39,701 bases of DNA from Nitrospinaceae bacterium (GCA_029261435.1 JAJDBI010000027.1:1-39701); one strand, 5' to 3'. Shown: positions 1 through 39,701, counted from the first letter of the stretch. Notes: generated by a model from the letters alone, not told the origin. Numbers and translations are program-made.

Positions 1-601
1 TCGCCATGAGAATGACCCGGCCTACCATCGTCTCCACCTGCTGCGTCAAGTGGTTGAGCACATAAAGTCCCTGGGCTTCGTCTTCATCACTTCCAGGCTG
101 AACTTTTTCATCAAGCCGAGCGCGCGTGATGAGGTCGATCACCATATGATGTTCAAATATTTCGATATTATCCTGAGCGTGAACCGCTTCAATGAGAGTG
201 CGCTCAATCTCCCATCCGGTCAGGTCGTGCGCATGCAGAATGCGGCGTTTGGAATGACCCCCTTCTTTTCCCAGGTCAAATCCAGCACCGCGAATGCGGT
301 CGAACTGGGCACCGAGTCCGATCAACTCCCGAATCCGTGCCGGACCTTCACGGCAGGCAATACGAACAAAATCTTCATGGCAGAGCCCGCGTCCGGTTTC
401 CATCGTGTCCTGTACATGCAGTTCAAACGAGTCGTCCTCCGCCATCACCGAGGCGATACCACCCTGAGCATATTTGGTCGCCGACTCCTCCAGCGCGTCC
501 TTGGTGATGATGCCAACAGAACCGAACTTGCAGACCTTAAGCGCAAAGGTCAGCCCCGCCACACCAGACCCGATTACAATGAAATCCTTATCAATAGCCA
601 T
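1..601 (-). CDS. nadB: L-aspartate oxidase, 5' portion (about 200 codons); the ORF runs off the left edge
   Basis: Reverse complement from ATG (601..599) reads MAIDKDFIVIGSGVAGLTFALKVCKFGSVGIITKDALEESATKYAQGGIASVMAEDDSFE ... DRIRGAGFDLGKEGGHSKRRILHAHDLTGWEIERTLIEAV. It has the FAD GxGxxG loop and the YAQGGIA and EGGHSxRRILHA motifs typical of NadB. It is absent from the ORF track only because it is open at the window edge. The listed + ORF 50..613 is its antisense shadow. Confidence 0.85.
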   Translation of the reverse strand, partial: MAIDKDFIVIGSGVAGLTFALKVCKFGSVGIITKDALEESATKYAQGGIASVMAEDDSFELHVQDTMETGRGLCHEDFVRIACREGPARIRELIGLGAQFDRIRGAGFDLGKEGGHSKRRILHAHDLTGWEIERTLIEAVHAQDNIEIFEHHMVIDLITRARLDEKVQPGSDEDEAQGLYVLNHLTQQVETMVGRVILMA

Positions 602-753
602 ACCACATTTTAACCAATTAGGCCTTTAATATCAATTAGATAATAATATCTCCCATAGGCCAGCTGAACAGAAAATTTCACCATAGGGATGTTCGTGTTA
701 AGCTATGGCGAGATAAATATGCTTCCCCCCATATTTAGGGAACAAAACCAACC

Positions 754-2160
754 ATGGCCGAACCATTAACTAAAAATGAAGTACTTGCCAAACTCGAAAC
801 TGGAGAATCGTTTAGAGGTATAGAAATTGGCGACGTTGATTTCAACGGTCACAGCTTTGAGAAGACACCAGATTTTTCAGGAGCAATTTTTAAGGGAGAC
901 GCTGATTTTGCTAATGCAACATTTTCAGATGGAGCGATGTTCATATCGACACAATTTCTTGGAAGAACAAGTTTTTGGGAGGCCATTTTTGATGGTAAGA
1001 AAGGTGCTGACTTTCGATCTGCTAAATTTTTATGCGAACAAGAAGTTAGCTTCGGTTGGTCACAGTTCTTGGGTGGAGCAAATCTTGACGGGGCAAACTT
1101 CGGAAGCGCTCAATTCGCCGCAGGGGTATCTTTTGGAGGAGCTGAGTTTCACGGTGATGGAAGAGCAAACTTTACTAATGTAAATTTCTATGACAAAGGT
1201 AGGGTTAATTTTAACGGTGTTGTATTCGGAGGAAATGTATGGACAAGCTTCTTTAAAACAAAATTCTCAAGTTCGCAGGGAACAAGCTTTAATAATACAA
1301 AATTTTTAAGCTCCGAAAGTACAAGTTTCAGCAAAGCACAATTTTTAGGACCTGGAATAACCAGCTTTAAAAACACAAGTTTTGAAAAAAACAATCCTGT
1401 GTCATTTAATAACCTAATAATAGATCCTCCCGGTAGTCTGGAGTTTATTGACGTCTCCTATTTAGGTGATGCACGTTTTTTATACACAGATCTAAAAAAA
1501 ATCAACTTCAAAAATGTTCGTTTTCGCCGAACTGAAAACTGGTTATTCAACCGAGATTATCTTGCGGATGAAGATAGGGGAAAGCACCTAAACACATATA
1601 TTCACAAAAACAAATATAACTATTACAGTCAGGTTGAGATTCTGTATCGCAAGCTCAGGGAAAATTTCGAGGGCCAACTTGATTTTCATCGCGCAGGTGA
1701 CTTCCATTACGGTGAGCTGGAAATGCGGCGCAAAACCAAAATGCTGGAGTGGCAAGAAAAAACCGTTTCAAAATACCTGCCCTTCTTAAAATATTTCAAC
1801 CTCACGCAATTCTACAAAATCGTTTCTGGTTACGGCGAAAAATGGGTGCAGGCGCTGGCAAGCTTTGTGGCTGTCTGGATAGTGTTTACGGGTCTTAACC
1901 TGTTCTGGGTTGAGCCGAAAGCTGCAGTGACAGAGGAACAACCCGCCCGGATGGAACAATGGGGGAATGACTCATTTCACAGGCTGGGTGGCTCTGTATT
2001 GTTCAGTTTCAAGGTTTTAACCCTGCAACGCTGGGGCGATGAATTTCAACTCACTGGCACTTCCTACATCCCCCGCATCTTCGTTGCCGTGCAACATTTG
2101 ATTGGTCCCACCATCATCGCCCTGATGCTGCTTGCAATTCGACGACAGTTTAGGCGATAA
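754..2160 (+). CDS. pentapeptide-repeat-like protein with a C-terminal two-helix membrane module
   Basis: ATG start. Residues ~28-228 are F-centred xxFxx units (VDFNG HSFEK, ADFAN ATFSD, and so on). The C-terminus has two hydrophobic helices, WVQALASFVAVWIVFTGLNLFWV and IFVAVQHLIGPTIIALMLLAI. The repeat part is visibly more AT-rich than its neighbours. Confidence 0.8.
   Translation: MAEPLTKNEVLAKLETGESFRGIEIGDVDFNGHSFEKTPDFSGAIFKGDADFANATFSDGAMFISTQFLGRTSFWEAIFDGKKGADFRSAKFLCEQEVSFGWSQFLGGANLDGANFGSAQFAAGVSFGGAEFHGDGRANFTNVNFYDKGRVNFNGVVFGGNVWTSFFKTKFSSSQGTSFNNTKFLSSESTSFSKAQFLGPGITSFKNTSFEKNNPVSFNNLIIDPPGSLEFIDVSYLGDARFLYTDLKKINFKNVRFRRTENWLFNRDYLADEDRGKHLNTYIHKNKYNYYSQVEILYRKLRENFEGQLDFHRAGDFHYGELEMRRKTKMLEWQEKTVSKYLPFLKYFNLTQFYKIVSGYGEKWVQALASFVAVWIVFTGLNLFWVEPKAAVTEEQPARMEQWGNDSFHRLGGSVLFSFKVLTLQRWGDEFQLTGTSYIPRIFVAVQHLIGPTIIALMLLAIRRQFRR
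1126..1437 (+). repeat. eight tandem degenerate 39-nt (13-codon) repeats inside the pentapeptide-like CDS
   Basis: Units are VSFGGAEFHGDGR / ANFTNVNFYDKGR / VNFNGVVFGGNVW / TSFFKTKFSSSQG / TSFNNTKFLSSES / TSFSKAQFLGPGI / TSFKNTSFEKNNP / VSFNNLIIDPPGS. The four units at 1243..1398 are also clearly similar at DNA level (acaagctt...). Confidence 0.8.
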
Positions 2161-2172
2161 ACACTATTGACA

Positions 2173-2197
2173 GTCATCCTGAGCCTGTCGAAGGATG
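2173..2197. repeat. left arm of a 25-bp imperfect inverted repeat flanking the GIY-YIG gene; itself a hairpin
   Basis: GTCATCCTGAGCCTGTCGAAGGATG. The internal stem is CATCCT/AGGATG with an 11-nt loop. It matches the reverse complement of 2525..2549 at 22 of 25 positions. Confidence 0.75.
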
Positions 2198-2230
2198 GGC
2201 CTAAATATAAAATTTCACTAACACTGGGTT

Positions 2231-2518
2231 ATGAGTTCATACTTTATATACATACTCAAGTGCCGGGATAACAGTTATTACACAGGCATAACCAACAATA
2301 TAGAGAAACGACTTTATGAACATCAACAAGGTTTAGTGAAAGGAAGCTATACGCATTCTCGCAGACCGTTTAAGCTGGTTTTTTCTGAAAGCTTCAGTAA
2401 GGCTCTTGATGCAATTGAACGAGAAAAACAAATCAAAGGTTGGTCTCGTAAGAAAAAGGAAGCATTAGTATCAGGAGATTTTCCGGGCCTGCAAAAGTTT
2501 TCAAGAAACAGACAATGA
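2231..2518 (+). CDS. small stand-alone GIY-YIG nuclease superfamily protein (UPF0213-like)
   Basis: MSSYFIYILKCRDNSYYTGITNNIEKRLYEHQQG carries the GIY-(spacer)-YIG-type motif pair (FIY...YTG), followed by a conserved R and the E(REKQIKGWSRKKK) tail typical of the family. ATG start. Confidence 0.85.
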   Translation: MSSYFIYILKCRDNSYYTGITNNIEKRLYEHQQGLVKGSYTHSRRPFKLVFSESFSKALDAIEREKQIKGWSRKKKEALVSGDFPGLQKFSRNRQ

Positions 2519-2524
2519 GATATT

Positions 2525-2549
2525 CACCCTTCGACAAGCTCAGGGTGAC
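2525..2549. repeat. right arm of the 25-bp inverted repeat flanking the GIY-YIG gene; itself a hairpin
   Basis: CACCCTTCGACAAGCTCAGGGTGAC. Its reverse complement is GTCACCCTGAGCTTGTCGAAGGGTG. The internal stem is CACCCT/AGGGTG. It sits between the convergent GIY-YIG and binding-protein genes. Confidence 0.75.
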
Positions 2550-2579
2550 GGTTTTGGCAGAAATGTGAACGATAACGAG

Positions 2580-3509
2580 CTATGGGAGTTTTAGCCCCGG
2601 CTCTAATGTGATGAGTCCTTCGACATACTGCTTGCCAAATTCCGGGAAGAGGTCCGGGTGGATGCAATGGGCGAGTATTTCCAGGGAGTCGAGAATGCGT
2701 GGGCCGGGGCGGTTGAAATAGGAGTTCCCATCTACCAGATAAACTCGGGTTCCTGATCGTGATTGCCAGTCTGGAATCTGCTTTTTCAGCAATTCCATTT
2801 CCTTCAATGTCTGGTCGAGTTTATAACCACAGGGTTTCACGATCACAACATCCGGGTTGATTTTGGCTAAGGTTTCTTGATCCACAACGGGTGCAGGTTT
2901 GCCGCTCTCGGCAATGCAAACCTGTCCCCCGGCAATGTCGATCATCTCCGGTAACCACATGCCTCCGACATAAATGGGGTCGATCCATTCTATGGTCAAA
3001 ACCTTCGGTTTCTTTTTTCCATAACCCACAAGGCGGCCACGCACATCCTGAACTCGCTGATCGACTTCTTCTAAAAACTCCTGTCCTTTTTGTTTCACTC
3101 CCAGCGTCTCGGCGGTGTTTAAAACATCGCACCAGATATCCTCCAGCATTTTGGGTCTGAGAGAAATAATTTTTGCGCCCACGAGTTCGCGGCAGGCTTC
3201 TTCAACCTGCGAAAATGAAACGGCACAGACATCGCATAAATCCTGAGTCACGATGAAATCAGGTTTCAAAGATTTCAATAACTCTACATCGAGGTCATAA
3301 ACTGAAACGGCGTTTTTCATCACCTCAAGAACTGATTTGTGAATGGCCAAGCTATCGAGCGATGGATTAACACGGGTGGAGGTGAGACGAGGAAGAGACC
3401 GCACGGTCTCGGGAAAATCACATTCATGCGACACGCCCACCAGGTTTTTCTCCAGCCCAAGTTTCGCCAGAATTTCAGTTGCAGAAGGGAGCAGGCTGAC
3501 GAGTCTCAT
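2580..3509 (-). CDS. periplasmic-binding-protein fold (BtuF / Fe-siderophore / cobalamin class) protein with no signal peptide
   Basis: MRLVSLLPSATEILAKLGLEKNLVGVSHECDFP is the characteristic N-terminal strand-helix (PSxTE) of class III substrate-binding proteins. ATG start. There is no hydrophobic leader. Confidence 0.75.
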   Translation of the reverse strand: MRLVSLLPSATEILAKLGLEKNLVGVSHECDFPETVRSLPRLTSTRVNPSLDSLAIHKSVLEVMKNAVSVYDLDVELLKSLKPDFIVTQDLCDVCAVSFSQVEEACRELVGAKIISLRPKMLEDIWCDVLNTAETLGVKQKGQEFLEEVDQRVQDVRGRLVGYGKKKPKVLTIEWIDPIYVGGMWLPEMIDIAGGQVCIAESGKPAPVVDQETLAKINPDVVIVKPCGYKLDQTLKEMELLKKQIPDWQSRSGTRVYLVDGNSYFNRPGPRILDSLEILAHCIHPDLFPEFGKQYVEGLITLEPGLKLP

Positions 3510-3665
3510 TGTTTAGCTCTCATGGGTTTGAAAAAAAATGTCACACCTCTATTGATAGTACCTGTTTTCAACCCAACAGGCGCATAAAAAAATTTTATTG
3601 AGTGGCTACCCGGTGCCAACCTGATACCCCTACAGAAAAAATGGGTTCAATGACAGCATTCAGCT

Positions 3666-6383
3666 TCAGTCGTCGATACGGGTCATTTTCGGGTTTATAG
3701 TTTCTATTAATTTCTGGTGTTTTTCCAGATCTACCAATGCACTTGGTGAGAAATAACGGAGGGCATGTTTTCTGATATCTGTTGCTAACTTTTTTGCCTT
3801 TTCTTTTTCTGGAGGTACCGGAACCTCTTTCTTCAGGAGAAGAGTCAATATTTCCTGATCGGACTTTGTGGCATTTGCTAAATATTTTTTGGATTCGGGA
3901 GACTCTGGATTCAAAAAGTAATTACGCAAGTCTAATCTCCTGCAAAGGGAGAAGCTTTTGGCACAATAAGCCGGGGGAAGCTGGATATCTTTTTTTTGTT
4001 CAACAAAAGCCTCCCACTGTTTCAATAGAGATACCTCGTTGACGATGAAAGGGTCCTTGTTTCCAACCTGGGCGACTGGAGCGTTGGCCCGAGTGAAAAA
4101 ATCTTTACCAGCCCAGTAGTCCAGTTTTGGGTTTTCCAATGTGTGCCACCCACCGCCTTCTGTGAACAATTCAATCGCCCTCCCTGAAATCGTTTCCAAT
4201 GCCAGAAAAGATTCTATATCAGTTGCGCCAAAATCCATGAGTGCCTGATTTTTGCCTTCCCGCGATAGACGCTGCGCCATGACTTTTAAACGCTCATTGG
4301 AAATGGGGGTCTTCGATCCCAAAATTCCGAAATCGGTTTCCTGAGTTTGAAACACATAGTAATGGGGAAACACGGTTTGAAAAGTGCTCATGATCAGCCT
4401 AACCGTATTGAGCGAAAGTGAGTAACCATGGAACCATTGAAAAAAAACCCCATTCATGGATAAACGATCACTGATCAACTGAAAGAATTCCTGAGTAAAT
4501 AAATTTGCGACCCCGAACATCCATGGATTACTGGGTTCACTGATGATGGTGTCATATTTTTTTGTTCCGTTTCTCAAGTGCCTGAAGGCATCTGTGATAA
4601 CTACTCTCGTTTTCGGATTTGATAAGGCATGGTAGTTAAAGGTTTCAAAAAGTTTTCCGGCCTCAATGACTACCGGGTTGATTTCTATCAGATCAATCTG
4701 GCGGACCTCCTTATATTGTCCAGCTACTCCAGCGGTAATCCCAGAGCCAAACCCGATAACACAAACATTTTCCGGATTCTCTGTGAGAAGTATTGGGATA
4801 TGACTGAGCAGTTGCATGGTAGCCAGATCGCCTGATGTATTGGCCTCGGCCTTTCCATTTATTAAAATAGAAAGATCCTGGGAGCCTGGAGTGCTAATCA
4901 CTGCTACTGTGGCGGCCGGACCATCCCTGTAAAACCATGACTCGTTTTTATTGATTGTGGTTTTGAATGCTTCAAATGTTGGAGGAGGTGCACCCCTGTC
5001 TCGAAAGGTGCCTATAGAGAACAAGTGGTTTTCCCAGGGAGATTGTCGGGATAGTATTGTTAGAAAAATAAAAAAAACTACCAGTAATCTGAGGCGAGAG
5101 GTGTTTCCTACTCGGTTCCAGGAAAACCCAAGTGATAATAGTCCTGAAAAGGCGACCATGTAGATGAGTAAAAGGAATACCTCATTCAGGTTACACCAAA
5201 GTAACAGATAATACCCTGCCAGCAAGGCTCCAGAGACGCAACCCAGTGTATTCAAGGCATAGAGCGTTCCCGTATTTGATCCCAGAGAATCTACAGAACG
5301 TTTTGCGAAGTTGAAACAAAGGGGTAAAGCGGCCCCACATAATAAAATGGGAATCAGCAGGGCTCCCGCAAATGCCAGGGAGATTGTGGCAAAGTAAGGT
5401 GAAAAGGCGTAAGGAGAATTCGAGAATACAGCTCGTATGGTCTGAGAATAATAAGGCCAGGTTTCTATACTATTGTAAAGAATCAGTAAAGATATACCTG
5501 TCAACCCAAGTAAATATCCAATAGCTTGAATGGATATTTTTTTGAAGGTACCAACCACCCAACCACCTAAAGCAATACAAAAAACAAATATTCCAACAAT
5601 GATGGAAAAAGTATAAGTGGAAGAACCGATGGACAGCCCCACCATTCGAATCAAAAGGGCTTCAAGCCCCAGGGTAACAAAGCCTGAAATAAAAACAATC
5701 ACCCAAAGCCATTTAATCGGAAACGCTTTTGGCTTTTCCTCTGGCAACGAAAGGTTTGTCAACTCCTTCTTTTCTAATTGTAGCGTCTCGTCCAAAAGAT
5801 AAAAAATGATACCGACGGACACGTTGATCGAGCCCATATAAAACAAGCTGACAGCAAGCCCAAATGTTGGCAGAAAGTAAAATCCTGCCAGAAAAGATCC
5901 CAACGCAGCTCCAAGAGTATTAAAAGAGTAAACCTGAGAATGGGTTCGAGTCGAAGATTTTAAATCCCTGCTTAAGGTCTGAGTCAACACTGGAATGGTA
6001 CCGCCCATTAGAATTGTAGGTGGACCAAGGAAAATCAGAGACACTCCAAGTTCCGCCAAAAACCCATCAATTTCAAAGTCGGAAACAGCGCGGAAAATGA
6101 CCGGAGAAAAAATAGCCCAAACACCAATCAATAGCTCTGTGATTCCATAAAGTTTAAAAAGACTGCGGGGGAATTTCTGGGTCAAATGGCCATAGATAAA
6201 ATAACCAATAGACATTCCTCCCAGAAAAACTGCCAGAATCATGGCTGTGGCCTGGGATTGGGAACCTAAAAGATAATTGAGATAACGATGCCAGGTGTTT
6301 TGAAAAATCAGGGCGGTAAAACCCGTAAAAAAAGTCAGGATGATCGAGATTAATTTTAAATGCGGGAACCCAAAACGTGACAT
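3666..6383 (-). CDS. polytopic membrane protein fused to a spermidine-synthase-like (class I SAM/dcSAM-dependent transferase) domain
   Basis: About 440 N-terminal residues form many hydrophobic helices. This is followed by VCVIGFGSGITAG...IDLIEINP...VVITDAF...YDTIISEPSNPW...LFTQEFF, which is colinear with the SpeE core. The track ORF starts at GTG 6386. The ATG at 6383 sits 7 nt after a GGAGG and is preferred. Confidence 0.8.
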   Translation of the reverse strand: MSRFGFPHLKLISIILTFFTGFTALIFQNTWHRYLNYLLGSQSQATAMILAVFLGGMSIGYFIYGHLTQKFPRSLFKLYGITELLIGVWAIFSPVIFRAVSDFEIDGFLAELGVSLIFLGPPTILMGGTIPVLTQTLSRDLKSSTRTHSQVYSFNTLGAALGSFLAGFYFLPTFGLAVSLFYMGSINVSVGIIFYLLDETLQLEKKELTNLSLPEEKPKAFPIKWLWVIVFISGFVTLGLEALLIRMVGLSIGSSTYTFSIIVGIFVFCIALGGWVVGTFKKISIQAIGYLLGLTGISLLILYNSIETWPYYSQTIRAVFSNSPYAFSPYFATISLAFAGALLIPILLCGAALPLCFNFAKRSVDSLGSNTGTLYALNTLGCVSGALLAGYYLLLWCNLNEVFLLLIYMVAFSGLLSLGFSWNRVGNTSRLRLLVVFFIFLTILSRQSPWENHLFSIGTFRDRGAPPPTFEAFKTTINKNESWFYRDGPAATVAVISTPGSQDLSILINGKAEANTSGDLATMQLLSHIPILLTENPENVCVIGFGSGITAGVAGQYKEVRQIDLIEINPVVIEAGKLFETFNYHALSNPKTRVVITDAFRHLRNGTKKYDTIISEPSNPWMFGVANLFTQEFFQLISDRLSMNGVFFQWFHGYSLSLNTVRLIMSTFQTVFPHYYVFQTQETDFGILGSKTPISNERLKVMAQRLSREGKNQALMDFGATDIESFLALETISGRAIELFTEGGGWHTLENPKLDYWAGKDFFTRANAPVAQVGNKDPFIVNEVSLLKQWEAFVEQKKDIQLPPAYCAKSFSLCRRLDLRNYFLNPESPESKKYLANATKSDQEILTLLLKKEVPVPPEKEKAKKLATDIRKHALRYFSPSALVDLEKHQKLIETINPKMTRIDD

Positions 6384-6459
6384 CACAAGCCCTCCAGAAT
6401 TTTCTTCAACTCAGGTTTTTCCGAAATTTCTATTGCCGGAGTGAGTATGCTGTCCCATT

Positions 6460-8763
6460 TCATAAAATTTTCCTTGCTGGCAGAAAAAACAATAACAACA
6501 ACAATAGTGACGCTACACCACTGATGATGACTCCTGTTTTTAATCCTATGGGTTCATATATGAACTCGATATGGTGGTTGCCTGGCTTCAAACGGACGCC
6601 TCGGTAAAAATAATCGGCACGATAGATGTGCCCGGCCTTGCCATCCACTTCCACCTTCCACCCGGGGAAATAGGTATCAAGCAGAACCAGAAACCCTTCT
6701 TCGTTCTGACTGGTCTCAAGACTCACCCGGTTTGGACTGTAATTGATTTTTTCAACCTTTCCGGAAAAGTTTTTTGCTTTTTTCATTTCAACCGACTTTG
6801 TCAACAGAACCTGCTGAAGCGGGTTGAACGCTGCATCGTAATAAATATTTAGCGTATTCTCTTTTGGCACCTGCGCCGAGTTTCCAACCAAAAAAGCACG
6901 CGGTAGAGCATCTTCAAACACGTCTACTTTCATCAATCCTCTTGGGTATTGATCTGAAGGCGGTTGCTCATAATCTCTTGTCACCCAATACTTCACATTG
7001 CTTCGCTGTAAAATTCTTTTCTTCGTTGAGATATCAGCCGGATGAAACGATTTAAACCAAGGCATACTGTCTGCCATTACCATGCCGGAATATCCGTCGG
7101 CATAAGCTACCCCATAGATCGCCCCCATGTTTTGAGAGACTCGGTCACGTGCAGCCAATTGAACACTCAACTTATTATAGAGAGAATGCTTCGATGAAGT
7201 ACCTGATTTCTGCAACTCAGCTTCAGTAGAACCAGAAAAATTATTAGTTTGTGCAGTGCTCTTCAATAGTCTACCGCTATAAGTGCGGAATGAATCTGCG
7301 GTTCCCTCAAGACGTTTTGCCAAGATCGAAGGTTTTGAATAAAATTCATTGTCTATCATTGGTGCCAGTGTTGAGTTTTTCCCCATCAAGTCCATCACCA
7401 ACAATAACAAGAGAAGTGAAACAAATGCATTACGGTTTATTTTTTTTAAATTCAGAGCAAAAATTCCGGTCCCCAGGAGCATCAAAATCATCAGGCTTTC
7501 AAGTCCGGCTCGGTTGGAATAATTTCCAAAAATCCCAGCTACCATCATCCCAGTGACCAGAAGAGCGATCAGGAGTTTTTTCACTTCAGAGTTTTTTTGC
7601 GTGACTGCAAGGACAAACCTGTCCATAGCCCAGGCCGATAGAAATACCAATGCATAGGCACACAAGAAAAAAAACTTCTCCGGGAACCGGAACATGTTGA
7701 ACACCGGAACCCATTCATGAAATAGGAAATAAAGCGGATTAAATCTGCCCAGAGCAAAAAACACTCCCGCGCCGAAAACCACCAACCAAAAACGAGTCTC
7801 TTTTTGTTCCCTTCCGACCAGAAGGCTACCAAGCAAAAAAAACAAAGGAACAATGCCCATATATAAGCTATGCATAAAATAATTCATAGGGCCTCCGTCC
7901 CCTTCGAGAAATTGCGTGAAATTCTCAGGCAAAAACAGGTCGAGCAAAGCACTGGGAGTTAACGACCAAAGTGTGCTATCGATATAATTCACTCCATCAC
8001 CGCGCACTAACTCTTTAAGCAAGTAATAAGTCGGCACCCATTGCAAAGCAGAAAGAACCAGCGCAAACACAACCAGCACAAACACCGCCAGGGTTTTTTG
8101 TTTGAACCCCTTCAACTGTTCTTCATCTTTAGTCAGGTAAAGGGAATGGGCATAAATCAGGAGTACAGAAAAAATTGCGCTTTCCGGTCCACCGCCCAGC
8201 ACCTGGAGCGCCAGTAAAATCACGGCACCACAAAAATGATTCATTCTTCCGTCGCGCATGAACTTTTGCCACATCATCATAAGTAACGGGAACCAAACGG
8301 CAGACTGAAAATGATTATAAATCGCGGCCAACGACAAAAAATATCCACCCAAAAGGGCAGTAAGCGCTGCTGCCAGGGATGCGGGAGTTGACCTGCCCCA
8401 ATACCGGCTCAGGGCATAAACCGATCCCATCAGTATCAGATGATGAAATAGAAAGTAATAGCTAAAGGCAAAGTTAAAATCGTTCAATAAAAATATTACA
8501 GAAGGAGGATAAAACACCCCCGGATGCATCATGGACATAAATGGCATACCCTGGAATAAGTTTGGATACCAGTACGGCCATTCCCCCACTGCCCATGCCT
8601 GAGCAATAGAAAGTTTCATAGGATATGCAAAATGCTTGATATCGCGGAAGAAGAAAGTGTTCCCTTCGAACAAGACTGGGTAAAAAAGCAGGGTAAAAAC
8701 AAACAGGAGGAAACAGGCCGGTAGGAGGGACATCCCGAAGCGGTATAGAGAATTATTATTCAT
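6460..8763 (-). CDS. YfhO-like polytopic membrane protein (putative GT-C-type glycosyltransferase), paralog 2
   Basis: 767 aa with many TM helices. N-terminal FEGNTFFFRDIKHFAYP and C-terminal EGFLVLLDTYFPGWKVEVDGK...YRADYFYRGVRLKPGNHHIEFIYEP plus a final TM, as in the YfhO family. Its start overlaps the upstream stop by 8 nt (ATGAATAA). Confidence 0.65.
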   Translation of the reverse strand: MNNNSLYRFGMSLLPACFLLFVFTLLFYPVLFEGNTFFFRDIKHFAYPMKLSIAQAWAVGEWPYWYPNLFQGMPFMSMMHPGVFYPPSVIFLLNDFNFAFSYYFLFHHLILMGSVYALSRYWGRSTPASLAAALTALLGGYFLSLAAIYNHFQSAVWFPLLMMMWQKFMRDGRMNHFCGAVILLALQVLGGGPESAIFSVLLIYAHSLYLTKDEEQLKGFKQKTLAVFVLVVFALVLSALQWVPTYYLLKELVRGDGVNYIDSTLWSLTPSALLDLFLPENFTQFLEGDGGPMNYFMHSLYMGIVPLFFLLGSLLVGREQKETRFWLVVFGAGVFFALGRFNPLYFLFHEWVPVFNMFRFPEKFFFLCAYALVFLSAWAMDRFVLAVTQKNSEVKKLLIALLVTGMMVAGIFGNYSNRAGLESLMILMLLGTGIFALNLKKINRNAFVSLLLLLLVMDLMGKNSTLAPMIDNEFYSKPSILAKRLEGTADSFRTYSGRLLKSTAQTNNFSGSTEAELQKSGTSSKHSLYNKLSVQLAARDRVSQNMGAIYGVAYADGYSGMVMADSMPWFKSFHPADISTKKRILQRSNVKYWVTRDYEQPPSDQYPRGLMKVDVFEDALPRAFLVGNSAQVPKENTLNIYYDAAFNPLQQVLLTKSVEMKKAKNFSGKVEKINYSPNRVSLETSQNEEGFLVLLDTYFPGWKVEVDGKAGHIYRADYFYRGVRLKPGNHHIEFIYEPIGLKTGVIISGVASLLLLLLFFLPARKIL

Positions 8764-11056
8764 TTATACCAATCCTTTTGACATTTTTAAAATGAAGAAA
8801 TATCAAACCAGTTAAAAGAATAATCAGAGTAAAAACGCTGACTTTCAATCCTGCTTCAAATCCTTCCGGAATATAAGAGAATTTGATTAAATGCCTACCG
8901 GCATCCAGTTTGACCCCCCTGAAAAAATAATTTGCACGATGAATTTGGTGCGGCTTGCCGTCGACCTCCACCTTCCAGCCAGGGAAATAAGTATCCAGCA
9001 GAACCAGAAACCCTTCTCCATTCTGCTCCGTTGTCAATTCAACCTTGTTGAGTGAGTAAATGATTTTATTCACCTTCCCGAAAAAATCACTCCGTGTTTG
9101 TGTTTGCACTTCTTCGCCTAATAAAACTTTCTGTAGAGGGTCAAACGAATCACTATAATAAGTATTCAACAGGTGAGGTTCCCGACCAGACTGAGACTGC
9201 CCCACTATGAAGGCTCGCGGCAGAGTATCTTCAAAAACCTCGACCGGCTTCAAACCCATAGAGGCAAGATCCCTGCCTTCATCTGTCAACCAGTATTTCA
9301 CATTACTTCGTTCTAATATGCGGATTCGTTTTTCCGGCGGGGACTTGATGAAAAGTTCTGTCCACAGCCACCCATTGTTGAGTTCCAAACCAGTAAGCCC
9401 ATCTGTATAACTCAATCCATAAATCATTCCCAGGTTCGGACGAAGGAGGTTTTTCAGCGCAAGATGCGAAGCCATCAGATTCTTTCTTTTAGGAAATTGA
9501 GTGGCCGTAGGAATGTTTTCTTCATCGAGCAGTCTTCCTCCATAAACCCGATAGAGCTTTTGTGAATCTTCTAGTTGAGCAATGAGCTCGGGTTTTTTTT
9601 CGTAAAAAGATCGGTCAACCATGGGCATTAATGAAACATTTCGAGCCCACAATTCCAGAATAAGAAGAATTACAGCAAGAACCCTGAACACAGCCATACC
9701 CCGCGTTGCTGTTAAAGATATTGCCAGAAGCATTGCAAAGATAATCAGGGTGACCAATCCCGTTAGCCATTCTCTTTCCGGTTCCATCACCGCAACCCAC
9801 AGCAGTAAAGCCAGCAGGGCAAACGCCGTTAGCAGAGAAGAACGCTTATTTTTTTCTACGGAACCAACCCTGAAAAAATCCAACCCCAACCCTGTCAAAA
9901 AAACGAGAGCGAACGCGGACAGAAAAAAGAATTTTTCCGGGTAACGGAAAAACCTCAATGCTGGAACCCCATCGTAAAACCAGGAATAAAGTGGATTAAA
10001 TCTTCCCGCGGCGAAAAAGATTCCCATGAAGAATAGCCCTGCCCAAAACCAGAATGCCCGGCTTTTAATTCCTGATAACAATCCGAAAAACAAGATTCCC
10101 AAAGGAACTAAACCCATGAAACAACTTTGCAAAAAATATTGTTTGGAAAATTTGTCCGAGGTCATGAAATTAAAATAATTTTCAGGCAGGATGATTGTCG
10201 ACAAGGCTGAAGGTGACAAGGACATTGCAGAATTATGTTCAAAACTCACACCGGCAGAACGCACAGACTCCTCAACCAAAGCACTGGTAGGTATAAGTTG
10301 AATAGCAGATAGCCCTAAACTTACAAACAAAACCCCTGCGAACACTCCTGTCCGCACTAGAGAAGAATTTCGAGTAACTTCTCCGGGTACCACAAATACC
10401 GCAAAGCCCCACAAGATTCCTGTAATAAAAATACAGGTTTCTGAACTACCCCCCAGAATTGAAAATGTATAAAATAAAACTGTGCACAGAAAATCAGCAA
10501 TCCTTTTTTTCAACAGCAAGCGATTAAAACTCAAGAGAATCAGCGGAAACCAGACTGCAGTTTGGAAATGATTGTATATCGATGCCAGGGAAAGGAAGTA
10601 CCCACCCAGAAGAGCTGTCACCGCAGAACCCAACGAAGCCTCCGGAGAAAGTCCCCAGAACCGAGACAACCCATAGACCGAAAAAGTCAGGACGAAATGG
10701 TGAAACAAATAAAAATAATTGAAGGCATCACCAAAATTATTTATCAGGAAAATAAGGTTTGGCGGGTAAAAAACTCCGGGGTGGTATAAAGAGAAGAAAG
10801 GAACGCCTCCTGAAATTTGCGAGTTCCAGAATGGCAGAGCCCCTTCCTGCAGGCTTTTCCAGATGAAATGCTTGAAGGGATAGCCGAAGTGCAACATATC
10901 CCTGAAGAAGAAGGTTTTACCTTCAAATAAAATCGGGAAAAACAAAGCAAAAAAGAGAAACACCAGCACTAAAACAGCAACCAGACTTTTATTCAGCCGG
11001 CAAATCCAAGCAGGCATTGCGAAAAGAAAATATGGTGTAGGAACCTGTGGACCCAT
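8756..11056 (-). CDS. YfhO-like polytopic membrane protein (putative GT-C-type glycosyltransferase), paralog 1
   Basis: 766 aa, colinear with 6460..8763 along its whole length (FEGKTFFFRDMLHFGYP ... EGFLVLLDTYFPGWKVEVDGK ... FRGVKLDAGRHLIKFSYIP). ATG start preceded by GAAGGA. Confidence 0.65.
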   Translation of the reverse strand: MGPQVPTPYFLFAMPAWICRLNKSLVAVLVLVFLFFALFFPILFEGKTFFFRDMLHFGYPFKHFIWKSLQEGALPFWNSQISGGVPFFSLYHPGVFYPPNLIFLINNFGDAFNYFYLFHHFVLTFSVYGLSRFWGLSPEASLGSAVTALLGGYFLSLASIYNHFQTAVWFPLILLSFNRLLLKKRIADFLCTVLFYTFSILGGSSETCIFITGILWGFAVFVVPGEVTRNSSLVRTGVFAGVLFVSLGLSAIQLIPTSALVEESVRSAGVSFEHNSAMSLSPSALSTIILPENYFNFMTSDKFSKQYFLQSCFMGLVPLGILFFGLLSGIKSRAFWFWAGLFFMGIFFAAGRFNPLYSWFYDGVPALRFFRYPEKFFFLSAFALVFLTGLGLDFFRVGSVEKNKRSSLLTAFALLALLLWVAVMEPEREWLTGLVTLIIFAMLLAISLTATRGMAVFRVLAVILLILELWARNVSLMPMVDRSFYEKKPELIAQLEDSQKLYRVYGGRLLDEENIPTATQFPKRKNLMASHLALKNLLRPNLGMIYGLSYTDGLTGLELNNGWLWTELFIKSPPEKRIRILERSNVKYWLTDEGRDLASMGLKPVEVFEDTLPRAFIVGQSQSGREPHLLNTYYSDSFDPLQKVLLGEEVQTQTRSDFFGKVNKIIYSLNKVELTTEQNGEGFLVLLDTYFPGWKVEVDGKPHQIHRANYFFRGVKLDAGRHLIKFSYIPEGFEAGLKVSVFTLIILLTGLIFLHFKNVKRIGINE

Positions 11057-11228
11057 AGTCCTTCAGCCTTTGAGGTATTTTTTTATTTTCAATATCAATC
11101 CCATAGAAAGAAATAGAAACTTCGATCTGAATATCGTCTCGAAAAAATCTGGAACAAGGATCCCATCAAACAATAGTTAAAAAGTATTATCCCAGTCTTT
11201 GAATGGGGAGTTATCCAGATGACCTCCA

Positions 11229-11272
11229 AAGAAAAAATCCCCACCCTCCGTCCAGCAGACGGGGAGTGGGGA
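11229..11272 (-). terminator. intrinsic (rho-independent) terminator just downstream of the pilin gene
   Basis: On the minus strand: UCCCCACUCCCCGUC-UGCUG-GACGGAGGGUGGGGA followed by UUUUUUCUU. The 15-bp stem has 13 Watson-Crick pairs, 1 GU and 1 mismatch. It begins 19 nt after the TAG stop. Confidence 0.8.
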
Positions 11273-11290
11273 ATATTTGTCACAAAAAAA

Positions 11291-11677
11291 CTACGGAGTG
11301 ATAGCACCATTGCTATCTATGGAGTAAACCGTAGACGAGGCATCATCAGTATGCTTCGTTGTTGCTGCAAAACCAGCTTCAGTCTTAGTACCAGCGGTAA
11401 TAGTAATTTTTGCTGATGTGGTATATCCATAAGTCGCGTCATCAACAGCGGCAGAATCACAAGCAGCCGTCGGTCCCTTATCTGCCCAGTAAGCCTTACA
11501 AGCCAGAAATATGTTATGCAGATGCGATTTTGCGTCAGATTGATAAGCTCTGTTCTTATAAGCACTGAATTGAGGAATCGCAATGGCAGCCAAAATACCG
11601 ATAATAGCGATAACGATCAACAATTCAATAAGAGTAAAACCCTTTTCTCCTTGAACCTTTCTAAACCTGGATAACAT
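11291..11677 (-). CDS. pilA: type IV pilin (prepilin with N-terminal cleavage/methylation motif)
   Basis: [13 protein letters not shown]|[24 protein letters not shown] has G at -1, F at +1 and E at +5, plus a hydrophobic alpha1-N helix. The ATG at 11677 lies 8 nt after a GGAGG. The track ORF is extended to a TTG at 11704, which I consider unlikely. Confidence 0.9.
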
Positions 11678-11746
11678 TTCCCATTCCTCCGTTATGGTTG
11701 ACAAAACAAGCTTTCAATAAACTATTTCTCCAATTGCTCAATATAA

Positions 11747-11762
11747 AGCAATCCTCATGCCT
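11747..11762 (-). promoter_or_regulatory. candidate sigma54 (-24/-12) promoter for the pilin gene
   Basis: The minus strand reads AGGCATGAGGATTGCT, against the consensus TGGCAC-N5-TTGCW. The GG and GC are at the exact canonical spacing, about 70 nt upstream of the ATG. Confidence 0.55.
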
Positions 11763-11867
11763 TCTATTTAATTGCCGCGGTTATTTATTATAACTCCTTT
11801 ATTTCTAATATGTTAGAAAATTTTCATCTATTTATAGATTTTTTAAACCTTGAAACCCGCACAAGAA

Positions 11868-11884
11868 CTGACAAAATTTGTCAG
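11868..11884. promoter_or_regulatory. perfect 8-1-8 palindrome CTGACAAA-A-TTTGTCAG in the pilA/nadD divergent region (candidate regulator site)
   Basis: Perfect inverted repeat. An extra half-site, TTTTGTCA, lies at 11898..11905. It is about 105-120 nt upstream of the sigma54 element and 108 nt upstream of the nadD ATG. Confidence 0.4.
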
Positions 11885-11991
11885 TTTCACTACCAAGTTT
11901 TGTCATTTAATGAGGTTTTTTGAAAAAATGGTCCCCATAAACTTCATTATCTCTTGCCATATTTAGAGGTTTATGAAACGATTTGCTGTAT

Positions 11992-12684
11992 ATGAATAAC
12001 GAATTAAAACGAGTGGGTTTATTGGGAGGAACGTTTGATCCTGTCCATGACGGGCACCTGGATCTTGCGACAAAAACAGCGCAACTATTTGATTTAAAAG
12101 AAGTTTTATTCATTCCCGTCAGCCAGTCGCCGCATAAGCTTGGTGATCAGCCCACCTCTTCGCGCCATCGAATTGCCATGCTTGAACTGGCTCTTGAACA
12201 GAAAACCAGGTTTTCGATAGAGTTATTTGAGGTAGAGAAAGGTGGTGTCTCCTACACCATTGAGACCTTGTCCCGACTAAAGGAAAGACACCCTAGTTGG
12301 GAGCTTTATTTGATTCTTGGAGCAGATGCCTTTTTGCTGATGGATACTTGGAAAAGTTTTACCGAAATAATAAAACTCTGCCACATACTGGTGGGCACAC
12401 GACCAGGCATCAAGCTAGAGGTTCCAGATAAGTTGAGCCAAACCCTAGGACTCAAAAAAACTCCACGGGATAATGATGATTTAATACTGCCCATGACCTT
12501 GAATACCACCACCGGAAAAACCATACGCTTATATCAAATTCCAACTCCCAATATTTCATCCAGAGAAATCCGGCAAAAGGTGCAGGCAGGAAAAGAAATC
12601 AAAAATTTGTTGCCCCCTGCAGTTGATCATTATATTATGCACCACCGATTATACCGGGCTGAGTCCCCTCCAATTAAGGATTAA
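11992..12684 (+). CDS. nadD: nicotinate-nucleotide adenylyltransferase
   Basis: VGLLGGTFDPVHDGHLDLA is the (H/T)xGH nucleotidyltransferase motif, and ISSREIRQKV is the C-terminal ISSTxxR-type motif. The track ORF begins at TTG 11983. The first ATG is at 11992. Confidence 0.85.
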   Translation: MNNELKRVGLLGGTFDPVHDGHLDLATKTAQLFDLKEVLFIPVSQSPHKLGDQPTSSRHRIAMLELALEQKTRFSIELFEVEKGGVSYTIETLSRLKERHPSWELYLILGADAFLLMDTWKSFTEIIKLCHILVGTRPGIKLEVPDKLSQTLGLKKTPRDNDDLILPMTLNTTTGKTIRLYQIPTPNISSREIRQKVQAGKEIKNLLPPAVDHYIMHHRLYRAESPPIKD

Positions 12685-13038
12685 ATGATAGAACAATTAA
12701 GCGCTCTGCAACAGCTGGCTGTAGATTCTGCCTCGGATAAAAAGGCTTTTGACATTCTCATTCTGGACTTACGGAATCGTTCAGACCTGACTGATTTTTT
12801 CATGATTTGCAGTGGGAATTCCAAGGTCCACGTTCAATCTATTGTTGATGCAATCCTGGACAATTGTTACCAGACTCATAATAAGCCTCTGGCTATCGAA
12901 GGTTATTCAGGTGGTAATTGGATAGTGGTAGATCTTGGAGATTTGATAGTGCATGTTTTTCATAAAGAAGCCCGCCTTCAATACGACCTCGAACGTCTCT
13001 GGGGCGATGTTCCTGTTATCAAGGCAGTAGGCCAATAA
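12685..13038 (+). CDS. rsfS: ribosome silencing factor RsfS (iojap/YbeB family)
   Basis: AFDILILDLRNRSDLTDFFMICSGNSKVHVQSIVDAI ... WIVVDLGDLIVHVFHKEARLQYDLERLWGD. The gene directly abuts the nadD stop, which is the conserved nadD-rsfS synteny. Confidence 0.85.
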   Translation: MIEQLSALQQLAVDSASDKKAFDILILDLRNRSDLTDFFMICSGNSKVHVQSIVDAILDNCYQTHNKPLAIEGYSGGNWIVVDLGDLIVHVFHKEARLQYDLERLWGDVPVIKAVGQ

Positions 13039-13070
13039 ATATCCCCCTTTCACCTTAAACCAACACCATA

Positions 13071-13463
13071 ATGAACAAAAAGAAACTAGCTCAATTTCAT
13101 TCCAAATTGGAATCCATACGATCCGAATTACTCGGGGACGTTGAAAAATCAAACCAGAGCGTGAAAGAAAGCGAGATCGGACAAATTGCTGATATCAGCG
13201 ACGATGCCGCACGCGCATACAACCGCCAGCTGGAAGGGGAACTGGGCGAACAGGAATGGAAAAAACTCAAGCAAGTTGACATGGCCATCGAAAAAATAGC
13301 CGAAGGGGAATATGGCATCTGCGCACAATGCGAAAGCGCTATTCCCGAAGCCCGACTGGAAGTGGTCCCTTACACAGAATTCTGCACCCAATGTCTGAGC
13401 GAAATGGAAAAGAACAGCAAGGTCATTAGCATCAATGACGAAAACTCGTTCGAGGAGAATTAA
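13071..13463 (+). CDS. dksA: DksA/TraR-family RNA polymerase-binding zinc-finger protein
   Basis: C4 finger CAQCESAIPEARLEVVPYTEFCTQC. The coiled-coil tip DISDDA fits the DxxDxA motif of true DksA. Confidence 0.7.
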   Translation: MNKKKLAQFHSKLESIRSELLGDVEKSNQSVKESEIGQIADISDDAARAYNRQLEGELGEQEWKKLKQVDMAIEKIAEGEYGICAQCESAIPEARLEVVPYTEFCTQCLSEMEKNSKVISINDENSFEEN

Positions 13464-13465
13464 GC

Positions 13466-14704
13466 GTGTCCTTGAAGCAAATCATTGTCTTCCTTATTTT
13501 TGCACTACTCTCCATATATACGGCATTTCTGAATCCTCATGATACGGTGATTCACATCACCCAAAACCAATCGCTGAAGTTACCAACCGTTCTTCTTCTG
13601 CTAGGTTCTATTCTAATTGGTGTGATCGTTACGGTTTTCATGTTCTGGACTTTTAATTTCAAAAGCGCGATAGCGCGCTGGAAAATTAATTTCAAAAATA
13701 ATCGTATCGCAAAAAAGAACAGCAATATTGAAACTCTGTTCAAAAAAGGAGAAAACCTTTTCATCTGCGGTAAGACTGATAAGGCAAAAAGTATTATTGA
13801 AAAGCTCCTCGACACATCACCCGAACATGTTGGGGCACTCAACCTGATGGGTCGAGTCTTATCTTCCACAGGAAAACCTGATCAGGCTGAACTTTTGCAT
13901 AAAAAAGTTCTCACCCTTGAGCCACAAAATATCCATGCCCTTTTTGATCTGGCAGATACCTATTCTAAAACCGGCCGCCAAAGCGAAGAAATCGCGCTAC
14001 TCCAGAAAATGCAAGCGATGAATCCGGGAACGATCACCCCATTAATTCACCTGCGTGATATTTATATAAAACAGGAAGACTGGAAAAAAGTTTGTACCCT
14101 GCAAAAAAGAGTTTTGCCTCTTCTTCGAGAAAACAATGAGGAATGGAAAAAAGAACAAGCCAGTCTGGCCCAATTCTTTTTTGAATCCGGCAAGAAAAAC
14201 CTGCAAGCAGGAAATCGGGACAACGCTATTTCTGAATTTAAACAGGCCATTCGAACTTCTGAAAAATGCCTGCCGGCCTACTTGTCATTGGGCGACACTT
14301 ATCTGGAGTCCGGCAAACAAAAACAAGCGTTAAAAACCTGGAAAACAGGATTCCAAAAAACAGGCGATAAAACCTGCCTGGTACGTTCACAAATCGCCCT
14401 CAGGGAGTCTGATGACTATCAGGATCTCATGCAGACTTATGAAGAATCCTTCGAGGCAGCAGATCAGGAAGACCAGCCTTTATTGATGCTTTTATTGTCT
14501 ACCTTCTATCTGGAACATGGGTTGGAAGATAAAGCCCGGAACCTTCTGGAGAACAACACACCGCAACACCCTTTGCTTCACTCTTTATTGCTGGAAAATG
14601 TACAGCAGTCAGAAAAGCACGGATCTCAATTCGAACTTACCCGAGACGCCATATTCGCACTCACCGGCGAGCCGCCGGTGGCAGTTGGCAATAGCCCCCA
14701 TTGA
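13466..14704 (+). CDS. TPR-repeat protein with an N-terminal LapA-like two-helix membrane anchor (LapA/LapB-like fusion)
   Basis: GTG start 2 nt after the dksA stop. Two N-terminal TM helices (IIVFLIFALLSIYTAF, LLLLGSILIGVIVTVFMFW) are followed by multiple TPR-like units (GALNLMGRVLSSTGKPDQAELLHKKVLTLEPQNIHALFDLADTY...). Confidence 0.55.
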   Translation: MSLKQIIVFLIFALLSIYTAFLNPHDTVIHITQNQSLKLPTVLLLLGSILIGVIVTVFMFWTFNFKSAIARWKINFKNNRIAKKNSNIETLFKKGENLFICGKTDKAKSIIEKLLDTSPEHVGALNLMGRVLSSTGKPDQAELLHKKVLTLEPQNIHALFDLADTYSKTGRQSEEIALLQKMQAMNPGTITPLIHLRDIYIKQEDWKKVCTLQKRVLPLLRENNEEWKKEQASLAQFFFESGKKNLQAGNRDNAISEFKQAIRTSEKCLPAYLSLGDTYLESGKQKQALKTWKTGFQKTGDKTCLVRSQIALRESDDYQDLMQTYEESFEAADQEDQPLLMLLLSTFYLEHGLEDKARNLLENNTPQHPLLHSLLLENVQQSEKHGSQFELTRDAIFALTGEPPVAVGNSPH

Positions 14705-14818
14705 GCCAAAAAACCAAATAAGTGTAAAAATAAAGATATCGAATCCTGCTAAGAGGCCACTCGGCGTTGGAGCGATCAGGTCGTCCAACGGGGATTCATT
14801 GCTACCGGTACCCCACGC

Positions 14819-15442
14819 CTAGCGGTGGTTTTTGTAGAGTTGGTGGCTCAGGAGCTTGCTGTTTTTGTCGAAGATATGTGCCGCGATCAATATGTTTTCT
14901 TTAAGGGCAAAATACATTCCCTTTCCCGGATATTTGGCCAGGCTTTCAGTCATCGATTGAGGCACTCCATACTTGTCAATCATGGTTGAAACCTTTGCAC
15001 CCATTTTGACACCTTCCGTAAAACGGCCTTGAAACTGAGGGCGGACTTCCAAAGCTTCGATTTTACCCTTGCCATTCAAGAAATGTATGACGATTCCATG
15101 GCTGGCATAGTCAATAGAAAGACTATCGAGTGTCGATTCCGTTCCACGCTTGACCTTGATGGCGCGAGGTGTGCCAAGCAATTTAATCGCCTCTTCCAAA
15201 GACATTCCTATTTTGAGATTTTTTCCAATAACCAGTCCTTCCGGTTCTTTCTTCTCGACCTTGACTGGGGCTTTTTTAGCATTTTTTTCAACAGCAACCT
15301 CAGGCTTAACAACTGGCTCTTTAGCAATTTCCGCCTTCGCAATGGTAGTAGGTTTAGCAGCTGGATTTTCAGTTGGCTTCGTGTCTGCCAGCACCACTGT
15401 GGGGAGCATCAAACATAAAATAAATGAAACTAAAATATTCAC
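14819..15442 (-). CDS. secreted hypothetical protein with a Lys/Pro/Glu-rich linker
   Basis: GTG start 6 nt after AGGAG. Signal peptide MNILVSFILCLMLPTVVLA, then low-complexity KPTENPAAKPTTIAKAEIAKEPVVKPEVAVEKNAKKAPVKVEKKEPEG, then a ~130-aa globular part with no motif I recognise. Confidence 0.6.
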   Translation of the reverse strand: MNILVSFILCLMLPTVVLADTKPTENPAAKPTTIAKAEIAKEPVVKPEVAVEKNAKKAPVKVEKKEPEGLVIGKNLKIGMSLEEAIKLLGTPRAIKVKRGTESTLDSLSIDYASHGIVIHFLNGKGKIEALEVRPQFQGRFTEGVKMGAKVSTMIDKYGVPQSMTESLAKYPGKGMYFALKENILIAAHIFDKNSKLLSHQLYKNHR

Positions 15443-15624
15443 CGGTATCTCCTTCCAAAATCAAAAGGCCCTTGATAACGATCCAATGGCTAATGGGATG
15501 CTTTTATTGTAACCCTAAACGCAAAAAAATTAAACACTTAGTTTCAATGATTTAAGGGGTCACCGACCGGCAAGGAAGAGCGGGAAGGGGTTTGTTTTTC
15601 CGTCAGTTTATCACCCAGAAACAG

Positions 15625-16941
15625 CTAAAGATCATCCAGAGATGGAATATTTTTACGGCGGTCCCGTTTTGATTTGGTCTTTTCTTTCTGAAATTGTCTC
15701 CATTGAGCTCTGTCCTCTTTCGAAGGGATAATAGACTCGTCCTCTTCTTCATCCCAGAGGTCTGATGATTTTAGCTGAACCCCTTTTTTCGTTCCTTTCG
15801 GCAAACTACGTTTGCCTTCTTCAAACTCCTTGGCAGTGAGTCCCGCTTCCATATTGAATAAATCTTTTTGTTCTTTTTTACCCCGCCGAACCGACAAAGC
15901 CTCTGCTCGCAATCGGATTTCTTTTGCGTTGACCAATCCGCTTTTCCAGGAAGCGGGGATATTATCGAATCCATACAATGCTCCAGCCCAGGCTCCCACC
16001 AAAGCACCCAGTATTTCCGTTTCCCGCCCATGACTCAGGGAATGCGTGAGTGTAGAGGCAAAATTCGGTTCGGATGGATGTAGCACGCAATATAAAGCCA
16101 GAGGGAGCAAGTTCATCACAAACCCTTGTGAAGGGTGATGAATTTCCAATTTGGTGAAAGAATTAGAATATTCGCAGAGCCATTGCAGGACATCCGGTTC
16201 GTAAAATTTTCCAGCTAAACCTTTCAAGGCACCGCTCATAGCGTCCGCACCCTTAAGACCGCCATCCACCGATGACGGAAATCTTTGCTGATATTCCACT
16301 TCCGTCTGACAACATATTTCTATCGCTTCCTGTAAAATATCCAAGGGTGCCAGAGAGTTCTCTTCCGAATCCAGCGCTAAAAACCGGGTCACTAAAAATC
16401 CGGTTAATACGGTTCCCACAACTTCAAACCGGTTCTGACTCATCAACAGGCAAACATCAAAACATTGCCCGGCTAAAGTTTTAGACCATTTTCCCTGGAA
16501 CAAAGCCAAGGGAACGGCCAGGTTGACAAACAGGGACGTTGACGAGTTCTGTACTGAGACCTGTTCCTCCTGGCCTTCTAACAAGTCCACTGCTCGCCAC
16601 AAGCAGGCCGAGTGGTTGCGGTAAATTCCGAAATAACCTTCTGGCCCGGATTTCGCAAGTTCCTGAAAATTTTTGACCGATTTTTGAAGAAACTGTTTTT
16701 TGTTTTCAAGCAAGGCATCGCCCACCGCCAGAGCGCATTGGGTAGGAGCCCCATACAGACCTTGCATGCGGTAATTTTTAATTCCCTTTCCCATGATCGG
16801 ACGCACATCCTTGAATTCATCCATCGCTCCAAAAATCTGCCGGACGGCAGCGGACTTCAATCCCTTCGCAGGCCGACCCATGGCATCACCAACTGCCATG
16901 CCAAAAAAACTGCCTATTACTTTATCTCGAATATCATTCAT
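15625..16941 (-). CDS. ADP-ribosylglycohydrolase family protein with a charged C-terminal tail
   Basis: The N-terminal IGSFFGMAVGDAMGRP is the family-defining metal-site motif. The later GALVGAWAGALYGFDNIPASW is typical of the C-terminal core. Confidence 0.75.
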   Translation of the reverse strand: MNDIRDKVIGSFFGMAVGDAMGRPAKGLKSAAVRQIFGAMDEFKDVRPIMGKGIKNYRMQGLYGAPTQCALAVGDALLENKKQFLQKSVKNFQELAKSGPEGYFGIYRNHSACLWRAVDLLEGQEEQVSVQNSSTSLFVNLAVPLALFQGKWSKTLAGQCFDVCLLMSQNRFEVVGTVLTGFLVTRFLALDSEENSLAPLDILQEAIEICCQTEVEYQQRFPSSVDGGLKGADAMSGALKGLAGKFYEPDVLQWLCEYSNSFTKLEIHHPSQGFVMNLLPLALYCVLHPSEPNFASTLTHSLSHGRETEILGALVGAWAGALYGFDNIPASWKSGLVNAKEIRLRAEALSVRRGKKEQKDLFNMEAGLTAKEFEEGKRSLPKGTKKGVQLKSSDLWDEEEDESIIPSKEDRAQWRQFQKEKTKSKRDRRKNIPSLDDL

Positions 16942-17029
16942 GAATTACCTTATCAGGAGGGAAATATTTTCTTGACCTTTTCGGCGGTCGCGAAGCGTCA
17001 CCGCCCCACTGCCACCGGTGGCTCGCTGG

Positions 17030-17794
17030 CTATAACGCCATTAACGGGGTGGGGTGATTTTGTTCGGCGATAATCATTTCGGGGGTGTCCTGTCCCAAAG
17101 CCTGACGAGCTGTGATCCGAGCCAGTTCTGGATGATTATTGGTTTCGCTCATATGCATCAACACGACCAGCCGCAATCCTGAATGTGTGACCGATGATAA
17201 TAATTCGCCACAGGCTTCATTGGAGAGATGCCCGACATCGCTTTTAATTCTTCTCTTGGTAACCCAGGGATATGGTCCGGCGTCCAACATGTTCACATCG
17301 TGATTAGCCTCGATGAGCAGGACATCCAGTTTCTGCAGTTTATTTTTGACCTCTGACGTCACTTGCCCCAAATCTGTGGCAAGGCCCAGGCGCAATCCCC
17401 TATAATGGATGACAAAAGCCACCGATTCTTCTGCATCATGAGGAGTGGAGTAAGGCTCCACCACCAACTCACCAAATCGAACAGGCTCATCAGCACGGAT
17501 GGTGTTGAAGCCTGGAAGCGTTCCCATAGATTGACCGGCTCGTCTATAAGTTCCCTCAGTCGTGAAAAGCTGAAGTTGATGTTTCCTTAAAAGCGGACCG
17601 ATACCGCGAATGTGGTCAGAATGCTCATGCGTAGCAAACACCGCATCCAATCCACTGAACGATCGGTCAATATGAGCCATGCGTTGAGAAAGTTTTTTTT
17701 CGCTCAGTCCGGCATCAATCAAAATACGCTTTCCATCCGCCTCAATATAAAGGGCGTTTCCCCCACTACCGCTGGATAATATAGAAAATTTCAA
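17030..17794 (-). CDS. MBL-fold metallo-hydrolase (YycJ/PhnP-like)
   Basis: KFSILSSGSGGNALYIEADGKRILIDAGLS ... THEHSDHIRG (HxHxDH motif). The start codon is TTG (17794..17792) with no obvious SD. Confidence 0.8.
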   Translation of the reverse strand: MKFSILSSGSGGNALYIEADGKRILIDAGLSEKKLSQRMAHIDRSFSGLDAVFATHEHSDHIRGIGPLLRKHQLQLFTTEGTYRRAGQSMGTLPGFNTIRADEPVRFGELVVEPYSTPHDAEESVAFVIHYRGLRLGLATDLGQVTSEVKNKLQKLDVLLIEANHDVNMLDAGPYPWVTKRRIKSDVGHLSNEACGELLSSVTHSGLRLVVLMHMSETNNHPELARITARQALGQDTPEMIIAEQNHPTPLMAL

Positions 17795-18101
17795 GCGCGA
17801 AGACTCGGACTGCGCAGTATTATTGTTTGGCTGTACTTCTGGAATTTGGATGATAACTTTTCTCCGTGAAAGCGAGAGAGGCCTCCGACAGGTCTATCAA
17901 CTCACGCTTGGACAAGGGTCGTTACATTTCTGGATTCAGGGCTTTTCTCCGTGGCAATCAAACTTCTGCTTAATGCACAAAGAACTACAGCAATACTGCA
18001 GGCAGTGGCTACAAAATGAGTAGCGGCTGGTGGTAGGAATACTAACATAGAAACTGTTAATCAATAATCATGAATCTATTGAAATTTTGGAATTCGTTTT
18101 T

Positions 18102-19589
18102 TCAATCCTCTATCTGGGCTTTTTGCAGAGCACCACTGTAATCGACAAACACCGATTTCCATTCAGTAAAAATTTCCAGTGCTGTGGTCCCGGCTTCGCG
18201 GTGACCGTTACCGGTTCCCTTGGTCCCTCCAAATGGGAGTTGCACTTCCGCCCCTATGGTTGAAGAGTTGATATAGGTAAGACCCGTATCGAGTTTTTCG
18301 ATAGCTTTAAAAGCCCGGTTCACATCCCGTGTATAAATAGCCGACGACAAGCCAAACCTGGAATCGTTGACGATTTCCACTGCGTTCTCCAGACTCTTAC
18401 ATTCCAGTATGCTCAACACCGGGCCGAATATTTCTTCCTGCGCAATACGCATCTTTGGAGACACCCCTGCAAACAACGTTGGCTCAAAGAAGAACCCACC
18501 CCGACAATGTCCCTTTTTATAAACATTGCCACCAAGAAGCAGCTTAGCGCCTTCTTCCACACCCAGCTTGCAGTAACTCAAAACCTTTTGGCGTTGTGCC
18601 TCGTTGATCAATGGCCCAACATCAGTGGTATTTTTGAGCCCGTCTCCCAGACGAAGGGTTTTAGTACGTTTGAGGAGGCGACTGGTAAATTTTTTCAGAA
18701 CTTTCTTATGCACGATGACACGACTACAAGCCGTGCACCGCTGCCCGGTCGTTCCAAAAGCTCCCCAAATCACACCTTCTACAGCAAGATCAAGATCGGC
18801 ATCGTCCATCACGATGATGGCATTTTTCCCACCCATCTCCAGAGAATATTGTTTCATGTTCCATGCACATTTATGTGCCACCACCGCTCCCGTATCTGTC
18901 GAACCCGTGAAAGAAACCAGATTGATATTGTGATGCTCTATGAGAGGTTCGCCGATTTCTGTTCCAGAGCCGGTGACAAAATTTAACACTCCCGGTGGCA
19001 AGCCCGCCTCTTCGAAGAGCTTCACAAAACGATACGCCGAAAGAGGGGTATCACTAGCTGGCTTGAACACTACGGTATTACCACAAACCAAGGCAGGAAT
19101 CAGTTTCCAGGATGGAATGGCAATGGGAAAATTCCAGGGAGTGATCGCCGCCACCACTCCTACCGGCATTCGAACAGTCATGCAAAACTTGCTATTCAAT
19201 TCAGAGGGAACCGTTTCACCCAGCAGTCGTCTGCCCTCCCCCGCTGTATAATAGGTCAGGTCAATCGCCTCCTGAACATCGCCACGGGTTTCGTTGAGAA
19301 CTTTCCCCATTTCACGAGTCATATCCTTTGCCAGCGATTCTTTATGTTTGACCAGTAACTCTCCGACTCGGAAAAGAATTTCACCTCGCTTGGGTGCGGG
19401 GAGGTTTCTCCACTCGCCCTGAGCCTTAACCGCTGATTTCACTGCCTTGTTCAGATCATTCGCATTGGACTTCTGAAAACGTCCGAGAATTTCTTTGTGG
19501 TTGGCGGGGTTGATGTTGTCGAAGGTCTCACCGCTGGAAGAAGCTACCCATTTCCCATCTATAAAGTTTTTATAGGTTTTGATCGCCAT
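18102..19589 (-). CDS. NAD(P)-dependent aldehyde dehydrogenase
   Basis: [15 protein letters not shown], the catalytic LEMGGKN glutamate motif and [10 protein letters not shown] cysteine motif. GGAGG lies 9 nt upstream of the ATG. Confidence 0.9.
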
Positions 19590-19792
19590 GGTCGGATCCT
19601 CCCAGGAGTTGCAGAAAAATTAAAAAGAGCAGGACTATCTACATCGCCTGCCATTATCAATTTAATCCCGTAGGCCGGGATTGGCAAGGAGGCTGAGTGA
19701 AAAGGGACTGATTTCCAAAGTGAATCCATATCCTTCCGAAACTAAAAAGACATAGTATTTTTATACTTTTTCACACTTTATAAAACCAGGAA

Positions 19793-20467
19793 TTATTCTT
19801 TTTTCTCGAGGACAGCTTTTATATTTTCCAAAAACTGTTTTTTCTGTTCAGCATCCGCTTTCAATCGCTTTAATATCAGCGCGGTTCTTTTCCGAACAGT
19901 GTACTTGGAAGGACGCACCAGTTTTCTTGTTTCTTCATCTTCGGCAATGCTTGCTTTTAAAAACTCTGAAATACTTTGGAACAAAGGAAGGTCGTGCAGG
20001 CTGACTTGCTCAAGTAGAGACTTCCTGGAGGGGATATTGCTGGCAATTTCTGCCTTTAGAACGCCAAATTTTTGCCGGCTGGGAGGAGTTGTATAATATT
20101 TTTCGTATCGAGGAATAGATCCTTCAAAAGCAGCCGCTATGGCCCTCGCAACAGAACGTTGAGCCTCTGTCAAACCTTCCTTTTCATCGTCTGCCTTTTT
20201 TTCATTTTCAATATCATCTTTTTTACCTGGAATATCACCCTCATCAACTGCAGGTTTCTTATCTTTAGACTCTGAGGTTTTGTTTTTTGAGAAACCTTTT
20301 AAAAAAGGTTTCTTTCGAAATGCTTCAGGAACCCTGGTAGGATCATCGGTAAAATGGGTTTTTCCGTTTTCGTCTATCCACTTGTAAATAGCAGCATCGG
20401 CATCTGCAACCCATATCAATGCAAAAAAAAGGACTATTGATTTTAAAATTGTTTGTCTGGATAACAT
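19793..20467 (-). CDS. DUF4124-domain secreted protein
   Basis: Signal peptide, then IYKWIDENGKTHFTDDP, the hallmark of the DUF4124 N-terminal domain. The middle is a charged low-complexity region. Confidence 0.65.
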   Translation of the reverse strand: MLSRQTILKSIVLFFALIWVADADAAIYKWIDENGKTHFTDDPTRVPEAFRKKPFLKGFSKNKTSESKDKKPAVDEGDIPGKKDDIENEKKADDEKEGLTEAQRSVARAIAAAFEGSIPRYEKYYTTPPSRQKFGVLKAEIASNIPSRKSLLEQVSLHDLPLFQSISEFLKASIAEDEETRKLVRPSKYTVRKRTALILKRLKADAEQKKQFLENIKAVLEKKE

Positions 20468-20488
20468 ACGTTAACCCCGAAAACCGAT

Positions 20489-21559
20489 TCAAAGTACTTT
20501 TAAGATTTCCGTTTCCATTATTTGGTCTGCGATTTCTATAGAGCCGATTTCAGTGACCAGAATAAACTTGATTTTTCGGTCCATGGTTTTTTTGTCGTGA
20601 TACAAAGATTCAATCACAGCTGAGGAATCCAATTCAGGCATATCTACTGGAAGTCCCAGGTTTTTCAACAGGGCCTTCAGACGCCTGGGTGTCTCATCCG
20701 AACATTTCCCTAATGAATGAGACAAAAGTGCGGCACACACCATGCCAATTGAGACAGCCTCTCCATGAATAAACCGGGAATATTTCGTCAACGATTCAAT
20801 AGCGTGACCAATGGTATGGCCAAAGTTGAGAATCATGCGGTAATGACTTTCCCTTTCATCCTTTTCAACCACCCTTGCTTTTATGGAACAGGATGTCTCA
20901 ATGATATGAGAAAGGCATTCATAGTCGAGATTGAGAATTTTCCTATAGTGGGCTTCTAAATAATCGAAAAGGCCTGCATCAGAGATGACGCCATACTTCA
21001 CAATCTCCGCCAGTCCCGCACGATATTCTTTTTGAGGAAGAGTTTTTAGAGTTTCCAAATCTGCCACTACCAGGCGTGGCTGGTAAAAGGCCCCAATCAT
21101 ATTTTTTCCCTTGGGATGATTGACCGCAGTTTTCCCTCCGACACTACTGTCGACTTGAGAAAGCAAAGTTGTTGGCACTTGTATGAATGGAATTCCTCTC
21201 TGGTAAGTTGCTGCGATAAAGCCTACCAAGTCACCAATCACTCCGCCACCTAAAGCAACCAGAACAGATTTCCTGTCGCAATTCAATTCCAACAGGTGGT
21301 CGTATATTTTTTCAGCCTGCCCCAGGTTCTTCGAAGATTCACCTTCAGGGACTTCAAAAATATCGGTGGTCCACCCTTGAGCAATAAACCCCTCTGCCAC
21401 CTCTTTCCCGTATAGATCGTTGATCGAGGGATGAGTGATTATCACAATCCGACTGGGGTTTAAGACGTCCTTAAGGAACTCTCCGGCCCGCGCTCTAAGG
21501 CCTGAACCTATAAGTATGTCATAACTTCTGTCACCCAAGTCAATGCTTAAGCGTTGCAT
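20489..21559 (-). CDS. aroB: 3-dehydroquinate synthase
   Basis: LGGGVIGDLVGFIAATYQRGIPFIQVPTTLLSQVDSSVGGKTAVNHP and NFGHTIGHAIE. It lies downstream of pilQ, the classical pilMNOPQ-aro synteny, although no aroK is present. Confidence 0.9.
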   Translation of the reverse strand: MQRLSIDLGDRSYDILIGSGLRARAGEFLKDVLNPSRIVIITHPSINDLYGKEVAEGFIAQGWTTDIFEVPEGESSKNLGQAEKIYDHLLELNCDRKSVLVALGGGVIGDLVGFIAATYQRGIPFIQVPTTLLSQVDSSVGGKTAVNHPKGKNMIGAFYQPRLVVADLETLKTLPQKEYRAGLAEIVKYGVISDAGLFDYLEAHYRKILNLDYECLSHIIETSCSIKARVVEKDERESHYRMILNFGHTIGHAIESLTKYSRFIHGEAVSIGMVCAALLSHSLGKCSDETPRRLKALLKNLGLPVDMPELDSSAVIESLYHDKKTMDRKIKFILVTEIGSIEIADQIMETEILKVL

Positions 21560-21639
21560 AGCATTATTATGTCTTTAAGTAAGAGGTTTCTACGTGCGTG
21601 AAATACGCCAGCTTTATTCAAACAGTTCTCAGCACCAGT

Positions 21640-23544
21640 TCATTTTGTACTAATTATGGTGGGAGTGATAAATACCATGAGCTCAGAGATCAAATCGGCA
21701 TCATTATAACTTTTAAATAAAAGTCCCAATAGGGGTATTTTAGAGAAAAATGGGACCGCCTCTGTGTTCTCACTTTTGCTGCTTTTATAGATACCACCTA
21801 GAACAGTGGTGTCTCCATTCCCCACTAAAACTTCCGTATGCGTTTCACTGGTCGTTATGACTGGGACCGATTGAATTCTTGTTCCACTGTCTTTATTATT
21901 AGTGGTATCGATGGTCAAATAAATATTCTCATCAGAGGTTACATGAGGAGTGACCCTGAGACTGAGTTCTGCATCGATAAACTGGATGGAGTTACCCTCG
22001 GCTGAATTAACCTGATAAGGTATAGTTTCTCCGCTTTCAATCCTGGCTTCCTTATTATCTGCGACTATGACTCTGGGGGAAGCGAGCACTCTTGCTTTAT
22101 TTTCCGTCTCCAAAGCTTCCAGTTGGATGTCCAAACGCATCCCTGGGATCAAATCTGCCATCAAAAGACCGATTCCGGCATTACTTCCAGCGCTGGATTT
22201 TGTGGAGTCCGCTAAATCCACCAGGAAATTGGAAGTCGAGTTGGTCGTTGATGAAATTAATGCAGAACTGGGATTGCTGATAATAGCATCACCCGTAAAA
22301 CCCCATTGTACTCCCAATTGCTGGCTGAAATTTTTTGTGATATCAACAAGCTTTGCTTCAATCAAAACCTGGGGTGTGGGAACATCCAAAACCCTCACGG
22401 TCGCAAGCATGTCATCCACATGCTCACGTAGATCATTCAAAATTAATGTATTAGTACGAGTGTCCACAGTGATTTGAGCCTCTGGGCGGGCACTCTTTAA
22501 GGCAGTAAGGCTCGTTGAAAGTTCGGTAATATCTGCATTGTCAATACGAACCACTTCAGTGACCAGGTCTTGTGCATTGCGCTCATTGATTCTGTCGCTC
22601 ACAGCGCGGGCTTTTTCAGAAACTCTAGCACTGTCCTCAGCCTGAAGAACTGCTTTGCTAACAATGCGGACAATATTGGTCCCGAAACATTCCCGTCCCA
22701 GACTACTGTTAGTGAGAATAATTTCCATGGCCTCATTCCAGGCCACATCCATCATTCTGATATTTACGGAACCCCCTACTTCAGGGGAGAGAATGACATT
22801 GAATCCACTGATCTCCGCAAATATTCTAAACAGGTTGCGGACATCAGCATTTTGAAAATCCAGGGAAACCGCTTCTTTCTTTCCATATAACATAGGATAA
22901 CAAGAATCTTTAGCGACATCATACTCATCCATCTTTTCTTTATCTATGGTGGCTGACACATCAGTTTCCTTAGCAACCTCCTTCACAGGCTGTGGCTGAG
23001 CCACTTCCTGCTTCACTTCCTTCTCTGAAGATTGTAGATGAATAGTGAGTATATTTTTCCCCGGTTTTTTAATCTCATAATCTGCTGATTGATTGAGAAC
23101 GATTTCCAGGCGCAATACACCCGCTTCTTTAAAGTGGATAGGGCGAATGAAATTCACAATTCCTTTATCAACCTGAACGCGGCTTGTCAGATTACCTTGA
23201 TTCATTTTCGGAAAATCCAAAACCAGCCTGAGCGGATTCAGAAGTTTAAAAGCAGTGTATTGAACAGGTCGATTAGATTCGATAGAAACAATAGAGCCTT
23301 GTCCATCTTCTATTGTATTGAGGGAGACAATTTCTCCTAAGGACATATTGCTTGAGTCCTCGCTCTGGTTTTGAGCCAATAACATTAATGGAACTGTATT
23401 TTTTCTCTCACGAGCTATATCCGGCAAAGGCTCCTGGTGATAGTCTCCCAGAAGGACCGCGGAATGTGCAGGCCAGGCAGTAAGAAATAACAAAAGAAAA
23501 GTTATCATTGAGTAATGGGATTTTTTGAACATTTGTTTTCTCAT
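21640..23544 (-). CDS. pilQ: type IV pilus secretin PilQ
   Basis: Signal peptide. One AMIN-like domain (VQYTAFKLLNPLRLVLDFP). C-terminal secretin core (VLASPRVIVADNKEARIESGETIPY ... TTVLGGIYKSSKSENTEAVPFFSKIPLLGLLFK). Confidence 0.9.
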   Translation of the reverse strand: MRKQMFKKSHYSMITFLLLFLTAWPAHSAVLLGDYHQEPLPDIARERKNTVPLMLLAQNQSEDSSNMSLGEIVSLNTIEDGQGSIVSIESNRPVQYTAFKLLNPLRLVLDFPKMNQGNLTSRVQVDKGIVNFIRPIHFKEAGVLRLEIVLNQSADYEIKKPGKNILTIHLQSSEKEVKQEVAQPQPVKEVAKETDVSATIDKEKMDEYDVAKDSCYPMLYGKKEAVSLDFQNADVRNLFRIFAEISGFNVILSPEVGGSVNIRMMDVAWNEAMEIILTNSSLGRECFGTNIVRIVSKAVLQAEDSARVSEKARAVSDRINERNAQDLVTEVVRIDNADITELSTSLTALKSARPEAQITVDTRTNTLILNDLREHVDDMLATVRVLDVPTPQVLIEAKLVDITKNFSQQLGVQWGFTGDAIISNPSSALISSTTNSTSNFLVDLADSTKSSAGSNAGIGLLMADLIPGMRLDIQLEALETENKARVLASPRVIVADNKEARIESGETIPYQVNSAEGNSIQFIDAELSLRVTPHVTSDENIYLTIDTTNNKDSGTRIQSVPVITTSETHTEVLVGNGDTTVLGGIYKSSKSENTEAVPFFSKIPLLGLLFKSYNDADLISELMVFITPTIISTK

Positions 23545-25025
23545 GAGTTCGTATTACCCTCGCTAGGTGTGCTCTCTGAAAATTGGATAATTTTTTGGTT
23601 CTTCAGGATATTACCCAGGTAATCCCTGAACTCTTCAATCACGATTACCTGATCCCTCTCTATTTCTTCCACATACCCGAAGAAAGGACCAATCCTATCG
23701 CCTTTTTTCACCGCATATCCGGTAGTTTCGATCTCAAACATAGCCACCGCTTCCATTTTTTTCTTGATAATTCCCGTCATTCGAAGAGAGTTATAATCAA
23801 CCTGCAGTGGCGACTCATCCATTTGGATTTCAGAAGACCTCTCCAGCGCATAGCGATAATCCTCTAAAGCCTGAGCATATTCATCATCTTCCAGATCTTC
23901 TAATTTTTCCTGATCATTGAATAAGAACTCAAAATATTTCAATTTCTTATAAAGCTTTGGATACCGATCTTCAATTTCCACAAAAACTGGCAAGGCAACT
24001 GGCGGAATATCTTTTAACTCGCCGCCAAACAATCGGGCATCAGACATACTCCGCATGTCTTCAGCGAGTTCAATCAGCCCCTTATTATTCACCAGAGGTC
24101 GGAAAGGATCTCGCTTTCCAATCAACATATAGCGTTGCCCAGGTGGAACCATGCCTTTCAACAAAGGATACTCTGGTCCGCCGGAGTCAATTTCATTTAA
24201 CAATTCGACCTGAATCAGACTCGCTTTATATAAAGCTTTCTTAATCCCTTTCTTAAAACCTTTTAACACCGTCTGGTTGAACCACTGACCGGACTCGGAA
24301 TTTAAAAACTGGGCATACTCCTCAATATCTTTGTCTTTAAGATTTCTATAACTAAAAAGCAGACTGCGCAAAATAACTTCTCGCATGGGTTCAGTAATAT
24401 TTTTCTCAAATTTTCTCAGCTCTCTACTCAGCGTCTTCCCTTCAAAATTTTTATTGAAGGGCTGCATCAATTTGACGTATCCCAAAAAAAGTTTTTTTCC
24501 CGCCTCCGCCACATGAGAGGAGCGCTCAATACTCTCTACCAGCCTGATTCGCTTCTCATCTGGAGGAGAGCTCAATAATTTTTTCACAAATACTTCTATC
24601 GCTAACCGACTATCTGGATCATTCGCCTTACTCTCAAGCTTTAATATTTTTTTTCCCAATGCGCTTCGATACCATTGAACCGCCGAGCGAACATATTGTG
24701 GTTTGTAATCTTTATTAAACGGTTGCCTCAACTCATAGTAAAATTTGCCAGAGGAATAAGCTTGATGCATTATTCTTCGGGCAAATTCACCCTGCCCTGG
24801 TGCCAAAGCATCCTCATTAATATTGCTCGAAATTTGAACAATAGATTCGATATTGCTTAAAGTATCTCTAAGCCCACTGTATCTAAACAAGGTATTGAGC
24901 TTATAATTTCGAGAACGCAGGTCTTCCTGAACAGAAGGAGTCATCGCGGAAGCAAAAACAGGCTGGACCCCTGCCAAAACTATCCATAGGGTAAATAAAA
25001 TTTTCATACAAAACCTATTTCTCAT
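23541..25025 (-). CDS. extended PilP-like protein (494 aa) in the pilP position
   Basis: ATGA overlap with pilQ. Cleavable signal peptide (no lipobox). A DPFRP motif at residues 306-310. The C-terminal LQVDYNSLRMTGIIKKKMEAVAMFEIETTGYAVKKGDRIGPFFGYVEEIERDQVIVIEE fits the PilP beta-domain pattern. The N-terminal ~300 aa is unassigned. Confidence 0.6.
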   Translation of the reverse strand: MRNRFCMKILFTLWIVLAGVQPVFASAMTPSVQEDLRSRNYKLNTLFRYSGLRDTLSNIESIVQISSNINEDALAPGQGEFARRIMHQAYSSGKFYYELRQPFNKDYKPQYVRSAVQWYRSALGKKILKLESKANDPDSRLAIEVFVKKLLSSPPDEKRIRLVESIERSSHVAEAGKKLFLGYVKLMQPFNKNFEGKTLSRELRKFEKNITEPMREVILRSLLFSYRNLKDKDIEEYAQFLNSESGQWFNQTVLKGFKKGIKKALYKASLIQVELLNEIDSGGPEYPLLKGMVPPGQRYMLIGKRDPFRPLVNNKGLIELAEDMRSMSDARLFGGELKDIPPVALPVFVEIEDRYPKLYKKLKYFEFLFNDQEKLEDLEDDEYAQALEDYRYALERSSEIQMDESPLQVDYNSLRMTGIIKKKMEAVAMFEIETTGYAVKKGDRIGPFFGYVEEIERDQVIVIEEFRDYLGNILKNQKIIQFSESTPSEGNTNS

Positions 25026-25051
25026 CTTTAAATATCATCCTCAGAAAGACC

Positions 25052-25696
25052 TCAGTGTCCCTTTGGCTTCGCCTCTTTCTTCGGTGTTAGATTTTCAGAA
25101 CCTTCCAAAAATGAATAAGTCTTTGCCGTTAAGGTCGTGCTCAGGGAACCCACTGCCGTTCCCCCTCTAGAGTTCTTGACACTCTTCCCCTGTAATTTCA
25201 AGTTTTCAAAACTCACGAGACGCAAAAGATTTTGCATATATTCAATGAAGTCGAGCGTGACCCATAATTCCCCATCTATCTGGACCTTCAAGGGAATCTC
25301 TTTATAAAAATCTCCAACCTCACCTTCCTGCAAAGTGAGTGCAACCATCTTGATATTTCTATTCTTGCCAAACGCCGTTATTTTTTGTACCAAACCCGGA
25401 ATCTCATCCTGACTTGGCATTTGGTTTTTAAACGAATCAAACTGACCCTTCATCAGGGCCAAATTTTTTGCCACCAGGCCTTCTTTAGCAACCGTAGCTT
25501 TATATCGCTTAAGGGTTCTTTCCGCTCCCTCCTTCTGCTTTGTGAGGCTTTCAAATTCCTCATTGGAAGCACTGTGCAATGTAAAAAAATAGCCCAGGAA
25601 AATTACCAAGCCGATACCTAATGCTCCAGCAAGCAAATGGGTAAACTGAATCTCCTCCAGTTCATCGTAGGGTAAATTGTCGAACAGTTTTTCCAT
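25052..25696 (-). CDS. pilO: type IV pilus assembly protein PilO
   Basis: Position between pilN and pilP. Single TM (LLAGALGIGLVIFLGYFF), a coiled-coil, then FYKEIPLKVQIDGELWVTLDFIEYMQNLLRLVSFENLKL, typical of the PilO ferredoxin-like domain. Confidence 0.75.
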   Translation of the reverse strand: MEKLFDNLPYDELEEIQFTHLLAGALGIGLVIFLGYFFTLHSASNEEFESLTKQKEGAERTLKRYKATVAKEGLVAKNLALMKGQFDSFKNQMPSQDEIPGLVQKITAFGKNRNIKMVALTLQEGEVGDFYKEIPLKVQIDGELWVTLDFIEYMQNLLRLVSFENLKLQGKSVKNSRGGTAVGSLSTTLTAKTYSFLEGSENLTPKKEAKPKGH

Positions 25697-25705
25697 AGTA
25701 TTTGA

Positions 25706-26368
25706 TTAAGCCGATTTCTTCTTTTCCGGCATATAACAATAAATAATAAATTTATAGACCTCCTGGCCGCCAATAATTTTCCGGGCCGACTTATAAAGGA
25801 ACGTCGTTTCATAATAGGAAAGTTCCTGCAGTTTTCCCATATACTCCACCACTCCCTTTTCAGTCAGTGCGTAGCCTGAAACTTCCACAAACTCTTTTGG
25901 AGGCGCTGCAGCTTTCTTTTTCTTTTTCCTCTTTTTCTTTTTCTTGTCAGCAGGGTCACCAAACATGATGACGGGAATATTCTTTGATCGAAGGCCGGCC
26001 TGGTCTTTCTGTATGATTGAGGTCAGCCAAAGGCCCTCCGGAACTGCCATATTTAAATCGCTGACAATGGTGTTCGCGGGCAGCTGTTTTTCTCTTAAAC
26101 TTTCGATCCCGGTTATAATATTCTTCATACGATTCTGCCTGGCCTGCATGTCGTTGACCTTTTTGACCTGGTTTTTCAAACTCGCGACCTGGGATTCAAG
26201 TTTGCGTGTCTCGCTTCTTATCGAATCCAGACGAGCCTGCTCGACCAGCCAAACAGCTATGACAAAAAAGATAGCGGCAATGATGATCCCGGAGCATTTG
26301 ACCACCCGCTTCTGGATCTCAATCTTTCTCAACTCATATCGATAGTCATGGAGGTTGATTCGAATCAT
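25706..26368 (-). CDS. pilN: type IV pilus assembly protein PilN (with a poly-lysine insert)
   Basis: N-terminal MIRINLHDYR (the INLLP-type PilM-binding peptide), one TM and a coiled-coil. ATGA overlap with pilM. Confidence 0.8.
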   Translation of the reverse strand: MIRINLHDYRYELRKIEIQKRVVKCSGIIIAAIFFVIAVWLVEQARLDSIRSETRKLESQVASLKNQVKKVNDMQARQNRMKNIITGIESLREKQLPANTIVSDLNMAVPEGLWLTSIIQKDQAGLRSKNIPVIMFGDPADKKKKKRKKKKKAAAPPKEFVEVSGYALTEKGVVEYMGKLQELSYYETTFLYKSARKIIGGQEVYKFIIYCYMPEKKKSA

Positions 26369-27516
26369 TTGTAATCAAACCTCCTGGTAGCCAGACCCAA
26401 TGCAACTGTGGATAGCCCACTCATTTCATCGATTAATGATTGGTCAAAGTTTTTAGGATTTATTTTTACTCCCTGCATTGGGTCCAGAGTCTCTACAGGT
26501 ATCTTTAAATCGTCTGAAAAATATTCATCCAATCCCCGTATCATGCTCCCGCCCCCGCATAGCAAAACCCGCTCAATCTTGTGATCTGAAATTGTGCTGA
26601 AGTATTCAAATGATTTCTGAATCTCTTCTAAAACTTTTTTATAGGCTCGGGAAATAATTTCGATAACTTCCTCTTCTTTGATATCTGAAGAAAACTTTCC
26701 CCTCTTTACATCTAGAGTTTGTTTAAAAGGGATCTGAAATTTTGACATGAGCATATTGGTCAAATACCCTCCTCCAACAGGAATATCCCGGGTATAACCC
26801 ATTGCCCCATTTTGAATAATATTGATATGAGTAAAAGAGTCCCCCAAGTCAATCAGCGCAATAGTTCCCATTGATGACAAGTCAGTGGTCAACTGCGCCG
26901 CATTCATCAATGCAAAAACATCCAAATCAATGATGGCTGGTTTCAAACCCGCCTCCAAAAGGAGGTCCGTCCTCTCATCTATAATCTCTTTTTGAACCGC
27001 AACCAGAAGGGCTTCCATCATTTCCCCCTCCTCATTCGAATCCTCTTTTTGCTCGTCATTGTCTTGCGGAGAATCATCAGCAGGTTCGGATTCTTCCGAA
27101 CCCTCAGATTTCTCTTTCTCATCAACATTTACGGAGCCCAGTATTTGGAAGTCGAGAGCAACATCATCAATATCAAAAGGAATGTACTGCTCTGCTTCCT
27201 GGGTGATCTTTGCAGAAAGCTCCTCTTCCGACATTACTGGAACTTTTATTTTCTTGATGAAAACTGCTTCTCCTGCAACGGCAGAAACGGCATAACGACT
27301 TTGAATTTTTTCAGCTTTGATTAAATTTTTCAGCGCATCTGCCACCAGATCGGGCTTTTTAATTGCCCCTTCTACAATGCACTCTTCATCCAACGGCATC
27401 ATTCCGAAACGAGTCAGTTCATACTGCCCATTTTTTAACTCATTCAACTGAACCAGCTTGATGGAAGAAGATCCGATGTCGATGGCAACTAATGGACTTT
27501 TTTTTGATAGAAACAT
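26365..27516 (-). CDS. pilM: type IV pilus assembly ATPase-fold protein PilM (with an acidic insert)
   Basis: VAIDIGSSSIKLVQL (actin-like phosphate-1 motif), ALIDLGDSFTHINII, LLCGGGSMIRGLDEYF. First gene of the pilMNOPQ run. Confidence 0.9.
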   Translation of the reverse strand: MFLSKKSPLVAIDIGSSSIKLVQLNELKNGQYELTRFGMMPLDEECIVEGAIKKPDLVADALKNLIKAEKIQSRYAVSAVAGEAVFIKKIKVPVMSEEELSAKITQEAEQYIPFDIDDVALDFQILGSVNVDEKEKSEGSEESEPADDSPQDNDEQKEDSNEEGEMMEALLVAVQKEIIDERTDLLLEAGLKPAIIDLDVFALMNAAQLTTDLSSMGTIALIDLGDSFTHINIIQNGAMGYTRDIPVGGGYLTNMLMSKFQIPFKQTLDVKRGKFSSDIKEEEVIEIISRAYKKVLEEIQKSFEYFSTISDHKIERVLLCGGGSMIRGLDEYFSDDLKIPVETLDPMQGVKINPKNFDQSLIDEMSGLSTVALGLATRRFDYK

Positions 27517-27578
27517 AAAATCCCAAAAAAATTTTCCGTAATATTCGCCCCCAAAGGGACTGATATATCTTTAATTAC

Positions 27579-27594
27579 AGCAAACCCTGTACCA
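27579..27594 (-). promoter_or_regulatory. candidate sigma54 (-24/-12) promoter for pilM
   Basis: The minus strand reads TGGTACAGGGTTTGCT, against the consensus TGGCAC-N5-TTGCW. The GG/GC spacing is exact, and the -12 GC is about 64 nt upstream of the pilM ATG. Confidence 0.5.
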
Positions 27595-27854
27595 AACAGA
27601 TTTATTACCCATAACCTCTATTAAAATAAGGTCTTTATAAATCACTATTCAAGGCCCCCGCCAGTCAGGTGGATGATTTTTTATCACTTCCCATAAAAAA
27701 TCATTCAGATCATCTGTAAACTTTTTTCTGTGCGGCAATCAAGTCCCTCGCGCATGTTCCGATAAGCGTTTGGAGGGGGTATTGATCCAAGCATCTGTTT
27801 TCTCAACATGCATGAATCTGCCCTGACCTAAAAAAAACAATCCTTAAATAAAGT

Positions 27855-28139
27855 TCAGGATTTTTTAGACTTTCCCTTTTCCGACACAGAAGCCGAGCTG
27901 TCATTTGCAGAATCAAAAATTCTTGTCCGGTCTGCGAGCTTGTACCCAAGAGCTAAAATAATCTTCCGCTTTGTATCGAGTCGACAGTCGTTCCCCTTTT
28001 CAATACGATCAATCGTCTGAACGGTCACGCTTGCTTTTCGAGCCAACTCGGCCTTGCTCATCATTTTAGCTTCCCGAATTTCCCGGACGCTGTTGGTGTT
28101 GGCCACAGTAAATCCCCTCCCTAAAGATGGTTCTGACAC
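27855..28139 (-). CDS. XRE-family helix-turn-helix transcriptional regulator
   Basis: MSKAELARKASVTVQTIDRIEKGNDCRLDTKRKIILAL is a canonical HTH_3-type motif. The track start is GTG 28139. A GTG at 28106 (9 nt after GGAGG) or the ATG pair at residues 26-27 are equally plausible starts. Confidence 0.8.
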   Translation of the reverse strand: MSEPSLGRGFTVANTNSVREIREAKMMSKAELARKASVTVQTIDRIEKGNDCRLDTKRKIILALGYKLADRTRIFDSANDSSASVSEKGKSKKS

Positions 28140-28223
28140 AATTGGGTCCTGCTTATTTAATTACTTTCTTGTGGAATACATAGATGTTACTTTCAAAAGT
28201 ACCAAGTTGTCAATAAAATTCCC

Positions 28224-28240
28224 TGAATAACCGTTATTCA
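28224..28240. promoter_or_regulatory. perfect 8-1-8 palindrome TGAATAAC-C-GTTATTCA between the divergent XRE regulator and miaB (candidate operator)
   Basis: Perfect inverted repeat in an AT-rich divergent promoter region, about 85-120 nt upstream of the regulator's candidate starts. Confidence 0.4.
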
Positions 28241-28351
28241 ATATTAATTTATATAAATTTGTTTAAATTAATAGGCCTGGCGACACACCAGGTCTTCATT
28301 GCCCCCAAATGCTGGTTGCAAAGATCCGGCGATTCCCTTACATTCTCCCTT

Positions 28352-29728
28352 ATGAAACAAGTCTATTTAGATACTTTCGGCTGCCAGATGAATGTCGCTG
28401 ATACGGACAGAATGGAACTCATCCTGTTCCACTCCGGCTACCGACGCACCCAGGAAAAAGAGGATGCAGACCTGATTCTGGTCAATACCTGCTCTATTCG
28501 GGAAAAGGCAGAACAAAAAACGTTCTCCCTGTTCGGCGGCTTAAAACCTTTAAAAATGGCGAACCCCGATCTGATTCTAGGCTTGACCGGGTGTCTGGGC
28601 CAACAGGATGGAGAAAAACTGCTGCAACGCATGCCCTATCTGGATTTTGTAATGGGACCGGATCAGGTGGATGGAATCGCAGAGGCCGTCGACCGGGTGC
28701 GAGACACCGGCAAATCTTTCGTCTGGACTGGTTTTGATAAGGAAAAAGCCTACACCATTCCCGAACTGGCCCTGCCCAAATCTCCCGGACCCAGCGCGTT
28801 TGTAAACATCATTAAAGGTTGCGATAAGTTTTGCACCTTTTGCGTGGTGCCGTTCACCCGGGGAAGAGAAAAGTCGCGGGAGCCGGAGGAGCTCTATGGA
28901 GAAATCCGTCATCTGGTGGATCACGGTGCGAAAGAAATTATTTTACTCGGGCAAAACGTAAATTCCTACGGCAAGCGGGGGCTGAAAAATCCCATACCGT
29001 TTCATGAGCTTTTATACGGCGTCGCTAAAATTCCCGGAGTAGAAAGATTGCGGTTCACCACCAGCCATCCTAATGACTTCACCCGCGAAACCATTCGCGC
29101 TTACCGGGATATTGACATTCTAGTGAATCATCTGCATCTCCCTGTTCAAAGCGGCAACAACGAAATGCTCCAGGCCATGCGCCGCGACCATACAATTGAA
29201 GAGTATCGAGATTTGCTGTTTGAGCTGAAATCAGAAGTGCCAGACATATCCCTCTCCACCGACATCATTGTCGGGTTTCCCGGTGAATCGGATGCCGCCT
29301 TTGACGACACACTGAAAATTATGCAAGAAGTCGGCTATAGCAGTAGCTTCATGTTTGCCTACAGCCCCAGACCCGGAACCCCGGCGAATGAATTACCCGA
29401 TTCGGTTCCCCTGGAAACCAAAAAGCATAGACTGCAGGAAACCATTGCTCTGCAAAGCCGGTTGACCGCCGAGCAGGGAAAAGCTTTTATCCGTAAAAAT
29501 GTTGAGGTATTGATAGAAGGCCGATCATCCAAACCGGGCTATGCCTTCAAGGGGAGAAATCCACAATACTGGGGCGCAAACATTCAAGGTGGGGAAGAGA
29601 CAATAAAAGCCGGGGATACTGTAACAATGCAGGTCGAAAATGTTTCGGGTCATTCCCTCAACGGCCCTCTAGCGAGGGAGGCAGATAGCAAAGACATCCC
29701 GCCGAGAAAAACAGTTGCTCGCCAATGA
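28352..29728 (+). CDS. miaB: tRNA-i6A37 methylthiotransferase MiaB (radical SAM)
   Basis: MKQVYLDTFGCQMNVADTDRM (UPF0004 N-domain), the CDKFCTFCVVP radical-SAM CxxxCxxC motif and a C-terminal TRAM-like segment. The track ORF has 31 extra upstream codons that are not family-like. Confidence 0.85.
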   Translation: MKQVYLDTFGCQMNVADTDRMELILFHSGYRRTQEKEDADLILVNTCSIREKAEQKTFSLFGGLKPLKMANPDLILGLTGCLGQQDGEKLLQRMPYLDFVMGPDQVDGIAEAVDRVRDTGKSFVWTGFDKEKAYTIPELALPKSPGPSAFVNIIKGCDKFCTFCVVPFTRGREKSREPEELYGEIRHLVDHGAKEIILLGQNVNSYGKRGLKNPIPFHELLYGVAKIPGVERLRFTTSHPNDFTRETIRAYRDIDILVNHLHLPVQSGNNEMLQAMRRDHTIEEYRDLLFELKSEVPDISLSTDIIVGFPGESDAAFDDTLKIMQEVGYSSSFMFAYSPRPGTPANELPDSVPLETKKHRLQETIALQSRLTAEQGKAFIRKNVEVLIEGRSSKPGYAFKGRNPQYWGANIQGGEETIKAGDTVTMQVENVSGHSLNGPLAREADSKDIPPRKTVARQ

Positions 29729-29759
29729 AAGCTAATGCAGTCGGCCCCACGCCCAGTGG

Positions 29760-31211
29760 TTAATAAATCGCCAGGCGGGAATAAACTTCTTCTTCTACAA
29801 TCGCAAGTTGTGGCAACACCACTTTCAAAGCAATTCGTACTTCACGAACAAATTTCAGTTCCGGTGGCCGTTCCCGCTCAGCAAACTGGTGCAACGCATC
29901 CGTACAAAAATGATCCAACTCGATAATCTGATTCAATAAGTCAGCCGGTAGGTCTTCGAGTCCTACTCCCTGATCTTCCAAAAACCGCAATACCCCGACC
30001 AGACTCAATTTAAGATCCACACATTGTTCGCGCAAGTTCGCGATCAAATGCGACTCGCGGATTTTTAGATCCTCACAAATCTTAAACAAAAGTTCGCGCA
30101 GATAGCCATAAAACACTTCATGCTGTTTCTTATCCTTGAACAAATCGCCCTGTCCTCCGAACAGCAGGTAAAAAACAGCCTCCAGTTTGTATTTGTCCGA
30201 AGCCATGACCGTATAAAGCATGGACTTGAACTCCAACGCGTCGAAGGCCAGTTGTAAATCCTGAAATATCTTGTTCAGCGATCCCAACTCACCCTTGACA
30301 GTCCGGTTGGCATCAGAACGAATGAGACGTCCCGGCTCCTCTTGCCAGACAGGAACCATCTGCACGCCGCCAGCCTCACACCCAACAATGGTCCACTCCT
30401 GAAGAGACTCCAGAAAGTCCGTGACAGAAAAAACCTCCACTTCACGAAACACTTTCGAGTCCACAGAAAAGAGAATACGTAATAACTGCTTTTCCAGTCC
30501 GGTAGAACAGAATTTTTCATCCTGGCAAAGCGGGTCCATCTGAGTCGCCAATGCGATATAAAGCGCCCGCATGCGCAACCGATCCAACCGATATTGTCGC
30601 GAGGAATAGGGGCGCACCCGATAAATGCCCTTGTCATAGTCAACCAGTTCCACCAAAACAGCATCCCCAGGTCGGAAAGAGAAATGCTTATATAAAGTTT
30701 TCATGTCCCAGACCGTGACCGTCATGCGGCTTTTTCCGGGAATCCATTCATTGATCTTGATCTCTTCGGGAAAGTGCGCACCGCCGCAGTACTGATAAAA
30801 AGGAATGATGTCCTGAATAAAATAGGATTTTTTCAACTTGGGGATTTCATTCCCATCCGGGTCCTGAAACGTCAACTCACTCTCTTTAAGATTCGTCGGC
30901 ATGAAAGGAATCAAACGGTGCCCCGGGATCAGAACCCCCTCCTTCAATTCCCATTTCCCCAACTGCATTGATAAAGATACATGACCGATCTTTTCAACCA
31001 CAGCGCGAAAGGGAATAAAATTGCTATCATGGATACCGATCAGCGAAGAATGGTTGAGCAATACTTTCTTCAGCCGCTTCATGGAAGAATCAGAAACTTC
31101 TTTTTGCCACCGTCCCTCAAGACTTTTGGCAAATTCTTCCGTGCTGAATGGGGTGCTCGATTCTTGAATGAGTGTTTCGGCTAAACGATTGAGGGATATT
31201 CGATTTGTCAT
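29760..31211 (-). CDS. hypothetical protein, 483 aa, no recognisable motif
   Basis: Long uninterrupted ORF with an ATG start, no TM segments and no signal peptide. No clear SD. Its coding status rests on its length and the absence of a competing frame. Confidence 0.6.
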   Translation of the reverse strand: MTNRISLNRLAETLIQESSTPFSTEEFAKSLEGRWQKEVSDSSMKRLKKVLLNHSSLIGIHDSNFIPFRAVVEKIGHVSLSMQLGKWELKEGVLIPGHRLIPFMPTNLKESELTFQDPDGNEIPKLKKSYFIQDIIPFYQYCGGAHFPEEIKINEWIPGKSRMTVTVWDMKTLYKHFSFRPGDAVLVELVDYDKGIYRVRPYSSRQYRLDRLRMRALYIALATQMDPLCQDEKFCSTGLEKQLLRILFSVDSKVFREVEVFSVTDFLESLQEWTIVGCEAGGVQMVPVWQEEPGRLIRSDANRTVKGELGSLNKIFQDLQLAFDALEFKSMLYTVMASDKYKLEAVFYLLFGGQGDLFKDKKQHEVFYGYLRELLFKICEDLKIRESHLIANLREQCVDLKLSLVGVLRFLEDQGVGLEDLPADLLNQIIELDHFCTDALHQFAERERPPELKFVREVRIALKVVLPQLAIVEEEVYSRLAIY

Positions 31212-31456
31212 GATAAGAGAAAATAAATAAAACGGACTGGGATAGACGGCAGGTGAGACCTGGCAGAACGGTGGAAGGAATCACTCACCGCATTACTGAG
31301 CATAGACTAGCATAAAATTTCTAAACTGTTAGCAGAAAAATCATATTGCTCCCTGACCCCACGCCGAGTGGGTGCAATTTGTTTGATTTTACTTTTGGGG
31401 AAAGTTAAAATTCTACCATTCAATGATTACAATGAACTTATTGCAGGAGACGTTTC

Positions 31457-31708
31457 ATGGCACTTAATCTGGAGCCCGTTTATCAGGAAATTTTCGCTAA
31501 ATTCAAAACGCGGAAAAAGTTCGTGATACGGTCCGTAGAAAATAATATGTTAACGGTTGAGCAGGATGAAGAAATCTGTGGACAAAAAGAACCCAAAGTT
31601 TTTGAATTCAAAAGCCCGAGAGAGTTCGAAGAATTTGTCCGCGTAGAAAACCAGTTCGAATCCGACATCGTAAAACAACTGGAAGGCAACAAAATGCCTT
31701 ACCGGTGA
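31457..31708 (+). CDS. small hypothetical protein, 83 aa
   Basis: ATG 8 nt after AGGAG. Acidic and soluble, with no recognisable motif. Confidence 0.5.
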   Translation: MALNLEPVYQEIFAKFKTRKKFVIRSVENNMLTVEQDEEICGQKEPKVFEFKSPREFEEFVRVENQFESDIVKQLEGNKMPYR

Positions 31709-31720
31709 GCCACCGGGGGT

Positions 31721-32302
31721 TCACCGGGTGGACCAGTTGCCGTCTTCGAGTTTGAATTTTTCGCCGGGTTTGGCGTTGTCGCGGTTCAGGCTGGCGGAAA
31801 TTTTCTGGACCTTGGGGAGGTCTTTGTCTGTGAAGTTTTCGTTGGTCGCTACGATTCTTTTTAATATCACCATTCTATCTTCATTTTCTTCTGCAATGAT
31901 GGCTGTGGCGAACTCTTTGAACTTTGCATCGGTTTTTGTCCGTTCCGTTGCAAAAAATTTCAGCAACCCGTCATTGCCTTCTCCTGCCACCTGGGATTTT
32001 TTAAAATCCTGAATATCGTCGCGATTGAACTCCTGACGCTGCATGGCTCTCAATGCAGCCAACTTGCCTTTCGGAATTTCCGTGGCAGGTTTGAGTTTCC
32101 CTTCTTCATCTACTGACCGGACCGACGCAAGAAGCAGGACTTCGTTGCCCAGTTCTTCGTAACTGCCGAGTATCTGGTTTTCCAATGCGGTTTTTTGGTC
32201 AACGATGGTGACATTCACATCCACCAGTTTCTCGGCGCAACTGGGAAGCACCAGCAGCAAAGCGAGCGCAAGTGACATTGATGAGAGTTGGAATAATTTC
32301 AT
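31721..32302 (-). CDS. lipoprotein with a C-terminal DUF1318 (YdbL-like) region
   Basis: MKLFQLSSMSLALALLLVLPSC carries the lipobox LPSC. C-terminal ENEDRMVILKRIVATNENFT...VQKISASLNRDNAKPGEKFKLEDGNWSTR fits the YdbL pattern (N-x-D-R ... A-x-x-G-x-x-x-x-x-x-G-x-W). The ATG at 32302 is 5 nt after the KAS stop. The track ORF uses TTG 32314. Confidence 0.6.
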   Translation of the reverse strand: MKLFQLSSMSLALALLLVLPSCAEKLVDVNVTIVDQKTALENQILGSYEELGNEVLLLASVRSVDEEGKLKPATEIPKGKLAALRAMQRQEFNRDDIQDFKKSQVAGEGNDGLLKFFATERTKTDAKFKEFATAIIAEENEDRMVILKRIVATNENFTDKDLPKVQKISASLNRDNAKPGEKFKLEDGNWSTR

Positions 32303-32306
32303 AGCT

Positions 32307-33557
32307 CTATGCAAACTTCTTCAGGATGATGGCGGAATTTTTTGATCCGAATGAAATGCAATTGCTGATGGCGATATTCAGTTTGCCTTCTCTTCCCACA
32401 TTGGGAACATAATCCATATCGCATTCCGGGTCCGGGTTTTCCATATTAATGGTGGGAGTCATGAATCCGTTTTTCAGAGACAGGGCCGATACGGTCACCC
32501 CCAGTGCCCCCGAAGCCCCTTGCGGGTGCCCGACCATGGACTTGGTGGAGCTGACCGGGATGTTCATGGCATGGCTGTTAAAGGTTCGTTTGACCGCCAG
32601 CGTTTCGACTTTATCATTGAGCAGGGTCGAGGTGCCGTGGAAATTAATATAGTCCACCTCATCTTTATTCAATCTGGCATCCTTCAAAGCAAGGCTCAAG
32701 GCTCGTGAAGATTGTTTGCCATCGGGCATGATGGCAACTCGGTGATAGGCATCACAGGTCGTGCCGTAGCCAACAACTTCTGCGATGATCTCTGCTCCTC
32801 GCGCTTTGGCGTGTTCCATTTCTTCCAGAATAACTGTCCAGGCACCTTCGGCCAGCACGAAGCCTTCGCGATCTTTGTTGAAGGGACGCGAGCCGCGTGT
32901 GGGGGATTCGTTATAGTTCATGGGATTGACCTTCATTCTTTCGAATCCATGCATCATTGCCGGAGTGACACAGGATTCCACTCCGCCGGAGACGAACCAG
33001 TCTTCCTGGCCGAATCGGATTGTATTGAACGCGTAACCCAAAGCATCGGAGGAACTGGTGCATCCATTGGAGATCACATGACTCCGACCCTGGAACCCGA
33101 AGTGCATGGAAATTTCGCTCGACAACATCCCCACCAGAGAATTGGAGATGGCGTAGGGGCTGATCTTGTTTTTCTGATTGGAGAAATAAATTTCAAACTG
33201 TTTTTCGGAAAAGTCGAATCCCGACCCGCCGCTCCCGACCAGAACCCCCAGCCCTTCAAAATCTTCCTCAGAAAAAGCAGAGAGATCAATCCCTGCATTC
33301 GCCAGAGCTTCCTGGGTCGCCGCGACTGCCAGAGGAACCGACCTTGGTAATTTTTTCAAATCTGACGCGGAATAATAAAGAGATGGATCGAACTGGCTCA
33401 CTTCTCCGGCAATCTGACATGCCAAGGCAGAGGCATCGAAACTGGCTATCCGGTCTATGCCACTGATGCCTTTACACGTATTTTCCCAAAAGTTTTTTAA
33501 ACCGATGCCATTCGGGCTGACTGCACCGAGGCCGGTGATCACCACTCTGCGTAACAT
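32307..33557 (-). CDS. beta-ketoacyl-ACP synthase, FabF/FabB-like (KAS I/II class)
   Basis: RVVITGLGAVSPNG. The active-site Cys is in NGCTSSSDALGYA, and the His-His pair is in NFHGTSTLLND and SMVGHPQGASGA. Confidence 0.85.
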   Translation of the reverse strand: MLRRVVITGLGAVSPNGIGLKNFWENTCKGISGIDRIASFDASALACQIAGEVSQFDPSLYYSASDLKKLPRSVPLAVAATQEALANAGIDLSAFSEEDFEGLGVLVGSGGSGFDFSEKQFEIYFSNQKNKISPYAISNSLVGMLSSEISMHFGFQGRSHVISNGCTSSSDALGYAFNTIRFGQEDWFVSGGVESCVTPAMMHGFERMKVNPMNYNESPTRGSRPFNKDREGFVLAEGAWTVILEEMEHAKARGAEIIAEVVGYGTTCDAYHRVAIMPDGKQSSRALSLALKDARLNKDEVDYINFHGTSTLLNDKVETLAVKRTFNSHAMNIPVSSTKSMVGHPQGASGALGVTVSALSLKNGFMTPTINMENPDPECDMDYVPNVGREGKLNIAISNCISFGSKNSAIILKKFA

Positions 33558-33728
33558 ATATATTGAGGTCTCTAATTAAGCGTTTTAAAGGAAGCGTTTA
33601 AAATTCTGCTCCCCGTTGGATTGAAGTTATTAAGTTATGGTAACATACGGGTGCCGAACCGGGCAACGATGCCCGCTTGCAGTAATGGCAAACCCTGTTC
33701 ATCAACGCTACCCTGAGTCCTATTCCAT

Positions 33729-34808
33729 TTGCTTTCGCTGAAACAACAAACCGGCCAAATGATTGTATCAGGGTTTGAGGGAACCACTCTCAATACCCGC
33801 ACGGAAGAACTGATTGTTCAGCAGGGTATTGGTGGCTTGATTCTGTTCGAGCGTAATTTCAAGAATCCCGATCAGTTAAGGCAATTGATCAACGACCTCC
33901 AGTCGTTGACGGCTGACAACCCGGAAATTCCTCCGCTTTTCATTTCGGTTGATCAAGAAGGCGGAAGGGTCGCGCGACTGGGAGCACCTTTCACCCAGTT
34001 CCCCCCCATGTCTTGCCTCGGTCAGGCTGACTCGAATGAACTGGCTTACCGGTTCGGACTTGGTATGGGAAAAGAGTTGCGGGCGGTCGGGGTAAATATG
34101 GACTACGCGCCGGTTCTTGATGTCCACTCCAATCCTGCAAACCCCATCATTGGGCACAGGGCTCTGGATAGAGATGCAGAGAAGGTGGCACGTTTGGGAG
34201 CTGAGCTGATTCGCGGATTTTATGATGCCGGGGTCATTCCAGTCGGCAAGCATTTTCCCGGACATGGCGATACATCTCAAGATTCTCACCTCACTCTGCC
34301 CCGGGTTGAACGAGCTCAGGAATCCCTGCAACAAATTGAATTGATCCCTTTCAGCCGCGCCATCGAGCAGGGACTGGAGGTCCTCATGACAGCGCATGTG
34401 GTCTACCCGGCCTGGGACGCAGACCGCCCTGCCACTTTTTCCCCAACTATTATGAATGATGTGTTGAGAAAAACTCTTCACTTTGAAGGACTGATCATGT
34501 CCGACGATCTGGAGATGCAGGCCATCAAGGACAAGGTGGAATCCATTCCTGAGCTGGGAACCCGTGCTGGAGTTGATATTTTTCTTATTTGTCACGACCT
34601 GGAAAAAGTAAACACACTTCAGGATGCCATGAACCAGAATATTGAAAGCGGAGTCATTCCTCGCACTACTATTGATCAATCGCTCGCACGAATTTTCAAG
34701 GTGAAACAAAGGTTACAAATTCCGGCAGATACCAGCCTGAACTTTGAAAATATTCTTGAAGAAAATCAGAGTCTCGCTCAGGAGATGCGGGCATTTTTCA
34801 AAGAATGA
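33729..34808 (+). CDS. nagZ: beta-N-acetylhexosaminidase (GH3), NagZ-like
   Basis: GGLILFERNF, SVDQEGGRVARL, KHFPGHGDTSQDSHL, SDDLEM. The track start is TTG 33729. The first ATG is at 33759. Confidence 0.85.
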   Translation: MLSLKQQTGQMIVSGFEGTTLNTRTEELIVQQGIGGLILFERNFKNPDQLRQLINDLQSLTADNPEIPPLFISVDQEGGRVARLGAPFTQFPPMSCLGQADSNELAYRFGLGMGKELRAVGVNMDYAPVLDVHSNPANPIIGHRALDRDAEKVARLGAELIRGFYDAGVIPVGKHFPGHGDTSQDSHLTLPRVERAQESLQQIELIPFSRAIEQGLEVLMTAHVVYPAWDADRPATFSPTIMNDVLRKTLHFEGLIMSDDLEMQAIKDKVESIPELGTRAGVDIFLICHDLEKVNTLQDAMNQNIESGVIPRTTIDQSLARIFKVKQRLQIPADTSLNFENILEENQSLAQEMRAFFKE

Positions 34809-34811
34809 TCC

Positions 34812-36461
34812 ATGAATAACGCCCCAGACAGCGATCCAGTCACTACCCCGGCCAAACGTTGGGGCCGAGTTACCCTGATCTATCTGGCATTGTTGGCCTA
34901 TTTCTGGTCCTTCTCCAAATATGGACTTAATATTTGGGACGAAGGGGGGTATGCCAATGGGACCCTGAGAACCCTTAACGGGGAAAGGGCGCTCATAGAC
35001 TTCAATCCCAATGGCTACCTCCCCGGTCGTTATTGGTACGGAATGCTTTTTTTTAAACTTTTCGGGGTAGATATTCAAAGCTTGCGCATAGGTGTTCTGC
35101 TTATTACTCCACCTATGGTCTTAATGGTTTATTCCATCGGTCGGAAAATCATGCCAGCCGGCTTTGCTTTGCTTGCGGCACTGTTTATGCTTTCCGCTCC
35201 TTCGATGTACTACAATCGCTTCTTCACCTTCTTCGTCGTTCTGAACCTCTATCTCATTACAAATTTCTTGTGCAAAAAAAACCTGGGGTCTTTGGCAGGT
35301 CTGGGGGCAGGAATTTTCTTAAGTGCCTTTTTCAAGTTCGAAGTGACTCTTTTTTCGACACTAATCAGCCTGACAGTGATGGCTTTGATGTTCAGCCAGC
35401 AACAATGGCGAACTCATTTTTTTCCGAAAAAAAATACAACGCATTCACCCAACAGAAACTATTATCTGGCAGGCGGGATCTCTATCACAGCAATTGTGTG
35501 TGGGGTCTATCTTGGGCTGGACGGCTACTTCACGCAAGTATTCAAAATGGTCATCGATGCACATGATGTCTGGGGTAACCCGTTTCCAGAAGTCTTTCCC
35601 TTTCTCGCGCTTCTCAAAGAGGTCGGGTACCACCAGATGTTTGAAAGGGTTTTATTCTACCTTCCCATACTGACTTGCGGCATTGTGGCGGCTCTTCTTA
35701 TTTATCAACTTGTGATAAAAAAAGAATCACTTCATGTTGATAAACTAATCGTTATTTCCATTCTGCTATTCGGGGTTTGCGCCTTTGGTCTGGTGATATG
35801 GCGCGCGGGATTCGATAATCTACTAAGAACCCTGCCGCCTTTTTATCTTCTATTCTGTTATTTATTATATCGAGTCAGGGAGAAGGTTCTTCACTCCCAG
35901 GAACCTGTTAAACAAAAGAGCGTATTAACTCGGTTGCCCTTGAACCTTCTCACCGTTTTCCTGCCCTTTCTTTTTTATTTCGAGATGAACACCCATCACG
36001 GTTTTTATGCCGGCAGCATCGGGGCCATGAAACTGGAGACCACTCACCTTACTCTGGATAAAGTAGATATCTACACCAACCCCGCAGAAGCCAAGTGGAT
36101 TAAAGAGGTCGTCGAAAAAATAAACCTGTACTCACAAGAAGGGGACGCCATCCTGGCACTGCCACTAAACCCGATTTTTTATTTTCTTTCAGGGCGAGTC
36201 AATCCTTCACCTTATGAATGGGTTTTACCGGGCATGTTGGAGGAGAAAAAAGAAAAAGAGCTGGTTGCGATATTGAACAATAATCCTCCCAAAATGGTGA
36301 TCTACATAGATATCGCCATTGACGGAAAGGAAGAAAGACGGCTCTTACATTACGCCCCGCACCTCTATAAGTTCCTGTTAGACCGATATGGCTTCCAGGA
36401 AAAAGTAGGTTTTTTTCAAATCCTTTTACCTAAAAGCCTGCCCTCACCCTTGGACTTCTAA
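34812..36461 (+). CDS. polytopic membrane protein, possibly a GT-C-type (ArnT/PMT-like) glycosyltransferase
   Basis: The ATG is 3 nt after the nagZ stop. About 12 hydrophobic helices. An acidic first-loop motif, NIWDEGGYANG, follows TM1, as in GT-C enzymes. The C-terminal ~150 aa is a soluble domain. The family call is tentative. Confidence 0.45.
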   Translation: MNNAPDSDPVTTPAKRWGRVTLIYLALLAYFWSFSKYGLNIWDEGGYANGTLRTLNGERALIDFNPNGYLPGRYWYGMLFFKLFGVDIQSLRIGVLLITPPMVLMVYSIGRKIMPAGFALLAALFMLSAPSMYYNRFFTFFVVLNLYLITNFLCKKNLGSLAGLGAGIFLSAFFKFEVTLFSTLISLTVMALMFSQQQWRTHFFPKKNTTHSPNRNYYLAGGISITAIVCGVYLGLDGYFTQVFKMVIDAHDVWGNPFPEVFPFLALLKEVGYHQMFERVLFYLPILTCGIVAALLIYQLVIKKESLHVDKLIVISILLFGVCAFGLVIWRAGFDNLLRTLPPFYLLFCYLLYRVREKVLHSQEPVKQKSVLTRLPLNLLTVFLPFLFYFEMNTHHGFYAGSIGAMKLETTHLTLDKVDIYTNPAEAKWIKEVVEKINLYSQEGDAILALPLNPIFYFLSGRVNPSPYEWVLPGMLEEKKEKELVAILNNNPPKMVIYIDIAIDGKEERRLLHYAPHLYKFLLDRYGFQEKVGFFQILLPKSLPSPLDF

Positions 36462-36815
36462 TTACCCCCTAAAAATACCCGTTTATCTGTCATAATATAC
36501 TTTACAAAGATGTACAATTTTTAAATCAAGAAATACTCGAAAAAAGATTGACGACTCATATATTTTGAGGAATGATAGAAGCACAAGTAATTACAAGGAT
36601 AGAAAATCTATCTCCTATGCTATGATCCTATGCTTTCCCGCTCAAACTTGGTTACACTCTGAAGATTTGGGGAGTCCGGTACTTTAAAAATCCAGAGGGT
36701 CAAATAAAATTTTAAGTACGTAGCTATTGCTTGAAATTTAATTACAGGTTTCAGTCCTCAAGTTATCCAAGGTTACAATAGAGGCATTATTAATCATAAT
36801 TCGGTATACGGTAAA

Positions 36816-37229
36816 ATGCAAGAAATTAAATCAGGAACAGCTAAATTTTTAGGGTCACGTCTCCGCCAGTGGAGAAAAACTTTACCACTCAAATCTTTTG
36901 AGTTGGCAAAATTAATTAGAATCTCCCAGGGGTCATTATCTGACATTGAGAACAACAAGTCTTTGCCTTCAGCAGATACGATCGCAAAACTTTATCAGCA
37001 CACAGACCTTAATATAATCTGGCTTTTAACGGGAAAAGGGCCTATCAAGAAGACGCAACACGCTCCAGGCGGGGAAGAACCTTGTGTCAATGAAGCGATG
37101 GAAACTTACGGGGAAGACCCGGCATTGAATGAATTGATACAGAAACTAGTGCGCACCTATTACCGGGGTGATGCAGAGAAAAAGGCACATCTGGTAGGGT
37201 TTTTAATTGGTGCCGATCCGGGAGAATAG
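36816..37229 (+). CDS. XRE/CI-repressor-like helix-turn-helix regulator
   Basis: LKSFELAKLIRISQGSLSDIENNKSLPSADTIAKLYQHTDLNIIWLLTGKG, an HTH followed by the WLLTG motif typical of phage CI-type N-domains. Confidence 0.75.
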   Translation: MQEIKSGTAKFLGSRLRQWRKTLPLKSFELAKLIRISQGSLSDIENNKSLPSADTIAKLYQHTDLNIIWLLTGKGPIKKTQHAPGGEEPCVNEAMETYGEDPALNELIQKLVRTYYRGDAEKKAHLVGFLIGADPGE

Positions 37230-37276
37230 CCCCCGCCTTATTTCTGGCAATACACCTTAATAGATAATCGGAACTA

Positions 37277-39022
37277 TTAATCCGCGCCTTCGTGCGCGGC
37301 AGGATCGAGCATTTTCAGGGTATATAAATTGTGGTATAAGCCTTTGTGGCTCATTAAGTCCTCATGTTGACCTGCTTCGACAATACCCCCCTTATCCAGA
37401 ACAATAATCTGATCTGCTTTATGAATTGTGCTCAGGCGATGCGCGATGATAAATGTCGTGCGGTCGGACATTAAAGTCTCCAAAGCGTCCTGAATGAGGG
37501 ATTCGGATCTGTTATCCAAAGAAGAAGTCGCCTCATCCAGAACCAGGATTTTCGGGTCTTTCAAAATGGCCCGGGCGATAGCAATTCTCTGTCTTTCTCC
37601 TCCAGAAAGCTTCGCTCCCTTCTCCCCGACAACCGTGTCGTACCCTTTTTCCATACCCACGATGAATTCATGTGCGTTGGCTTTTTGTGCGGCCTCTTTT
37701 AGTTCTGTGTCTGTTGCATCAAGCTTCCCATAAAGAATATTTTCCTTCACCGTACCTCCGAACAAAAGCGTTTCCTGAGGAACCAGAGCAATCTGGCTGA
37801 GAAAACTCTCCCGATCCAAGGTGCGAATATCATGACCGTCCAGACGAATAGCTCCGGTAGAAGGATCGAAGAAACGGAACAGCAGCTTTATGAGAGTCGA
37901 CTTACCCGCCCCGCTTGGCCCAACCAGAGCGGCAGTCTGCCCGGGAAGAATATCAAGGCTGACATCATGGATTACCTCTGCGTTGTCCCTGTATCCGAAA
38001 GAAACATTGTCGAACTGAATGCGTCCCTCTATATTTCCAATTGGAGCCGGGTTATCCGGGTTTTGAATCAAAGGCTGGGTATCGAGAATCTCATAGACCC
38101 TGTGGATGGCACCAGAGGCTTCCTGAACCTGAGTATACAGTCGAATGAAGGTTCCAATAGGTCCTGCAATGATCAGGGCGTACAGAAAAAAAGCTGCCAG
38201 CTCACCAGGAGTCGTCGCCCCCTGCATCACCTGATATCCACCGTACCAGATCAACAACGCGGAAACCAGAAAGGTGAGTCCCAGTATGAACGGACCAAAA
38301 AAAGAAGACACTTTGAGTTTATCCACCGCTCTCTCGAATGCCGTTTCAATCTTGCCCTGAAAACGATCCCGCTCATAAGGCTCACGGGTAAAAGATTTGA
38401 CAATCTTGATGGACGATATCACTTCTTCGAGAACCACCACAGCCTGCGCCAGTTGATCCTGAAGCTTTGCCGAAAACATTTTCAAACGCCGCCCAAAAAA
38501 CCGCGCAAAAATCATCAAGGGGGGCAGGATGAGTAAAATGAGCCCGGTCAATTTCCAGTTCAAATACAGAATGATCGTCATTGCCCCGAGCAAGGTAATA
38601 CTTTGTCGTAGCAAAGCAACGGGTATCGTTACCAGGGCATTCTCAATCACGGATATATCGTTGCTCATGCGGGATAATATTTCTCCTACCCGACGTTCCT
38701 GAAAAAAGCGCAATGAAAGTGATTGAATATGGGAAAAAAACTCAATGCGAAAATCCGTTGTCATTCTGTGGCCCACGAAGCCAAAAATATAATTGTGCGT
38801 GACCGCAAACACAGCCTGCAGACCAATAATGATGATTAAATCCCAGGCCAGACCATCCAGCACCTCACTGTCTTTTAATACGATCACAGCATTAATCATA
38901 TTGCGGACTATCAAAGGCAATACAAGATTGATCAACGAGGTTAAAGCCAGACAAATAAACGCAAAAACAAGACTTTTGGTATACGGCCGGGCGTATTTCA
39001 GTATTTTACGAAATTCTTTCAT
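37277..39022 (-). CDS. ABC exporter, fused permease-ATPase (MsbA/type I exporter-like)
   Basis: Six-helix N-terminal TMD. Walker A GPSGAGKST, signature LSGGERQRIAIARA, Walker B ILVLDEATS and an H-loop AHRLST. Confidence 0.9.
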   Translation of the reverse strand: MKEFRKILKYARPYTKSLVFAFICLALTSLINLVLPLIVRNMINAVIVLKDSEVLDGLAWDLIIIIGLQAVFAVTHNYIFGFVGHRMTTDFRIEFFSHIQSLSLRFFQERRVGEILSRMSNDISVIENALVTIPVALLRQSITLLGAMTIILYLNWKLTGLILLILPPLMIFARFFGRRLKMFSAKLQDQLAQAVVVLEEVISSIKIVKSFTREPYERDRFQGKIETAFERAVDKLKVSSFFGPFILGLTFLVSALLIWYGGYQVMQGATTPGELAAFFLYALIIAGPIGTFIRLYTQVQEASGAIHRVYEILDTQPLIQNPDNPAPIGNIEGRIQFDNVSFGYRDNAEVIHDVSLDILPGQTAALVGPSGAGKSTLIKLLFRFFDPSTGAIRLDGHDIRTLDRESFLSQIALVPQETLLFGGTVKENILYGKLDATDTELKEAAQKANAHEFIVGMEKGYDTVVGEKGAKLSGGERQRIAIARAILKDPKILVLDEATSSLDNRSESLIQDALETLMSDRTTFIIAHRLSTIHKADQIIVLDKGGIVEAGQHEDLMSHKGLYHNLYTLKMLDPAAHEGAD

Positions 39023-39205
39023 TCAAAATAAACGATGTTTAAATATTCTTAAAATTCAGAGCAAACTCCCTGAATCACTTTGTTTTCAATTATTTTTCAG
39101 GGCGGTATCATAACTGTTAAACAGGTTCAATTCAAACCTTATCCAACCGCAATAGTCTGATTCAAAAAGCGAAAAAGATCTTCCTAAATAATTTTTAAAT
39201 AATCC

Positions 39206-39232
39206 TTAAGTTAAACCCAAAGGTGCCGTTAA
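39206..39232 (+). promoter_or_regulatory. candidate sigma28 (FliA) promoter upstream of the FlaG-like gene
   Basis: TTAA-N15-GCCGTTAA against the consensus TAAA-N15-GCCGATAA. The -10 element matches 7 of 8 positions. It lies about 110 nt upstream of the ATG. Confidence 0.35.
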
Positions 39233-39342
39233 GAAGAGTGCGTATACTGGCTAAAAATTGAAAAACGCAGAAAAATCAAGATAACCCTATAATTTTCAAC
39301 CATTTAAATAGGATTTTATCAACCAGGACAGAGGTAAAGCAT

Positions 39343-39690
39343 ATGGATACCCAAGCCGTTAATTCAGCGGGAAATCCGACAGTTCCACCGCCAAAAATAC
39401 AATCATCTTCATCAAGCTCTGGATCTAAAGCAATTCCGACTCCGGGGCCTGAAGCATCAGTTGACTCGGTCGACTTATCTTCTAAAGCCAAGGCTTTGGT
39501 AGAGAGCAAAAAAGGCGGACAAGCATCATCGAATAGCGAACAAAGAAAATTTTCAGTGACGGATGATAACGATGTCGTTCTTCAGGTCATTGACCCGAAG
39601 ACACAGAAGGTGGTTAAGTCCGTTCCCACTGAAGAGCAAATGCAATTGAAAAATGCCGTTCGGGATGGAATCAGCGATATCACGGAATAG
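39343..39690 (+). CDS. flaG: FlaG-like flagellar protein
   Basis: The ATG is 7 nt after GAGGT. A disordered S/P-rich N-terminus is followed by RKFSVTDDNDVVLQVIDPKTQKVVKSVPTEEQMQLKNAV, matching the FlaG pattern F-x-v-x-x-x-x-x-x-v-x-V-x-D-x-x-T-x-x-V-I-R-x-I-P-x-E-E. Confidence 0.55.
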   Translation: MDTQAVNSAGNPTVPPPKIQSSSSSSGSKAIPTPGPEASVDSVDLSSKAKALVESKKGGQASSNSEQRKFSVTDDNDVVLQVIDPKTQKVVKSVPTEEQMQLKNAVRDGISDITE

Positions 39691-39701
39691 GTTTTCCCAG
39701 A

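Follow-up and report, generated by a model that had tools for sequence, protein, structure and literature searches.

What is the function of the glycosyltransferase-like genes that lie directly behind a major pilin gene in a Nitrospinota MAG? Nitrospinota are the main oceanic nitrite oxidisers. To our knowledge, almost nothing is known of their cell surface. A preliminary description of the window, the 39.7 kb stretch of DNA analysed here, had proposed that a pilin gene, two YfhO-like genes and a gene for a membrane-fused SpeE-like protein form a module that modifies the pilin or another envelope polymer. Our comparisons suggest, with confidence only a little above even, that the region is this genome's form of a variable glycosylation island which lies beside a major type IVa pilin gene, and that its enzymes glycosylate the pilin.

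On re-examination, the order and all coordinates of the open reading frames given in the preliminary description proved exact. The array is bounded upstream by the divergent nadD (11983..12684, plus strand, assigned with Pfam), which lies with rsfS and dksA in an arrangement that is the same in relatives, and downstream by a Peripla_BP_2 gene (PBP2; 2580..3509, minus strand; PF01497, 63.4 bits), which most relatives have behind their last YfhO gene. The pilMNOPQ genes (21640..27516, minus strand) are also present in the window; they had been overlooked before, as had the YfhO gene relic described below.

The pilin gene (11291..11677, minus strand) encodes a 128-residue prepilin. A 13-residue leader precedes the mature protein of 115 residues, which begins with FTLIELLIV and has two Cys residues and a Ser/Thr-rich head. 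The N_methyl profile was matched with 36.9 bits (cutoff 21.2), and the best NCBIfam match was PilA_Myxo. The leader Gly, Phe+1, Glu+5, hydrophobic N-terminal helix, Cys-pair head and the presence of assembly genes identify a major type IVa pilin. Residues 54-115 consist of 31% Ser plus Thr, compared with 11.9% in the 25 other proteins of the window (binomial p = 7e-5), in agreement with the earlier observation of a Ser/Thr-rich C-terminal half. From mature residue 51 to the C-terminus, the value is 23-41% in all island pilins. The head is not a disordered tail; it forms a small, folded domain that contains a disulfide pair.

A ribosome-binding site, GGAGG, is found 8 nt before the start codon. 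Further upstream, AGGCATGAGGATTGCT at 11747..11762 (minus strand), of the form AGGCATG-N4-TTGCT, displays the GG-N10-GC spacing typical of sigma54 promoters. The motif recurs at an equal distance, about 115 nt before mature pilin codon 1, in 20 related loci, which bears out the sigma54-like promoter suggested previously. On the other side of the gene is an intrinsic terminator (11229..11272, minus strand), composed of a 15-pair G+C-rich stem (-26.7 kcal/mol, z = -3.0) with a U-run behind it; nearly all relatives retain such a terminator 3' of their last pilin gene. The caution that genes beyond this terminator may be transcribed separately was well placed, as it is strong, conserved and parts pilA from the enzyme genes. 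Taking into account its conservation, the link between pilA and the enzymes is one of adjacency, and an operon is not demonstrated. A crude scan of 11057..11290 predicted no sigma70-like promoter between the terminator and the first YfhO gene.

That gene, YfhO-1 (8756..11056, minus strand, 766 residues), starts 234 nt after the pilin stop codon on the same strand, and its own stop codon is overlapped by 8 nt by the start of YfhO-2 (6460..8763, minus strand, 767 residues). The two products scored 79.9 and 72.3 bits against PF09586 (YfhO; cutoff 28.5). Pfam gave no other family for either protein, indicating that the paralogs are not of the Wzy_C/TfpO type. Because a sequence search of the PDB with YfhO-1 returned nothing at E <= 1, we turned to fold comparison. 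The AF2 model of YfhO-2 (pLDDT 83.9, pTM 0.86) contains a beta-rich domain (residues 590-736) followed by a helix (741-760), and its best PDB fold matches were exclusively GT-C glycosyltransferases, with AftD, ArnT, STT3, PglB, Pmt4 and AftA at the top, each with a probability of 1.00. With profile scores above the cutoff for both proteins and GT-C fold matches for the YfhO-2 model, the assignment made in the preliminary description holds, and the two proteins are YfhO-family GT-C enzymes. In an alignment of 30 sequences (A1), both retain all 69 columns that are invariant, and Asp41, which belongs to an FFFRD motif directly after TM1, is invariant in the 30 sequences, those of both paralogs included. 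Judged from their sequences, both paralogs look active, and Asp41 would face the periplasm. An ortholog of YfhO-1 (~71% identity) is the sole YfhO protein of the closest relative of the window, locus L021, and orthologs of YfhO-2 at 70-74% identity are found in loci L001, L009 and L085.

The corresponding slot, between nadD and Peripla_BP_2/nadB, was compared in 24 other distinct loci of Nitrospinota whose upstream DNA could be read. All 24 have one or two pilin genes immediately upstream of the GT-C cluster, on the same strand. The islands carry one to four YfhO copies, or five in one array whose upstream end is missing. Often the first gene after pilA encodes a TMEM260-like GT-C protein with C-terminal TPR repeats (PF11028, 63-104 bits), and the next a GT2 whose closest solved relatives are dolichol-phosphate mannose synthase (DPMS) and ArnC; at least 14 relatives have GT2 in their island. 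Between pilA and PBP2/nadB, the number of YfhO genes thus varies, and the TMEM260-like gene, GT2 and the SpeE fusion are each present or not. Adjacency to the pilin holds at YfhO identities down to 33-40% and, as gene order indicates, outlasts a turnover that adds or removes everything else in the island. Among the best 120 TMEM260-like homologs listed (to 36% identity), those with a named source bear Nitrospinota names only. In the 39.7 kb of the window itself we found no GT2 polyprenyl-phosphate sugar synthase, as the preliminary description had cautioned, and also neither a flippase nor a TMEM260-like gene.

The pilin-adjacent cases all come from a single syntenic context (nadD ... nadB-ftsK), and therefore represent one retained evolutionary association, not many independent ones. 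The complete genome CP070799 has a GT2-YfhO pair at the nadB position with no pilin gene, and no pilin gene adjoins ten more Nitrospinota YfhO paralogs located elsewhere or ~33 YfhO relatives from outside the phylum. The window is itself a mosaic. Its flanks are nearest to those of L021 (RsfS 99%, PBP2 93%), whereas its pilin head (74% vs 61%) and YfhO-2 (70% vs 44%) are nearest to those of L001, and the pilin allele and YfhO-2 thus seem to share a history that is not that of the flanks. With the flanks controlled for, a partial Mantel test gave no significant correlation between pilin-head and YfhO-2 divergence (r = 0.21, p = 0.08, n = 13).

The remaining gene of the array (3666..6383, minus strand) encodes a 905-residue protein in which an MFS-like membrane domain is fused to a SpeE fold and a helical C-terminal domain. 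It matched NF037959, "fused MFS/spermidine synthase", with 110 bits (cutoff 40), and PF01564 (Spermine_synth) with 71.9 bits (cutoff 22.9), so that the profile matches anticipated for this protein and for the YfhO pair were all obtained. Is it a housekeeping spermidine synthase that lies here by chance, in other words a polyamine aminopropyltransferase anchored in the membrane? The Spermine_synth match would agree with this, as would the AF2 model (pLDDT 89.3), which superposes on solved spermidine and thermospermine synthases with target-normalised TM-scores of 0.65-0.76, and the invariance in the family of Glu567 and Asp598, acidic residues that bind the cofactor ribose and adenine. However, the SpeE equivalog profiles gave 84-147 bits against cutoffs of 250-472, and all were missed. 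Moreover, the Asp of GGGDG, which selects decarboxylated AdoMet, is Ser or Thr in 41 of 41 aligned family members (GFGSG here), the catalytic Tyr is replaced by Thr, and VDSSDP has become SEPSNP (D-S-S-D-P to S-E-P-S-N-P-W); these replacements of aminopropyltransferase residues hold in 39-41 of the 41. We consider a housekeeping spermidine synthase unlikely. The strict conservation of SEPSNPW and of the cofactor-binding residues suggests that the family is probably an active enzyme, and SEPSNPW together with the loss of the selecting Asp points to a chemistry other than polyamine synthesis.

A dedicated three-enzyme module, with the SpeE-like domain attaching an aminopropyl or methyl group either to the pilin or to its glycan, is a reading to which we attach very little weight. 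Points in its favour are the probable activity of the protein, the fact that two genomes, those of the window and L085, have the fusion within the island, and its apparent co-transcription with YfhO-2, from which it is separated by a 76-nt gap that includes its own ribosome-binding site and in which no terminator was seen. Hydropathy and positive-inside counts predict 13 TM helices and a SpeE-like domain outside the membrane, which would also suit such a role; against this placement, the invariant AdoMet-binding residues point to a cytoplasmic domain. Comparison with other loci argues against the module. The order in L085 is pilin-SpeE-YfhO, unlike that in the window, and both islands contain a YfhO gene relic. 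The relic of the window (3518..3646, minus strand), located after the SpeE fusion and before the next gene, was 49% identical to the C-terminus of YfhO-2 in a tblastn search and 60% identical over 48 residues to the C-terminal ends encoded by the YfhO genes beside PBP2 in L085 and L021; a stop codon lies ahead of it and its last TM helix is truncated. L021, in spite of its closeness, has no SpeE fusion, and homologs with 50% identity (P0003 and P0008) occur in unrelated contexts without pilin or YfhO.

Among 80 metagenomic loci of the wider SpeE-fusion family, no YfhO, GT2 or TMEM260 neighbour was found. No neighbour was recurrent, the top neighbour cluster being present in 6 of 75 loci, and pilin-like genes lay near 4 of the 80, which, set against a roughly estimated chance level of ~2-3%, is not a convincing enrichment. 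A conserved trio was looked for, and no second YfhO-YfhO-SpeE array was found. The idea that YfhO genes and the SpeE fusion both travel with a pilin thus survives for YfhO, across most of Nitrospinota, and fails for the SpeE fusion, and the three-gene module that included the fusion is not supported. The differing gene order and the relic in each island are as expected for a recent insertion, and by these comparisons the SpeE fusion is a lineage-specific newcomer, not a conserved partner. Its family, as its sequences indicate, is widespread, usually stand-alone and lacks the residues specific to aminopropyl transfer. A literature search found no paper describing the fused MFS/SpeE family. A bolder variant, in our opinion equally improbable, would combine an undescribed, fast-evolving YfhO/TMEM260-type pilin island with an inserted SpeE fusion acting as a periplasm-facing alkyl transferase: the MFS-like domain would bring an AdoMet-type donor across the membrane, and a methyl, aminopropyl or aminocarboxypropyl group would be placed on the pilin or its glycan as a non-sugar decoration. 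In that case, such an island would have no earlier counterpart as a case of YfhO-type protein O-glycosylation, whether in diderms or on type IV pili.

The acceptor of the YfhO enzymes is the question on which the interpretation turns. The YfhO array might instead glycosylate LPS or a different envelope polymer, or act as a general O-glycosylation system on many proteins of the periplasm and outer membrane, the position beside pilA being only a gene order inherited within Nitrospinota. We regard this as possible though rather doubtful. The conserved terminator, the single syntenic context, the pilin-free GT2-YfhO pair of CP070799, the YfhO paralogs without a pilin neighbour inside and outside the phylum and the non-significant co-divergence test would all be in line with it and were counted against the pilin as acceptor, and the first YfhO proteins to be characterised modify teichoic acids. 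The absence of a donor synthase, a flippase and a TMEM260-like gene from the window, and a folded pilin head unlike the Ser/Thr-rich disordered tails of known YfhO-type protein acceptors, also weigh against the pilin. On the other hand, mere inheritance of gene order sits poorly with an adjacency kept over deep divergence in spite of repeated gain and loss between pilA and PBP2. It also sits poorly with the first post-pilA gene of many relatives, a TfpW-like GT-C protein with TPR repeats that has the architecture of a protein-specific O-glycosyltransferase family, and with a pilin head and YfhO-2 that appear to come from one donor lineage, unlike the flanks. The YfhO family membership and GT-C fold, the intact invariant residues of both paralogs, the conserved adjacency, the mosaic history, the Ser/Thr content of the acceptor and the precedent of YfhO-family enzymes acting on Ser/Thr-rich protein regions were counted in favour of pilin O-glycosylation, and the TMEM260-like GT-C and GT2 genes of relatives in the same slot strengthen the case for a module using lipid-linked donors. 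Since YfhO genes adjoin the pilin across most of Nitrospinota, they probably add sugars to the pilus protein, and the island is most simply read as one for pilin O-glycosylation from polyprenyl-phosphate sugars.

We infer the following scheme for pilin glycosylation. The two YfhO enzymes would reside in the inner membrane, with the catalytic loop (Asp41, FFFRD) and a large beta-sandwich domain at the C-terminus both on the periplasmic side. While the pilus is being assembled, or earlier, they would move monosaccharides from polyprenyl-phosphate-linked donors to Ser/Thr residues of the pilin head, or to a sugar already present on it. A DPMS/ArnC-like GT2 would synthesise the donor at the cytoplasmic side of the membrane; its gene lies in the island of many relatives and, for the window, would have to be situated elsewhere in the genome. 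As the paralog array expands, contracts and recombines, the pilus surface would become more varied, for instance as a defence against pilus-specific phages or grazers. The SpeE fusion would have been inserted recently, displacing part of a YfhO gene.

If correct, this scheme would carry YfhO-type protein O-glycosylation beyond Gram-positive cocci, to diderms and to type IV pili. A copy number moving between one and five paralogs would then suggest that agents such as pilus-specific phages or grazers strongly favour diversity of the pilus surface in the open ocean. The island is also a place where ideas about two large, uncharacterised families can be put to the test, namely the bacterial DUF2723/TMEM260-like GT-C proteins and the fused MFS/SpeE proteins. 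Our literature search found no paper linking Nitrospina, pilin and YfhO or DUF2723.

Each component can be set beside a known system. The SpeE fusion shares the MFS-like membrane domain and SpeE fold of NF037959, a family of no known function, and differs from typical members in lying in a pilin island. The YfhO proteins belong to the same Pfam family as the YfhO of CsbB-YfhO, which glycosylates lipoteichoic acid in Bacillus subtilis, and share with that system the pairing with GT2 in relatives, the predicted many TM helices and the large extracytoplasmic domain between the last two. We know of no teichoic acids in Nitrospinota, so the acceptor must differ. In Streptococcus mutans, Pgf (PgfS-PgfM1-PgfE-PgfM2) carries out protein O-glycosylation with two YfhO-type GT-C enzymes and a GT-A enzyme. 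In streptococci more broadly, the YfhO-family enzymes PgtC2 and PgfM1 work with GtrB or PgfS to O-glycosylate regions of extracytoplasmic proteins that are rich in Ser/Thr. The earlier view, which took two GT-C enzymes combined with a SpeE-like protein to be an undescribed pilin-modification system, should be narrowed accordingly: it is for pilins and diderm bacteria that a YfhO-type GT-C pair with a GT-A enzyme is not known. Islands of the L006 type, with GT2-YfhO-YfhO, resemble Pgf. The window differs from streptococcal Pgf/PgtC2 in its diderm host, in having neither GT2 nor an epimerase, and in a candidate acceptor that is a folded pilin head in place of a disordered tail. Similarity to Pgf/PgtC2 is weak and confined to the C-terminal 60-75 residues, and the PgfM1/PgfM2 profiles (NF047590 and NF047589) gave 24-37 bits against cutoffs of 1400-1500, which does not indicate orthology. 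Human TMEM260 is described as a protein-specific O-mannosyltransferase (PMC10214176). The first post-pilA gene of many relatives matches the same family, PF11028 (DUF2723), and carries TPR repeats; it is missing from the window, and bacterial members are uncharacterised.

A parallel in gene organization is found in Pseudomonas aeruginosa. In group IV strains, the gene for the pilin arabinosyltransferase TfpW, a GT-C protein with TPR repeats, directly follows pilA, and its polyprenyl-phosphate sugar donor is made by genes located elsewhere in the genome. Unlike TfpW and the Wzy_C-type TfpO, the enzymes of the window are of the YfhO family (PF09586), and they belong to arrays of one to five paralogs in Nitrospinota, with the pilin as their candidate acceptor. 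As with TfpW and TfpO (PilO), a gene for a polytopic and, in the window, putatively periplasm-facing glycosyltransferase stands immediately 3' of the major pilin gene, and in many relatives a gene for a GT-C protein with C-terminal TPR repeats, compared by architecture, takes the very position of TfpW. In both cases the region behind pilA is a variable slot for accessory genes, and if our reading is correct, that of Nitrospinota would be a second example, independent of the first.

Concerning the pilin gene (11291..11677, minus strand), its sequence reads as a textbook prepilin leader whose cleavage is followed by FTLIELLIV (Phe+1/Glu+5). The product matches N_methyl, and its top NCBIfam match is a Myxococcus-type PilA. 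The preliminary description had placed a sigma54-like promoter before this gene and an intrinsic terminator after it, and both were found. The upstream motif AGGCATGAGGATTGCT (11747..11762) has the GG-N10-GC spacing and is conserved ahead of the pilin gene in 20 loci, and on its 3' side the gene is followed by a G+C-rich hairpin of 15 pairs and a U-run (−26.7 kcal/mol, z = −3.0). The terminator behind the last pilin gene is kept in nearly all related loci. Two tandem diverged pilin genes precede the GT-C cluster in the Nitrospinota loci L029, L031, L034, L035, L038, L044, L047, L052 and L070, with a strong terminator behind the second pilin only. All open reading frames lie where they had been reported. 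Further genes of the window are pilMNOPQ (21640..27516) and nadD-rsfS-dksA, which run divergently from the pilin gene in the latter case.

The two proteins described as YfhO-like GT-C enzymes, YfhO-1 (8756..11056, minus strand) and YfhO-2 (6460..8763, minus strand), share 42-43% identity and scored 79.9 and 72.3 bits, respectively, against Pfam YfhO (threshold 28.5). An AlphaFold model of YfhO-2, built from an alignment of 30 sequences (pLDDT 83.9, pTM 0.86), consists of a polytopic helical part, then a domain rich in beta structure (about 590-736) and one last helix. Its top matches in the PDB, AftD, ArnT, STT3, PglB, Pmt4 and AftA (probability 1.00 each), are GT-C glycosyltransferases without exception, and the profile search and fold comparison thus both agreed with the earlier assignment. 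Asp41 of the motif FFFRD, right behind the first transmembrane helix, is invariant and present in both copies. In the protein database, YfhO-1 (P0185) and the SpeE fusion (P0001) had 100% matches from the same contig and YfhO-2 had none; YfhO-2, whose reading frame is intact in the window, may have been missed by the source annotation.

With the YfhO alignment we searched GTDB genomes, one per species, and mapped pilins, YfhO, GT2, TMEM260-like, PBP2, NadB, FtsK and NadD genes on every locus. The named homologs of the YfhO proteins were from Nitrospinota, and a single conserved locus emerged, consisting of divergent dksA-rsfS-nadD, one or two pilins, the terminator, a GT-C slot and nadB-ftsK. 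Within the slot, the order 3' of the terminator is an optional TMEM260-like GT-C, an optional GT2, the YfhO copies and an optional Peripla_BP_2 (PBP2) gene. Not counting the window, a pilin gene lies immediately upstream of the GT-C cluster, in the same orientation, in 24 distinct loci whose upstream DNA is readable. Their arrays hold 1-4 YfhO copies each, and this adjacency bears out the proposed YfhO-pilin association. Twelve loci truncated on their upstream side were left out of this score, among them L030 with five YfhO copies. The GT2 of the relatives is closest, among solved structures, to dolichol-phosphate mannose synthase and ArnC, and is therefore taken to be a polyprenyl-phosphate glycosyltransferase. 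No GT2 was found in the window, a 39,701-nt contig of a metagenome-assembled genome, in line with the reported absence of a polyprenyl-phosphate sugar synthase there. In L035 (15086..16267) and L038 (15096..16277), a DegT/DnrJ/EryC1-type sugar aminotransferase, possibly a donor-sugar pathway gene, follows uvrC, some 3 kb further downstream than the pilin-YfhO pair. Elsewhere in the window, a GH3 (NagZ-like) gene (33729..34808, plus strand) directly precedes a gene for a 549-aa PMT_2/ArnT-like GT-C (34812..36461, plus strand; 33.1 bits, cutoff 26.1) with no relation to the pilin island. A second variable spot between Peripla_BP_2 and nadB (596..2579) holds two genes, one for a pentapeptide-repeat protein (754..2160) and the other for a small GIY-YIG nuclease (2231..2518); relatives have up to about 2 kb of other DNA at this spot, and some have next to none.

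Judging from gene order and domain content, the YfhO pair is part of a conserved, variable, pilin-adjacent island with a predicted role in glycosylation. The best explanation, which we favour with modest confidence, is O-glycosylation of the pilin from polyprenyl-phosphate sugars. All pilins of the island have 111-117 mature residues, one Cys pair each and 23-41% Ser+Thr from mature residue 51 to the C-terminus. The reported Ser/Thr-rich C-terminal half held up statistically: residues 54-115 of the window pilin contain 31% Ser+Thr, compared with 11.9% in 25 other window proteins (p = 7e-5). Such a composition is consistent with O-glycosylation and is no proof of it; the head forms a folded domain and is not a disordered tail. 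In streptococci, YfhO-family enzymes acting with GtrB or PgfS attach O-linked sugars to proteins in extracytoplasmic regions rich in Ser/Thr; two enzymes of the YfhO type operate in the Pgf system. Teichoic acids are also known acceptors of the family. The main competing explanation, that the island acts on a different acceptor or on many and that pilin adjacency is inherited synteny, is possible and less probable. Eleven loci have no adjacent pilin: ten are isolated YfhO paralogs elsewhere in their genomes, and the complete genome CP070799 has TPR-GT2-YfhO at nadB with no pilin there. At greater distance, about 33 relatives (from Verrucomicrobiota, Acidobacteriota, Chloroflexota and other phyla) likewise had no pilin alongside. 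A neighbour-joining tree of 66 YfhO copies displayed lineage-specific expansions and different nearest relatives for the two window copies, L021 for YfhO-1 and L085, L001 and L009 for YfhO-2. The window pilin head is 74% identical to that of L001 and 61% to that of L021, whereas the flanks are closest to L021; these affinities hint that YfhO-2 and the pilin allele arrived jointly. Across 13 loci, a partial Mantel test did not reach significance (r = 0.21, p = 0.08). The mature window pilin (11291..11641, minus strand) has aromatic residues F1, F24, Y27, Y32, Y50 and W51; such positions serve to call putative conductive 'e-pilins', and Nitrospinae pilins have been flagged as such in a preprint (bioRxiv 10.1101/668343). 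Pilin glycosylation, if heavy, would bear on this idea.

The preliminary description had joined the pilin, the YfhO pair and the SpeE fusion (3666..6383, minus strand) into one module. The pilin-adjacent YfhO pair stood; the trio did not, and we consider it unlikely to be a functional unit. The only close homolog of the fusion within an island is in L085 (68% identity), where the order is different: pilin, SpeE, YfhO-2 ortholog, PBP2. Both islands carry a YfhO pseudogene relic beside the fusion gene. In L085 it is a stop-ridden mid-gene YfhO-1 fragment (1648..1776) just upstream of the SpeE gene, and in the window a YfhO 3'-end (3518..3646, minus strand) between the SpeE stop and PBP2, which, across 48 residues, is 60% identical to the C-terminal ends of the PBP2-adjacent YfhO of L085 and L021. 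These relics indicate recent insertion or recombination. L021, the closest relative by flanks (RsfS 99%, PBP2 93%), has only pilin, YfhO-1 and PBP2. Homologs of the fusion at 50% identity lie in unrelated neighbourhoods. The wider family is very large, its hallmark motifs having given at least 600 matches in metagenomes, and across 80 loci we found no YfhO, GT2 or TMEM260 neighbours and no recurrent neighbour of any sort. On this genomic evidence, the SpeE fusion is an insertion in the island, not a partner of the YfhO pair.

The polytopic SpeE-like character of the 905-aa protein was upheld: it passed Spermine_synth and NCBIfam 'fused MFS/spermidine synthase' (110 bits, cutoff 40), with 13 predicted MFS-like transmembrane helices, a SpeE fold that is complete (TM-scores of 0.65-0.76 against solved enzymes) and, at the C-terminus, a helical domain. 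The residues defining aminopropyl transfer are replaced throughout the family. GGGDG has become G-[FLYW]-G-[TS]-G, so that the Asp selecting decarboxylated AdoMet is lost; the catalytic Tyr is Thr, and D-S-S-D-P is an invariant S-E-P-S-N-P-W. Taking into account that the acidic residues for ribose and adenine binding are retained, the protein is probably an active enzyme with different chemistry. Positive-inside counts (13 helices, residues 1-445; domain 480-700) predict an extracytoplasmic SpeE-like domain, which conflicts with the apparent AdoMet-type site, whose residues GxGxG, E567 and D598 are invariant. A Cys pair (807/814) is conserved in 59-76% of family members.

Our search of the available literature found no paper describing a pilin-adjacent YfhO island, and to our knowledge neither the YfhO nor the TMEM260-like family has a described role on pilins or in diderm bacteria. 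In group IV P. aeruginosa, the pilin arabinosyltransferase TfpW is a GT-C whose TPR domain lies in the periplasm; its gene comes straight after pilA, and the genes of its donor pathway lie elsewhere in the genome. In many relatives the gene next after pilA scores 63-104 bits against the 'protein O-mannosyltransferase TMEM260-like' family and encodes C-terminal TPR repeats, which fits the description of TfpW. In kind, the island is a variation on the pilin-accessory glycosyltransferase loci of TfpW and TfpO, but with YfhO and TMEM260-like enzymes.
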